In this document: piece after piece, positions 1 through 49,915 of the stretch
Position numbering within the stretch: the stretch's first letter is position 1
Layout of the letters: the number at the start of each line of letters is the position of its first letter
NCBI GenBank assembly: GCA_041619515.1
Contig: JBFKDW010000010.1
Location: 1-49,915 of the forward strand
Origin: Acidimicrobiia bacterium
Lineage (GTDB): Bacteria; Actinomycetota; Acidimicrobiia; Spongiisociales; SHLN01
Reading direction: 5' to 3'
Length of the DNA stretch: 49,915 nt
Notes under the pieces: model-generated
The model's database searches: none
Told to the model about the DNA's origin: nothing
What the model saw: the letters and a program-made list of their open reading frames with translations, nothing else
Translations under genes and position numbers: made by a program

Positions 1-51
1 CCCGACGTGGTCGGGCCCTTCAAGGGCGGGCCGGGCACGCGGGGCTGGTAG
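1..51 (+). CDS. 3' end of an unidentified CDS truncated by the window edge (...PDVVGPFKGGPGTRGW*)
   Basis: Frame 1 is open from base 1 to TAG at 49-51 with GC-rich third positions; hairpins and a convergent gene follow. Confidence 0.5.
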   Translation, partial: PDVVGPFKGGPGTRGW

Positions 52-54
52 CTG

Positions 55-118
55 GGAACGCTCCGCGTTCCTGGCGAGTTGCTTCGCAACTCGGGGGAAC
101 GGGAACCCTTCGGGATCC
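55..118. terminator. Three short tandem hairpins between convergent genes (terminator or REP-like element)
   Basis: GGAACGC-tcc-GCGTTCC (55-71); CGAGTTGC-ttc-GCAACTCG (75-93); imperfect stem with a cTTCGg loop (102-118). Confidence 0.45.
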
Positions 119-145
119 TGGGAACGCTTGGCAACTCCCGGGCAC

Positions 146-916
146 TCAGCCGGCCAGTGTGCCGCCGAACACCTGCCAGGCGAGAGCCGACTTGGCGGTC
201 AGGCTCAGCACGATGTAGACCTTCTCGCCGTAGAGGTAATCGGCCCAGCGCCCCACCTTGCGGTACTGGAGCACCATGTTCACCGCGAAGCTGTTGAAGA
301 AGATGAACAGCGTGACGAAGATCACGTACACGAAGGTTGGGGCCGCGCCGTCGCTCCCGGGGCTGAGCAGGTAGAGCCCGATGACGATCCAGGGAACGGC
401 TCCGGCCAGCACCCCGAACCAGTACGACATCCAGTTGGGGCGTCCGGGAGTCTCGTAGTGCTCCATGAGCAAGCCGAACAGGATCATCGCCGCGTTGACG
501 CCGAAGATGGCGGCGAGGGCGGCGACGTCGCTGATGCCGGGAAGCAGGGCGATCAGCACCACCATGAGCGATGAGCTGAGGGCGTACTCGACCCAGCGGG
601 CGTAGTTGCGGTCCTTGAGCAGATTGGCCCGGTACCAGCCGAAAACACTCGGTGAGGCGATGATGAAGTGAGCCGCCGCCGACAACAGCAGGAAGGCGGC
701 TACTCCCCAGGCGATGCGGATCTCGAACAGCGTGCGAAGCTCGGGAGGGTTGACGCCCGGAGCGTCACTGAGGAACGTGGCGGTGACGGGGAGGGCGAAA
801 TCGTTTGCCAGCACCAGCACCAGCACTGCCTGGACGGCGTGCAGCGCACCCATTGCCAGGTTCCACACCCTGAGGTTGCGAAACCTGCTCTCCTGGTCCA
901 TGGTTGCAGTCGTCAC
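146..916 (-). CDS. heR: Heliorhodopsin
   Basis: Seven hydrophobic segments; TM1 LHAVQ, TM2 His (AHF), TM3 RWVEYALSS with counterion Glu, TM7 GEKVYIVLSLTAK with the retinal Lys in the SLxAK motif; basic N-terminus (RFRNLR). Start is GTG 916 or ATG 902. Confidence 0.96.
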   Translation of the reverse strand: MTTATMDQESRFRNLRVWNLAMGALHAVQAVLVLVLANDFALPVTATFLSDAPGVNPPELRTLFEIRIAWGVAAFLLLSAAAHFIIASPSVFGWYRANLLKDRNYARWVEYALSSSLMVVLIALLPGISDVAALAAIFGVNAAMILFGLLMEHYETPGRPNWMSYWFGVLAGAVPWIVIGLYLLSPGSDGAAPTFVYVIFVTLFIFFNSFAVNMVLQYRKVGRWADYLYGEKVYIVLSLTAKSALAWQVFGGTLAG

Positions 917-984
917 GAAGGCTCTACGCTACCGACCCGGCACGTGGATGACGGTCCTCGAGCGGCATCGAGTAGCTTCGCATC

Positions 985-1506
985 ATGACCACCGACCCGA
1001 TCCAGCGTGTTCGGCCCCTGGCCGAAGCCGAGTGGGATCCGATGCTCGACGCAATCCGCCGCCGGCTGAACCCGATCCTCAATGTGCACCGTGTCCAGGC
1101 ACATCATCCGGCCTTGTTCTCAGCCTGGGGACCGCTCCGCGACCACATCGCCGCCGGAGGGACGCTGCCGGGGCGGTTGCGAGAGCTGGTCATCCTGCGC
1201 ATCGCTCACCGGGCCGAGTCAGACTACGAATGGCATCAGCACGTGATCCGGGCTCGCCGGGAAGGCCTCAGCGACGAGGAGATCGAAGCCGTGCGAGACG
1301 GCACCGGTGAGTGGGAGGCTCGCGAGGAGACCCTGCTCACTGGCACGGATGAGCTGTTCGACGAACGATCGTTGAGCGATCCGACCTGGGCGGCCCTGAC
1401 TTCGCATTTCACGACCGAGCAGATATTCGACCTGATCTTCACCGTCGGTGTCTACCTGACGGTTGCCATGCTCATCGCCGCCACCGGAGCCCAGCTCGAG
1501 CCCTAG
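985..1506 (+). CDS. Carboxymuconolactone decarboxylase (CMD/AhpD-like) family protein
   Basis: LPGRLRELVILRIA...YEWHQH motif, GLSDEEIEAV, LSDPTWAAL...FTTEQIFDL; TAGCTT 6 nt before the ATG. Confidence 0.88.
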   Translation: MTTDPIQRVRPLAEAEWDPMLDAIRRRLNPILNVHRVQAHHPALFSAWGPLRDHIAAGGTLPGRLRELVILRIAHRAESDYEWHQHVIRARREGLSDEEIEAVRDGTGEWEAREETLLTGTDELFDERSLSDPTWAALTSHFTTEQIFDLIFTVGVYLTVAMLIAATGAQLEP

Positions 1507-1528
1507 CGGGGGGCGCGTGCCTCGAGGC

Positions 1529-2209
1529 TCAGGCGGCCTGCGGGAGCGGGTGGTCCTTCTGGGCGCCTCCGTCCGGGCAGGAGGTGGGGGGAGAATCGGT
1601 GAGCGTGAAGCGGGGCAGCAGGTAGTGGACGATCGGCCCGATGGTCAGCGCCGATGCAACCGTTCCGATCCCGACGGTTCCGCCCAACAGCCATCCGGTG
1701 CCGAGCACCGCCACATCGATGAGTATCCGCACCCGCCGCAGCGACCGGCCGTGCCGGGCCAGCCCGGTCATCAGCCCATCGCGAGGTCCCGGTCCCAGCC
1801 CCGCACCGATGTACATGCTGACGGCGATCCCGTTGATGACGAGGGCGGCGGCCAGTACTCCGACTCGCAGCTCGAGGCCCGCCGGGTGGGGCAAGATCGC
1901 CAGGGTGGCATCGATCACCAATCCGACGACGATGACATCCGACACAGTTCCGAGTCCGGGCCTCTGGCGGAGCGGAATCCACAGCGCCAGCACCGCCAGG
2001 CTGGAGATGATCACCACCGTGCCGATGCTGAGCCCCGTTCTCTCGGAGATCCCCTGATGCAGGACATCCCATGGATTGAGACCGAGGTCCGCCACCATAA
2101 ACAAGGCGAACCCGACACCGGCGAGCACCAACCCGCTGTAGAGCAGCACGAGACGGTGGATGCGGGTGCGCGAAGTCACCGGCCGGCGAACGGGGGAGCC
2201 CACGGTCAC
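1529..2209 (-). CDS. YczE/YyaS/YitT family membrane protein
   Basis: ADLGLNPWDVLHQG, RPGLGTV, AGLGPGPRDGLMTGL, GGTVGIGT motifs. Start placed at the GTG overlapping the upstream TGA (GTGA); GTG 2179 is also possible. Confidence 0.88.
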   Translation of the reverse strand: MTVGSPVRRPVTSRTRIHRLVLLYSGLVLAGVGFALFMVADLGLNPWDVLHQGISERTGLSIGTVVIISSLAVLALWIPLRQRPGLGTVSDVIVVGLVIDATLAILPHPAGLELRVGVLAAALVINGIAVSMYIGAGLGPGPRDGLMTGLARHGRSLRRVRILIDVAVLGTGWLLGGTVGIGTVASALTIGPIVHYLLPRFTLTDSPPTSCPDGGAQKDHPLPQAA

Positions 2210-2838
2210 GAGCCGACCAGGGAGAGGTGGTTGGCCGGGTCGTCCGAGCAATTGTGCTGCGGCCTCGCCTCGGCCGCCGTCACCAGCCGGACCCATTCGC
2301 CGAGCGAACCGACCAGGGCCGCCACCCGATCACGAGTCTTGTCGTCGACCAGCCGCCCGGACGCGTCGAACAGCGATTCGGCATCGCGCAGGTAGAGGTT
2401 CGGCTGCGGGAGCACCAGCGCCTGCGAGGACACGAGCATCTGGCGAAGCATCGTCTGTGCCAGCCGAGTTCCCCAGGGGCCGGTGGTGACCCCGGTCACC
2501 GCCACCGGGCGCCCTTCGAGGCTCTCGCCTGCTTCGCCGAGCGAGAGCCAGTCGATCATGTTCTTGACCACGCCGGGCACCGCCTGGTTGTACTCGGGTG
2601 TGGCGATGAGCACACCGTCGGATTGCGCCAGTTCGTCGCGCAGCCGGGCGACCCCGGACGGAGTCGTGGCGTCCGCCACGTCTTCGTTGAACAGCGGCAC
2701 CTCACCCAATGCCTCGTACACCGACATCGACATCCAGCCGGGGGTGAGCTCGGCCGCCGCATACAGCAGGGACTTGTTGTACGAGTGTCGCCTCAGGCTG
2801 CCTGGAATGGCCAGTATGCGGATGTTCGGTGATGTCAC
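2206..2838 (-). CDS. NAD(P)H-dependent FMN reductase (ChrR/SsuE-like flavodoxin fold)
   Basis: GSLRRHSYN and ATPEYNQAVPGVVKNMIDWLS motifs; GAAAGGA RBS before GTG 2838. Confidence 0.92.
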   Translation of the reverse strand: MTSPNIRILAIPGSLRRHSYNKSLLYAAAELTPGWMSMSVYEALGEVPLFNEDVADATTPSGVARLRDELAQSDGVLIATPEYNQAVPGVVKNMIDWLSLGEAGESLEGRPVAVTGVTTGPWGTRLAQTMLRQMLVSSQALVLPQPNLYLRDAESLFDASGRLVDDKTRDRVAALVGSLGEWVRLVTAAEARPQHNCSDDPANHLSLVGS

Positions 2839-2880
2839 GGTGATTCCTTTCCTCGGTGTCCGGGAGATGGTCTCTGCTAT

Positions 2881-2937
2881 GTACATGACGTATCATATAG
2901 ATAAGTACATGACATGTCAACCATATTCGGCTACAAT
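2881..2937. promoter_or_regulatory. Back-to-back sigma70-type promoters overlapping a probable MarR operator
   Basis: Minus strand: TTGACA(2920-2915)-17-TATGAT(2897-2892). Plus strand: ATGACA(2909-2914)-17-TACAAT(2932-2937), 7 nt before the marR ATG. Palindrome TGACATGTCA at 2910-2919; GTACATGAC repeated at 2881 and 2905. Confidence 0.8.
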
Positions 2938-2944
2938 CTCCAGC

Positions 2945-3418
2945 ATGACATCGCGGTGGCTGGATGAGACCGAAGACCGGGCCTGGCGCGGCTATCGGCG
3001 GATGTTCACGCTGCTCGAGTCGCGCCTCACCCGCGACCTGGCAGAAGATTCGGAGCTCTCGATGGCCGATTACACCGTGCTATCCAACCTGGCGGAAGCG
3101 AAGGACCGCCGGTGGCGCGTCAAGCCCCTCGCCGAGCGCATGCAGTGGTCACAGAGCCGGCTATCCCATCAGATCCGCCGGATGGAGAGCCGGGGGCTCG
3201 TGGCCCGCGAGCAGGTCGAAGATGACGGCCGCGGCGCAGCCGTCGCGCTCACCACGCACGGGTTGAAGACGATCGCGGCGGCGACGCCCGGGCACATGGC
3301 TGCCGTGCGAAAGCACATGATCGACCTGCTCGATCCGCACCAGCTCGCCACCCTGGGCGACATTGCCGAGGTGGTCGTGGGACACCTCGCCGATGACGAG
3401 ACCCCGATCGGCGGCTGA
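2945..3418 (+). CDS. MarR family transcriptional regulator
   Basis: WLDETEDRAWRGY, LSMADYTVL, wHTH SQSRLSHQIRRMESRGLV, DDGRG wing; leaderless start at ATG 2945. Confidence 0.93.
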   Translation: MTSRWLDETEDRAWRGYRRMFTLLESRLTRDLAEDSELSMADYTVLSNLAEAKDRRWRVKPLAERMQWSQSRLSHQIRRMESRGLVAREQVEDDGRGAAVALTTHGLKTIAAATPGHMAAVRKHMIDLLDPHQLATLGDIAEVVVGHLADDETPIGG

Positions 3419-3430
3419 TCCGGCCCGAGC

Positions 3431-4282
3431 TCAGCCTTCCACCGGGCTGAACCGGGCCTCCGCAGTCATTGCCCGCCTCCCGTCGTGCGACCACGCGACG
3501 AGCGACGCCGTGCGATCGGCTCCCGGCTCTCCTGACAGGGTGAACGGGTCGCGGGCAAACAGTGGAGATCTGGCTCGGAAGGAGAAGGCCTCGAGGGGTC
3601 CAGGCCCCTCGCGTCGTGCCAGATCGGCGAGCAACACTGCGGTCATGGGACCGTGGACGACGATGTCCGGGTAGCCCTCGACCGCGGTCGCGTACGGGTG
3701 GTCGTAATGGATGCGGTGACTGTTGAAGGTGAGGGCCGAGAATCGAAACAGCATGACCGGGTCGGGGACGATGGTGCGGGCCCAGGCAGCCAGAGGGACG
3801 GGGTCGGTGCCGGGGGAAGGTGACTCCGGCCCTTCCGGTGGTTCCCGATAGACGAGGTCCTGCTCCTCGGAGATACACAGGCCCTCACCGCCTGTGATCT
3901 CGTAGCGGATCGTGACGAAGACGAGGCGGCCGCTCCTGCCTTGCTTCTCCTCGATCCCCATCACCGTTCCCTTGCGGAAGGCCGTCTCACCGATGCGGAG
4001 GGGGCCGTGGAAGGTGAACCTTCCCCCTGCGAACATGCGGCGCGGAAGGTCCACCGGCGGGAGAAACCCGCCGAGGCGGGCGTGTCCCTCGGGTCCGAGG
4101 TTCGAGTGCGGCACCGTCGGGAGGAAGAAGAGCCAGTGCCACAGCGGCGGGAGCGTGTCCCCCTGGCGGGGGAGCGGGTCGGGCAGGTCCAAGGTCGCCT
4201 GGAGGGCTCGAACCGGCCAGGCGCTGATCAGATCCTCAGTTTCCTCGGCCCGGCCGATCCAGGCTCGCAGATCCTCACGCAT
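3431..4282 (-). CDS. meh: MaoC/hot-dog dehydratase of the mesaconyl-C4-CoA hydratase / itaconyl-CoA hydratase type
   Basis: LPPLWHWLFF, GPEGH..LGGFLPPVDLPRRMFAGG, LFRFSALTFNSHRIHYD..YA...EGY..IVVHGP; overlaps the 3' end of mct. Confidence 0.85.
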   Translation of the reverse strand: MREDLRAWIGRAEETEDLISAWPVRALQATLDLPDPLPRQGDTLPPLWHWLFFLPTVPHSNLGPEGHARLGGFLPPVDLPRRMFAGGRFTFHGPLRIGETAFRKGTVMGIEEKQGRSGRLVFVTIRYEITGGEGLCISEEQDLVYREPPEGPESPSPGTDPVPLAAWARTIVPDPVMLFRFSALTFNSHRIHYDHPYATAVEGYPDIVVHGPMTAVLLADLARREGPGPLEAFSFRARSPLFARDPFTLSGEPGADRTASLVAWSHDGRRAMTAEARFSPVEG

Positions 4283-5483
4283 GGGCCGCCACCTTGCGAT
4301 CGAACAGCCCCCCGACCTCACGTGCCCCGAGCCCGAGCACTCCGGCGAGAACCTCCTCGGTGTGCTCACCGAGGAGGGGGGCGGGCCGCGGCGGCTCCCG
4401 CTCGGGCCCGAGATCGATCGGCAAGCCCGGCGTGAGCAGTGCCCCGATCCCGGGCTGATCAATCTCCTCCAGCATCGGGTTGTCGGACGAAGCCCGTGGG
4501 TCGGAGGAGAGCAGCTCTTGCACCGTCTGGTATGGGCCCCACAGGACGCGGTTGGCGTCGAACCGCTCCTTCACCTCCTCGTACGAAGTGTCGGCAAACC
4601 AGCTCTCGAGCACGGCGGCGATCTCTTCCCTGGCTGCGAACAGGTCCCCGTCGCTCTCGAGTGGGTGCCCGAGACGGGCCTCCAGCTCGGCAACCTCGGT
4701 TGCCGTTGATGTCGCCTCCACGAGCCCCCGGAACTGGCGGGGAGTGATCGCCGCCACCATCACCCTCCGTCCGTTCGAGGTCACGAAATCGCGGCCGAAT
4801 GCTCCGTACAGGTAGTTGCCGAAGCGCGGACGGTCGAAGCCGTTGACGGTAGCTTCGCCGATCTGGCCGAGATGGCCGAGTACCGACACGGCGACGTCGG
4901 TCAGGGCGACCCGGAGCAACCGTCCCCGGCCGGTCCGGGTTCGCTCCCGCTCGGCCGCCAGGAGCCCGGTCACCGCCATCATGCCGGTGATGAGGTCCCA
5001 GGCGGGGAGCACCGAGTTCACCGCCCCTTCGTGGTCGATGGGGCCGGTGATGAGCGGATATCCGACCGCAGCGTTCACCGTGTAGTCGACTGCGGTTGTG
5101 CCGTCGGGGTTTCCGAGGATGCGGCACATGATGAGGTCGGGTCGAAGACTGCGCAGTCCTTCGAAGTCGCTCCATCCCCCCGGGGGGTAGTTGGTCAGGA
5201 AGATGCCGCCGTCGGGACCCGGGGCGGCGATGAGGGAGCGGGCGAGCTCCCTCCCCTCGTCGGATCTGAGGTCGAGTGCGACCGAACGCTTGCCCTTGTT
5301 GAGGCCGGCCCAATAGAGGCTGTGCCCGTCGGCCGTGACCGGCCAGCGGCGGTAGTCGAGGCCGCCACCGATCGGATCGATCCTGATGACATCCGCGCCG
5401 AGCTGAGCGAGCGTCATTCCGCCGAGGGGCCCGGCCACGAACGCAGCACCCTCCACTACACGCATCCCGGCCAACAATCCCAT
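4275..5483 (-). CDS. mct: Mesaconyl-CoA C1-C4 CoA transferase (2-methylfumaryl-CoA isomerase), family III
   Basis: VVEGAAFVAGPLGGMTLAQLGADVIRIDPIGGGLDYRRWP, SLYWAGLNKGKRS, AVDYTVN, VLPAWD and GNYLYGAFGRDF are typical of Mct rather than generic CaiB/BaiF. Confidence 0.88.
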   Translation of the reverse strand: MGLLAGMRVVEGAAFVAGPLGGMTLAQLGADVIRIDPIGGGLDYRRWPVTADGHSLYWAGLNKGKRSVALDLRSDEGRELARSLIAAPGPDGGIFLTNYPPGGWSDFEGLRSLRPDLIMCRILGNPDGTTAVDYTVNAAVGYPLITGPIDHEGAVNSVLPAWDLITGMMAVTGLLAAERERTRTGRGRLLRVALTDVAVSVLGHLGQIGEATVNGFDRPRFGNYLYGAFGRDFVTSNGRRVMVAAITPRQFRGLVEATSTATEVAELEARLGHPLESDGDLFAAREEIAAVLESWFADTSYEEVKERFDANRVLWGPYQTVQELLSSDPRASSDNPMLEEIDQPGIGALLTPGLPIDLGPEREPPRPAPLLGEHTEEVLAGVLGLGAREVGGLFDRKVAAHA

Positions 5484-5551
5484 CCGTTTGCCTCTCGACC
5501 CGGCGAGTGTAGGTGCTAGAAAGGCGAGGCACCCTCGACCCGGGATCCGCC

Positions 5552-6415
5552 ATGAGTGCTCGCAGTTTCCTTTTCGTGCCGGGCGATCGTGCCGACATGC
5601 TCGCAGGCGCCCGGACGCGTGGGGCCGATGCGATCATCGCCGACCTCGAGGATGCGGTGGCCCCGGCCCAGAAGGGGGTGGCGCGGGAGACGGTATCGGC
5701 TTGGCTCCGGGGCCTCGAGGCACCCGGCCTCGAGGCCTGGGTACGCATCAACCCGGTGCCGGCCGAGAGTGACCTCGCGATCGCCGATCCGGCCAGAATC
5801 ACGGGGCTCATGGTCCCGAAGGTTCGTGCCGCTGAGGAGCTGCTCGAGCTTTCCGGAAGCCTCGACCGCATCGAAACCGCGGCCGGTGTGGCGGCGGGAA
5901 CGATTCGGCTCCTCCCGATTGTCGAGACCCCGCAGGCACTGCGGGCACTGGATTCAATCGCCGGCGTGTCCCGGGTCTGCCAGCTGATGATCGGCGAGCT
6001 CGACCTCGGTGCCGAGCTCGGTGTCGATCCCGCCGACGCCGACGCGTTCGTTCCGCTGCGGATGGAGGTGGTCGTGGCCTCGGCGGCGGCCGGGATCGAG
6101 CCGCCGCTCGGGCCGGTGTCGCCCAACTACCGCAATCTCGACGACTTCGCCGCCGACACCCGGCGTCTGGCCCGGATGGGGTTCGGGAGCAGGCCGGCGA
6201 TCCATCCTGCGCAGGTTCCGATCATCAACGAAGCGTTCACGCCGTCCCCCGAAGCCGTTGAGCGGGCGCAGCGCCTGGTGGCGCGGTATGAGGCCGCCCA
6301 CGCAGCCGGGAAGGGGGCGATAACCGATGAGGACGGCCAGATGGTCGATGAGGCGGTGGTACGGGTGGCCCGCCGGCTGCTCCGGACCGCCCGGCGCGGC
6401 GGGCTCGTGCCCTGA
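5552..6415 (+). CDS. CitE/HpcH family CoA-ester lyase (probable citramalyl-CoA lyase)
   Basis: RSFLFVPGD, DLEDAV, WVRIN, PIVETP, AIHPAQV..INEAFTPS and GQMVD motifs. Substrate inferred from context. Confidence 0.88.
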   Translation: MSARSFLFVPGDRADMLAGARTRGADAIIADLEDAVAPAQKGVARETVSAWLRGLEAPGLEAWVRINPVPAESDLAIADPARITGLMVPKVRAAEELLELSGSLDRIETAAGVAAGTIRLLPIVETPQALRALDSIAGVSRVCQLMIGELDLGAELGVDPADADAFVPLRMEVVVASAAAGIEPPLGPVSPNYRNLDDFAADTRRLARMGFGSRPAIHPAQVPIINEAFTPSPEAVERAQRLVARYEAAHAAGKGAITDEDGQMVDEAVVRVARRLLRTARRGGLVP

Positions 6416-8007
6416 TGGACCAAGCTCGGGCGGCAGTGGAACAAATGCGGACGGCGCTGGCGGGCCGGACCCGTGCGCTCGCCGAGCGCTGCATGGTGGA
6501 TGGCCGCGTGTCGATCGAGCGTCTCGACGCCCACCAGGAGGCGGCCTACCACCTCGCATTCCTGGCGGCCGAGACGGCGGCGGCAGGCTTCGTCGTCGAA
6601 TACGGCGAAAACGGTGATACCGAGCGGCTGCTGGCGCGGGTGGCTCTGGCCGATCTCGCCCGGTCCGCCCGGGCACGGCTCGACGGACGGCCGGGCGACG
6701 CCGACCTCAGGGGCGGTGCTCTCGACGCCGTCATCGCGGCCGGCTCGGAGCCGTCGATCCTCGATGAGCTCGCCGGCTTGCTTCCGGATGTAGGGACCGG
6801 GCCTCGGCACCTGCCGGAGGACATCGCCCTGCTGGCCGACACGTTCCGTCGTTTCGCCTCCGAGCAGGTGGTCCCGCGGGCGGACGCGGTTCATCGCCGC
6901 AACCAGGATGTGCCCGAACCGGTGATCTCGGGCATGGCGGCGATGGGGGCGTTCGGAATGTCGATCCCGGCAAGGTACGGAGGCTTTCGCCCACCCGGGG
7001 ATAGCGGGACTCTTCCAATGGTGGTCGCCACCGAGGAGCTTTCTCGTGGATCGCTCATGGCCGGCTCGCTGCTGACGCGACCGGAGATCCTGGTGGCCGC
7101 GCTGCTCGAGAGTGGGACCGAGGCCCAGAAGCGGCGGTGGCTCCCGGCCATCGCCTCCGGCGAGCGCATGGTGGCCGTTGCCGTCACCGAGCCCGATTTC
7201 GGCTCCGACGTGGCGGGTCTCACGACCAGAGCCCACAGCAACAGCGACGGGTACGGGCTGTCGGGCACCAAGATGTGGGCGACCTTCGCCGGCCGGGCGG
7301 AACTGCTCATGGTGCTGGCCCGCACCGATCCCGACCGATCTTCGGGCGCCCGGGGCCTCTCCCTGTTCGTGGTCGAGAAGCCCGCGTTCGCGGGCCACGA
7401 GTTCGAGATGGCGCAAGCGGGCGGCGGCCGCCTGAGCGGTCGGGCCATAGACACGATCGGGTATCGGGGTCTGCATTCGTTCGAGGTCACCTTCGAGGAT
7501 TGGCAGGTTCCGGCCGACGCGCTCATCGGAGGGGAATCGGGCGCCGGTCGCGGCTTCTATGTCCAGATGGGAGCCTTTGCGGCCGGTCGGCTCCAGACCG
7601 CGGCCCGGGCCCTCGGAGTAATGGAGGCTGCGTTTTCCGAAGGCCTCGGGTACGCAGCGGGCAGGATGGTCTTTGGGCGGCCACTGTTTTCCTACCCGCT
7701 CGTGCGGGCAACTCTGGCCCGGATGGCGGCCCGGATCCAGGCGGGGCGCATGCTCACCTATCAAGCCGCAGCCGTTCTCGACCGGCCGGAGGGACAAAGC
7801 CTGGCCGCCGTTGCCAAGGCGCTCACCTCCCGCGCAGCGGAAGAAGTCACCCGCGACGCCATGCAGCTGCACGGCGGCTACGGCTACGCCGAGGAGTACC
7901 CGATCAGCCGCCTCTTCCTCGACGCCCGGGTGCTCACGATCTTCGAGGGGACCGAGGAGATCCTGGCAATCCGTGTGATCGCCCGCCAGCTCTTGAGCCG
8001 GGCCTAG
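6415..8007 (+). CDS. mcd: Long acyl-CoA dehydrogenase, (2S)-methylsuccinyl-CoA dehydrogenase-like
   Basis: 530 aa with N-terminal extension; GSLLTRPEI, VTEPDFGSD, IDTIGYRG, RLQTAARA, HGGYGYAEEYPISR, IFEG; adjacent to mct and meh. Confidence 0.75.
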   Translation: MDQARAAVEQMRTALAGRTRALAERCMVDGRVSIERLDAHQEAAYHLAFLAAETAAAGFVVEYGENGDTERLLARVALADLARSARARLDGRPGDADLRGGALDAVIAAGSEPSILDELAGLLPDVGTGPRHLPEDIALLADTFRRFASEQVVPRADAVHRRNQDVPEPVISGMAAMGAFGMSIPARYGGFRPPGDSGTLPMVVATEELSRGSLMAGSLLTRPEILVAALLESGTEAQKRRWLPAIASGERMVAVAVTEPDFGSDVAGLTTRAHSNSDGYGLSGTKMWATFAGRAELLMVLARTDPDRSSGARGLSLFVVEKPAFAGHEFEMAQAGGGRLSGRAIDTIGYRGLHSFEVTFEDWQVPADALIGGESGAGRGFYVQMGAFAAGRLQTAARALGVMEAAFSEGLGYAAGRMVFGRPLFSYPLVRATLARMAARIQAGRMLTYQAAAVLDRPEGQSLAAVAKALTSRAAEEVTRDAMQLHGGYGYAEEYPISRLFLDARVLTIFEGTEEILAIRVIARQLLSRA

Positions 8008-8053
8008 GCGCCGAGCCGGGCCGGAGTGCCGCCGGTACACTCGCCCGACAGCC

Positions 8054-9214
8054 ATGAACGAGGAACCCCGCTCTCCGGCCCCATACCAGCAGGCATTTCT
8101 CGACTGGATGGCGTGCGCCTATGCAGGCCGGAGCCAGCCTGCAGCAGTGGCGGCCGCCGCCACCGGCGATGGCATCCGCGATCGCGTCGTCACCCTCGCA
8201 ACCGCCGGGCACGTTCTCGATTTCGACGACACGTACGGAGCCGGGCTGAGCCATCTGTCTGCGCCAACCGCCCCGGCCGCTCTCGTGATCGGGGCGGTCT
8301 CGGGTGCGTCTGTCGGACGGGTCCTCGATGCCTTCCAGGCCGGTTTCGAGGCAATGGGGGCGGTCGCGAGAGCAAGCCACCCCGCGCTGTACGAGCGGGG
8401 CTGGCATCCCACGGCAGTGACCGGCACCATCGGTGCCGCCACGGCCGCCTCCACCTTGCTCGGCCTCGATCGGAGCCGGGCCGACGTCGCCCGTCGGCTG
8501 GCAATCCTGGGAGCGGGCGGCCTGCGGGCCGCCTTCGGCACCGACGGCAAAGCACTTCAGGTGGGGATGGCCGCCGGACAGGGAGCAGCAGCCGCCATGC
8601 TGGCCCGGGCGGGAGCGACCGCCGGGGGCTCGATCGAGGCCGCCTTCGAGGAGGCCTATGGAGGGCGCTGGGCCGAGCCGGATGCGATCCGGGCCATCAA
8701 CGACAACTGGATCAAAGCGTTCCCGTGCTGCCTCCAAACCCACAGCGCCATCGAGGCCGCCGAGCAGGCGGCGAAAATCGGGGCCGGCGCTTCCGGAACG
8801 GGAACGGTCACGGTGCATCGCCGCTCCCGTCAGGCCGCCCCGCTCGACGACCCGACCACCGGCCTGGAAGCGAAGTTCTCGATCCCCTATACCGTGGCCT
8901 TCACGCTGCTCTACGGCCCTCCGACTGTGCAGAGCTTTGGTGGAGTGGATGCGGCCGCTCGAGAGCTTGCCTCTCGAATCGACGTGGCCATCGACGACGA
9001 CCTCGAGCAGTCCGAGGCGATGCTGACCTGGGCGGCCGGTGCCTCACCGATCGAGGTCCGGGTGGAGGCGGCCCGGGGGTCGCCCCAGCATCCGATGACC
9101 GATGAGCAACTGGCGGCCAAGATCAGGTCGCTGGCGGGATCCCGCCTCGATGGAGCCCTGGACGACCCCGGACGTCCTGCGGTCGAGGTCCTCGAATTGC
9201 TGGTGCACGAGTGA
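8054..9214 (+). CDS. MmgE/PrpD family protein
   Basis: GHVLDFDDT, SHLSAP, YERGWHPT, IKAFPCCLQTH, AKFSIPY, RGSPQHPMT motifs; compact at 386 aa. Confidence 0.9.
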   Translation: MNEEPRSPAPYQQAFLDWMACAYAGRSQPAAVAAAATGDGIRDRVVTLATAGHVLDFDDTYGAGLSHLSAPTAPAALVIGAVSGASVGRVLDAFQAGFEAMGAVARASHPALYERGWHPTAVTGTIGAATAASTLLGLDRSRADVARRLAILGAGGLRAAFGTDGKALQVGMAAGQGAAAAMLARAGATAGGSIEAAFEEAYGGRWAEPDAIRAINDNWIKAFPCCLQTHSAIEAAEQAAKIGAGASGTGTVTVHRRSRQAAPLDDPTTGLEAKFSIPYTVAFTLLYGPPTVQSFGGVDAAARELASRIDVAIDDDLEQSEAMLTWAAGASPIEVRVEAARGSPQHPMTDEQLAAKIRSLAGSRLDGALDDPGRPAVEVLELLVHE

Positions 9215-10368
9215 GCGGCTTGCTCGACGGCGTCCGGGTGATCGATCTCTCACGTGTCCTCGCAGGCCCGTACGCCGCCCAGGCCCTGGCCGAGATGGGC
9301 GCCGACGTGATCAAGGTCGAGCCGCCCGGGGGTGAGTCGGCCCGCGGAATAGGGCCGTTCATCGACGGCCGCTCGCTCTACTTCGCATCCCTCAACACCA
9401 ACAAGCGAAGCGTCGTGCTCGACCTCAAGACCGCCCCGGGGCGGCGGGGCCTCGATGCGCTGATCGCCACCGCCGACATCGTCGTCGAGAACTACCGGCC
9501 TGAGGCAGCCGCCAAGCTCGACCTCACGCCCGACGCCCTGGCGGCTCGCCATCCGCATCTCGTGGTCGTCACGATCTCGAGCTACGCACGGGGCAGCGGG
9601 CGCCAGGCTGAGGCTTCCTACGACCTCATCGCCCAGGCCGAGAGCGGGATCATGTCGCTCACCGGGGAGCCGGGAGGCCCGCCGGTGCGGGCGGGGGTCG
9701 CGATCAGCGACCTGGCGGCCGGGCTGTGGGCGGCGCTCGGCGGCGTGGCCGCCTATGCGCGACGGATGAGGGATGGACACGGCTCGCACGTGGAGGTTCC
9801 CTTGCTGGATGCGGCGCTGTCGCTGCTCAGCTACACCGCCACCGGCACGCTCGCAGCGGGGCGCGACCCGGTTCCGGTCGGGTCGGGCCACCACAACATC
9901 GTTCCGTACCGCGCCTTCGCCACCCGCGACGGCTGGGTGGTCGTTGCCGTTCTGGGGGACAAGTTCTGGCCACGGCTGTGCGCTGCCATCGGCCGCGACG
10001 ACCTTGCTTCCCGACCCGACCTGGGCACCAACGCCCAGCGGGAGGCCGCCAGGGCCGAGGTCGACGCGCTGGTCGAGGAAGGCGTCGGTCGGCTCACAAC
10101 GGTCGAGGCAATGGCGCGCCTCGGGGAGGCGGACGTCCCGCACGCCCCCATCAACTCTGTGCTCGACGCCCTCCGGGCTCCCTATGTGCGCGAGCGCGGG
10201 CTGGTGAGGGCTGTCGGCGAGGGCGGGCTTTCCTATCAGGTGGTGCAAGGGCCGCTGCGGGACGGGCGCCGGCCCCAACCTGCTCCCGCCGTGGGCGAGC
10301 ACACTGCCGAGATCATGACCGCGGTGCTCGGCGCCGGTTCGTCCGACCTGGCGGCGATACTCGGCTGA
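9211..10368 (+). CDS. Family III CoA transferase (CaiB/BaiF)
   Basis: LDGVRVIDLSRVLAGPY, GADVIKVE, LNTNKRS, ENYRP, YDLIAQAESG, APAVGEHT. Confidence 0.92.
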   Translation: MSGLLDGVRVIDLSRVLAGPYAAQALAEMGADVIKVEPPGGESARGIGPFIDGRSLYFASLNTNKRSVVLDLKTAPGRRGLDALIATADIVVENYRPEAAAKLDLTPDALAARHPHLVVVTISSYARGSGRQAEASYDLIAQAESGIMSLTGEPGGPPVRAGVAISDLAAGLWAALGGVAAYARRMRDGHGSHVEVPLLDAALSLLSYTATGTLAAGRDPVPVGSGHHNIVPYRAFATRDGWVVVAVLGDKFWPRLCAAIGRDDLASRPDLGTNAQREAARAEVDALVEEGVGRLTTVEAMARLGEADVPHAPINSVLDALRAPYVRERGLVRAVGEGGLSYQVVQGPLRDGRRPQPAPAVGEHTAEIMTAVLGAGSSDLAAILG

Positions 10369-10394
10369 GCGGCGCCGAGCGCGTTCCCGGCCGG

Positions 10395-11882
10395 CTAGCG
10401 CTCGATTGCCCCGTGGCCCACCGTGCCGCCGGCGGCCCGCCGCTTGCCGGCGTCGGCGATGCGGCGAGCCATCGCACCGAAGATGAAGGTATGAAATGGA
10501 ACGAGGCCGTACCAGTACAGCCGCCCGAAGAGACCCCGCGGCACGAAGGTGGCGGTCTGGGTCAGCCGGGTGCCGGAAGGGTCTGGCTCCGCCGTCCACT
10601 GCAGCCAGGCCTTGCCGGGGAGTTTCATCTCCGCCTCCAGCAGCAACTCGCGCCCGGGCTCGACTCTCCGGACGCGCCAGAAGTCGAGCGCCTCGCCGGG
10701 CCGTAGATCCTCGGCGTCGCGCCGCCCCCGGCGCAGTCCGACCCCGCCGAACAGGCTGTCGAGGAGGCCGCGCAGCCGCCACGCCCAGCCGTACCCGTAG
10801 TAGCCGACCTCTCCACCCACCCGTGCGAATGCCCAGTACACGTCGTCGGGGGCGGCGGGCGTGGTGACGACCCGGATGTCTTCGAACCGCGCTCCGCCCG
10901 CCCAGGAGGGATCCGAAGGCAGCGGTGCCGCCGCCCGGGCGGCGGCGTCACTCCACCGGGTCTCGACGTCCCTGTCGTACGTGCTCGCCAAAGCCCGCCT
11001 GACGGACTCCCGGTAGGACATCGGCTGGTACGGAAACAGCTGCTGGGCGGTGTCGTCGTGAACGATCACCTCATTCCTGAGGCTGTCGACCAGCGGGCGG
11101 GCGACGCCGACCGGAAGCGGGGTGACGAGGCCTACCCAGCGCGACGACAATCCGGGGCTGAGCACGGGAACGGGGATGATGAGGCGGCGCCGCAGACCCG
11201 CTTCCTCGGCGTATATCTGCATCATGTCCTCATAGGTGAGCACCTCGGGTCCGCCGATCTCCAAGACCCGGCTGACCGGTTCGTCATCGAGCACCGCGGT
11301 GAGGAATTCGAGCACATCGCGGATGGCAATCGGCTGGCACCGGGTGCGCACCCATTTCGGGGTGGTCATGACGGGAAGGACCTCCGTCAGGTACCGAAGC
11401 ATCTCGAAGCTGACCGAGCCCGATCCGATGACCACCGCGGCGCGCACCTCGGTGAGCGGTGTCTCACCGGCGGCGAGCAGCCGGCCCACCTCGTGCCGGG
11501 ACTCGAGGTGCTTGGAGAGCTCCTCGTCCTCGCGCCGTCCCAGGCCGCCCAGATAGATGATGCGGCGCAGACCTGCTGCGTCCGCTGCGGTCTGGAAGTT
11601 GGCGGCACCGGTCCGGTCGGCGTCGCCGAAGTCGTCTGCACTGCCCATGGAGTGCACGAGGTAGTACGCGAAGTCGCAGCCCTTCAGAGCAGGCCCAAGG
11701 CTGGCGGAGTCCAGCACGTCACCTTCGACGACCTCGACTTGATCTCGCCAGGGGTCGAGCGCCAGCTTGGAGGCGTCACGGGTCATGCACCGCACCCGAT
11801 GACCCTTTTCGAGCAGCCGCGAGACGAGGCGTCCCCCGACGTAGCCGGTGGCGCCGGTGACGAGGGTGAGCGGAGCGGCCAT
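10395..11882 (-). CDS. Atypical SDR/NAD(P)-binding protein with C-terminal DUF2867 (YbjT-like)
   Basis: VTGATGYVG, YYLVHSM, HLESRHEV, GSGSVSFEM, DFWRV, AEMKLPGKAWL, GRLYWY. Confidence 0.9.
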   Translation of the reverse strand: MAAPLTLVTGATGYVGGRLVSRLLEKGHRVRCMTRDASKLALDPWRDQVEVVEGDVLDSASLGPALKGCDFAYYLVHSMGSADDFGDADRTGAANFQTAADAAGLRRIIYLGGLGRREDEELSKHLESRHEVGRLLAAGETPLTEVRAAVVIGSGSVSFEMLRYLTEVLPVMTTPKWVRTRCQPIAIRDVLEFLTAVLDDEPVSRVLEIGGPEVLTYEDMMQIYAEEAGLRRRLIIPVPVLSPGLSSRWVGLVTPLPVGVARPLVDSLRNEVIVHDDTAQQLFPYQPMSYRESVRRALASTYDRDVETRWSDAAARAAAPLPSDPSWAGGARFEDIRVVTTPAAPDDVYWAFARVGGEVGYYGYGWAWRLRGLLDSLFGGVGLRRGRRDAEDLRPGEALDFWRVRRVEPGRELLLEAEMKLPGKAWLQWTAEPDPSGTRLTQTATFVPRGLFGRLYWYGLVPFHTFIFGAMARRIADAGKRRAAGGTVGHGAIER

Positions 11883-11909
11883 GGTGCGAGAGCTTACGGC
11901 GCCCGGCTT

Positions 11910-13160
11910 CTAATCGCCGGCGGCCGCCTCCAGCCCGGCAGCCAGACCGGTTGCCAGCTCGTCCAGCCGGTGGCGGTCGATGATGAGCGGCGGGGATGCC
12001 TGCAGCGCTCCGCCGGCAACCACGCGGGTGATGACGCCGGCCCGGCGGGCTGCCGAGGCGGCCCGGGCGGGTGCCGCCGGATCGCGGGCGATCAGCTCCG
12101 GATCGATTTGCACGGCGGCCAGCACACCCGCGCCCGAGCGCACCTCCCTGACGGTGCTATGGCCCGCCAGTGGGGCGAGGGCTTCGGTCAGCTCCGACTC
12201 CAGCGCCAGTGCCCGGCCCGGCAGATCCTCGCGGGCGATGATGTCGAGGTTGGCCAATGCCGCCGCACAGGCGCTGGCGTGGGCGGAGTAGGTGTAACCG
12301 TGCCGCCACATGGTGTCTCCCGACCAGAACGGGGCAGCGATGCGGGGGGCGGCGATCACCCCGCCCAGCGGCAGATATCCCGACGTGACGCCCTTGGCGA
12401 AGGTGATGAGATCGGGTTCGAGGGAGTAGCGCTCGGAGGCGAACCAGGCCCCGACCCGGCCAAAGCCGGTCACCACCTCATCGGCTATGAACAGCCCGCC
12501 GGCGTCGGCCACGAGTCGGCGTGCCTCCTTGAGGTAGGCCTCACCGGGGAAGCGAATCCCGCCGGCGCCGATCACGGGCTCGCAGAAGAATCCGGCTATC
12601 CGCTCGGCGCCGGTGGCGTCGATGGCCTCGGCCAGGCCGTCGAGGGAGTCCCAAGGCACCTCCACGATGTCGCCGAACGCACGGCCGCCGCCTTCCAGGT
12701 TGCCGGCGATGCCGGCCAGGCTGGTCCCGTACCCGTGCATGCCGTGGTAGGCCCAGCTGCGGGTTATGAGCACGCGCCGGTCGGGCTCGCCGGTCTCGGC
12801 GAAATAGCGGCGGGCGAGCTTGGCGGCCGAGTCGACCGAGTCCGATCCGCCCGAGGTGAGGAACACTTTGCTGCCCGGCACGGGTGCCAGGGCGGCGATC
12901 CTCTCGGCCAGCTCGACGGCGGGCGGGTTGGCGAAATCACCGAAAGTGTGAAAGGTGTGCAATTGCCGCATCTGGGCGGCAACGGCGTCGACGATCTCGG
13001 TCCGCCCGTACCCGACGTTGCAGTACCAGAGGCTGGCGGTGCCGTCCAGGTAGCGGTTGCCGGCGGTGTCGTAGACGTACACCCCCTCCCCTCGCTCGAT
13101 GACCAGCTCGTTGCCATCGACCGTCCCCATCGCTGCAAAGGGGTGCCAGAAGCTCCCCAT
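11910..13160 (-). CDS. Class-III PLP aminotransferase (omega-amine:pyruvate type)
   Basis: FWHPF, YLDGTASLWYCNVGYGR, SGGSDS, AYHG, ADEVVTGFGRVG, TFAKGVTSGYLPLG, HGYTYS. Confidence 0.92.
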   Translation of the reverse strand: MGSFWHPFAAMGTVDGNELVIERGEGVYVYDTAGNRYLDGTASLWYCNVGYGRTEIVDAVAAQMRQLHTFHTFGDFANPPAVELAERIAALAPVPGSKVFLTSGGSDSVDSAAKLARRYFAETGEPDRRVLITRSWAYHGMHGYGTSLAGIAGNLEGGGRAFGDIVEVPWDSLDGLAEAIDATGAERIAGFFCEPVIGAGGIRFPGEAYLKEARRLVADAGGLFIADEVVTGFGRVGAWFASERYSLEPDLITFAKGVTSGYLPLGGVIAAPRIAAPFWSGDTMWRHGYTYSAHASACAAALANLDIIAREDLPGRALALESELTEALAPLAGHSTVREVRSGAGVLAAVQIDPELIARDPAAPARAASAARRAGVITRVVAGGALQASPPLIIDRHRLDELATGLAAGLEAAAGD

Positions 13161-14608
13161 CAGGCCGATCCGGAGACGTTCTTCAAGTTGATCACCATCG
13201 TTTGGAGGTCCGTGAACTCATCCACCTTGCCCCGGCCCCATCCGGTGTCGGTGCCGGCGGCGCCACCGAAGGGCTGGAATGTCTCCCAGAAGTCCGTCGA
13301 GTCGTTGACCACCACCGTGCCCGACTTGATGCGATCGGTGTACCAGAACGCCCGCTCCAGGCTGGAGGTGAACACCGCCGCTTGCAGGCCGAGCCGAGAC
13401 CGGTTGGCGACCGCCACCGCTTCCTCGTCCGACCCGGCCGACAATACGGGCAGCACGGGCCCAAAGGACTCCTCGCGAGCCACATCGGACTCCTCCGGAA
13501 CGCCGTCGAGCATGGTGAACTCGTAGTAGAGGTCGGTGGGATAGCCGGTCGCCCGGCCCCCGCCGACCAGAACGTCGGCGCCGCGGCTTCGGGCATCGGC
13601 TATATGGCGATCCATCTTCTCCGCGGTCGGCTCGTTGTTGAGCGGCCCCATGTTGATGCCCTCCTGGAACGGGTCACCCAGGCGGACCTCTTTGGCTGCC
13701 TGCAGGCTGCGGTCGATGAACTCGTCGTGAACGGCGTCGACCACGATCACCCGCTCGGTGGCACAACACACCTGGCCGGCGTTGTAGTAGGCGCCGTAAA
13801 CGGCGGCCTCGGCGGCGGCTCCCACGTTGGCGTCGGCGGTCACGATGGTGGGGCCGTTGCCCGACATCTCCATGATCGAACGCTTGATGCCCATCATCGA
13901 CACGATGCGCTTGCCGGTGGCCGATGAGCCGGTGAAGCCGATGGCATCGATGCCGTCGTGCGTGACCAGTGCCTCGCCGATGTCGGCGCCTCCCGGGATG
14001 ATCGACACGAGGCCCTTGGGCACACCGGCCTCGTCGAATGCTTTCGCCAGTTCGAGCAGCGCCCAGCTGGTATGGAGGGGCGGCTTGACGATGACGGCAT
14101 TGCCGGTGGCGAGGCCGGGACCGAGGTACTCGAGGGGGATGGTGACCGGGAAGTTCCACGGAGTGATGGCCGCCCACACCCCGACCGGGCGCCGGAAGGT
14201 GAACATGCGAGTGTGGCGTTCCGATGTCGGGATGACACTGCCCATCAGGCGTTTGGCGTCCTCCGCTGCCTCGGTGAAGTACGAGTTGGCCTCCTCGACG
14301 TCTCCCAGGGACTCCTCGTGGTAGGGCTTGCCCTGCTCGAGGGTTTGGATGCGGGCGATCGTCTCGACCATCGGCTCGATCGCGGCCGCGATCCGGTGGT
14401 TGAGGTCGGCGCGCTCGATGGCCGACCAATGGCGGTACTCATCCTGAGCCCCCCGGGCCGCCGCCACCGCCCGATCGATGTCGCCCTCCGAGGCGATGGG
14501 GATGTCGGCTATATGCTCCCCCGTGACGGGCGAGTGAAGAGCGTAAGCCTCGTTCCCGGTTCCCTCGGTCCATTCACCGGCGATGTAGAGCTTGACGGTC
14601 TCCGCCAT
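13160..14608 (-). CDS. Aldehyde dehydrogenase
   Basis: ITPWNFP, FTGS, MEMSGNGP, NAGQVCCA (catalytic Cys), EESFGP, PFGG; GGAGG RBS before ATG 14608. Confidence 0.93.
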   Translation of the reverse strand: MAETVKLYIAGEWTEGTGNEAYALHSPVTGEHIADIPIASEGDIDRAVAAARGAQDEYRHWSAIERADLNHRIAAAIEPMVETIARIQTLEQGKPYHEESLGDVEEANSYFTEAAEDAKRLMGSVIPTSERHTRMFTFRRPVGVWAAITPWNFPVTIPLEYLGPGLATGNAVIVKPPLHTSWALLELAKAFDEAGVPKGLVSIIPGGADIGEALVTHDGIDAIGFTGSSATGKRIVSMMGIKRSIMEMSGNGPTIVTADANVGAAAEAAVYGAYYNAGQVCCATERVIVVDAVHDEFIDRSLQAAKEVRLGDPFQEGINMGPLNNEPTAEKMDRHIADARSRGADVLVGGGRATGYPTDLYYEFTMLDGVPEESDVAREESFGPVLPVLSAGSDEEAVAVANRSRLGLQAAVFTSSLERAFWYTDRIKSGTVVVNDSTDFWETFQPFGGAAGTDTGWGRGKVDEFTDLQTMVINLKNVSGSA

Positions 14609-14620
14609 GGGTCCTCCCAT

Positions 14621-14658
14621 TTCATGTAACGCTGTTATATAACACCGCTACACTACCA
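14621..14658. promoter_or_regulatory. Operator/promoter motif, copy 1 (TAACGCTGTTATATAAC-N4-CTACACT)
   Basis: Palindrome GTTATATAAC at 14634-14643 with a degenerate partner TTCATGTAAC at 14621-14630; extended -10 TGGTAGTGT on the minus strand; TACACT on the plus strand; near-identical to 23813-23840. Confidence 0.75.
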
Positions 14659-14803
14659 CGCAACTCCCCCCTGCATCCCGCCGACTCCCCGAGCGGAAGC
14701 ATCGCCGCGCCAATGAGCCACAGCCCGATCCGGGCGGTCTAGATTGGGGGATGAACGGGAGCCGACGCACTCGCTCCCCGACAACCGTCGAGACGGGAGG
14801 CGC

Positions 14804-15280
14804 ATGGCCGATTCGATATCGAGGCGGAAGTTTCTGAGCCGCGTCACCCTGGCCATCGGTGGGGCCATCGTTGCCGGATGGGCCGTCCCGGCGGTCGCCT
14901 ATATCTTCGGGCCCGCCCGCAAATCGGATCGGCAGCGCGAGTGGCGGCCGCTTGGCTCTCCCAACAAGGTGGAATTAGGCACGCCCACCTTGTTCAAGAC
15001 CCGTGTTGAGCGGACCACCGGGTGGGTGACCCAGGAGGAAGAGGTCTCGGTCTACGTCTTTACCGAGGACGGCCGGAACTTCACCGGCCTCTCGAACATC
15101 TGCACCCACCTCGGATGCCGGGTGCGCTGGGTCGACGATCAGGAGGCATTCTTCTGCCCCTGTCACAACGCGACATTTGGCAAGGACGGTCGGGTTGCCA
15201 GCGGTCCGCCGCCCCGGCCGCTTGACACCTTTGAGATTATGGTCGACGGCGGGCAGCTGCTCGTGAACCTGGAGGTCTGA
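14804..15280 (+). CDS. qcrA: Rieske [2Fe-2S] subunit of a menaquinol:cytochrome c reductase
   Basis: Tat motif SRRKFL plus one TM helix; CTHLGC and CPCH boxes; GPPPRPL; GGGAGG RBS. Confidence 0.95.
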   Translation: MADSISRRKFLSRVTLAIGGAIVAGWAVPAVAYIFGPARKSDRQREWRPLGSPNKVELGTPTLFKTRVERTTGWVTQEEEVSVYVFTEDGRNFTGLSNICTHLGCRVRWVDDQEAFFCPCHNATFGKDGRVASGPPPRPLDTFEIMVDGGQLLVNLEV

Positions 15281-15281
15281 G

Positions 15282-15971
15282 TTGACCGACGGGATGCACG
15301 AACCGATCGACCAGCCCGCCTCCACCACTACCTGGCTCGACGAACGGACCGGATCGCGCGGCATCTACGAGGCAATCTTCCTGCGCAAGATCCCCAAGAT
15401 CAACTGGCTGTTCACCCTCGGCAGCGCCACATTGTTCGTTCTGGTGAACCAGTTCGTGACGGACATTCTGCTCACCGTCTATTACGTGCCCAGCGTCCAG
15501 GACGCCTACGACACCGTCATCTACATCGACAGCACGCTCCCGATGGGGTGGCTGGTGCGTGGCCTCCACCACTGGGGCGCCACGGCCATGGTGGCGCTCG
15601 TCATACTCCACATGCTGCGAGTCATATTCCACGGTGCCTACAAGTACCCCCGTGAGATCACCTGGGTCACGGGTGTCTTACTACTGCTCCTGACCTTCGC
15701 CTTCGGTTTCACGGGATATTTGCTGCCATGGGACCAGGAGGCCTACTGGGCGACCACAGTGGGTACGCGCATCCTCGAGGTAGTTCCCTTCTTTGGAGAC
15801 TTCCTGCTGCGGATTGCCCGCGGTGGCGACGAGCTTTCGGCCGTCACGTTGTCACGGTTCTTCGGAATCCACGTCTGGATCCTTCCCGCCCTCACGCTGC
15901 TGCTGGTAGCAGTGCATTTGTTTCTGGTGGTGCGGATCGGCATCAGCGCCCCTCCCAAGAAGGAGGATTGA
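15282..15971 (+). CDS. qcrB: Short b6-type cytochrome b subunit
   Basis: Four TM helices; His pairs LHHWGA..LHML and IHVWILP..VHLF; PREITWVTG; FTGYLLPWDQEAYWAT. Start TTG 15282 or ATG 15294. Confidence 0.93.
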   Translation: MTDGMHEPIDQPASTTTWLDERTGSRGIYEAIFLRKIPKINWLFTLGSATLFVLVNQFVTDILLTVYYVPSVQDAYDTVIYIDSTLPMGWLVRGLHHWGATAMVALVILHMLRVIFHGAYKYPREITWVTGVLLLLLTFAFGFTGYLLPWDQEAYWATTVGTRILEVVPFFGDFLLRIARGGDELSAVTLSRFFGIHVWILPALTLLLVAVHLFLVVRIGISAPPKKED

Positions 15972-18100
15972 TGCGCGACGAGGACAAACAGGAATACCAG
16001 GAGAAGTACCAAGAAGCCAAGAAGAAGGGAATTCCCTTCTTTCCCGACGCGCTCTTCAAGGACGCGGTTGTTGCCCTCGCTCTTTTTGCCCTCCTGATAC
16101 TTCTCTCCGCTGCGGTGGGGGCCGCGCTCGAAGAACGGGCCGATCCCTCCGTCGAGTTCGATCCGGAGCCTGAATGGTATTTCCTGTTTCTCTTCCAGCT
16201 GCTGAAGTATTTCCCCGGAAGTCTCGAGTTCGTGGGGGTGGTCGTCCTCCCCGGGATCGTGATTCTTGCCCTGTTTACGCTCCCGTGGCTCGACCGCTCG
16301 GCGCGTAGGCATTTCACCGGAAGGCCGGTGGTCATGTCCGTCACCGGACTGCTCGTTGTCGGCGCAATCGGGCTCACGATTGCCGCTCTCGTCGAGGAGC
16401 CGCCGCCATCGAGTGCCGAGGGCGTGGGTGACCCGGTGGCGGTTCTCTACGTCGAGAACTGCTCCGGCTGCCACGGCGGTGAGCTGACCGTTCCCGACGG
16501 TATCGATCTCGTTCAGGTCATCGCATCAGGTGGGCACCAGGGCATGCCGTCGTGGAGCGGGGACCTGTCGGTCGACGAGATCGACGCTCTGGCCGGGTTC
16601 ATCTTGTCGCCGGGGGGAAGCAAGATCTTCAACCAAATCTGCGCCGACTGTCACGACGTGACGGAGCTGGTTGAGACGGGACCTGCCGACCTCAGGTCGG
16701 CCCTGGAAGATGGCGTCGGCTTTGCCCCGCACTCCGGGGTGGCGATGCCGCAGGCGATGGTTGCCCTCGACCGGCAGGATGTGACCGCCGTCCTGAACTT
16801 TCTGGGTGCTCCAGACGGTCAGCGCCTCTTCGCTGCCAACTGCTCCTCCTGCCACGGTTCTGCCGTGGCTTTCGACGGCGAGGTCGAAGAGCTGAGGAGC
16901 ATCATCGAGACCGGCGGCCAGCATCTCGATATGCCGGCGATGGGCGGGGTTCTATCCGAAAACGACATCTCCGTCCTGGCGTCCTACGTGGTGAGTCCGG
17001 GGAGTGCCGACGAGGAGGCACAAGGCCTGTTTGCCCGCAGCTGTGAGGTCTGTCATGGCTCGCGGGTGCCGACCTCGACCAGCCTTGAAGCGGCGCGCAC
17101 GGCGATCGTGACCGGAGGCGGCCATGAGACCATGCCTATCTGGGGCCAGATCTTCACCGTCGAACAGCTCGATGCGCTCACCGCCTACACCCTCGATTCC
17201 GCCCGCGGCACGCCGGTGCTCAGAGGCCAGGAGATATTTGCGGAGAGTTGTGCCATCTGCCACGGTGATTTCGGCGAGGGGGGCATCAACCCGGCCAACC
17301 CGGCCATGGTGCTGGCGCCCATCAGCACGGCTTCGTACTTGCAGACGAGGGACGACGTGACTATTCGCGCCGTGATCTCCCGCGGCCAGCCCGATCTTGG
17401 AATGTCGCCGTTCTCGCTTTCGTTCGGTGGTTCGCTCGATGACGAGGACGTCAATGCTGTGGTGGCGTTCATCCGCTCGTGGGAAGCTGATCCGCCCGTA
17501 GAACTCCCCCCCGAAATCGAACGGGCACCTCTGCTGGGCACCGGGACAGAGATCTTTGCCGAGTTCTGCTCGCAGTGCCACGGTGTCAACGGCGAGGGCG
17601 GCGTTGGGCCGTCCTTCCAGGACCCTGAATTCCACGCCCGCTTCACCGACGAAGACATGTTCACCGCCATCGACTTTGGCCACGCAGCCACCGCGATGAT
17701 CGCCTGGGGCGAGGTCCTCTCCGATACCCAGATCTCGAGCCTCGTGGCGTTCATCCGCAGGTTCGAAGTGCCTGACGAGCCCCCACCCGGCGCGACGACC
17801 ACGACGACCCAGCCGCCTTCCACCGACGTCTCGTTCTCACAGGACGTGCTCCCGATCCTTCGAGCGAGCTGCGGGGCCTGTCACGGCTCCCTCGGAGGGT
17901 GGGGATCGGAGAGTTACGACGCGGTGATGACCAGCGGCAACAACGCTCCGGTCGTCATGCCAGGCGATCCGGATGACAGCTTGCTCGTCCGGTTGCTGGA
18001 GGACCCCGGGAGTGGGCTGATGCCCCCCGGCGGAGCGCTTTCCGACGCCGAGATCCAACTGATCAGGGACTGGATCGCCGCCGGAGCACTCGACAACTGA
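15971..18100 (+). CDS. qcrC: Subunit IV (PEWY) fused to a heptaheme cytochrome c chain, 709 aa
   Basis: GIPFFPD and PEPEWYFLF, three TM helices, then CSGCH, CADCH, CSSCH, CEVCH, CAICH, CSQCH, CGACH; the last domain resembles planctomycete cytochrome c (PGDPDDSLL..MPP..WIAAGA); AGGAGG RBS and TGATG coupling. Confidence 0.9.
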   Translation: MRDEDKQEYQEKYQEAKKKGIPFFPDALFKDAVVALALFALLILLSAAVGAALEERADPSVEFDPEPEWYFLFLFQLLKYFPGSLEFVGVVVLPGIVILALFTLPWLDRSARRHFTGRPVVMSVTGLLVVGAIGLTIAALVEEPPPSSAEGVGDPVAVLYVENCSGCHGGELTVPDGIDLVQVIASGGHQGMPSWSGDLSVDEIDALAGFILSPGGSKIFNQICADCHDVTELVETGPADLRSALEDGVGFAPHSGVAMPQAMVALDRQDVTAVLNFLGAPDGQRLFAANCSSCHGSAVAFDGEVEELRSIIETGGQHLDMPAMGGVLSENDISVLASYVVSPGSADEEAQGLFARSCEVCHGSRVPTSTSLEAARTAIVTGGGHETMPIWGQIFTVEQLDALTAYTLDSARGTPVLRGQEIFAESCAICHGDFGEGGINPANPAMVLAPISTASYLQTRDDVTIRAVISRGQPDLGMSPFSLSFGGSLDDEDVNAVVAFIRSWEADPPVELPPEIERAPLLGTGTEIFAEFCSQCHGVNGEGGVGPSFQDPEFHARFTDEDMFTAIDFGHAATAMIAWGEVLSDTQISSLVAFIRRFEVPDEPPPGATTTTTQPPSTDVSFSQDVLPILRASCGACHGSLGGWGSESYDAVMTSGNNAPVVMPGDPDDSLLVRLLEDPGSGLMPPGGALSDAEIQLIRDWIAAGALDN

Positions 18101-18193
18101 GCCGATCGGGGGCGGTGTTGGCCAATAACGAGCGATGGGTAGGCTCAGCGGTGTGGAACGGCCTCGTGCCGTCCAGATGATCGGAGGACTGGC

Positions 18194-20233
18194 ATGACGG
18201 CCATCGTGGGCTATCTCGGCATCCTGGTGGCCCTCGTTTCGGCGCTCGCACTCGGTTTGCTGGGAATGCGAGGCGTTCACGATCCCGAGCGGGTGCCCCG
18301 CCGCCATCTGGATCGGGCGGTGTGGGGGATCATGGTCGGCGGCGGCCTGGCTTTCTTCGCGCTCGAGATGGGGCTGCTGATCGATGACTTCTCCGTCGCC
18401 TACATCGCCGATCACTCGGCCAGCACCACACCGTTTGTCTACAAGCTGGCAACGGGCTGGGCGGCCCTCGAAGGAAGCATCGTGCTGTGGGGGCTGGTGC
18501 TGGCGGCTTTCACTTTCACCGTCTACTTGCGATACCGTCGCTCCACCGATCCCGATCCGCTGTGGATCGGGGCGCTTGGAATCATGGGGTTGGTTTCGGC
18601 CTTCTTCTTCGGGATCATGGCGACTATCGCCAACCCGTTTCAGGTGTGTGTGGAAGCGGCCAGCATCGGGTGCCTGGAGGCGAGCAACCTCCCGTGGGCG
18701 GCTGCGATGGCTCCTGTAGAGGGGCCCGGACCCAACCCGTTACTGCAGAACCATCCACTCATGACGATCCACCCGCCGTTGCTGTACATCGGGTATGTCG
18801 GCATGACCGTTCCCTTCGCGTTTGCCATCTCGGCTCTGCTGCGAGGACAAAGCGGAGATGCCTGGCTGCGACGTACCCGCTCCTGGACCCTCGTAGCGTG
18901 GTCTTTCCTCACCGCCGGGATCGTTATCGGTGGCCTGTGGTCATACGAGGTGCTGGGCTGGGGCGGCTATTGGGCGTGGGACCCGGTTGAGAATGCCTCG
19001 TTCATGCCGTGGCTGGTGGCAACCGCCTTCATTCATTCGTCCGTGGTCCAGGAGCGGCGGGGCATGCTCCAGGCCTGGAATTACATACTCGTGATCGCAA
19101 CGTTCGCCCTCACCATTCTCGGCACCTTCCTGACGCGCTCGGGGATCATCGCATCCGTACACAGTTTCACCCAGTCCCCCATAGGCCCGGCGCTCCTGTG
19201 GTTTCTGATGGTGGTGCTCGTCGGCTCGTTGAGCCTGTTCGCCACCCGAATACACCTGGTGGGGTCCTCTCCCCGGCTCAACTCCCTGGCCAGCCGCGAG
19301 GGAGTGTTCCTGTTCAACAACCTCCTGCTTACCGTGTTCGCCTTCGTGGTGCTCATTGGCACCCTTTATCCGATGTTCGTCGAGGCGATCTCAGGTTCCC
19401 AGCTGGGGGTCGGCCGGCCCTTCTTCGACCGCCTCGCCATCCCGCTTTCCTTTGTGCTCCTGCTGGCCATGGGGCTAGGACCCGTCACGCCGTACCGACA
19501 GGCCCGGGCCTCGGTGGTGTGGGAACGAATCCGCACTCCGCTGCGCGGGGCCCTGGCCGCCGGCGCCGGCGCGGTCTTGCTCGGCTATCGGACCGGATAC
19601 CTCGTGCTGGGCGTCGTCGCTGGCACGTTCGTCATCGGGGTGATCGTGCGCCAGTTGTGGGTGACGGCTCAACGCGCCGCAGTCAAGAAACGCGTTCCGA
19701 TAAGGCGTTCCCTGGGAAGAGTGATGCGCAGCGATCCGGGCTACTGGGGCGGGCAGATCGCTCACATCGGCGTAGCCGTGCTGGCGATGGGCATCGCCAT
19801 CTCGGCCAACCAGGGGGTCGAAACCCAGTTGACCCTTGAGCCGGGACAGTCCGCCGCGTTCGCCGGCCACGAGATCACCTATCTCGAAGACTTCTCTCGG
19901 GAGGAGCCCAACCGGAATGTGCTCGGGGCACGCGTCGAGGTGCGGCGCGATGGGCGGGTCGTCTCGGTGCTGGAGCCCCGCCTCAATCAGTATGTCCGCA
20001 GCAGCCAGCCGGTGGCAACCCCGGCGGTCGATACCTCACTGCGCGGTGACTTCTATTTGTCGCTCACCGGCATCGGCGGCGGCCGGATCTCGCTGGATGT
20101 CTTCTGGTTCCCGTTCGTCTGGCTGATCTGGCTCGGCGGCCTGCTGGCGGCTGCCGGAGGAGTGTTTGCACGTGTTGTGCGAAAACCTGCCCGAGCACCG
20201 ACCGAATCCCGGGAGGTCGACGAGCGTGTCTGA
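18194..20233 (+). CDS. ccmF: Cytochrome c heme lyase CcmF/NrfE
   Basis: DDFSVAYI, WAALEGS, NPLLQNH..IHPP, WGGYWAWDPVENAS (WWD motif), TFLTRSG..SVHSF, GGQIAHIG. Confidence 0.96.
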   Translation: MTAIVGYLGILVALVSALALGLLGMRGVHDPERVPRRHLDRAVWGIMVGGGLAFFALEMGLLIDDFSVAYIADHSASTTPFVYKLATGWAALEGSIVLWGLVLAAFTFTVYLRYRRSTDPDPLWIGALGIMGLVSAFFFGIMATIANPFQVCVEAASIGCLEASNLPWAAAMAPVEGPGPNPLLQNHPLMTIHPPLLYIGYVGMTVPFAFAISALLRGQSGDAWLRRTRSWTLVAWSFLTAGIVIGGLWSYEVLGWGGYWAWDPVENASFMPWLVATAFIHSSVVQERRGMLQAWNYILVIATFALTILGTFLTRSGIIASVHSFTQSPIGPALLWFLMVVLVGSLSLFATRIHLVGSSPRLNSLASREGVFLFNNLLLTVFAFVVLIGTLYPMFVEAISGSQLGVGRPFFDRLAIPLSFVLLLAMGLGPVTPYRQARASVVWERIRTPLRGALAAGAGAVLLGYRTGYLVLGVVAGTFVIGVIVRQLWVTAQRAAVKKRVPIRRSLGRVMRSDPGYWGGQIAHIGVAVLAMGIAISANQGVETQLTLEPGQSAAFAGHEITYLEDFSREEPNRNVLGARVEVRRDGRVVSVLEPRLNQYVRSSQPVATPAVDTSLRGDFYLSLTGIGGGRISLDVFWFPFVWLIWLGGLLAAAGGVFARVVRKPARAPTESREVDERV

Positions 20234-20654
20234 CGGCGTGCGCAAAGCGATGGCCGGGCTCCTCACGATTGCGTTGGCCACCATCGTCCTGGTGGGAATC
20301 ATCATTGGCGATGAAACGCCGCAGGACCGTGTCCGGGCTCTCGGGAGCAGCATCAAGTGTCCGGTATGCCAGGGAGAGGCAATTGCCGACTCTCCTTCGG
20401 AAACGGCGACTGCCATGTTGGAAATCGTCGCCGAACAGGTCGATGAGGGACGGTCCGACGACCAGATTCTCGAATACTTTCGTGCCCGCTACGGCGATGG
20501 CATCCTGCTCGATCCTCCGTTCCGGGGGAGAACGCTGGCGCTGTGGCTGCTGCCGGTGGCCGCGGTGGCGGTCGGAGTCGTCATGATTCGTAGCCGCCGA
20601 CAAACTCCCACGATGGTGACACCGGATGGCGACGAGCCTGAGGAAGTCACATGA
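20226..20654 (+). CDS. ccmH: CcmH/NrfF cytochrome c biogenesis protein
   Basis: IKCPVCQGEAIADS and YFRARYGDGILLDPP; GTG start after GGAGG. Confidence 0.92.
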   Translation: MSDGVRKAMAGLLTIALATIVLVGIIIGDETPQDRVRALGSSIKCPVCQGEAIADSPSETATAMLEIVAEQVDEGRSDDQILEYFRARYGDGILLDPPFRGRTLALWLLPVAAVAVGVVMIRSRRQTPTMVTPDGDEPEEVT

Positions 20655-21469
20655 GCGGCGAGGCAGACATGCCCCCCCCGGCCAGCGCTGATTTTTCGCA
20701 ATCTGAGGCGAAGCAACGGCTCGTGGAGCGCCGACAGCACGCTTTGCGTGACCTGGACGAACTGGCCGAGCAGGTGGCGTCGGGGGAGCTGGACGAAGCA
20801 ACAGCTGCCCGGTTGCGCGCCGGATATGAGGCCGAGCTCGAGGCAGTCGACCGGGGGCAGCAAGGCAGCGAATCGGGAGTTCCGACCGAAGGCAGATCTT
20901 CACGGCGAGCGATTGCCGGGGCGTTGTTGCTGATCGCAGCTTTCACGGGGGTAATTCTTCTGGCGTCTCAGACATTCCGGTCGGGGGGCGATCCAAGCCC
21001 GCAAGCACCGTCCGATGTCGCCGCCATTGACGGAGCGACGCTCGAGCAGATGGAGGAGATTGTCGCCTCGCATCCCGATACTCCCGCTATGCGCCTGGCG
21101 CTGGCCGACCTCTACTTTGAACGGGCCAATTATTCCTCGGCCATCGACCACTACCTCGTGGTCCTCTCCGAGAGCGAGCTCACAGACGAAGAGGAGAGCC
21201 GGGCGTTGGGTCGGATCGGGTGGATGGCCTACTCCACCGGTCAGCTGGAGCCCGCGGTTACCTACCTCAGAGCCAGTCTCGTTGCCAATCCCGAATACAT
21301 GGAGGGCAAACTTTTCCTCGCCATGGTGCTCTTCGAAGGGTTCGGCGATGCTGCCGGAGCCGTCCCACTGTTCGAGGAAATACTGGAGGTCCCCAACCTC
21401 CATGACGATATGCGGCTCGCAGTCGAGGCCGCCGCCGAAGAGGCCCGAGCGGCCCTGGATTCCCCATGA
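20651..21469 (+). CDS. ccmI: CcmI/NrfG-like TPR protein
   Basis: LRDLDEL..QVASGELDE..A..LR..YE CcmI-like N-terminus, one TM helix, then TPR-like helices; lies within the ccm operon. Confidence 0.75.
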   Translation: MSGEADMPPPASADFSQSEAKQRLVERRQHALRDLDELAEQVASGELDEATAARLRAGYEAELEAVDRGQQGSESGVPTEGRSSRRAIAGALLLIAAFTGVILLASQTFRSGGDPSPQAPSDVAAIDGATLEQMEEIVASHPDTPAMRLALADLYFERANYSSAIDHYLVVLSESELTDEEESRALGRIGWMAYSTGQLEPAVTYLRASLVANPEYMEGKLFLAMVLFEGFGDAAGAVPLFEEILEVPNLHDDMRLAVEAAAEEARAALDSP

Positions 21470-22053
21470 TCGAAGACGAGACCCGCAGATCACGGAGACG
21501 GAAGCGGGCCTGGCTGGCGATCGCAGGCATCGCCGTGGGCGTCGGGGCGTTGGTGCTCGTCTTTAGCAGCCGCTTCGGCGTAGATCCGCGGCTGGTCAAT
21601 TCTCCCCTCATCGGTGAGCCGATGCCCGCACTCGAACTCGAGCTGTTGGCCGGCGGGGGTTCGCTCGACTTCACCGACCTGAGGGGTGACGTGGTGATCG
21701 TCAACTTCTGGGCATCCTGGTGTTTTCCGTGCCGGGGAGAGCATCCGGCTCTGACCGCGGTGGCGCGCGACTACCAGGATCGCGGAGTGAGTCTGGTCGG
21801 GGTCGTCTATCAGGATCAGCCGGACGAGGCGATGGCCTTCCTCGACGAACTCGGCTGGGGCGGCGACAACTACCGGTACGTGGTCGACCCGAAATCGCGG
21901 GCCGCCGTCGAATTCGGCGTATTCGGGGTTCCTGAGACCTACTTCGTTGATGCCGACGGAATCATCGTGGGCAAGATCCAGGGTGCCGTCACCTCGACGG
22001 CGTTGCGGAGCACCCTCGACCAGATTCTGGCGGGAGAACGCCCCTCCCTCTGA
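21466..22053 (+). CDS. ccmG: CcmG/DsbE thiol:disulfide oxidoreductase
   Basis: N-terminal TM helix, SPLIG, VNFWASWCFPC, FGVFGVPETYFVD. Confidence 0.9.
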   Translation: MIEDETRRSRRRKRAWLAIAGIAVGVGALVLVFSSRFGVDPRLVNSPLIGEPMPALELELLAGGGSLDFTDLRGDVVIVNFWASWCFPCRGEHPALTAVARDYQDRGVSLVGVVYQDQPDEAMAFLDELGWGGDNYRYVVDPKSRAAVEFGVFGVPETYFVDADGIIVGKIQGAVTSTALRSTLDQILAGERPSL

Positions 22054-22229
22054 TGACCTGATGACGGCACCGGGCGGCGGTGGTTGGGTCCGGCTGGGCG
22101 GGGCGATGAACGGAACGGCGGTTTGGTCTGGTCACACGATCCGTCGGTCCGAAGCCCAGCGCGCCAACGCGTGGCGGCTGGAGAGCTGAGCGTCGAACGG
22201 GGTTCCATTACCGTTTTCGAGGAGCAACC

Positions 22230-22396
22230 ATGAACCGCCATCGTTTCGATCCGTTCTCGTTCGTCTTCGGGATCTTGTTTGCCCGATCTGGGTCTTACCG
22301 GTCCTGCTGATTTTGGCTGGGACCGCCATGTTGTGGGCAACGTTCAGCCGGCTGCGGGCGGTCGAACGTGACGGCGTTCGGCCCGACGAAGGCTAA
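22230..22396 (+). pseudogene. Frameshifted or internally deleted remnant of a small membrane protein
   Basis: GAGGAG RBS and MNRHRFDPFSFVFGILF, stopping at 22310; a second frame continues IWVLPVLLILAGTAMLW...EG* to 22396. Confidence 0.45.
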
Positions 22397-22520
22397 AAGG
22401 CTTGGTCCCGAAGCGGCTTGCGACACATGGGCCGTTTGACCGGCGGGGCGAGACGGGGGGACCTGCCGACCCCATCGGTTATTCGACGGGACGCTTCTTC
22501 CAAAACACGCTGCAAAACCG

Positions 22521-22555
22521 AAAACTCGAGGGGCCGGATGCCCGGCCCCTCGGAG
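22521..22555 (-). terminator. Intrinsic terminator of the hexaheme gene
   Basis: 11-bp stem CGAGGGGCCGG / CCGGCCCCTCG (22527-22552), followed by AGTTTTCGGTTTT on the minus strand. Confidence 0.75.
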
Positions 22556-22574
22556 TGCTGTTAGGTCGGATCGG

Positions 22575-23624
22575 CTATTGCAGAACCTCGAGGGCGTACT
22601 CGAGCATCGCCTTGGTATACGCCGGGTTGTGGACTCCGTGGCTCTGGTCTTCTTGCACCATGACGTAGTTCCACATGGCGTTCGCCACTTCTTCAGGGAA
22701 GACGCCATCGACCGAGCGGAATCCTTCTGGGTCGAGATCGTTGTTCAGGATGCCGGCTGCGACCAGCAGCGGCCTGATTTGGGCGAGCAGCTCCTCGGTG
22801 TCGGTCTGCACGCCGTTGCGATCGAACGTATCCAGATCGGCGTGGCAGCTCTGGCAGTTGGCGAGATCGGGTTCGAAGGTGTGATTGCGAGTCTCGCCCA
22901 TATGGCAGCCGACACAGGTGTCTACTACAAGCTGGTAATGCACGCTTTCGGTGCCGGGAATCCCGAGCGCACCTTCGCCGAGCAGCATCTGCGCCTCGGT
23001 TCCGTGGTGGGTGCCGAACCGGCTGGTCCCGGTCTCGATCTCGCCGGCAGTGACCACGGGGGCCTCGTTGCGAATCTGGTGGCAGTTGGCACACAGGTTG
23101 CCGAGGCCGCCGTCGAAGGTGCCGGCCGTGTACTCAAGCTTCACGGCGGCGGCATCGCCGGTCAGGGAGAAGTCGGCGCGGGTGTAGGTCTCATGGATGT
23201 CGTGACAGGTGCGACACGAATACGGTGAGACGTTCTCAACGCCCTCCACCGAAGGGTCGTGGGGAGGAAGGCCGGCTTCGATACGCGCCTCGGCACCCTC
23301 GCTGCCGTGGCAACCGGCGCAATTGGTGCTCTCACCGCGGATAAACGCCTCTCCGGTGCCGTGGACCGATACTTCATTCATCTGCGCCTGCTTGGAGATG
23401 ATGAGGGTTCCACTGTCGTGACACTCGGTGCAGGTGAGGTCGGCTGTGTCTATTACGCCGGCGGGCCCAGCGGGGCCGGCGGGGCCGGCAGGTCCGGCGG
23501 GGCCGGCGGGGCCGGCAGCGCCATCCTCTCCGCCGCTACACCCGGCCAAAACGAGAAACATGCTCATGAAAAGCATCATCCGAACAATCTGACCTAGCGA
23601 CCAAGGTTCGCGCTTAGGGCCCAT
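22575..23624 (-). CDS. Hexaheme c-type cytochrome lipoprotein with collagen-like linker
   Basis: Lipobox LAGC; (GPA)6; CTECH, CAGCH, CRTCH, CANCH, CVGCH, CQSCH; C-terminal EDQSHGVHNPAY resembling the NrfA-superfamily helical bundle; GAGGGAG RBS before ATG 23624 (the ORF extends to 23660). Confidence 0.9.
   Translation of the reverse strand: MGPKREPWSLGQIVRMMLFMSMFLVLAGCSGGEDGAAGPAGPAGPAGPAGPAGPAGVIDTADLTCTECHDSGTLIISKQAQMNEVSVHGTGEAFIRGESTNCAGCHGSEGAEARIEAGLPPHDPSVEGVENVSPYSCRTCHDIHETYTRADFSLTGDAAAVKLEYTAGTFDGGLGNLCANCHQIRNEAPVVTAGEIETGTSRFGTHHGTEAQMLLGEGALGIPGTESVHYQLVVDTCVGCHMGETRNHTFEPDLANCQSCHADLDTFDRNGVQTDTEELLAQIRPLLVAAGILNNDLDPEGFRSVDGVFPEEVANAMWNYVMVQEDQSHGVHNPAYTKAMLEYALEVLQ
23460..23513 (-). 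repeat. 9-bp coding tandem repeat encoding (Gly-Pro-Ala)6
   Basis: GED-GAA-(GPA)6-GVI gives nine Gly-X-Y triplets directly after the lipobox. Confidence 0.9.
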
Positions 23625-23664
23625 GTTCCGCTCCCTCACTGCTTCTGTGTTCGACACCATCCGT

Positions 23665-23682
23665 TTGTGATCCGAATCACGT
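23665..23682. promoter_or_regulatory. Rex- or CRP-like box at the predicted start site of the hexaheme gene
   Basis: TGTGA-TCCGAA-TCACG (23666-23681), just downstream of the minus-strand -10 TAGGTT (23694-23689). Confidence 0.6.
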
Positions 23683-23715
23683 ACCCCAAACCTAGAGGCC
23701 GTGGGGGGGTGTTCC

Positions 23716-23735
23716 GTAGGGTCTTTAGGCCCTAG
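23716..23735. promoter_or_regulatory. DosR/DevR-like palindromic box
   Basis: Minus strand CTAGGGCCTAAAGACCCTAC matches 16/20 to TTAGGGACTAAAGTCCCTAA; centred about -43 from the predicted start site. Confidence 0.65.
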
Positions 23736-23801
23736 GCCGACGCGATGTCGGAAAATAATCTCCCCCCCTCTTGGTGTTCACGCGCTTTGGTCAACTGATC
23801 G

Positions 23802-23840
23802 GCACCGTTATATAACGCTGTTATATAACGGTGCTACACT
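23802..23840. promoter_or_regulatory. Operator/promoter motif, copy 2: perfect 15-bp inverted repeat plus -10
   Basis: GCACCGTTATATAAC-gct-GTTATATAACGGTGC (23802-23834), then TACACT (23835-23840), 9 nt before ATG 23850. Confidence 0.85.
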
Positions 23841-23849
23841 TCAACACCA

Positions 23850-25241
23850 ATGAATGCATCGCTCGCCTCGGCTGTCTCGTCGCCGTTCTGGTGGGAAGGC
23901 GTCGGCTCCCGCCTCGGGACCCGACCCGCCCTGTCCGACGACCTCGCCGTTGATGTCGCCATCGTCGGCGGCGGGTACACCGGGCTCTGGACCGCCTACT
24001 CGCTGGCCGCGGCCGACCCCGACCTGTCGATTGCGGTCCTGGAGAAATCGCACCTGGGCTTTGGTGCCTCCGGCCGCAACGGCGGCTGGTGCTACGACGG
24101 ATTCTCCGCCGGGCTCAGCCGGGTCGAAGCGCTCTCAGATCTAACGACGGCCAGCCGGTTCGGGGCAGTGCTGCGGGAGACCGTCGACGAGATCGGCAAG
24201 GTGGTGGCGGCCGAGGGGATCGACTGCGACTACCACAAGGGCGGCTCGGTGGAATTCCTTCGCAACGGTGGCCAGCTGGCCCGGGCGCACCACGAAGTTG
24301 AGAGTGCGCACCGCTACGGCGCCACTGCCGACGACACGCGGGTCTTATCTGCGGCCGAAGCCGGCGCGATCGCCCGGGTCAGCGACCTGCATGGTGGCCT
24401 ATGGTCGCGCCACACCGCCGCTGTGCACCCGGCCAAACTGGCTCTCGGCCTGGCCGAGGCTGTGGAGCGCCAAGGGGTCCGCATCTTCGAGGACACTGCC
24501 GTCACCGCCATCGAGCCTCAACGCCTAACCACCGCCGGCGGGGCCACCGTTTCGGCTCCCGTGGTGGTGCGTGCCACCGAGGGCTACACCGCCGACCTGC
24601 CCGGGTTCCACCGCCGCATCGCCCCGGTCTACTCGATCATGATTGCCACCGAGCCGTTGCCCCCCTCCCTGTGGGACGAGATCGGCCTGGCGGACCGCCA
24701 GACTTTCGGCGACTACCGCCACACCGTCATCTACGGGCAGCGGACCGCCGACGACCGGATCGCCTTCGGCGGGCGCGCCACCCCCTACAGTTATGGCTCG
24801 CGGATCCGTACGAATGCCGAGTTCCCCGTCGCGGCTTTCGGTCCGGTACACGACGCTTTGTGCGAGGTCTTCCCCCAGCTTGTCGACACAGCCATCAGCC
24901 ATCGGTGGGGCGGCGTCCTCGGGGCCCCCAGAACCTGGCTCCCGACCGTCGGGCTCGATTCGAAGACCGGCCTGGCCTGGGCAGGCGGCTACGTCGGAGC
25001 CGGGGTGGCGGCCACCAACCTGGCCGGACGCACCCTGGCGGACCTCATCACCGGTCGGGAAACCGAGCGCACCCGCTTCCCGTGGGTCAACCGGCACGTC
25101 CGCTCGTGGGAACCGGAGCCGCTCCGTTGGCTCGGGATCTACGCCGCCTATCGCATCATGCTGGGCGCCGACGGCTTCGAGAATCGCACCCATCGTCGCG
25201 CCAAACGCGCCGACCTGGTGTGGTGGCTGGGAAAGCACTGA
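23850..25241 (+). CDS. FAD-dependent amine oxidoreductase (DAO/PuuB-like)
   Basis: DVAIVGGGYTGLWTA, GFGASGRNGGW, VHPAKL, RATEGYT, HRWGG, GGYVGAGV, WEPEPLRW. Confidence 0.9.
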   Translation: MNASLASAVSSPFWWEGVGSRLGTRPALSDDLAVDVAIVGGGYTGLWTAYSLAAADPDLSIAVLEKSHLGFGASGRNGGWCYDGFSAGLSRVEALSDLTTASRFGAVLRETVDEIGKVVAAEGIDCDYHKGGSVEFLRNGGQLARAHHEVESAHRYGATADDTRVLSAAEAGAIARVSDLHGGLWSRHTAAVHPAKLALGLAEAVERQGVRIFEDTAVTAIEPQRLTTAGGATVSAPVVVRATEGYTADLPGFHRRIAPVYSIMIATEPLPPSLWDEIGLADRQTFGDYRHTVIYGQRTADDRIAFGGRATPYSYGSRIRTNAEFPVAAFGPVHDALCEVFPQLVDTAISHRWGGVLGAPRTWLPTVGLDSKTGLAWAGGYVGAGVAATNLAGRTLADLITGRETERTRFPWVNRHVRSWEPEPLRWLGIYAAYRIMLGADGFENRTHRRAKRADLVWWLGKH

Positions 25242-25612
25242 TGGGAGAGCCCGTGCCGTCGTCTGTCCACACTGCCCTTCCCGCCCTTCTCGCCGCCATG
25301 GAGGACGGCGGAATCCGCCCCGGGGCCGACTCCGGGCGGCCGCGCACCGGCTTCACCGAGCTGTTCGCATCCGGCGGTGTCGAAGTCGGAGTCTGGGCCA
25401 GCACGCCGGGCGGCTGGGCAATCGAGAACCGGCCGGACACCGAAGTGGTGTCCATCATCTCGGGCCGGGCCCGCATAACCGACGCCGACGGCACAGCAAC
25501 CGAAGTCGGACGGGGTGACGTCTTCGTCCTCCCCGCCGGCTGGTCGGGCCGGTGGGACGTCATCGAGACCGTCGAGAAGCTGTACGTGACCATCGAAGAG
25601 GAGAACTCATGA
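25241..25612 (+). CDS. Small cupin (DUF861/EutQ-like)
   Basis: GVWASTPG, EVVSIISGRARITD, GDVFVLPAGWSGRWDVIETVEKLY; TGATG coupling. Confidence 0.88.
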   Translation: MGEPVPSSVHTALPALLAAMEDGGIRPGADSGRPRTGFTELFASGGVEVGVWASTPGGWAIENRPDTEVVSIISGRARITDADGTATEVGRGDVFVLPAGWSGRWDVIETVEKLYVTIEEENS

Positions 25613-26919
25613 GCATCCAGGGACCGGAGACCACCGAGTGGTTCGACCGTGCGTACGCCGCCATGGTCAACGGCGTGTCGAGCGGGTGGCGCTACTGGGG
25701 GCGAAACGAAACCATCGTCATCAGCCGCGGCGAGGGTGCCCACGTGTTCGACAGCGACGGCAAGCGCTACATCGACTACCACTGCGGTTTTGGGCCGATC
25801 ATTCTGGGCCACGGTGATCCCGAAGTGGGAGCCGCCGTTGCCGAGGCGGCGATGGCCGGCACGACATTCGCCTTCACACAAGAGCGGGAGATCCTCGCCG
25901 CCGAGACGGTCAAGCGGGCCGTTCCGTGGGTGGAGAAGCTCCGCTTCACCAACACCGGCACCGAAGCCACCATGCACGCGGTGCGTCTGGCTCGCGGCTT
26001 CACCGGCCGCGATGTCGTGCTCAAATTCGAGGGCACCTATCACGGCGCCCACGACTACGTCATGTACTCGACGCCCGGTGACGCCACCGATTCGCTCGGC
26101 TCGCCCTACCGCCCCATCCCGGTGGCGATGAGCTCGGGGATGCCCGACCTGATCATGACGCTGATTCGCACCTTGCCGTTCAACGATCTCGACGGGGTCC
26201 GCCGGGTGTTCGCCAACGACGGCAATCGCATCGCCGCGGTGCTGGTGGAACCGATGCTGGGAAACGCGATGGGCATCCAGCCGGCCGAGGGCTTCCTGGC
26301 CGGCCTGCGAGATCTGTGTGACGCCAACGGGGCCGTGCTCATCTTCGACGAGGTCAAGACCGGCTTTCGGACCGCCGTCGGCGGGGCCGCCGAGACCTAC
26401 GGGGTGACTCCCGATCTCGCCACGTTTGCCAAGGCCATGGGCAACGGCGTGCCGGTGGCCGCCGTCGCCGGCCGGGGCCCGGTTCTCGACGGATGGGCCA
26501 GAGGGGGCATCGTCCAGGCCGGCACCTATTCGGGCAACGCCATTTCGGCCGCCGCCGCCTCGGCCACCATCGGCAAGCTCCTGACCGGTGAGCCGATGGC
26601 CCGCATTGAGCGGGTGGGGACTGCTCTCATGGAGGGGACGAGCAAGATCCTGGCCGGCCGCGGCGTGGCACATAGCGTCGAGGGCGTCCCGGCCATGTTC
26701 GGCTTCTACTTTGGTGAAGGGTCGGCCACCGATTACCGGGCGGTGAGCGACCATGACGAGGTCCTGTACGAGAAGCTCGTCATGGGAATGATCGAACGCG
26801 GGGTGATGCCCTCACCAGATGCGCTCGAGCCCTGGTTCCTGTCGGCGGCCCACGACGACGGCGACGTGGCGACCACCCTCGAGGTGTTCGAGGCTTCGCT
26901 GGCCGAGGCGCTCGGGTAG
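25609..26919 (+). CDS. Class-III aminotransferase of the glutamate-1-semialdehyde aminomutase-like branch
   Basis: YIDYHCGFGPIILGH, NTGTEATMHAVRLARGFTGR, FEGTYHG, FDEVKTGFR, FAKAMGNG, AGTYSGN. Confidence 0.88.
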   Translation: MSIQGPETTEWFDRAYAAMVNGVSSGWRYWGRNETIVISRGEGAHVFDSDGKRYIDYHCGFGPIILGHGDPEVGAAVAEAAMAGTTFAFTQEREILAAETVKRAVPWVEKLRFTNTGTEATMHAVRLARGFTGRDVVLKFEGTYHGAHDYVMYSTPGDATDSLGSPYRPIPVAMSSGMPDLIMTLIRTLPFNDLDGVRRVFANDGNRIAAVLVEPMLGNAMGIQPAEGFLAGLRDLCDANGAVLIFDEVKTGFRTAVGGAAETYGVTPDLATFAKAMGNGVPVAAVAGRGPVLDGWARGGIVQAGTYSGNAISAAAASATIGKLLTGEPMARIERVGTALMEGTSKILAGRGVAHSVEGVPAMFGFYFGEGSATDYRAVSDHDEVLYEKLVMGMIERGVMPSPDALEPWFLSAAHDDGDVATTLEVFEASLAEALG

Positions 26920-26921
26920 CC

Positions 26922-27494
26922 ATGCCGATCCAGGTCGATGTCACCCAGCGCCGGGCCGAAGTGGCCGAAGCCACGTTCCGGGTGGCGGCCCGTGGTGGAC
27001 TGGCGGCTGTGACGCTGCGCTCGGTTGCTGCCGAGATGGGCGTCTCCACCACCGCCATCACCAACTACCTTCCCACCCGGGCGGATCTCCTCATCAACGC
27101 CGTCGATCGAATGACCGACGAATGGCTTGCCGAGCTCGAAGCCGCCAGAGCCGCCCGTCCACCGGCCGAAGCCCTGCGGTCGGTCATGCGCGAGGCCGTT
27201 GCCTGGGATCAGGACGAGCTGGTGCGCAGCCAGTTCTGGGTTGCCGTGCTCGCTACTCAGACCCCCCAGATCCGCAGCCAGGTCGGCGAGGTGGAGGACG
27301 CCGTGCGTGAGGTTCTGGCCAAACTCGTCGACGAGTGCGGCCACCCGAACGCGGCGGCCGCCGCCGACCAGCTGTTCCTCTTCGCCCAGGGAGCGTTCGC
27401 TTCCATCGTCGAAGCCCCCGACGGCTGGACGCCCGAGCGATTGCAGGCCGCCGCCGACGTAGCCGTCGATGGGGTGCTGGCTGCGCTCGCGTGA
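26922..27494 (+). CDS. TetR/BetI-like transcriptional regulator
   Basis: RRAEVAEAT..GLAAVTLRSVAAEMGVSTTAITNYLPTR helix-turn-helix. Confidence 0.9.
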   Translation: MPIQVDVTQRRAEVAEATFRVAARGGLAAVTLRSVAAEMGVSTTAITNYLPTRADLLINAVDRMTDEWLAELEAARAARPPAEALRSVMREAVAWDQDELVRSQFWVAVLATQTPQIRSQVGEVEDAVREVLAKLVDECGHPNAAAAADQLFLFAQGAFASIVEAPDGWTPERLQAAADVAVDGVLAALA

Positions 27495-27541
27495 CCGGCC
27501 GCCGCCGCGTGACCGGCCACCGCCGCGTGACCGGCCACCGC
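27488..27541 (+). repeat. 18-bp tandem repeat, three copies
   Basis: CGCGTGACCGGCC(G/A)CCGC at 27488, 27506 and 27524; the first copy contains the TetR stop codon. Confidence 0.92.
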
Positions 27542-27565
27542 AGCGGGACCGTCTGCTGCCCGTCC

Positions 27566-28627
27566 CTACGAACCGAGGGCGTCCACGACCGCGTCACCCA
27601 TTGCGGTGGTACCGACCGATGGCTGCTCCTGGGCGATGTCGGCGGTTCTCACGCCCGCCGCGATCACCGATTCGACCGCCGCCTCCACCGCCGTCGCCTC
27701 GTCGTCGAGGCCGAGCGAATGCCGCAGGGCCATCGCCCCAGCCAGGATCATCGCCAGCGGGTTGGCGATGCCCTTCCCGGCAATATCGGGTGCCGAGCCG
27801 TGGATCGGCTCGTACAGACCGGGTCCCGTCGCACCCAGTGAAGCCGAAGGCAGCATTCCCAGCGATCCGGTGAGCATGGAGGCCTCGTCGGTGAGGATGT
27901 CGCCGAAGAGGTTGGCGGTGACGACGACGTCGAATTCGGTCGGGCGATCCAGCAGATACATCGCCATCGCATCGGCCAGAACTGGTGCATAGTCGAGATC
28001 CGGGTATTCAGCGGCCACCAGATCGGCCGTGACGCGCCGCCACAGGCGGGACGGCTCGAGCACGTTGGCCTTGTCGGCCATCGTCAGCTTTCCCCGGCGG
28101 GAGCGGGCGGCATCGGCTGCTGCCCGCACGATGCGTTCGATCTCTTCCACCGTGTAGTGCATGACCTGGTAGGCGGAGCCGTCGCCGGTGCCCGATTCAC
28201 CGAAATAGATGCCGCTGGTGAGCTCGCGGAAAAAGAGGATGTCGACGCCCTCGACAATCCCGGGCTTGAGCGGCGAGGCGTCGGCCAGTGCGGGAAAGAC
28301 CCGGATGGGACGCAGGTTGGCAAACAGGCCGAGCTCACGCCGGATGGCGAGCAAGCCCTGTTCGGGGCGGGTGGGTGCGGTTGGATCGTCCCACCGGGGT
28401 CCTCCGACGGCCCCGAGGAGGACCGCCTCCGAGTCCCGGCACGCTGCGAGGGTGGCGGCGGGAAGCGGGCTCTCCCCGGCGTCCATGGCGGCGCCGCCGA
28501 TGAGGTGCTCCTCGAAGCCGAAGTCGTGCTGGAAGCGCTTTGCCACCGCTTCGAGCACCCGTGTGGCCTCGGTGGTCACCTCGGGCCCAATGCCGTCGCC
28601 GGCCAGCACAACGAATCGATGCGTCAT
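27566..28627 (-). CDS. leuB: 3-isopropylmalate dehydrogenase
   Basis: [74 protein letters not shown]. Confidence 0.96.
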
Positions 28628-28723
28628 GGGGGCAGGTTACCGATTGGGCCGGCATTGCCCGCTCTGTCAGACTCCGGATGTCACGTTGCCCGCGACCCCG
28701 CCCAGGCCGGAGAATGCCCACAG

Positions 28724-29182
28724 ATGGCGACACGAAAACCGAAACCGCGGCCACTCGTCGGGTGGCGAGAATGGGTGGTAGTGCCCGAGCTGTCACCGGT
28801 GGCAATCAAAGCCAAGATCGACACGGGAGCGCGCACCTCGACCTTGCACGCCTTCAACCTGTCGGTCACCGAGCGGGACGGGACGCCGTGGGCGGAGTTC
28901 GAGGTGCACCCGAAACAGCGCTCGCGGGATCGCAGCTCGGAAGTGTCGTGCCAAGTTGTCTCGTTCAAGCGGGTACGATCGTCCACCGGTCACTCGCAGA
29001 GGAGGCCGGTCATCAGGAGCACCATGCGCATCGGTGAGCATGAATACGAGATAGACCTGACCCTGACCTCTCGCGACGAGATGGGGTTTCGCATGCTGCT
29101 GGGCCGCTCGGCGGTACGCCGGCGATTCTGGGTCGACCCCGGCGTCTCGTATCTCCACGCCAAGCCCGGGGCGAGCGCGTGA
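28724..29182 (+). CDS. RimK-associated retropepsin-like protease (RimB-like)
   Basis: VGWREWV, KAKIDTGARTSTLHA, VRSSTG...RPVI, MGFRMLLGR. Confidence 0.88.
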   Translation: MATRKPKPRPLVGWREWVVVPELSPVAIKAKIDTGARTSTLHAFNLSVTERDGTPWAEFEVHPKQRSRDRSSEVSCQVVSFKRVRSSTGHSQRRPVIRSTMRIGEHEYEIDLTLTSRDEMGFRMLLGRSAVRRRFWVDPGVSYLHAKPGASA

Positions 29183-30408
29183 AGCTCGCCATTCTGTCGC
29201 GCTCGCCGAGCGCCTACAGCACCCAGCGGCTCAAGACCGCCGCCCTCGAGCGGGGCCACGAGGCACGAGTGTTGAACACGCTCCGGTTCGCCATCGATCT
29301 GGCGGGCGAAGCGCCCGACCTCCAGTACCGCGGCAAGCAGCTCTCTCACTACGACGCGGTGCTGCCGCGCATCGGGGCCTCGATCACCTTCTTCGGCATT
29401 GCCGTTGTGCGCCAGTTCGAGCAAATGGACGTGTACACGCCCAACACGGCCAACGGGATCGCCAACTCCCGCGACAAGCTCCGCGCCATCCAGATCCTCT
29501 CGCGCCACGACATCGGGATACCCGCCACGACCTTCGTCCGGGACCGCGCCGACGTGCTCCCAGCGGTCGAGCGTGTCGGCGGCGCCCCGGTTGTGATCAA
29601 GCTCCTCGAAGGGACCCAGGGGATCGGGGTCATCCTTGCCCCGGACATCAAAGTGGCCGAAGCCGTGATCGAAACCCTCCAGAGCACCAGGCAGAACGTC
29701 CTGATTCAACGCTTCATTGCCGAGAGCAAGGGCCGGGACATTCGCGCCCTGGTCGTCGGTGACCGGGTGGTGGCCGCCATGCGCCGGAGAGCGCAGGGCG
29801 ACGAGTTCCGATCCAACCTCCACCGGGGAGGCACGAGTGAGATCATCGAGCTGGACCCCGAGTACGAGCGGGTTGCCGTCCAGTCCGCCCAGATCATGGG
29901 CCTGCGGGTGGCAGGCGTCGACATGCTCGAAGCCGCCGATGGCCCGCTCGTGCTGGAGGTCAACTCGTCGCCCGGCCTTGAGGGAATCGAAGGCGCCACC
30001 GGCCTCGATGTCGCCGGTGCCATCGTCGATTACATACAGACGCAGGTCGGCTTTCCCGAACTGGATGTTCGCCAGCGCCTGACGGTGAGCACCGGCTACG
30101 GCGTTGCCGAGCTCGTCGTGCACCAGGGCTCGAATCTGGTCGGGCAGGCGATCAGCGAGTCGGGGCTGCGAGCCAAGGACATCACCGTCCTCACGCTCAC
30201 TCGCGGCACGACCGTGATACCCAATCCGCGTGTGGAACGCGTGCTCGAGCCGGAGGACCGCCTGTTGTGCTTCGGCAGGCTCGAATCGATGCGCGATCTC
30301 GTGCCCGCCCGCCGGCAGCGCCGGGCCCGGCCGAAGATTCAGCCTCTGCCGGGGATCGAGGTCCGCGAGCCGGCCGATCCGGCGGCCCCCGGACACGGAT
30401 CCGGCTGA
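29179..30408 (+). CDS. rimK: RimK family ATP-grasp glutamate ligase with C-terminal TrkA-C (RCK_C) domain
   Basis: YSTQRL, PRIGASITFFG, SRDKLR, KLLEGTQGIGV, FRSNLHRGG, EVNSSPGLEGIE; tail GSNLVGQAISESGLRAKDITVLTLTRGTTVIPNP..LEPEDRL. Confidence 0.92.
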   Translation: MKLAILSRSPSAYSTQRLKTAALERGHEARVLNTLRFAIDLAGEAPDLQYRGKQLSHYDAVLPRIGASITFFGIAVVRQFEQMDVYTPNTANGIANSRDKLRAIQILSRHDIGIPATTFVRDRADVLPAVERVGGAPVVIKLLEGTQGIGVILAPDIKVAEAVIETLQSTRQNVLIQRFIAESKGRDIRALVVGDRVVAAMRRRAQGDEFRSNLHRGGTSEIIELDPEYERVAVQSAQIMGLRVAGVDMLEAADGPLVLEVNSSPGLEGIEGATGLDVAGAIVDYIQTQVGFPELDVRQRLTVSTGYGVAELVVHQGSNLVGQAISESGLRAKDITVLTLTRGTTVIPNPRVERVLEPEDRLLCFGRLESMRDLVPARRQRRARPKIQPLPGIEVREPADPAAPGHGSG

Positions 30409-31361
30409 TGGCGGTGCGCCGGTTGCCGTTCTCCATTGCCGGCGAGTCGGTGAAGGCGGGCAGCAAAGCCAAGTTCGAGCTCCCGATAGCCCGGCTCATG
30501 TCCGGCACGCCCGTCGCCCTGCCGCTGCTCGTCTACCACGGCCGCAGCGAAGGGCCCACGATGTGGCTGAGTGCCGCCGTCCACGGAGACGAGCTATGCG
30601 GTGTCGAGATCATCCGCCGGGTTCTCGAAGATCTCGACCCCAAGACAATGGCGGGGACGGTCATCGCGGTGCCGGTGGTGAACGTCCACGGGTTCAACAA
30701 CGGTGATCGGTACCTGCCCGACCGGCGCGATCTCAACCGATCCTTCCCGGGCTCGGAGCGAGGCTCGCTGGCGAGCCGCATCGCCAACCTGCTGATGACC
30801 GAAGTGGTCGGCCGCTGCAGTGTCGGGATCGACCTCCATACCGGTTCGGATCATCGGATCAACCTCCCACAGATCCGGGCAGACCTCGACGACCCGCAGA
30901 CCCTCGAGCTGGCCAGGACCTTCGCAGCTCCCGTTGCCATCCACTCCCGAACGCGCGACGGGTCACTGCGGGAGGCGGCCACCGAGGCGGGAGCCACCGT
31001 CCTCCTGTACGAGGGCGGCGAAGCGCTGCGCTTCGATTCCGTCGCGATCGCGGCCGGGCGCGACGGCATCCTGAGGATCCTGTCGAAGCTGGAGATGATC
31101 CCGCAGGCCCCGCCTCCCTCCTCGGACGTGCGCGAGTCGCGCAAGAGCCGCTGGATGCGCGCTCCCAAGAGCGGTCTCATCCAGCTGGACGCAGCGCTCG
31201 GGTCGCTCGTTGATTCCGGTGAGACGATTGCCTCCATCCGCGATCCGTTCGGCAAGCGGCTCGGGCGGGTGATCGCCCGCCAAGCCGGCCTCGTCATCGG
31301 CCACACCCAGCACCCGCTGGTCAATCAAGGGGACGCCGTGGCCCACCTGGCCGAGATCTGA
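30408..31361 (+). CDS. Succinylglutamate desuccinylase/aspartoacylase (M14) family protein
   Basis: AVHGDELCG, RYLPDRRDLNRSFPG, IDLHTG, LYEGGE, C-terminal biotinyl-like fold. Confidence 0.9.
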   Translation: MAVRRLPFSIAGESVKAGSKAKFELPIARLMSGTPVALPLLVYHGRSEGPTMWLSAAVHGDELCGVEIIRRVLEDLDPKTMAGTVIAVPVVNVHGFNNGDRYLPDRRDLNRSFPGSERGSLASRIANLLMTEVVGRCSVGIDLHTGSDHRINLPQIRADLDDPQTLELARTFAAPVAIHSRTRDGSLREAATEAGATVLLYEGGEALRFDSVAIAAGRDGILRILSKLEMIPQAPPPSSDVRESRKSRWMRAPKSGLIQLDAALGSLVDSGETIASIRDPFGKRLGRVIARQAGLVIGHTQHPLVNQGDAVAHLAEI

Positions 31362-31365
31362 GGCT

Positions 31366-31617
31366 CTAGGCGGTCCATCCCAGCAGCCGGTCACCCAGCT
31401 GGACGATCACCACCCACACGCCCAGTGCCGTGACCGCCACCACCGGCGTCCAGGCCCGGCGTCGGTCAAAGACCCGTGCCAGTGCCACCCACCCCGCCAT
31501 CCAAATCCCCCACATCCCGAATACCGCCGGATACGGCACGACCAATCCGCTCGCCACGTAGAGGAAACCGACCATCGCATAGAGAATGATCCCGATCACC
31601 CCGAGCGCCGAGGACAC
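31366..31617 (-). CDS. Small hydrophobic membrane protein (about 3 TM)
   Basis: 83 aa, strongly hydrophobic, starts 2 nt after the speB stop. Confidence 0.7.
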   Translation of the reverse strand: MSSALGVIGIILYAMVGFLYVASGLVVPYPAVFGMWGIWMAGWVALARVFDRRRAWTPVVAVTALGVWVVIVQLGDRLLGWTA

Positions 31618-31619
31618 CC

Positions 31620-32597
31620 CTACCCGTCCGCCCGGCGCCGCTCGGCCATCCCGTTGAGCACTTCCAACACCAGGCGGTTGGCCAGAAAAGCGGTGATCTC
31701 ACCGGGGCCGTCGTACGGGGGCGAGACCTCGACGATGTCGGCCCCCACCACCGGCAGATCGCGTGCCAGTCGGCGCAACGTGTCGAGCAACTGTCGAGAG
31801 GTGAGGCCGCCCGGCTCGGGGGTGCCGGTGGCGGGAGCCATGCCGGGGTCGACCACGTCGATGTCGACCGACAGGAACACCGCGTCCGCCCCATCGGCGG
31901 CGTAGGCAACGGCCTCGTCGACCACCGCCCCCAGCCCCCGCTCTTCGATGTCCGACATGAGGTAGCTGCGCATGCCCTGCTCCGCCATCCACTCGACCAC
32001 CGGAGGATCGGGCCAATAGCCGCGCAAACCAATCTGGACGAACCGATGGCCGGCAACCGCTCCGGACTCGATGAGCCGGCGCATGGGTGTCCCGTGCCCG
32101 AGCAGGGCGCCGGGCAGGTTGGTCTCGGCCGTGTCGGCGTGGGCGTCGAAATGAATGAGTGCGATATCACCGTGGACGGCCGCCACCGCCCGGGCATTCG
32201 GGAAGGTGATCGAATGGTCGCCGCCGAGGACGACGGGAACCGCCCCGTGGCGGGCGATTCGTTCCACTGCATCGGCGATGAGGTCGAGCGACTCCTCGAT
32301 GTATCCCACCGGCAGCAGCAGATCGCCGCAGTCCACCACCTTGAGCGTCGACAGCGGATCGATTCCGGTCGGCAGGTGGGGGCGATAGCCGTCGAACCCG
32401 AGATAGTCGGCTTCCCGGATTGCCTTGGGACCGAAGCGAGCTCCCGGCCGGTGGGTGGTTCCCCAGTCGAACGGAGCGCCGAGGATGACGACGCCCGCGT
32501 CTCCCAAGTCGTCGAGTGGCCGGGCGGGGACGCCGGAGAACGAGGCGCGGGAAGCAAAGGCCGAGACCCGGGCCGACTCGAACGGATCGGCGCTCAC
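31620..32597 (-). CDS. speB: Agmatinase (ureohydrolase family)
   Basis: GAPFDWGTTHRPGARFGP, GGDHS, DAHAD, HGTP, SVDIDVVDP..APATGTPEPGG, VEVSPPYD. Confidence 0.9.
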   Translation of the reverse strand: MSADPFESARVSAFASRASFSGVPARPLDDLGDAGVVILGAPFDWGTTHRPGARFGPKAIREADYLGFDGYRPHLPTGIDPLSTLKVVDCGDLLLPVGYIEESLDLIADAVERIARHGAVPVVLGGDHSITFPNARAVAAVHGDIALIHFDAHADTAETNLPGALLGHGTPMRRLIESGAVAGHRFVQIGLRGYWPDPPVVEWMAEQGMRSYLMSDIEERGLGAVVDEAVAYAADGADAVFLSVDIDVVDPGMAPATGTPEPGGLTSRQLLDTLRRLARDLPVVGADIVEVSPPYDGPGEITAFLANRLVLEVLNGMAERRRADG

Positions 32598-33226
32598 GAG
32601 TCGGCGCCGTATTCGGGGTTATCCCACACGATGAGCGCCGACCAGCTGTCGGTTGCCTCGTCCGAGATGTAGTTCTCGAGCGCGTCCAGCAGCCGGAATC
32701 CGTTCTGCTTCTGGAACGTGAGGGTCGGGTCGTAGAGCTCGCCGGCGTCGACTTTGCGAATGTAGTCGGCGGCCGACAGCTCGTGCTTGTGATCTGCGAA
32801 GCCGGGCATGTAGCCGCCGGCGATGATCCCCTTGCGGTTGAACCGCACGACCAGGTCCTTGCGCAGCTCGTAGAGGCGCCTGCCGATGCCGCGGCGCCGG
32901 TACTCCGGGTCGACGACGATGTCGGTGCCGTAGTACCACTCGCCGGCGGGATCGTGATTCCCGCATTGATGCTCGCCGGTTACTTCGGTGATCGAATGCT
33001 GGGGATGATCGAAGTCGAAGTCGAGGAAGATACCCGCTCCCTGGCCCACCACCCGGTCGCCGTCGAGACAGACGAAGAATCCCTCGGGAAAGGTGTCGGC
33101 GTAGGCGCGGATGTCGGCTTCCGAGAGCAGATCCGTCGGATCGGCATGCGGGAAAGCTCGCAACTCGAGCGCCGCACACTGCGGTGCCAGCTCGGCGGTG
33201 AGATTTTCGTACCGCAGCTCGCTCAT
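32594..33226 (-). CDS. GNAT family N-acetyltransferase (YkwB-like)
   Basis: FPEGFFV, HDPAGEWYYGTDIVVDPEYRRRGIGRRLY, YIRKVDAGELYDPTLTFQ..NGF. Confidence 0.88.
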   Translation of the reverse strand: MSELRYENLTAELAPQCAALELRAFPHADPTDLLSEADIRAYADTFPEGFFVCLDGDRVVGQGAGIFLDFDFDHPQHSITEVTGEHQCGNHDPAGEWYYGTDIVVDPEYRRRGIGRRLYELRKDLVVRFNRKGIIAGGYMPGFADHKHELSAADYIRKVDAGELYDPTLTFQKQNGFRLLDALENYISDEATDSWSALIVWDNPEYGADS

Positions 33227-34308
33227 GCGTTGAGATCGCTTCGTTGCTCGAGCCGGAAGTGCTCGAACTCGTTTTCCGACGGCACGCCCCAGCATGCCCA
33301 GAAGTCCCCGGTAGCGGGCCGCAGGATGGTTGCACCCGAGCTCTCGTAATCGAAAGGGGGCTCGGGCCGGCGGCAGATGGCACGCTCGTCTCGTGTCAGA
33401 TTCATGAGGGCTTCGACCGTCACCGGGGTCTGCGCCAGATGCTCGGGCGCCTGCTGCAGCCGCTGCTCGGAGGACAGCTGCAGCGCCGCGGGCCGCTCAC
33501 CCTCCACCGCCCGGGTGGCCGGAAACAGGCAATGATTGGTGTGCACGAGCGGGCTCCGGTCGAGCTCGGCTATGTGTTGTGCGGTCGGGGTTGCCTCGAT
33601 CGAGACCCCGTTCCCCTGCCTGTCCAAGATCAAGAAGTTGTGGCCGCCGGCCAGTGGAGCATCGAGCACGCTGTCCACGGCCGCCCGGAACGAGGTTTGT
33701 GCCAGGACCTTGCGCACCACGAAGGGCCAGGTCACGCCCACCGCACCGTCGTCGACCGTGAGGTTGTTGATCCCGATGGATATGCCTGCCTCGTTCATGC
33801 CGATCTGGCCGAGCGTTCCCACCGTGGTGAAGACCAGCGACCGGGGAGCGTCTTCGGGAGAAAGACCGAGCATGACCACGTGGTCGGTGGCAGACGCGTG
33901 CATGTCCCAGGTCTGCGCCAGGTAGCCGGCTCCGTCCGCGAGGTGATCGGGGACGATGACGGCGGTACAGGTGTCCTCGACTGCAGTGCCGCCAGCTTCC
34001 GCCCGGACGGTATCGATGAAGTCGGTGTACCCGCCGACCACCACCGCCTCGGCCGGGGTGATGCCGGCGGCGGCGGCCATGGCGAGCATCTCCTCGTAGA
34101 GACCCGAGTCGTAGGCCTCATGAGCGGGGAGCATGCGAGCGGCGAGCTCCAGGATGCGATCGCGGTTCCAGTCGGTGCCGGCGGCGGCCAGGCGAGCGCG
34201 CTCGGCGGCGTAGCCACGGATGGCCTGCCCGAAGGCCGCACCGTGTGATCGGCCGAGATCGGCGGCGGAGCCGTCGATCCACAGCACCCGGATGGGGTCG
34301 CGCATCAT
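33223..34308 (-). CDS. C45 family Ntn hydrolase/acyltransferase
   Basis: Autoprocessing site DTCT, AQTWD, IGMNEAG, INNL, HTNH. Confidence 0.87.
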   Translation of the reverse strand: MMRDPIRVLWIDGSAADLGRSHGAAFGQAIRGYAAERARLAAAGTDWNRDRILELAARMLPAHEAYDSGLYEEMLAMAAAAGITPAEAVVVGGYTDFIDTVRAEAGGTAVEDTCTAVIVPDHLADGAGYLAQTWDMHASATDHVVMLGLSPEDAPRSLVFTTVGTLGQIGMNEAGISIGINNLTVDDGAVGVTWPFVVRKVLAQTSFRAAVDSVLDAPLAGGHNFLILDRQGNGVSIEATPTAQHIAELDRSPLVHTNHCLFPATRAVEGERPAALQLSSEQRLQQAPEHLAQTPVTVEALMNLTRDERAICRRPEPPFDYESSGATILRPATGDFWACWGVPSENEFEHFRLEQRSDLNA

Positions 34309-35741
34309 TTCAGACCGCCGATGAAGCGGGTCATGGGCTCGAGGTACTCCAGCAGCCCTTCGGTCCCCGATTCTCTCCCCAGGCCGGACTGTTTGACTCC
34401 GCCGAACGGTGCCTCGGGAGCCACCGGATACCAATCGTTGACCCCCACCATGCCGAACTCGAGGGCGTCGGATGCATGCAGCGCGTTGTTGAGGTCCGAT
34501 GTCCAGACGAAGGCGCTCAGCCCGTGCTCGACGCTGTTGGCGAGGGTGATCGCTTCGTCGGCGGTATCGAACGATTGCACCGGCAGCACCGGCCCGAACA
34601 CCTCCTCGACGGCCAGCGGGGCGGCCTCGGGCAAGCCCGACATGACTGTGGGACGGTAGAAGAATCCGGGCCCGCCCGGCCTGCTTCCTCCCGACACGAT
34701 CGAGGCGCCGGCATCGACGCTGTCCGACACCATTCGCTCCACTCGCGCCCGGTGGGCCTCATTGATGAGAGGCCCGACCGTGGTGGCGGGGTCGATCGGG
34801 CTGCCGACGACCTCGCGCTCGGACGCCTCGGAAACCGCCTTGGTGAACTGGTCGACGATCGAGCCGTGAACCAGGAAGCGCTGGGGGGCGATACACACCT
34901 GGCCGCTGTTGCGGTACTTGGCAGTCACCGCCGAGGCGGCCACCGCCTCCAGGTCCGCCACGTCCGGAAAGACCAGCACCGGGGCGTTGCCACCCAGCTC
35001 CAGCGACAGCTTGGTGATGGTGCGGGAGGCGCCGTCCATCAGCAGCTTGCCCACCCGCACCGAGCCGGTGAAGTGGATCTTGCGGAGCCTGGCGTCGTCG
35101 AGCATCGCCTGGCCCATGGCATGGGGCTCGCCGTTCACGACGTTGATCACCCCGGCCGGAACTCCGGCATCGGCCAGGGCCCTGGCGTACAGCATCGCCG
35201 ACCGGGGCGTGTGCTCGGAGGGGCGCACTACGACCGTGCAGCCGGCGGCGAGTGCGGATGAGACCGCCCGGTTGATGTTGTAGACGGGGAAGTTCCAGGC
35301 GGTGATCACCCCGACGACGCCCAGCGGCCGGTAGGTGACGTCGATCCTGCGGCCGGGGGAGCGGGCCGGGATGATGCGCCCGCCCATCCGCTTGCCCTCC
35401 TCGGCCGCGTACGTCAGGTAGTTGGGTGCCGACAACCACTCGGCGACGGCCTGGGCGAGGGGCTTGCCCGACTCTTCGGTCGTGACGGCGGCGTAGTCGG
35501 CGGCGCGCTCGGCGAGGAGGGCGGCGGCGTGTGTGAGGACTGTGGCCCGCTCGTAGGGGTTGGTGTGGGCCCACTCCTCGGCTGCAGCTGCTGCCGCGTC
35601 GATGGCCGCTTCGACATCGGCTGCGTCTCCGTAGGGCACGGTGCCGGCGATCTCCTCGGTGGCGGGGTTGACGAGCTGCCAGGTGCCACCCCCGGCGGCC
35701 GGCACCCACTCACCACCGACGAGCTGCAGGTATTCGTTCAC
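34305..35741 (-). CDS. gabD: NAD(P)-dependent succinate-semialdehyde dehydrogenase-like ALDH
   Basis: ESGKPL, AWNFP, FTGS, LELGGNAP, KYRNSGQVC, EEVFGP, PFGGVKQSGLGRE; GTG start overlaps the lrp stop. Confidence 0.85.
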   Translation of the reverse strand: MNEYLQLVGGEWVPAAGGGTWQLVNPATEEIAGTVPYGDAADVEAAIDAAAAAAEEWAHTNPYERATVLTHAAALLAERAADYAAVTTEESGKPLAQAVAEWLSAPNYLTYAAEEGKRMGGRIIPARSPGRRIDVTYRPLGVVGVITAWNFPVYNINRAVSSALAAGCTVVVRPSEHTPRSAMLYARALADAGVPAGVINVVNGEPHAMGQAMLDDARLRKIHFTGSVRVGKLLMDGASRTITKLSLELGGNAPVLVFPDVADLEAVAASAVTAKYRNSGQVCIAPQRFLVHGSIVDQFTKAVSEASEREVVGSPIDPATTVGPLINEAHRARVERMVSDSVDAGASIVSGGSRPGGPGFFYRPTVMSGLPEAAPLAVEEVFGPVLPVQSFDTADEAITLANSVEHGLSAFVWTSDLNNALHASDALEFGMVGVNDWYPVAPEAPFGGVKQSGLGRESGTEGLLEYLEPMTRFIGGLK

Positions 35742-36226
35742 CGCGTGCCCCAGTCGTAGGTCTGTTTGACGAGGCTGATGTAGCTGAACACCTCGACCTC
35801 CGACACCCCCGGGATGGAGCGGATGCGGTTGACGGTCTCGAGCATGTGGCGGTTGGTCTCGCACACGATCTCGAGCAGCATGTCGAATCGGCCGGTGGTG
35901 ACGACGAGATAGTCGACCTCGGACATGGCGGCGGCGGAGGTGGCGATGGCATCGAGCTCGCCCACCGCCTTTACCCCGAGCATGGCCTGCACGTCGAACC
36001 CGAGAGTGGTCGGGTCGGTGACCGCCACGATCTGGATGGCACCCCCGTCGATGAGCTGCAGCACACGCTGGCGCACGGCCGGAGGTGACAGCCCGACGAG
36101 TGGTGCCAGGTTCTTGTACGACATCCGCCCGTCCTCCTGGAGGGCTTGGATGATCGCCTTGTCGGTTTCGTCGAGACGCAGGGGTGCTTCGCCGGCGACG
36201 GCAGTGGAACGTGCGGTCTGGTCCAT
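35738..36226 (-). CDS. Lrp/AsnC family regulator
   Basis: LDETDKAIIQALQEDGRMSY..LA..VGLS..AVRQRV; IVAVTDP; TGRFDML. Confidence 0.93.
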   Translation of the reverse strand: MDQTARSTAVAGEAPLRLDETDKAIIQALQEDGRMSYKNLAPLVGLSPPAVRQRVLQLIDGGAIQIVAVTDPTTLGFDVQAMLGVKAVGELDAIATSAAAMSEVDYLVVTTGRFDMLLEIVCETNRHMLETVNRIRSIPGVSEVEVFSYISLVKQTYDWGTR

Positions 36227-36270
36227 TCCTTCTCTCCGATCGAAGCCAGGTTGTGCGACCAGCCTATCAT

Positions 36271-36307
36271 TTGCAATGGGGTATCTGGCAAGTCATACTG
36301 TTGCAAT
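36271..36307 (+). promoter_or_regulatory. Probable gabT-pot promoter with two TTGCAAT boxes 30 bp apart
   Basis: TTGCAA(36271-36276)-17-CATACT(36294-36299); TTGCAAT at 36271 and 36301. Confidence 0.5.
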
Positions 36308-36349
36308 AGTCGCCGTGGGCAACCGAATCGAAAGGTGATAGCGAGCACC

Positions 36350-37699
36350 ATGGGCACCGGCATACGACTCGTCACCGAGATCCCGGGTCCCGCCAGCCGT
36401 GCGCTCGTCGCCCGCCGCGAAGCCGCCACTCCCCGGGGAGCGAGCAAGCTGACTCAGCTTGCTGTCGAGACCGCAGACGGTGCCCTGGTCACCGATGTCG
36501 ACGGCAACGTGCTCATCGATCTCGCCGGTGGCATCGGAGTGCTCGCCGTCGGCCACACCCCGCCGGCGGTGGTGTCGGCCCTGCAACGCCAGGCCGCCGC
36601 CCTCATCCACATGTGTGCCATCGTTGCCACCTACGAGCCCTACGTGGCAGTCGCCGAGCGCCTCAACGCCGTCACCCCGGGCGACTTCGCCAAGAAGACG
36701 GTGCTGATGAACAGCGGGGCGGAGGCGGTCGAAACAGCCGTCAACATCTGCCGCTCCGCCAGCGGACGCCAGGGAGTGGTCGTGTTCGACGGCAGCTACC
36801 ACGGTCGTACCAACCTCACCCTGGCCATGACATCCAAGTTCGGGCTCTTCAAGAAGGGCTTCGGGCCCTTCTCACCAGAGGTGTATCGCTTCCCGTTCCC
36901 GAACACCTACCGGCGGCCTTCGGACAGGTCCCCCGCCGAGCACATCCGGTGGCACACCGAGAATCTCGAGCACTGTTTCACCGCCATCGTCGACCCGGCT
37001 CACGTGGCGTGCGTTGTGGTCGAGCCGGTGCAGGGGGAAGCCGGATTCATCCCGGCGCCGGCCGAGTGGCTGGCCCGCCTCCGGGAATTATGCGACCAGC
37101 ACGGGATCCTGCTGGTCGCCGACGAGATCCAGTCCGGGATGGGCCGAACCGGCGAGGTGTTTGCCATCGAGCACACCGGGGTCGTTCCCGACCTCGTCAC
37201 CACCGCCAAATCGCTGGCGGCGGGAATGCCCTTGTCGGCCGTGACGGGCCGGGCGGAGGTCATGGACGCTCCGCATCCGGGTGGGCTGGGGGGCACCTAC
37301 TCGGGCAATCCGCTCGCCTGCGCCGCCGCCCTTGCCGCCATCGACCAGATCACCGACCCCGCCTTCCTGGCGCGAGCCCGAGAGATCGGAAACAAGCTGC
37401 GGGGCCGGCTGCAGGCGATCCAGGACCGGCACCCCGGCATGGTTGGGGACGTGCGCGGAGTGGGGCCAATGCTCGTGATGGAGCTGGTTCGCGATCCAGA
37501 TTCGAAAGCGCCGTGGATGGAAGCGGCTTCGGCCGTCACCGCCGAAACGGTGCGCAACGGGGTCATAACCATACGGTCCGGGCTGTTCTCCAACTGCGTG
37601 CGGTTCCTGCCTCCCCTCACCGTCGGCGACGACCTGCTCGACGAGGCAATGGATGTGGTGGAGAACGCAGTGGACACCGTCGCCAAGGAGTTGGCGTGA
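36350..37699 (+). CDS. gabT: 4-aminobutyrate--2-oxoglutarate aminotransferase
   Basis: DVDGNVLIDLAGGIGV, NSGAEAVE, YHGRTNLT, EPVQGEAGF, ADEIQSGMGRTG, AKSLAAGMPLS, GGTYSGNP. Confidence 0.92.
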   Translation: MGTGIRLVTEIPGPASRALVARREAATPRGASKLTQLAVETADGALVTDVDGNVLIDLAGGIGVLAVGHTPPAVVSALQRQAAALIHMCAIVATYEPYVAVAERLNAVTPGDFAKKTVLMNSGAEAVETAVNICRSASGRQGVVVFDGSYHGRTNLTLAMTSKFGLFKKGFGPFSPEVYRFPFPNTYRRPSDRSPAEHIRWHTENLEHCFTAIVDPAHVACVVVEPVQGEAGFIPAPAEWLARLRELCDQHGILLVADEIQSGMGRTGEVFAIEHTGVVPDLVTTAKSLAAGMPLSAVTGRAEVMDAPHPGGLGGTYSGNPLACAAALAAIDQITDPAFLARAREIGNKLRGRLQAIQDRHPGMVGDVRGVGPMLVMELVRDPDSKAPWMEAASAVTAETVRNGVITIRSGLFSNCVRFLPPLTVGDDLLDEAMDVVENAVDTVAKELA

Positions 37700-38760
37700 A
37701 CGAGTCCGTGCGCCTGGACGGGGTGTCCAAGCACTTCGGCGACATCGTTGCGGTCAAGCATCTCGACCTCGCCGTGGCGGAAGGCGAGTTCTTCTCGCTG
37801 CTCGGACCAAGCGGGTGCGGGAAGACCACCACGCTCAGGATGATCGCCGGTTTCGAGTTCCCTACCTCCGGCTCGCTCACCATCCACGGGGTCGAGATGG
37901 CGCTCCAGCCCCCCAACAAGCGTCCGGTCAACACGGTGTTCCAGTCCTACGCCCTCTTTCCGCACATGAACGTCGCAGAGAACGTCGGCTTCGGGCTCTT
38001 GATGCAGAAGGTCGAGTCCTCGGAGATCTCCACCCGGGTGAAGCGGGCCCTCGACATGGTCCAGCTCACCCATCGGGCCGAAGCACGCCCGAAGCAGCTT
38101 TCCGGCGGCCAGCGGCAGCGGGTGGCTCTCGCCCGGGCGCTGGTGAACGAGCCGGAGGTGCTGCTGCTCGACGAGCCGCTCGGGGCCCTCGACCTCAAGC
38201 TTCGCCAGTCGATGCAGGTCGAGCTGAAAGAGCTCCAAGAGCGCGTCGGCATCACCTTCATCTACGTGACGCACGACCAGGAAGAGGCGCTCACCATGAG
38301 CGACCGCATCGGCGTCATGAACGAGGGCCTGCTGCTCCAGGTCGGCAAGCCGGAGGAGATCTACGAGCATCCCACGTCTCGATTCGTGGCCGACTTCATC
38401 GGTGAGATCAACCTGCTGCCCGCCACCGTGGTGGATCATCAGTCGGTGGAACTGCAGGGCGGACACGTCGTGCGCGCCGCCACCGGCGCTCAGCCCGGCG
38501 AGGCGGTGACCGTGGCGATTCGTCCCGAGCGGCTCACGCTGTTCGAGCTGGACCAGATCATTCCGGAGGGAGCCAACACCGTTCGTGGAAGAGTGATCCG
38601 GCGGACCTATCACGGTGACGTCTTCTACTACGACATCGAGACCGCGGCGGGCGTGCTCGAAGTGAAAGAGGAGAACCGCCCGGGAGTCGAGCTGTACGAC
38701 GTCGGTGAAGAGGCGGTGGCCGCCTGGAGCCCGCGCGCCACCACGGTGGTAGAGGACTGA
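37696..38760 (+). CDS. potA: Spermidine/putrescine ABC transporter ATP-binding protein
   Basis: GPSGCGKTT, PPNKRPVNTVFQSYALFPH, LSGGQRQR, LLLDEPLGALDLKLR, TOBE tail. Confidence 0.93.
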   Translation: MNESVRLDGVSKHFGDIVAVKHLDLAVAEGEFFSLLGPSGCGKTTTLRMIAGFEFPTSGSLTIHGVEMALQPPNKRPVNTVFQSYALFPHMNVAENVGFGLLMQKVESSEISTRVKRALDMVQLTHRAEARPKQLSGGQRQRVALARALVNEPEVLLLDEPLGALDLKLRQSMQVELKELQERVGITFIYVTHDQEEALTMSDRIGVMNEGLLLQVGKPEEIYEHPTSRFVADFIGEINLLPATVVDHQSVELQGGHVVRAATGAQPGEAVTVAIRPERLTLFELDQIIPEGANTVRGRVIRRTYHGDVFYYDIETAAGVLEVKEENRPGVELYDVGEEAVAAWSPRATTVVED

Positions 38761-38761
38761 C

Positions 38762-39655
38762 GTGGCGACCGACGTACGGACCGTCGAGGTGGCGACGCCC
38801 GAGTTCGAGATAGCCGCCGAGCGCGCCGCCGCCCGGCGTGGGCTGCTGATCGCACTCCCGTCGTGGCTGTACCTGACCCTCTTCTTCGCCGTTCCGCTCG
38901 TGATCGTCTTCGTGTACTCCTTCGCCACCCGCAGCTCCACCGGGCGCACCCGTCTCGAAGACTGGAACCTCGAGAGCTACCGGCGGCTGTTCGACCCGCT
39001 GGTAGGGGAGATCGCGCTGCGGTCCCTCACCCTGGCATTCCTGACCACCTTGATCTGCCTAGTGGTGTCCTACCCGTTCGCCTATTACATCGCTACCCGC
39101 CGGCCGGCCATCCGCAACGTGCTCCTCGTCATGGTGATGATCCCGTTCTGGTCGAACTTCCTCGTTCGTACCTACGCCTGGCGGGTCCTGCTGGGTACCG
39201 ACGGCCCGTTGTCGCAACTGTCGCAGGCGCTGGGCGGTGACCCGATCCGCGTGCTGTTCACGAACACGGCTGTGCTCATAGGGCTCGTATACGGCTACCT
39301 CCCCTTCATGGTCTTGCCGTTGTACGCCGCGCTCGAACGGATGGACTGGAGCCTGGTCGAGGCGGCCCGCGACCTCTACGCCGATGGCTTGACCGCCTTT
39401 CGCAAGGTCACCTGGCCACTGTCGCGACCCGGCGTGATCGCCGGGTCCATCCTGGTGTTCATCCCCGCCCTGGGTGCGTACGTGACCCCGCAGATCCTCG
39501 GCGGAGCTCGCACCACGCTCCTCGGCGACTACATCGTGAGCCAGTTCCTGGCCGCCCGCAATCAGCCGTTCGGGTCGGCGCTCTCCTTTGGCGTCATGGC
39601 GGTGATGCTGGCCGCCACCATCGTCTACTTCCGGTCGGGAGCCAAGAACCTATGA
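38762..39655 (+). CDS. potB: Polyamine ABC transporter permease
   Basis: IPFWSNFLVRTYAW, YLPFMVLPLY, EAARDL, TPQILGG. Confidence 0.9.
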   Translation: MATDVRTVEVATPEFEIAAERAAARRGLLIALPSWLYLTLFFAVPLVIVFVYSFATRSSTGRTRLEDWNLESYRRLFDPLVGEIALRSLTLAFLTTLICLVVSYPFAYYIATRRPAIRNVLLVMVMIPFWSNFLVRTYAWRVLLGTDGPLSQLSQALGGDPIRVLFTNTAVLIGLVYGYLPFMVLPLYAALERMDWSLVEAARDLYADGLTAFRKVTWPLSRPGVIAGSILVFIPALGAYVTPQILGGARTTLLGDYIVSQFLAARNQPFGSALSFGVMAVMLAATIVYFRSGAKNL

Positions 39656-40521
39656 GCACCGGAGTGCGCCCCAAGAGCCCGACCGAGCGACTCCTGGCGG
39701 GCAACGCCTGGCTGGTCTTCACCTTCTTCTATGCCCCGATCATCGTGTTGATCATCTTCTCGTTCAACGCCAACAACAACGTGGGCATCTGGACCGAGCC
39801 ATCCTTCCGGTGGTACGGGGACATGTTCCGCAACGACGACGTGCTGGCCGCCATCCGGATTTCGGTAACGGTGGCGGCGATCTCGACGGTCGTGTCGACG
39901 ATTCTCGGCACCACCACCGCCCTCGCCCTCGAACGGTTCCGGTTTCGCGGCCAGCGAACCTACGACGGGCTCGTCTACCTCCCCATCATCATCCCCGACG
40001 TCACCATGGCGGTGATGATGCTCCTGTTCTTCGCCCAGAGCTTTCGAATGCTCGACGGCCTGTTCGGATGGAGCCCCAGCTTCGGCATCGGCACCATCTC
40101 CCTCAGCCACATCGCCTTCAACATCTCGTTCGTGGCAGTTGTCGTGCGCGCGCGCCTCGGCCAGCTCGACCCCGCGCTCGAGGAAGCGGCCGCCGATCTG
40201 TACGCCAACCGCTGGCAGGCGTTCCGGCGGGTCACGTTGCCACTGATTGCGCCGGGGGTGGCGGGCGGCGCATTGTTGGCGCTCACACTCTCGCTGGACG
40301 ACGTCGTCGTCACCAGCTTCGTGGCCGGCCCCGGGTCCACCACGCTGCCGGTCTACGTGTTCGGCCTCGTGCGCCGCGGCGTGACCCCGCTCATCAACGC
40401 CGTCAGTACCGTCATGCTGGTGGCATCGATGCTGCTGGTGCTGATTTCCCTCGCGTTCCAAAGAGGTTCCACAAGTAAGGTGTCGCTGACCGACTCGGGG
40501 GTCGACCCGGAATCGGCTTGA
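39652..40521 (+). CDS. potC: Polyamine ABC transporter permease
   Basis: FFYAPI..FSFN, LEEAAADL, SLDDVVVT, TLPVYVF. Confidence 0.9.
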   Translation: MSTGVRPKSPTERLLAGNAWLVFTFFYAPIIVLIIFSFNANNNVGIWTEPSFRWYGDMFRNDDVLAAIRISVTVAAISTVVSTILGTTTALALERFRFRGQRTYDGLVYLPIIIPDVTMAVMMLLFFAQSFRMLDGLFGWSPSFGIGTISLSHIAFNISFVAVVVRARLGQLDPALEEAAADLYANRWQAFRRVTLPLIAPGVAGGALLALTLSLDDVVVTSFVAGPGSTTLPVYVFGLVRRGVTPLINAVSTVMLVASMLLVLISLAFQRGSTSKVSLTDSGVDPESA

Positions 40522-40538
40522 TAGGAGGATTACGAGCC

Positions 40539-41630
40539 ATGAAATCAACCAACCTCACGAAGGCCATCGTCTTCGTCGCCGCGCTTGCCCTGGTCGGGTC
40601 GGCCTGCGGCGGTGACGACGGCGAAGGCGCCGGGCCGGTCGAATGCGCCGCCGGCCAGACCGACGGTGATCTCAACTTCTACAACTGGTCCGAGTACATG
40701 GACCCCGAGCTGATCACCGCCTTCGAGACCGAGTACTCGGTTGACGTTGTCGAGTCGTTCTACGAGTCGAACGAGGCCATGCTCGCCCAGATTCAGTCCG
40801 GGGTTGCCTACGACCTCATCGTTCCCTCCGACTACATGGTGGGGATCATGATCGAGGAAGGCCTGCTGACTCCGCTGAACAAGGACGCTCTCCCCAACTA
40901 CGGGAACCTGGACGCCGACTTCCAGTCGCTTCCCTACGACCCCGACGGGGCGTACTCGGTGGCCTACCAGTACGGGACCACCGGCCTCGGCGTCAACCTG
41001 GAAGCGGTGGGAGACGCCTTCACGCCGAGCTGGGCCCTGCTGTTCGATCCGGAACTGACGAAGAACTTCCCCGGGGGCGTGTCCGTGCTCAACGACCCGC
41101 GCGAGACCATGGGTGCGGCCCTCAAGTACCTCGGGTACTCGTTGAACGACACCGATATCGACCATCTCAACGAGGCGGCCGAGTTGATCAAGAACGCCAA
41201 GGCGGGAATCGCCACCTTCGACTCGGATCAGTACGACGAGGCCCTCGTGAGCGGCGAGGTTGCGGTGGCCCACGGCTATTCCGGCAACATGATCGTGTCG
41301 ATCGGTGAAGCCGACGAGCCCGACAACTACACGTACATCCTCCCCGAGGAGGGGGCGACGCTCTGGATCGACAACATGGCGATTCCGAAGGACTCCACGG
41401 CGCCATGCACGGCCCACACGTTCATCAACTTCCTGCTTGATGCGGAGAACGGCGCCACGCTGACCAACTGGAACTACTACGGCAGTCCCAACGCGGCCGC
41501 CCTGCCGTTGGTCGAGCAAGAAGTCGTCGATTTCTACGCGGCGACCGGATCGGCCGACACCGAGGTCATCGAAGACACCGGTGACTACGAGATCAACTTC
41601 ACCGACAAGCTCGCTGAAGCCAAGAGCTGA
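40539..41630 (+). CDS. potD: Polyamine-binding lipoprotein (PotD/PotF)
   Basis: Lipobox GSAC, LNFYNWSEY, SNEAM, YDLIVPSDYM, DPRE, PEEGATLWIDNMAIP; GGAGG RBS. Confidence 0.92.
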   Translation: MKSTNLTKAIVFVAALALVGSACGGDDGEGAGPVECAAGQTDGDLNFYNWSEYMDPELITAFETEYSVDVVESFYESNEAMLAQIQSGVAYDLIVPSDYMVGIMIEEGLLTPLNKDALPNYGNLDADFQSLPYDPDGAYSVAYQYGTTGLGVNLEAVGDAFTPSWALLFDPELTKNFPGGVSVLNDPRETMGAALKYLGYSLNDTDIDHLNEAAELIKNAKAGIATFDSDQYDEALVSGEVAVAHGYSGNMIVSIGEADEPDNYTYILPEEGATLWIDNMAIPKDSTAPCTAHTFINFLLDAENGATLTNWNYYGSPNAAALPLVEQEVVDFYAATGSADTEVIEDTGDYEINFTDKLAEAKS

Positions 41631-41636
41631 CCGGCA

Positions 41637-41670
41637 CTGCGGGCGCCCGTCCCCGGGCGGGCGCCCGCAG
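41637..41670. terminator. Strong GC stem-loop after potD (terminator or mRNA stabiliser)
   Basis: CTGCGGGCGCCCG...CGGGCGCCCGCAG, 13-bp perfect stem; no U-tract. Confidence 0.6.
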
Positions 41671-41683
41671 CCGCTCTGAGCTG

Positions 41684-43303
41684 ATGGACGATTCGGCCGA
41701 CCTGGTCCTCATCGGTGGGCCCGTCTTCACCGGTGATCCACTCCGGCCGTGGGCGGAGGGAGTGGCGGTGCGGGGCGGCACGATCGTCGAGGCCGGCGCT
41801 CGGGCCGACGTCGAAGCCCGGGTCGGGCCGCAAACCGACCTGCTCGACCTCCGGGGCCGACTGCTCTGCAGCGGGTTTCAGGATGCCCACGTCCACCCGG
41901 TCACCGGCGGGCTCGATCGGCTTCGCTGCAACTTGCTGGAGGCCGGTGATTTGGCGGCGGCGATGGACACCATTCGCCGCTACGGCGCTGAGAACCCGGG
42001 AGAGCCGTGGATTCGCGGCGGGGGGTGGAAGTTCGAATGGTTTCCCGGCGGGCTGGCTCCGGTGGAGCTGCTCGATCGCCTGGTTCCAGACCGGCCGGCC
42101 TACCTGACGGTGGCAGACGGGCACGCCGGCTGGGCCAATAGCCGGGCATTCGAGCTGGCAGGGATCGACGGCACCGCCGCCGACCCGGCCGATGGACGGA
42201 TCGAGCGAAACCCCGACGGATCGCTCCAGGGCACGCTCCAGGAGGGGGCCATGGCGCTGGTCGAGCGGATCTTGCCGACCAACTCCCCGGCCGAGCTCGA
42301 GCGCGGGTTGATGGAAGGGCAGCGATACCTCTTCTCATGTGGCGTGACGGCGTGGCAGGACGCCTGGGTGACCGCAGAGCTGCACGACACCTACCGGCGC
42401 CTGGCTGCCGGCGGTGGACTGCGGGCCCAGGTGCGGGGTGCGCTGTGGTGGGACCGGGGAGGGGGCCTCGAGCAGATCGAGGCGCTGAAGCAGCGTCGCG
42501 CCGAGTCGGTCCCCGGGTATTCCGCCGGCTCGGTGAAGCTCATGCTCGACGGCGTATGCGAGAACTTCACCGCCAGCATGCTGGAGCCCTACCTCGATGC
42601 CGACGGCGCACCGACCGGCAACTCGGGCCTCGACTTCATCGATCCCCGCTCACTTCCCGAAATCGTCACAGCGCTGGTGGGGGCGGGCTTTCAGCCTCAC
42701 TTCCATGCGCTTGGGGACGCGGCGGTCCGCAACGCCCTGGACGCGATCGCGGCCGCCCGCTCGGCCAACCCCGATCGCCACTCGCGCCCACACCTCGCCC
42801 ACCTCCAGGTCGTGCATCCCGACGATGTGATCCGCTTCGCCTCCCTGGGCGCCGCTGCCAACGCCCAGGCGCTGTGGGCCTGCGCCGATCCCGCCATGAC
42901 CGAGCTCACGTTGCCGTTTCTCGGCGCCGAGCGCGCCGCCCGGCAATATCCATTTGCCGATCTCGTACGATCCGGTGCCCACCTCGCCATGGGAAGCGAT
43001 TGGGCCGTCTCCACGCCCGATGTGATGGCCCAGATCGACGTGGCAGTGACCCGTCAGGTCCCCGGCGACCCGGATTCGGAGCCCTTCCTTCCCCAGCAGC
43101 GCCTGACACTGGCAGAGGCATTCATGGCCTTTACCGTCGGCTCGGCCTACGTCAATTTCCTGGAAGACCACAGGGGACTCATCGAGCCGGGCAAGGCCGC
43201 CGACCTCGTCGTGCTTTCCGCCAATCCCTTCGAGCTGGGCCGAACCACCGGCCTCGAGGTCGACCTCACGCTGGTGGCAGGCGACGTTGTCTATGAGCGG
43301 TAG
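41684..43303 (+). CDS. Amidohydrolase 3 family (YtcJ/NfdA-like) metallo-hydrolase
   Basis: GFQDAHVH, DGHAGWANS, VKLMLDG, HALGDAA, HLAHLQ, GSDW, IEPGKAADLVVL. Confidence 0.9.
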   Translation: MDDSADLVLIGGPVFTGDPLRPWAEGVAVRGGTIVEAGARADVEARVGPQTDLLDLRGRLLCSGFQDAHVHPVTGGLDRLRCNLLEAGDLAAAMDTIRRYGAENPGEPWIRGGGWKFEWFPGGLAPVELLDRLVPDRPAYLTVADGHAGWANSRAFELAGIDGTAADPADGRIERNPDGSLQGTLQEGAMALVERILPTNSPAELERGLMEGQRYLFSCGVTAWQDAWVTAELHDTYRRLAAGGGLRAQVRGALWWDRGGGLEQIEALKQRRAESVPGYSAGSVKLMLDGVCENFTASMLEPYLDADGAPTGNSGLDFIDPRSLPEIVTALVGAGFQPHFHALGDAAVRNALDAIAAARSANPDRHSRPHLAHLQVVHPDDVIRFASLGAAANAQALWACADPAMTELTLPFLGAERAARQYPFADLVRSGAHLAMGSDWAVSTPDVMAQIDVAVTRQVPGDPDSEPFLPQQRLTLAEAFMAFTVGSAYVNFLEDHRGLIEPGKAADLVVLSANPFELGRTTGLEVDLTLVAGDVVYER

Positions 43304-43430
43304 CCGCCGGAATCCTCCCCGGCAGCCGACACGGTCCTCCCGAAGTGAACCGCCCCGCGTGCGACGCTGCGGCGAGCTACGCTCGCCTGATGCTCTACCC
43401 AATGCATCAGCCCGGCCCGGGGGAGGTTCT

Positions 43431-43804
43431 GTGGCGTTAGATCAGATTCATATCCGGGACCTGCTCGTCCACGCCATTATCGGGATCAACCCGGTTGAGC
43501 GGGTCACGCCCCAGGACATCGTCGTCAACGCCACCCTGTACCTGGATACCCGCCGCGCCGGCCAGAGTGACGACATGTCGGACTCGGTCAACTACTCGAC
43601 GATCACCAAAGCCATGCACGCCCACATCGAGACCGCCGCCCCCGGCCTGGTCGAGAAGCTGGTCGCCGACCTGGCGCAGATCTGCTTCCGGACCGATCCC
43701 CGGATCGAGGAGGTCGAGATCACCGCCGAGAAGCCGGGAGCGGTCACCTTCACGCGTTCGGTCGGTGTCACCATCCACCGGACCCGGGCTGAGGTCATGG
43801 CCGA

Positions 43805-43808
<4 letters not shown>
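43431..43808 (+). CDS. folB: Dihydroneopterin aldolase
   Basis: [39 protein letters not shown] before GTG 43431. Confidence 0.9.
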
Positions 43809-44908
<1,100 letters not shown>

Positions 44909-44967
44909 GTGAGCCCCGCCGGCCCTCCGGGCTGCCTGCCGGCGGCTTCCCAACTGCCGGCGGGAGC

Positions 44968-45702
44968 ATGATGCCGGATTCGATCGAGCTGGAGCGCACG
45001 GACTGGGGCGACGGTGATCGAGACTTCCTAATAGTCCACGGGCTTGGCTCCAATGCAGCCGGATGGTGGCGGGTCGGCCCGGCGCTGGCTGCAGCCGGCT
45101 TCCGTGTGACGGCGGTCGATCTGCGAGGCCACGGCGCCAGCGACAGCCCCGGCGACTACAGCATCAACGCCTATGCGGCCGACCTTCTTGCGCTGCGTGA
45201 TTCCTGGGACGTCGTGCTCGGGCATTCCCTCGGTGGGGCGGCAGTAGTGCAGGCACTCACCGAGCGGCCGGAATGGGCGCGGCAGGTGATTCTCGAAGAC
45301 CCGCTGCTCGTCATCCTCGACCAGGACATCGCCCTCGAATACGTGACCGCCGACCTCGGTCCGGGCGTCACCCTCGAGCAGGTGGCCGCTGCCAACCCGA
45401 CCTGGCACCCGGAGGACGCCCGCATCAAGCTGGATGCACAGAACCAGGCGGGCCGGGAGGTCATCGAGCACTCCATCACCCACAACCCCGGGTGGAACGT
45501 GGTCGCCGCCGTGGCAGCGTTGCCGATGCCGACCCTGCTCCTCGGAGCCGACCTCGACCCACTCGTACCCCCGGCGCTGGGAGTGAGCCTCGCCGAGATG
45601 AACCCGAATATCGAGTTTCATACCGTCCCGAGCTCTTCGCACTCCATGCACCGCGACGAGTACGACGCCTTCATGGGGCGCGTGCTGGAGTTCGTCACCT
45701 AG
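44968..45702 (+). CDS. Alpha/beta hydrolase
   Basis: VHGLGS, DLRGHGAS, GHSLGG nucleophile elbow, C-terminal His (SHSMH). Confidence 0.9.
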   Translation: MMPDSIELERTDWGDGDRDFLIVHGLGSNAAGWWRVGPALAAAGFRVTAVDLRGHGASDSPGDYSINAYAADLLALRDSWDVVLGHSLGGAAVVQALTERPEWARQVILEDPLLVILDQDIALEYVTADLGPGVTLEQVAAANPTWHPEDARIKLDAQNQAGREVIEHSITHNPGWNVVAAVAALPMPTLLLGADLDPLVPPALGVSLAEMNPNIEFHTVPSSSHSMHRDEYDAFMGRVLEFVT

Positions 45703-45767
45703 CGGCGGCCCTCTCGCCCAGGGATCAACCCCTTGAACCGCGCAGTCGCGTCCCATACCTTGCTCCC

Positions 45768-46619
45768 GTGGCAGACGACGAGATGCCGGTCGACGAGGAG
45801 CACTTCGAATCCATTCCGTGGAGTGCGCTCATCCCGCAGGAACGTGATCGACCGTGGATGGTGTACGTTGCCGCGGCGTCGCTCGTGGCACTGATGGTGG
45901 GCGTGCTGGCTGCTCGCAGTCTTCGCACCACGTCGCCCGGAACCGGGCCGGAGGCCGCGCCCGCCCCGGTGGTGCCCGCCACCACGCCGGTGGCGCCTCC
46001 AGCTTCGGTGCCGCCGATGTCCGAGGCCGATCTGCTGGCGGAACTGCAGCCCGGCGACCAGGGCCCGGAATCAGCTGCCATGCGCGCAGAGTGGTTTGTC
46101 ACCGACTATTTCACCGAGGATGGGGCCGGTGGGCGGGAGTCGGAGCTCGCAGCCGCCCTGGGACGCCCGGCGCCCGCGGCCCGGCTGGATGCCACCACGT
46201 ACGTTGAGTGGGCCCGTGCCTGGGACGTCGTCTCCGAAGGAGATGGTCGGTTTCGCGTGCTGGTGGCGTTTCGCTCCATCACCGCCACCGATGCCGGCTT
46301 TCGGCGCGGCCTGGTCCGGGGGGTTGCGGTTCGGGTCCGGGTCGACACCAACGGCGGGACGCGTGTGGTCGAGGTCCCGGAGCCCGCCGAGCTGCCGGCC
46401 GCTCCGGCGCCGGCAGGCCCGCCCGATCCGGTGACGCTCCCGGCCGAGGTCGGCCGCCGGGCCCTCGAGTCGGCGTCGGTCTGGGACGGTGAGGCCACGG
46501 TTGTGGAGGGCTCGCACGACGACGGCGTCTGGCGGGTTCGCATCGACGTTGTCGACGAAGCCGGCAGTGTGTGGCCGATGGTCGTGTGGGTGGAGGACCC
46601 CGGCAATCGAGTGCCGTGA
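45768..46619 (+). CDS. Hypothetical single-TM protein with Pro-rich linker and extracytoplasmic domain
   Basis: Acidic N-terminus, TM segment WMVYVAAASLVALMVGVLAA, Pro/Ala linker, globular C-terminus; TACCTT 6 nt before the GTG. Confidence 0.7.
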   Translation: MADDEMPVDEEHFESIPWSALIPQERDRPWMVYVAAASLVALMVGVLAARSLRTTSPGTGPEAAPAPVVPATTPVAPPASVPPMSEADLLAELQPGDQGPESAAMRAEWFVTDYFTEDGAGGRESELAAALGRPAPAARLDATTYVEWARAWDVVSEGDGRFRVLVAFRSITATDAGFRRGLVRGVAVRVRVDTNGGTRVVEVPEPAELPAAPAPAGPPDPVTLPAEVGRRALESASVWDGEATVVEGSHDDGVWRVRIDVVDEAGSVWPMVVWVEDPGNRVP

Positions 46620-46629
46620 GCTGTGGACG

Positions 46630-46845
46630 CGCACGAGCCCCGGCGGGGGACGTGGGTGGCCCAAGCCCCGGCCGCTGGCCGGTTTCCCGGTCGGCGGCCG
46701 TTGGGTCTTGGTCCGGTGAAGGCGCGAGGCCTTCGGTTGAGGTCTTGCGACCCCTGTGCAATCGTCGGCTGCCGTGGCCCGATTCCGACGGGACACCGTG
46801 GTGCCTCGACGTTTCGTCTCCTGGTCCTCTCGACCGCACAGGAGC
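46630..46845 (-). ncRNA. Candidate structured small RNA of unassigned family
   Basis: Dense helices; 12-bp helix (46831-46842 with 46753-46764) that has G-U pairs only on the minus strand; GCAA and GAAA tetraloops on the minus strand; no downstream minus-strand gene. Boundaries approximate. Confidence 0.55.
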
Positions 46846-46923
46846 TATCGGTAGCGGCGAATAAATCTTGAGCCTGCGGTTCTGTGACTCAATGGTGGGT
46901 GTCTCGTCGCTACCCTCTGGCGA

Positions 46924-47610
46924 ATGTGGAGAGACCTCATTGTCGACCTCGACCTTCCGCCCGCCGGGGAGATACTCCTGGTAGGAGAAGACGTCGCAGA
47001 TATCGATCTTCCCGTTGGCACCGGCCGGCGGTTCGACAACGGTCAGGTGGCGCTGGTCACCAGGGGCGATCCACCGCCCGAAGACGCCAGGCCGTCGGCT
47101 ACCGGGCTGGCCGCCAACAGTCTCGATCTGGCGGTTCTGCGCGACGCGGCGGGCTCGGTGACCCATCTCCGCAGCTTGCTCGCCGAGATCTACCGGGTCC
47201 TCAAGCCGGGTGGTGGACTGCTCTTGACTGAGTTCGACGCCGCCACACTGCTGGACTCGCGTCCCCAGCAATACCCCCAGTTGCTCCTGTCGACGATGTA
47301 CCCGCGGGTTGCCCGGTACCTACTCGACCGTCATCCGCGCCAGATGGACATCGGAATGGGCCTGGTGAAGGCCGGCTTCAGGGACGGCGACTCCTACAGC
47401 CTCGACTTTCCGCTCGGCCATTTCCGCGACTACCAGGCATACGCCGATTCGGTCGCAGTGGAGGGATGGCGCGGCATGGAGCTGCTGTCAGCCGAAGAGC
47501 TCGACGACCTGCTCGACCGGCTTCCCGAGCTGATGAAAGCAGTGGCTCCCGCCGGAGAGTTCGACGACGTCGAGCCGGTCACCGTCGCCAGAGCGTACAA
47601 GCCGGTTTAG
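46924..47610 (+). CDS. Class I SAM-methyltransferase-like protein with degenerate motif I
   Basis: LAANSLDLAV...LAEIYRVLKPGGGLLLTE; no clear GxGxG; TACCCT 7 nt before the ATG. Confidence 0.7.
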   Translation: MWRDLIVDLDLPPAGEILLVGEDVADIDLPVGTGRRFDNGQVALVTRGDPPPEDARPSATGLAANSLDLAVLRDAAGSVTHLRSLLAEIYRVLKPGGGLLLTEFDAATLLDSRPQQYPQLLLSTMYPRVARYLLDRHPRQMDIGMGLVKAGFRDGDSYSLDFPLGHFRDYQAYADSVAVEGWRGMELLSAEELDDLLDRLPELMKAVAPAGEFDDVEPVTVARAYKPV

Positions 47611-47655
47611 GCTTCCCGGCCGCCCGCAGACCCCGCGAGGAAGTACGATTGCCCC

Positions 47656-47910
47656 ATGCCAGTCATCATCGAACAAACCCCGAACCCGAACGCCCTCAAA
47701 TTCACCGTCGGACAGGATGTCGGGGGACCGACGACGGTGGTGGCCGGCCAGGCGTCTGAGGACCCCACCGCTCAGGCCCTCGTTGATTTGCCGGGCGTGA
47801 CCAGCGTGTTCATGACCGCCGACTTTGTCACCCTGACCCGCGGCCCCGACGGCGATTGGGCCGCCATTGCCGAAGCTGCCAAGCAGATTCTCGAGGAGCG
47901 GTTCGGCTAG
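47656..47910 (+). CDS. NifU/Nfu N-terminal domain protein
   Basis: EQTPNPNALKF, LPGVTSVFMTADFVTLT, DW. Confidence 0.88.
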   Translation: MPVIIEQTPNPNALKFTVGQDVGGPTTVVAGQASEDPTAQALVDLPGVTSVFMTADFVTLTRGPDGDWAAIAEAAKQILEERFG

Positions 47911-47952
47911 CTCGCCGGGGCCGCAACCGGCCGGGCCGACTACCCTCCGTTC

Positions 47953-48951
47953 ATGCTCGATGCCCTGCAGCGCCCCGTCCGTGATCTACGGATTTCGGTT
48001 ACGGACCGGTGCAACTTCCGGTGTGGCTACTGCATGCCGAAGGAGATCTTCAACCGGGAGTACGCGTTCCTGAGCCGCGACCTCCTGCTGACCTTCGAAG
48101 AGATCAGCCGGGTCGCAGGCGTGCTGGCCGAGCGGGGGATCGAGAAGATCCGGCTCACCGGCGGCGAGCCGTTGCTGCGGGCCGAGATCGAGACCCTGGT
48201 CGGAATGCTGTCCGCCCTCGGAGACCTCGACCTCACGATCACCACCAACGGCTCGCTGCTGGCGCGCAAGGCGCACGCACTAGCAGCCGCCGGCCTCAGC
48301 CGGGTGACGGTCAGTCTCGATTCCCTCGACGACACGGTCTTCCGTGCCATGAACGACGTGGACTTCCCCGTCGGCAAAGTCCTCGATGGCATTGAGGCGG
48401 CGGCCGCAGCGGGTCTGGGACCGGTCAAAGTCAACGCGGTTGTCAAGCGCGGGGTGAACGACCATACCCTGGTCGACATGGCGAAGCATTTCCGCGGGAC
48501 CGGGCACATCCTTCGCTTCATCGAGTACATGGACGTGGGTGCAACCAACGGATGGCGCCTCGAAGACGTCGTGCCCGCCGCAGAGATCGTGAGCAGCATC
48601 GCCGCCGAGCTCCCGTGCGAGCCGGTGGAGGCGAACTACCAGGGCGAGGTGGCCCGCCGCTACCGCTATCTGGACGGGAGGGGCGAGTTCGGTGTCATCG
48701 CCTCGGTGACTCAGCCGTTCTGTGGGGCTTGTACGAGACTGCGGCTCTCCGCCGAGGGATCTCTCTACACCTGTTTGTTCGCCACCAAGGGTCACGACCT
48801 GCGGACCCTGCTGCGGTCCGGAGGGACCGACGCCGAGCTCGGCGCCCTCGTCGATGACGTGTGGAAAGGCAGGGCCGACCGTTACTCAGAAATCCGCTCT
48901 GCCCAAACCCGGGGTCTTCCCAAAGTCGAGATGAGCTACATCGGCGGGTAG
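47953..48951 (+). CDS. moaA: GTP 3',8-cyclase (molybdopterin biosynthesis)
   Basis: [61 protein letters not shown]. Confidence 0.97.
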
Positions 48952-48974
48952 GCGCCCAATTCTTGGCACCGGGC

Positions 48975-49841
48975 TCAGCTGGGGACGCGGGCACTGCGTC
49001 CGCTCCGCTTGCCCTGCTGCAGCCGGTAGTAGCGGACCACTGTGACTGCGACGATGGCTGCCCACAACGGGCTGAGGGTCGCCATGATCGGTCCGCCCAG
49101 GTAGACGACCCCGATCACGAGAGTGAGGAGGACGAGGCCCCGCCCGAATCGGAGACGGGACTCACTGAGGCTGCTCGATCGGTAGTCGGCCGTGCTCTGC
49201 GGGCGCCGGGTGTTGACGATGGCGAGAAATCCACCGACCGCAGTCACGCCCAGCATCACCCATTCACCCACGGTCGGTTGGCTCCATCCCGGTGGGTCGG
49301 CAAACGCAAAGCCTGCTGCGGTCGCCGCCACGATCATCGCCGTGGCAAACCAGAGGGTGCGGTCCGGTCCCGACGGCTGCGCATACCGGTCGGTGCCGAC
49401 TGCCAGGATCAGGCTGCCGAGGGCGGGCCAGGCTTCCGGCCGGGCGGCGAGATAGGCGGCCCCGGCCGTCAGGGCGATTCCGTCGATGACGTGCGGCGAG
49501 ATGCCCGTCGTCCGGACCGCAATCCGGGCCGCGAAGAGGCTCGCAACGCTGGCGGCAAGCGATGGCGGTCCGAGGATCGTGAACGGCACGACGATGAGGG
49601 TGGCGACCCCCGCCGACCCGGTGTCGTCGGGGTCAACCTCCCGTCCGATTGCCCAGGCCAGGAAGACGGCGGCGGCGATGCGAAACGACCACAGCCAGAT
49701 GTCGTCGGCACCCGTCGACCACCGCCATCCCAGAGTGCCGAGCCCGGCCAGGAAAGTGGCTACGAGGATGAAACGATTGGAGGGATGGCCGACATCGAGC
49801 GGTCGGCCCATCGCGGTCTTGATGCGAACTCGGCTCGGCAT
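48975..49841 (-). CDS. Hypothetical polytopic membrane protein
   Basis: Many hydrophobic helices; GRPLD..HPSNR and FLAWAIGREVDPD look like conserved motifs. Confidence 0.75.
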   Translation of the reverse strand: MPSRVRIKTAMGRPLDVGHPSNRFILVATFLAGLGTLGWRWSTGADDIWLWSFRIAAAVFLAWAIGREVDPDDTGSAGVATLIVVPFTILGPPSLAASVASLFAARIAVRTTGISPHVIDGIALTAGAAYLAARPEAWPALGSLILAVGTDRYAQPSGPDRTLWFATAMIVAATAAGFAFADPPGWSQPTVGEWVMLGVTAVGGFLAIVNTRRPQSTADYRSSSLSESRLRFGRGLVLLTLVIGVVYLGGPIMATLSPLWAAIVAVTVVRYYRLQQGKRSGRSARVPS

Positions 49842-49915
49842 GTGTGTCCTGGGCGCTTCCTGCGGTGGGCAGCCGGGCTCAAAATAGTACGAAAGGCTGC
49901 CGGGGCCCCGACTTC

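Follow-up and report, generated by a model that had tools for sequence, protein, structure and literature searches.

A seven-cytochrome Rieske/cytochrome b triad beside heme lyase and hexaheme lipoprotein genes in an Acidimicrobiia genome

The window analysed here, 49,915 nucleotides of contig JBFKDW010000010.1 from an Acidimicrobiia bacterium (assembly GCA_041619515.1), contains in close succession three genes for a Rieske protein, a short cytochrome b and a subunit IV-cytochrome c fusion (the triad), four ccm genes and a gene for a hexaheme lipoprotein. Do these genes form one respiratory module, and where would its electrons go? An earlier note on this DNA had proposed a self-contained module that passes electrons from menaquinol along seven hemes to the hexaheme protein.

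Gene content of the block

All eight genes lie where the earlier note had placed them, as confirmed by coordinates, family profiles and gene calls (Table 1). Both of its heme counts, seven and six, were confirmed by CxxCH tallies and by conservation, and the absence of a terminal oxidase gene from the block was borne out. Only seven stop-to-stop frames with at least two CxxCH motifs exist in the whole genome. The intergenic gaps of the triad genes do not exceed 1 nt. The open frame of the hexaheme gene extends to position 23660; its likely start is 23624, with a GGAG 7 nt upstream and the lipobox LAGC. A sigma-70 scan yielded no promoter above chance, and none of the public runs listed that hold the block is an RNA run. 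Contigs assembled from public runs read across both block junctions and across the gene borders inside the block, and they hardly differ from the sequence here. For the left junction, the spanning runs are all ones from which the window may itself derive; the right junction is additionally spanned by contigs from two other studies.

Table 1. Features of the block, with positions in the window.
Feature	Position	Strand	Basis and remarks
Left operator/promoter element copy, palindromic GTTATATAAC core	14624..14659	+	Bounds inserted block; direct repeat D7
Rieske [2Fe-2S] subunit, 158 aa	14804..15280	+	PF00355; TM scan; motif tallies
Short four-helix cytochrome b, 229 aa	15282..15971	+	PF00033; 4 TM
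Subunit IV-cytochrome c fusion, 709 aa	15971..18100	+	PF00032 and PF13442/PF00034/PF07635; 3 TM; 7 CxxCH
CcmF heme lyase	18194..20233	+	PF01578 and PF16327; genome searches
CcmH, heme lyase subunit	20226..20654	+	PF03918; start by gene caller
CcmI-like TPR protein	20651..21469	+	TPR families; place in ccmF-H-I-G unit kept in congeners
CcmG/DsbE thiol-disulfide oxidoreductase	21466..22053	+	TIGR00385 best but below cut-off; PF08534
Hexaheme lipoprotein, 6 CxxCH	22575..23624	-	PDB profile search; AlphaFold model; fold searches; conservation
Right operator/promoter element copy, two GTTATATAAC cores	23807..23845	+	Just upstream of FAD oxidoreductase gene at 23850

A second complex III with seven cytochrome c domains

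The triad displays all hallmarks of a Rieske/cytochrome bc complex, namely the box I and II ligands, four heme-b histidines (positions 96-97, 110, 197 and 212 of cytochrome b), a Qo motif and adjoining genes. The Rieske subunit has a twin-arginine signal anchor, one TM helix and the boxes CTHLGC and CPCHNATF. Cytochrome b is split into a 229-aa protein with four TM helices and a separate subunit IV with three. The designation b6-type is therefore limited to this split: the CxGG motif of heme ci is replaced by TLGS, which occurs in 72 of 77 cytochrome b rows (ALGS in 2; the remaining 3 were misread by the pattern). The Qo motif of subunit IV is PEWY, as in 79 of the 80 triad loci. Over the triad loci, 72 of 75 Rieske proteins carry a G-F or A-F signature. 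G-F has been read as about 150 mV (PMC4122944); the low potential that we assign to the A-F of this locus is an extrapolation from that reading.

The housekeeping complex III is encoded elsewhere in the genome. It is also split, and its motifs APWY, LCLGG and S-Y match those of the Ilumatobacter complex. The canonical actinobacterial QcrCAB, against which the triad had been set, is therefore the wrong comparator, and no such locus exists elsewhere in this genome. A cytochrome b other than that of the triad is kept in nearly all of the 41 genomes of the order, 31 of which have no triad; the triad is this genome's second complex III.

In the subunit IV fusion, all 29 homologues in the alignment keep every one of the seven CxxCH motifs; among full-length orthologues from a GTDB scan, 74 of 75 have seven and one has eight. 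A chance origin of the seven motifs is thus discounted. They lie in separate class-I domains (PF13442/PF00034/PF07635), 60-106 residues apart, whose best PDB matches are CcoP. Six domains contain an invariant Met and domain 2 an invariant His instead; besides the six Met, there are five further invariant His in this region, and the sixth ligand may be either the His or the Met of an invariant G-H-x-x-M-P motif. Of the "heptaheme wire" proposed earlier, the seven hemes stand, whereas their arrangement would, by sequence, be one of tandem class-I domains rather than a stacked multiheme fold. The single-sequence AlphaFold model of the 709-aa fusion (mean pLDDT 38.6) was not used, and the ESM Atlas returned generic cytochrome clusters only for the seven-heme part, with scores under 0.9.

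With canonical QcrCAB the triad shares a menaquinol-oxidising Rieske/cytochrome b core, but the unsplit QcrB, multi-TM QcrA, diheme QcrC and PDWY are all missing. The scores of the corresponding NCBIfam models are far below cut-off (NF050120, 121 against 500 bits; NF050121, 41.5 against 275; NF050122, 73.8 against 200). Like the triad, the b6c complexes of Bacillus and heliobacteria have a split cytochrome b and use menaquinol; they carry one or two c hemes, against seven in the triad. They possess heme ci (YCFGG/YCLGG), and Bacilli a PDWY motif, whereas the triad has TLGS and PEWY. In Bacilli, subunit IV is likewise fused to class-I cytochrome c (PMC4122944, Table S6). The triad most resembles, in motifs and layout, the PEWY-cyt c clade (Kao & Hunte 2014, PMC4122944) and subfamily D, which has TLGS in Rubrobacter and Conexibacter (Dibrova et al. 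2017, PMC5600118); our trees cover the triad family only. In common with these, the triad has PEWY; its cytochrome b is split and lacks heme ci, with class-I cytochrome c attached to the C-terminal portion; it occurs as a second copy alongside an APWY complex, and it has spread laterally. Unlike the clade as described, there are here seven conserved domains in the context of a multiheme island. PMC4122944 mentions "a class I cyt c domain"; its Table S6 gives no domain counts and lists no member from Chloroflexota or Acidimicrobiia.

Mosaic origin and distribution

Neither "self-contained" nor "its own heme lyase genes", as the block had been described, could be upheld. With ccmFHIG in the block and ccmE, ccmC, ccmB and a ccmA-like ATPase gene on a separate contig (C66), the genome encodes a System I (Ccm) apparatus. 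Genome searches (genome 95.65% complete) found ccmF as the only heme lyase and no ResB of System II. The idea of a dispensable island that brings a lyase for its own use is rejected, since ccmF is single-copy and occurs in 39 of the order's 41 genomes.

Identity to congeners divides the block. The products of ccmF and the hexaheme gene are 82-88% identical to their counterparts in most congeners (47% for the hexaheme protein of one congener); the triad proteins are 49-63% identical. Judged by these values, the 9.2 kb block is a mosaic in which a foreign triad stands next to native ccm and hexaheme genes. It is bounded by the two copies of the operator/promoter element, which are 83% identical and 9186 nt apart; the 10-mer GTTATATAAC has only three occurrences in the genome, all at the two ends of the block. 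Congener G002 has a single copy of the element, and comparison with this visible empty site indicates that a promoter region was the point of insertion. Rearrangement produced the local gene block, which is not the functional unit. GC3 is low in some block genes and lowest in the native ccmH and ccmI; it is therefore weak evidence of foreign origin.

Unrooted trees of the triad family were calculated with FastTree and, for 26 rows, with IQ-TREE. The input was 80 scan loci and 11 loci of relatives; two duplicates were excluded, as were rows in which one or both genes did not reach 85% coverage. A grouping of this triad with the copies of congeners was rejected (AU p 1.6e-68, 26-row IQ-TREE). 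This result, the patchy occurrence of the triad and the second, near-universal complex sustain the proposal of an accessory, probably acquired menaquinol-oxidising complex; a sole, vertically inherited bc complex is rejected on the AU result and on the other cytochrome b kept by nearly all genomes of the order. In the FastTree phylogeny the nearest triads are other Actinomycetota-type ones, and the phyla form the two sides of one branch. On these placements, and as the tree has no root, a direct transfer from Chloroflexota to this genome was also rejected. On plasmids, no full-length homologue was found.

The triad was found in 9 of 40 relatives and in 9 of 301 genomes of the class; GTDB genomes contain at least 551 stretches that match it. 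The search for the same architecture in Acidimicrobiia and Chloroflexota, suggested in the earlier note, recovered it in both: among Chloroflexota the triad is conserved in Anaerolineae, and among Acidimicrobiia in a single order, mostly as part of a multiheme island of ImcH-like, CbcL-like and NrfD modules. NapC/ImcH-, CbcL- or NrfD-type genes occur in 26 of the 28 long Chloroflexota loci and a hexa- or decaheme lipoprotein gene in 23. The association is weaker in long Actinomycetota loci (hexa- or decaheme gene in 4 of 9), and the three triads closest to the one studied here stand alone in their loci. Within the fetched loci, the hexaheme gene is physically linked to the triad in 16 of 60 Chloroflexota and 1 of 16 Actinomycetota. 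The linkage that had been supposed is thus loose, whereas genome-wide co-occurrence is marked: an OcwA-like lipoprotein is encoded in 10 of 10 triad carriers versus 3 of 31 non-carriers of the order, and an ImcH-like protein in 10 of 10 versus 2 of 31. Because four families of kin underlie these counts, the 41 genomes are not 41 independent observations. The hexaheme profile matched in 44 of 50 further triad genomes, and three of the six misses carry a decaheme gene in the locus.

Surface cytochrome and direction of electron flow

Single-sequence searches of the PDB with the hexaheme or the decaheme protein gave nothing useful; a 110-row hexaheme profile matched OcwA of Thermincola potens (6I5B, E 1.6e-16) and OmhA of Carboxydothermus ferrireducens (6QVM, E 5.7e-15). 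The heme-free AlphaFold model (pLDDT 94.5) was most similar to OcwA (Z 15.2, rmsd 3.9, 232 aligned residues; Foldseek E 1.4e-6), followed by OmhA (Z 14.9), and these two head the profile search, Foldseek and VIA-align alike. Both cytochromes belong to the cell surface or S-layer of Gram-positive bacteria that reduce Fe(III) (PMC6703420, PMC9250108). Shared with them are the NrfA-superfamily heme core, a C-terminal three-helix bundle, a His-His motif near a probably open heme, the lack of a Lys-ligated heme and a predicted surface location in a monoderm cell. The hexaheme protein aligns with residues 184-525 of OcwA (about hemes 4-9) at an identity to OcwA and OmhA of 22-27%. Its six CxxCH fall short of the nine hemes of OcwA and the eleven of OmhA, and it has probably one open site in place of two five-coordinate ones; it is a truncated relative. 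A lipobox and a collagen-like G-P-A stalk set it apart from both and suggest display away from the membrane. The lipid-anchored surface hexaheme protein proposed earlier is thus retained, as a lipoprotein of OcwA/OmhA fold that co-occurs with the triad. NrfA and octaheme nitrite reductases score only slightly lower in the fold search (Z 12.4-12.9), so that the function of the hexaheme protein is not settled by its fold.

The direct hand-off from the seven hemes to the hexaheme protein fared less well. OcwA titrates from +100 to -450 mV (PMC6703420); transfer from a Rieske cluster at about +150 mV by way of His/Met class-I hemes would therefore be uphill for most hemes of OcwA, and is energetically marginal. 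Co-folding of residues 515-709, the last two cytochrome domains, with the hexaheme protein (score 0.00) is evidence neither way.

Other extracytoplasmic routes are encoded in the same genome. Contig C44 contains genes for an ImcH-like protein, a NapC-family protein with three TM helices, one CX3CH and six CxxCH, and for a split quinol oxidase, in which a nonaheme cytochrome gene adjoins a b-type cytochrome gene; this pair we take to be CbcL-like from the layout of CbcL. An FeS-NrfD-cytochrome module lies on contig C3. MenD is present; futalosine-pathway MqnA/D, a multicopper oxidase/NirK family protein and cytochrome bd were not found in this genome. In Geobacter, ImcH and CbcL are quinol oxidases tiered by potential. 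A NapC-family protein like Geobacter ImcH (as described in PMC6295460) and the pair of nonaheme and b-type cytochromes occur here and in most triad islands; the CbcL-like unit differs from Geobacter CbcL in being split into two genes. A monoderm cell, unlike Geobacter, can do without a porin-cytochrome conduit, and the routes here additionally include a Rieske Q-cycle complex that brings its own chain of cytochromes.

On balance we lean, with modest confidence, towards the triad being an accessory complex that oxidises menaquinol in a Q cycle and serves extracellular or anaerobic acceptors of high potential; its electron direction, potentials, partner and acceptor we infer. Menaquinol would be oxidised at the PEWY Qo site. 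One electron would cross the membrane via the two b hemes in a proton-translocating Q cycle; the other would pass from the low-potential Rieske cluster to a tethered string of seven class-I domains outside the membrane. In a cell without a periplasm, this string may replace a diffusible cytochrome pool and buffer electrons. The triad would be the highest-yield entry of a multi-tier extracytoplasmic network, the genes of which lie together in a single island in Anaerolineae and in some Acidimicrobiia but are dispersed here over C44, C3 and the hexaheme locus. The exit would be the lipid-anchored OcwA-like hexaheme protein or a decaheme paralogue, reducing extracellular or soluble acceptors other than oxygen. 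The Rieske route would be limited to fairly high-potential acceptors, with ImcH- and CbcL-like routes serving lower ones. Aerobic respiration is already covered, because the APWY complex and an intact A-family oxidase (caa3, subunit II fused to cytochrome c) are present.

The main rival, though rather unlikely, is that the triad is an alternative aerobic or micro-oxic complex III, whose class-I chain feeds the caa3 oxidase and whose association with islands reflects a shared need for Ccm and co-transfer. A COX1-family gene occurs in 39 of the 50 triad genomes, among them every one of the 12 whose titles do not name Chloroflexota; the His/Met class-I domains resemble CcoP-like oxidase donors; PEWY-cyt c clade complexes occur in many aerobes (PMC4122944, Table S6); and the solitary loci of the three closest triads fit as well. 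The CcoN-like gene beside the APWY complex lacks the active-site histidines, so that one working oxidase is left to feed; for the same reason, a housekeeping complex feeding a cbb3 oxidase was rejected. However, no heme-copper oxidase subunit was matched in any of the 80 triad loci, most genomes of the order manage without a triad while nearly all keep another cytochrome b, and the low-potential Rieske signature contrasts with the S-Y of the housekeeping complex. Moreover, 11 of the 38 Chloroflexota carriers, all MAGs of unstated completeness, show no COX1-family gene over cut-off.

Reversed flow is improbable. Here an extracellular donor (Fe(II), reduced humics, a cathode or a partner cell) would supply the hexaheme protein with electrons, which would pass to the seven-heme chain and on to an oxidase or, through a pmf-driven reverse Rieske complex, to menaquinone. 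The step from a hexaheme protein of low potential, by analogy with OcwA, to higher class-I hemes would be downhill, and a Chloroflexi isolate is reported to perform both anodic and cathodic extracellular electron transfer (EET; PMC7399161). Yet reverse operation has been linked to APWY and not PEWY complexes (PMC4122944), and the other island members resemble quinol oxidases of metal reduction (ImcH definition, PMC6295460).

There is a similarly small chance that the seven hemes act mainly as a capacitor that lets the Q cycle run on through short oxic-anoxic swings and that the hexaheme protein is no mineral reductase but an enzyme for nitrite, NO or hydroxylamine with a five-coordinate heme: the His-His motif over the open hemes of OcwA is retained (all 110 rows have H148 and 76 have H149), NrfA-type folds score close behind, and OcwA reduces nitrite and hydroxylamine in vitro, but with a nitrite kcat of only about 1 per minute (PMC6703420), and CxxCK, the catalytic heme motif of NrfA, is absent from the hexaheme and decaheme sequences, while stalk and lipobox suggest display off the membrane.

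Returning to the accessory menaquinol oxidase, a wider reading is put forward tentatively, as a possibility short of even. Anaerolineae and one order of Acidimicrobiia would share a complete, undescribed monoderm EET system, in which three to four menaquinol oxidases of differing potential (ImcH-like, split CbcL-like, NrfD-type and Rieske Q-cycle) deliver to OcwA-type surface lipoproteins, the Rieske route via class-I cytochromes strung like beads in place of a periplasmic pool. Anaerolineae are rich in multiheme cytochromes and suspected of extracellular respiration; the portions of 10.1101/2021.08.23.457424 and PMC7399161 available to us name no pathway. The locus provides a conserved list of parts, consisting of a seven-cytochrome complex III, ImcH- and CbcL-like partners and an OcwA-type exit, and adds Chloroflexota and Actinomycetota to the thermophilic Firmicutes as groups with OcwA-type proteins. 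Furthermore, it shows that a respiratory complex moved as a three-gene cassette and became linked with the single heme lyase of its host, at an insertion site that can be traced. Triad and surface cytochrome together point to a candidate route for respiring acceptors outside the cell. If the wider reading is true, abundant but uncultured bacteria of sediments would couple the energy conservation of a Q cycle to respiration on minerals or electrodes.

Gene block, heme lyase and insertion site

All eight genes of the block were found at the positions proposed in the earlier note, as re-checked in the window. By Pfam and NCBIfam they encode a Rieske protein, a four-helix cytochrome b and a subunit IV-class-I cytochrome c fusion (together the triad), followed by CcmF, CcmH, a TPR protein, a DsbE/CcmG thioredoxin and a multiheme cytochrome. 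The latter, a lipoprotein, contains six CxxCH motifs; the fusion contains seven, at residues 164, 224, 291, 358, 427, 533 and 634. In the alignment of 29 fusion homologues, every row (29/29) retains the seven motifs together with six Met and five additional His residues, a pattern that argues for seven small class-I modules in tandem and not for a stacked multiheme fold. In G-H-x-x-M-P of the fusion, both His and Met are retained as candidate sixth ligands. Contigs from public runs span both block ends and the inner gene borders, the left end solely in runs possibly identical with the window's source.

The interpretation given to these genes, a self-contained respiratory module with its own heme lyase, was supported in part only. 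The window ccmF is the sole CcmF match in the window's genome G000 (3.1 Mb, 95.65% complete; closest named homologues, among the matches listed, from Acidimicrobiia, the class to which it probably belongs). The other PF01578 match is CcmC within a ccmABC(D)E cluster on contig C66, and ResB was not found in G000. All c-type cytochromes of the cell must depend on the window ccmF for their maturation. As ccmF is moreover present in 39 of the 41 genomes of the order, a lyase belonging to the module was not borne out.

The block lies between two copies of a direct repeat and of a palindromic element (see the table). The core of the latter, GTTATATAAC, occurs three times genome-wide, always at the two block ends. 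The element probably serves as operator/promoter for the neighbouring aminotransferase-aldehyde dehydrogenase-FAD oxidoreductase cluster, whose TetR gene is at 26922; the left copy of the element is now directed into the Rieske operon. In the congener G002, the genes for the aldehyde dehydrogenase (91%) and the FAD oxidoreductase (80%) are separated by 60 nt, and the element is present there in a single copy; both genes are also adjacent in four sister-genus genomes. The window ccmF is 82-84% identical to that of four congeners, the hexaheme protein 86-88% to that of two and 47% to that of a third; the convergent ccm-hexaheme layout is common to G000 and these congeners. The triad shares only 49-63% identity with the congeners' triads, and its grouping with their copies was rejected (AU p 1.6e-68, 26-row tree). 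The three closest triads among the matches listed (70-71% identity) are bare three-gene cassettes, from genomes in which the hexaheme gene lies elsewhere, in one of them in two pieces. We infer that the triad, foreign or paralogous in origin, became attached to the native ccm-hexaheme unit and was placed in the flanking promoter region.

Features in the window, in its genome G000 (contigs C) and in related genomes (G); L, fetched loci
Feature	Location	Content
Triad	window 14804-18100, +	Rieske, short cytochrome b, subunit IV fusion
Hexaheme gene	window 22575-23624, -	lipoprotein
Direct repeat, 36 nt	window 14624-14659 and 23810-23845	83% identical; bounds 9.2 kb
Palindromic GTTATATAAC element	window 14624-14659 and 23807-23845	TACACT -10-like hexamer
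Gene remnant	window 22230-22400	small membrane protein, frameshifted, between ccmG and hexaheme gene
Polyamine-type uptake/catabolism cluster	window 31620-43303	agmatinase-like, aldehyde dehydrogenase, aminotransferase, Lrp-type regulator, PotABCD-like ABC transporter, amidohydrolase (names by sequence inspection only)
Housekeeping operon	L023:9108-14805 (C8)	membrane protein, 2x[4Fe-4S] ferredoxin, cytochrome b (LCLGG), subunit IV (APWY), Rieske (S-Y), diheme cytochrome
CcoN-CcoO fusion	L023:6525-8438 (C8)	beside housekeeping APWY complex
ImcH-/CbcL-like genes	L024:9295-13235 (C44)	nonaheme cytochrome, b-type cytochrome with C-terminal c heme, ImcH-like heptaheme protein
NrfD module	L025:9310-14286 (C3)	FeS protein, NrfD-family membrane protein, diheme and tetraheme class-I cytochromes
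Type II DMSO-reductase-family operon	L159:6727-14381 (C18)	alpha, beta, chaperone, heme b subunit; below family cut-offs
PhsA/Psr-like molybdoenzyme operon	L158:2662-7594 (C33)	below family cut-offs
PKD-cytochrome genes (G004)	L035:4024-7509 and L034:6678-9212	fusions of three PKD domains with 9 or 5 class-I cytochrome c domains
Second Rieske/cytochrome b operon (G018/G038/G029)	L032:10767-14780, L036, L038	downstream of an eight-heme triad version

Hexaheme lipoprotein and triad family

A 110-row hexaheme profile matched best the surface cytochromes OcwA (6I5B, E 1.6e-16) and OmhA (6QVM, E 5.7e-15), followed by NrfA and octaheme nitrite reductases. OcwA and OmhA were also the top two Foldseek matches of the predicted model (pLDDT 94.5; E 1.4e-6 and 4.4e-5), and structural alignment yielded Z values of 15.2 and 14.9 (rmsd 3.8-3.9, ~232 residues), with 12.9 for NrfA. 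The protein lacks CxxCK and retains the His-His motif. OcwA is described as the terminal reductase on the surface of Thermincola; it has His-His motifs over open hemes and reacts with iron oxide and shuttles, and weakly with nitrite (PMC6703420). It is classed together with OmhA as a cell-surface protein (PMC9250108).

The triad family comprises at least 1304 protein clusters (E 1e-30 or better) and at least 551 confirmed stretches in GTDB genomes. The best 80 of these loci are titled Chloroflexota (60, mostly Anaerolineales), Actinomycetota (16) or other (4). Within the class, 9 of 301 genomes contain the triad, every one from one order. FastTree analysis of 79 rows, a set biased toward query-like sequences, gave an unrooted tree in which one branch (support 94) separates 51 Chloroflexota from 28 other rows, which suggests one old transfer between the phyla, in either direction.

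Within the best 80, the 28 Chloroflexota loci of at least 19 kb contain NapC/ImcH-like genes (24), a CbcL-like pair (17-18), NrfD (19) and a hexa- or decaheme lipoprotein (23), the decaheme protein being a hexaheme paralogue with two OcwA-like modules. The nine long Actinomycetota loci contain such a lipoprotein in four cases and ccmF in six. In the congener G006, triad, FeS-NrfD module, ccmFHIG, hexaheme, CbcL-like and ImcH-like genes form a single run; these parts are spread over three contigs in G000. The FeS-NrfD module of congeners is placed between triad and ccmF. Directly upstream of the triad of G004 are the PKD-cytochrome genes, which encode a second beads-on-a-string cytochrome with a possible cell-surface location. 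The second operon of G018, G038 and G029 has APWY, lacks the heme ci Cys and begins with a GltD-like flavin/FeS NAD(P) oxidoreductase gene.

Among the 41 genomes of the order, whose negative rows include the unpublished G028, an OcwA-like lipoprotein was found in 10/10 triad carriers versus 3/31 others, and an ImcH-like gene in 10/10 versus 2/31; the nominal Fisher p of 2.6e-7 for co-occurrence is overstated because the carriers fall in four families. Furthermore, the hexaheme profile matched in 44 of 50 triad genomes, taken from the best 80 mainly for long loci.

Respiratory genes elsewhere in the genome

A canonical qcrCAB-cta locus had been suggested for a search of the remaining genome. 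No qcrCAB was found in G000, where the cytochrome b search matched two genes only. The second gene belongs to a split Rieske/cytochrome b complex on C8, the housekeeping complex, whose motifs APWY, LCLGG and S-Y are those listed for Ilumatobacter (supplement of PMC4122944). A Rex-like regulator gene follows its operon. The C8 subunit IV carries a duplicated Ala-rich N-terminal repeat, present also in a CcoP-like gene. Of the order's 41 genomes, 40 contain a cytochrome b, in most cases with the 43-47% identity typical of the C8 gene, and the window type (62-75%) occurs in 9 of 40 relatives, the two being told apart by identity level alone.

Judged by alignment to solved cbb3 oxidases, the CcoN-CcoO fusion lacks most CuB and heme b3/b His ligands and is probably a catalytically dead oxidase homologue. 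Since similar weak COX1-family matches occur in several related genomes, it may be a conserved pseudo-oxidase. MenD was found in G000. The NapC-family protein on C44 (3 TM, CX3CH, 6 CxxCH) matches the description of ImcH (PMC6295460); the C44 set resembles a split CbcL-like/ImcH-like pair in an actinobacterium. The C18 and C33 operons possibly serve further anaerobic respiration.

Proposed electron route

PEWY is present in 79 of 80 triad loci and TLGS/ALGS in 74 of 77 cytochrome b rows. The Rieske signature (n=75) is G-F in 38, A-F in 34, A-Y in one and unreadable in two. G-F is read as ~150 mV and S-Y as >260 mV in PMC4122944, which also describes a PEWY-cyt c clade that carries a fused class-I domain and has spread laterally; in Rubrobacter and Conexibacter, TLGS is given for the split complexes (PMC5600118). 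These signatures suggest a cell with a high-potential housekeeping complex and a low-potential accessory triad.

Judging from gene content and fold, the triad is somewhat more probably than otherwise a menaquinol oxidase feeding an extracytoplasmic network. Menaquinol would be oxidised through a Q cycle, the high-potential electron would pass via the tethered cytochromes to the network, and the OcwA-like lipoprotein would be the exit. Because a Rieske potential near +150 mV is at or above the top of the OcwA window (+100 to -450 mV; PMC6703420), this route is expected to be limited to acceptors of high potential; those of lower potential would be left to the ImcH- and CbcL-like enzymes, by analogy to Geobacter (PMC5322298).

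It is rather unlikely that the triad is a donor to a caa3 oxidase. Contig C51 encodes an A-family oxidase that retains all of its His ligands and has a subunit II fused to cytochrome c, and in 39 of the 50 triad genomes a COX1-family gene exceeded the cut-off; the remaining 11 are all Chloroflexota, of completeness not stated, and no oxidase subunit was matched in any of the best 80 triad loci. Inward electron flow is improbable, and equally so are triad hemes acting as a capacitor alongside a soluble N-oxide sink.

For each part of the system a known relative exists. Neither the seven-domain subunit IV and the six-heme OcwA relative nor a conserved island of Anaerolineae and Acidimicrobiia was found described in the open-access literature. 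Genome surveys report abundant multiheme cytochromes in Anaerolineae and suggest extracellular transfer, with no mention of a Rieske complex in the available text (bioRxiv 10.1101/2021.08.23.457424; PMC7399161). The triad is a widespread, uncharacterised complex III variant and no new machine class. Its locus yields a specific set of parts with which extracellular respiration of uncultured monoderm bacteria can be put to the test.

Follow-up and report, generated by a model that had tools for sequence, protein, structure and literature searches.

A candidate structured small RNA, probably WhiG-dependent, with a narrow distribution in uncultured Acidimicrobiia

The Locus and Its Gene Neighborhood

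The window, i.e., the whole stretch of 49,915 nucleotides of Acidimicrobiia DNA analyzed here, holds a 300-bp gap bounded by two plus-strand genes, one ending at 46619 and the other starting at 46924, within which a candidate RNA gene lies on the minus strand. The convergent neighbor of this candidate (45783–46619, plus strand, start inferred) encodes a membrane-anchored protein that belongs to no Pfam or NCBIfam family and is found in 11 of 13 related loci at 48–62% identity by tblastn. Its divergent neighbor (46924–47610, plus strand) encodes a class I SAM-dependent methyltransferase (Pfam Methyltransf_11) and adjoins the RNA in all 13. The order of genes at the 13 related loci is alpha/beta hydrolase, membrane protein, RNA (on the opposite strand), methyltransferase, and MoaA, and the element is present there as a single copy at this fixed position. 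An earlier reading made from the sequence alone (hereafter the sequence-only reading) had regarded a cis-acting riboswitch as unlikely on the grounds that no minus-strand gene follows the RNA; indeed, the next gene downstream is the convergent, plus-strand gene of the membrane protein, an arrangement kept in the same 11 of 13 related loci. The neighboring genes give no clue to function.

The methyltransferase gene is preceded by TACCCT, a -10-like box located 7 nt before the ATG, and by no Shine-Dalgarno sequence (46911–46926, plus strand); its mRNA is therefore probably leaderless and transcribed from a promoter of its own, outside the RNA element. The word GCTACCCTC found before this gene is seen again in G007, a related genome that lacks the full RNA (see below). 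Elsewhere in the window, a single plus-strand ORF (43805–44908) carries both HPPK (FolK) and GTP cyclohydrolase I (FolE) domains, and is thus an apparent fusion of folate enzymes.

Architecture of the RNA

R1, a covariance model built from six copies of the element, matches positions 46841–46653 of the minus strand with 173.9 bits (E 4e-43), and another model, R2, does so with 146 bits. The 5′ end of the RNA is predicted to lie at about 46841–46838, 6–7 nt past the -10 box described in the next section, which is also the distance at which the first conserved helix begins, and the conserved body measures 167–192 nt across copies. Overall, the fold strings together separate hairpins, and the two ends of the RNA do not pair with each other.

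In the covariance alignment, the RNA opens with a 5′ domain (46838–46757, minus strand) made of a closing helix and of further helices stacked within it. The closing helix pairs UGC.GGUCG with CGAU.GCA (46838–46831 with 46764–46757) and is formed in 98.8% of its alignment cells, and the inner helices join 46827–46819 with 46777–46767. One column pair of the domain, 15–78, changes from G-C to A-U in g3, one of the two genera that carry the RNA (see below). The interior of the domain allows alternatives, with 58% of cells paired for a small hairpin and 69–79% for a rod extension. The domain is topped by an apical hairpin, GGCAC-CACG-GUGUC (46805–46792, minus strand), in which two of the five pairs show compensatory changes (from GGCAC/GUGCC to GUUGC/GCGAC), and whose loop is UUCG or UCCG in 6 of 12 relatives.

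Downstream of the 5′ domain, the hairpin GGGUC-GCAA-GACCU (46753–46740, minus strand) keeps its GCAA loop and four of its five pairs invariant in 12 of 12 copies. It is followed by an optional hairpin, GAAGGC-CUCGC-GCCUUC (46734–46718, minus strand), that is found in 8 of 12 copies and missing from the other 4, and is capped among relatives by GCAA (six) or GAAA (one). The RNA continues with a long 3′ arm (46714–46658, minus strand) that ends in a GAAA tip (CCGG-GAAA-CCGG) and whose ten foot base pairs are all invariant. Higher in this arm, column pair 156–175 is C-G in five copies, U-A in five and U-G in two, while column pair 152–179 is G-U in seven copies, A-U in three and G-C in two; the tip itself is GAAA (eight), GCAA (three) or GCGA (one).

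All the helices listed in the sequence-only reading are present where it had placed them. These are a helix of 12 pairs (46842–46831 with 46764–46753), two of them G-U (G46835-U46760 and G46834-U46761), the GGCAC(C)...GGUGUC hairpin at 46805–46792, GGUC-GCAA-GACC at 46752–46741, the pairing of GAAGGC with GCCUUC (46734–46729 with 46723–46718), and the long arm with its CCGG-GAAA-CCGG tip (46714–46658). Not all of them belong to the conserved structure, however: the window's copy alone has the GACG-AAA-CGUC hairpin and the four outermost pairs of the first helix, and GAAGGC/GCCUUC is the hairpin that four of the 12 copies lack.

The 3′ end in the window is uncertain, since the hairpin that possibly forms it is weak and a terminator scan accepts no canonical terminator there, either in the window or in two relatives. 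This terminal hairpin, CACG-UC-CCCC-GCC-GGGG-CU-CGUG (46654–46632, minus strand, from folding), has no U run and, with -12.3 kcal/mol (z 0.04), is no better than shuffled sequences. It is strong (10–12 bp; -20.8 to -25.3 kcal/mol, z -2.7 to -3.5) in the four full-length copies that were folded from g1, the genus of the window, and weak in the one copy folded from g3.

A truncated copy of the gene is present in genome G002 (L007:1371–1636, minus strand, the same as L017:1501–1637, minus strand). It has kept the promoter and the entire 5′ domain but lacks the optional hairpin and the long 3′ arm, its GCAA hairpin leading directly into a strong terminator hairpin (-29.8 kcal/mol). In view of this copy, the 5′ domain is a candidate for the core of the RNA.

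A WhiG-Type Promoter and a Putative WhiG Regulon

Upstream of the RNA, the sequence-only reading had recognized boxes resembling a promoter of the FliA/WhiG type, and this proposal gains from the comparison of copies. The -35 box (46872–46869, minus strand), of WhiG/sigma-28 type, is CTCA in 13 of 14 copies and TTCA in the remaining one; CTCA is identical to the -35 query published for WhiG1 (PMC12871210). The -10 box (46852–46845, minus strand), which is ACCGATAG in the window and GCCGATAG in most relatives, conforms to [G/A]CCGATA[G/C] in 14 of 14 copies, that of the window opening with A, not G. The spacer between the two is exactly 16 nt long in all 14 copies, whereas its sequence is only 53% identical. 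Boxes and spacing match the layout of WhiG/FliA promoters, i.e., a -35 box CTCA or T(A/C)AA, 16–17 nt, and a -10 box GCCGA(TAA); the consensus queries of published surveys are T(A/C)AA-N16-GCCGATAA and CTCA-N16-17-GCCGA (PMC12871210; PMC8325347).

The genome encodes the corresponding sigma factor, WhiG, with 348.4 bits against the NF004935 equivalog model (cut-off 343) and 270 bits against TIGR02479 (cut-off 189.6). Flagellin was not found in this genome, which indicates that WhiG is not flagellar here. A search of the genome for TCAAG-N15-17-CCGATA returned 11 sites, to be compared with a mean of 1.85 (maximum 9) for permuted -35 words and of 2.9 (maximum 14) for permuted -10 words; enrichment of the WhiG motif in the genome is moderate.

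The motif is located just upstream of five genes, encoding a PilT-like ATPase (C11:19859–19885, minus strand), CpaB/RcpC (C28:27432–27458, plus strand), an HD-GYP-type protein (C18:27404–27429, minus strand), a GAF-GGDEF cyclase (C26:27570–27596, plus strand), and a 97-aa protein (C3:12229–12255, minus strand). It stands 8 nt before the start of the HD-GYP-type gene, which is possibly leaderless, and the 97-aa protein, without a Pfam family, has two CxxC pairs in its N-terminus that were read as a zinc ribbon. Upstream of cpaB, both boxes are kept and the spacer differs in genomes of both RNA-bearing genera. Taken as a set, the motif-preceded genes resemble a WhiG regulon devoted to pili and to the turnover of c-di-GMP. 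Three more matches (C4:62406–62432, minus strand; C49:21984–22010, plus strand; C20:17344–17368, plus strand) have no ORF of at least 70 aa within 250 nt downstream, and could be further non-coding RNA genes or chance occurrences. WhiG is also encoded in a third genus of the family, g2, from which the RNA is absent, so that presence of the sigma factor does not predict presence of the RNA.

Folding and Conservation

Folded as a single sequence, the minus strand of the element is slightly more stable than its shuffled controls (z -2.13, a stability reached by 4 of 200 shuffles). This control, envisaged in the sequence-only reading, does not by itself raise the element above chance, and the case for an RNA therefore rests on comparison with relatives. 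In 36 pairs of nine loci, the RNA body has a mean identity of 0.77 between copies and 0.69 between genera, where the adjacent methyltransferase gene has 0.48 (0.40 between genera) at third codon positions and 0.80 (0.74 between genera) at positions 1 and 2. The RNA body is thus conserved like codon positions 1 and 2 of the gene next to it.

Pairing was evaluated for a 54-pair structure over the 12 distinct full-length copies, i.e., 618 pair cells, the copies being close kin and their alignment having been fitted to the model; the row of the truncated G002 copy was left out, its terminator having been forced onto the 3′ arm. Standard pairs occupy 95.5% of the 618 cells, as against 23–47% when the 3′ partners are slid by 1–3 columns. 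Changes on both sides with pairing kept are seen at four pairs (10 cells), values matched by 1 of 500 and 0 of 500 shuffles, respectively. As 33 of the 54 pairs never vary and the measure of further pair types lies within the range of shuffles (241 of 500), covariation support is thin.

Further evidence concerns the strand and the coding capacity. The alignment folds with -56.0 kcal/mol on the minus strand vs. -38.9 kcal/mol on the opposite one (alifold), the structure conservation index being 0.68 vs. 0.51, and 48 cells that are G-U on the minus strand would read A-C on the other. The hairpin caps include a GCAA that is invariant on one hairpin, the GAAA, GCGA, or GCAA of the arm, and the UUCG or UCCG found in half of the 12 copies. 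Indels of 1, 2, and 22 nt between copies break every reading frame, and none of the ORFs across the RNA region matches any family. The comparison of copies thus shows purifying selection acting on the sequence as a minus-strand, non-coding RNA fold. The stand-alone structured minus-strand RNA put forward in the sequence-only reading accordingly finds backing in the conservation of the element, the helix-keeping substitutions, the G-U pairs, the GNRA and UNCG loops, and the frame-breaking indels, and remains a prediction of comparative analysis.

Distribution Among Relatives

A DNA search of 41 related genomes returned matches in the family of the window, plus two short partial matches elsewhere that the covariance models did not confirm. 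Within the family, R1 detects a single copy per genome in 7 of 14 genomes, namely in 5 of 8 genomes of g1 (including that of the window), 2 of 2 of g3, and 0 of 4 of g2. For two of the three RNA-less genomes of g1, the gene of the neighboring methyltransferase is also absent from the assemblies, which are incomplete. In the third, G007 (L118:300–470, minus strand), a rearrangement has affected the locus on the upstream side of the methyltransferase gene; a minus-strand gene follows, and the RNA has left only a remnant similar to its first ~25 nt. A pattern scan of metagenomes gave ten loci, eight of them real and the other two inside a protein-coding gene. This brings the total to 12 distinct full-length copies and the truncated copy of G002. 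Two loci of Acidimicrobiia type, L082 and L094, are filed as 'uncultured Gammaproteobacteria bacterium', labels that look wrong.

Over a 151-genome sample of the order, R1 matched the seven family genomes only, in addition to two matches of about 22 bits, and over a 151-genome sample of the class, R2 matched only the genome of the window. An exact-pattern scan of 185,579 species genomes yielded 82 stretches, of which 80 were searched with R1; five reached full score and are family genomes already found (identical scores), and another, L104, is at chance level (19.5 bits). In these searches, nothing credible was found outside the family of the window, and the RNA is confined to two genera among the genomes searched.

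The equivalent gap in g2 is occupied by a different element of about 180–215 nt, on the same strand and conserved among three to four genomes (L119:1244–1426, minus strand; L120:1214–1428, minus strand; L121:1448–1658, plus strand; L122:1213–1427, minus strand). Its end is formed by a strong GC hairpin; it has no match in Rfam, and no CTCA -35 box was seen. With filters off, R1 gives 4.9 bits (E 1.1) on this syntenic element, its best match in these loci, 10.7 bits, being located elsewhere. The g2 element may represent an RNA gene that has been replaced or has diverged very far.

A Small Folded RNA Predicted to Belong to the WhiG Regulon

Taken together, these data point to a real, new, narrowly distributed structured small RNA that is probably WhiG-dependent. 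The comparative evidence makes it very likely that the minus strand carries a real RNA gene. If it does, transcription is likely to depend on WhiG, as suggested by the promoter, and, if both of these hold, action by shape or by protein binding is somewhat favored. The best explanation overall, i.e., a stand-alone folded small RNA of the WhiG regulon that acts by shape, stands at about an even chance of being correct.

According to this explanation, RNA polymerase associated with WhiG, a factor of the sigma-28 family, would transcribe the single-copy gene, as suggested by the anatomy of its promoter, into a stand-alone, highly folded minus-strand small RNA of ~190–210 nt. Since the promoter is of the WhiG type, the RNA would be part of the same regulon as the Tad/type IV pilus and the enzymes that make and break c-di-GMP. 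In other actinobacteria, the WhiG regulon is released upon a fall in c-di-GMP. The RNA would then act through its shape, not through a base-pairing seed, and most likely by binding a protein, which is the more weakly inferred step of the mechanism. Shape-based action is favored because the hairpins have GNRA or UNCG caps, because no seed is visible (the accessibility profile has no run of more than five columns with a mean unpaired probability above 0.6), because the best-conserved bases sit inside helices, and because a GG-A-CC module recurs, with its A bulged or mismatched between G-C pairs. GGACC is present five to seven times in 8 of 12 copies, counts that 0–2 of 500 shuffles reach, and three times in genus g3; the window's copy has only two, a count reached by 55 of 500 shuffles.

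A bolder version of this mechanism, which we regard as quite unlikely, would make the RNA the protein-binding arm of the c-di-GMP/RsiG/WhiG switch in non-sporulating actinobacteria, produced only when WhiG is freed. In this case, the GG-A-CC modules with their bulged A would serve to bind, or to titrate, either a regulator or the holoenzyme of WhiG. If true, this would provide post-transcriptional feedback on the decision over pili and attachment, and would endow an alternative sigma factor with a '6S-like' logic that uses a different fold.

Alternative Explanations

It is improbable that no functional RNA is made and that the element is instead a conserved stretch of DNA (e.g., protein-binding sites), a short coding gene, or a product of neutral conservation among kin. 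While the carriers all belong to one family and 33 of 54 pairs are invariant, adjacent third codon positions are near saturation between genera (0.40) where the element keeps 0.69, substitutions preserve pairs, indels break every frame, and the single copy number means that the element is not a repeat. Even less credence can be given to a functional plus strand, acting as a leader or attenuator of the methyltransferase gene or as part of a read-through transcript, an explanation that is barely credible. Both flanking genes are indeed on the plus strand, which folds too (-129.2 kcal/mol, z -1.65, with 9 of 200 shuffles as good), and the opposite-strand alignment retains a column-shuffle z of -5.4. 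However, reading the element on this strand makes the alignment fold 17 kcal/mol worse with the 48 G-U cells turned into A-C, converts the GNRA and UNCG loops into non-special ones, and leaves the promoter-like boxes facing the other way, and the methyltransferase gene, being probably leaderless, would have its own promoter outside the element.

For a minus-strand RNA, the alternatives concern its mode of action. A trans-acting, base-pairing sRNA of the WhiG regulon, directed for instance at pilus or c-di-GMP mRNAs, would receive the same class of regulatory input as the sigma-28-dependent sRNAs already described (PMC10578931, PMC11187230), and it would fit with a stand-alone RNA that has its own promoter and whose short A-rich linkers between hairpins are unpaired. 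We nevertheless see it as unlikely: conserved unpaired runs do not exceed 5 nt, the loops are all stable GNRA or UNCG tetraloops, the window's copy has a private hairpin in place of the longest linker (columns 24–37), and Hfq was not found in the genome. Very improbable, in turn, is an RNA that binds RNA polymerase in the manner of 6S or Ms1, since the structure is a string of hairpins with unpaired ends and no central bubble, the flanking genes are not those of a HAD-IB hydrolase and an oxidoreductase, 6C RNA is absent from the 49.9-kb window, and a housekeeping regulator of RNA polymerase would not be limited to two genera. In favor of such an RNA are a length close to that of 6S (~180–200 nt), the ability of Ms1 homologs to evade sequence searches (PMC9130861), and the fact that the Rfam 6S model finds no 6S RNA in the genome, although this model also misses a Corynebacterium control.

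Significance

So far, predictions of WhiG regulons in Actinomycetota have concerned only promoters before protein genes (PMC8325347, PMC12871210). A textbook WhiG promoter before an RNA gene would add a riboregulator to a pilus circuit controlled by c-di-GMP. Stable tetraloops on every hairpin and the lack of a seed point to an RNA–protein complex rather than to antisense control. With carriers in no more than two genera, the RNA has a limited general reach; as a new family of structured RNA from an uncultured and little-studied lineage, it nonetheless offers a concrete, testable object.

Comparison With Known RNAs and WhiG Targets

With Rfam 15 (4227 models), no match was obtained over the entire window at gathering thresholds. 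At E<=10, the RNA region gave three matches at chance level, with 13–16 bits against thresholds of 35–52, and at E<=1, 11 related loci gave none. A strong Rfam match would have removed the novelty of the RNA according to the sequence-only reading; no family matched.

The same reading had also pointed to Ms1, an analogy that did not withstand comparison. Ms1 is an RNA that binds the RNA polymerase core. It is about 300 nt long (about 230 nt in Streptomyces), and its homologs are known to evade sequence searches (PMC9130861). Its fold is a double-stranded, 6S-like rod that has a bubble at its center and a short hairpin at either end, and its gene is located next to those of a HAD-IB hydrolase and an oxidoreductase, with the 6C RNA gene nearby (PMC9130861, PMC6582537). 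The RNA described here does not match Rfam, has a body of 167–192 nt, and folds into separate hairpins with unpaired ends instead of a rod with a central bubble; it is flanked by the genes of a membrane protein and a SAM-dependent methyltransferase, and no 6C RNA exists in the window. As for 6S RNA itself, its central bubble, which resembles an open promoter and is closed by paired ends, is absent from the fold, and RF00013 has no match in the genome or window, a blank that says little given that the model misses the Corynebacterium control as well. What the RNA shares with Ms1 and 6S is to be a structured, stand-alone actinobacterial RNA of the abundant type and of a few hundred nt, with a length similar to that of 6S; it differs from them by the rod and bubble that are theirs, by its other neighbors, by its narrow distribution, and by the absence of any Rfam match. 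A sponge of the CsrB/RsmZ type was rejected too: a search for CsrA (PF02599) in the genome, 95.65% complete, found none, and the GGA words of the RNA are in helix strands, not in loops.

The sigma-28-dependent sRNAs of E. coli are Hfq-dependent. These FliA-dependent sRNAs, UhpU, MotR, FliX, and FlgO, are UTR-derived, act by base-pairing, and affect flagellar genes (PMC10578931), and a FliA-dependent sRNA is also reported in Campylobacter jejuni (PMC11187230). The RNA of Acidimicrobiia would resemble them as a small RNA placed under a factor of the sigma-28 family and made together with a surface-appendage regulon. It is in contrast stand-alone, far more folded, and without a visible seed, and its setting is unlike that of the flagellar sigma-28 sRNAs, with neither Hfq nor flagellin detected in the genome and a predicted regulon of pili and c-di-GMP enzymes.

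Closer parallels are found in actinobacteria. In Streptomyces coelicolor, expression of the small RNA scr1906 requires whiG; no WhiG-type promoter is present upstream of it, and an indirect effect was proposed (PMC2602773). Compared by its published description, scr1906 is like the RNA studied here an actinobacterial small RNA tied to whiG, and is set apart from it, by the same description, in that the promoter found here is itself of the WhiG type. A limited literature search found no report of a small RNA gene with a direct WhiG-type promoter. The surveys of WhiG promoters covered only 200 bp upstream of start codons (PMC8325347, PMC12871210); in text searches, 'small RNA' does not occur in PMC8325347, nor do 'sRNA', 'small RNA', or 'non-coding' in PMC12871210. 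The genes under WhiG in Rubrobacter radiotolerans are those for a type IV pilus and for diguanylate cyclases/phosphodiesterases (PMC8325347). The known WhiG target promoters thus share with the genome studied here their boxes, their spacing, and the kinds of genes that are co-regulated, and they differ in that they precede protein genes, whereas the promoter described here would drive a non-coding RNA.
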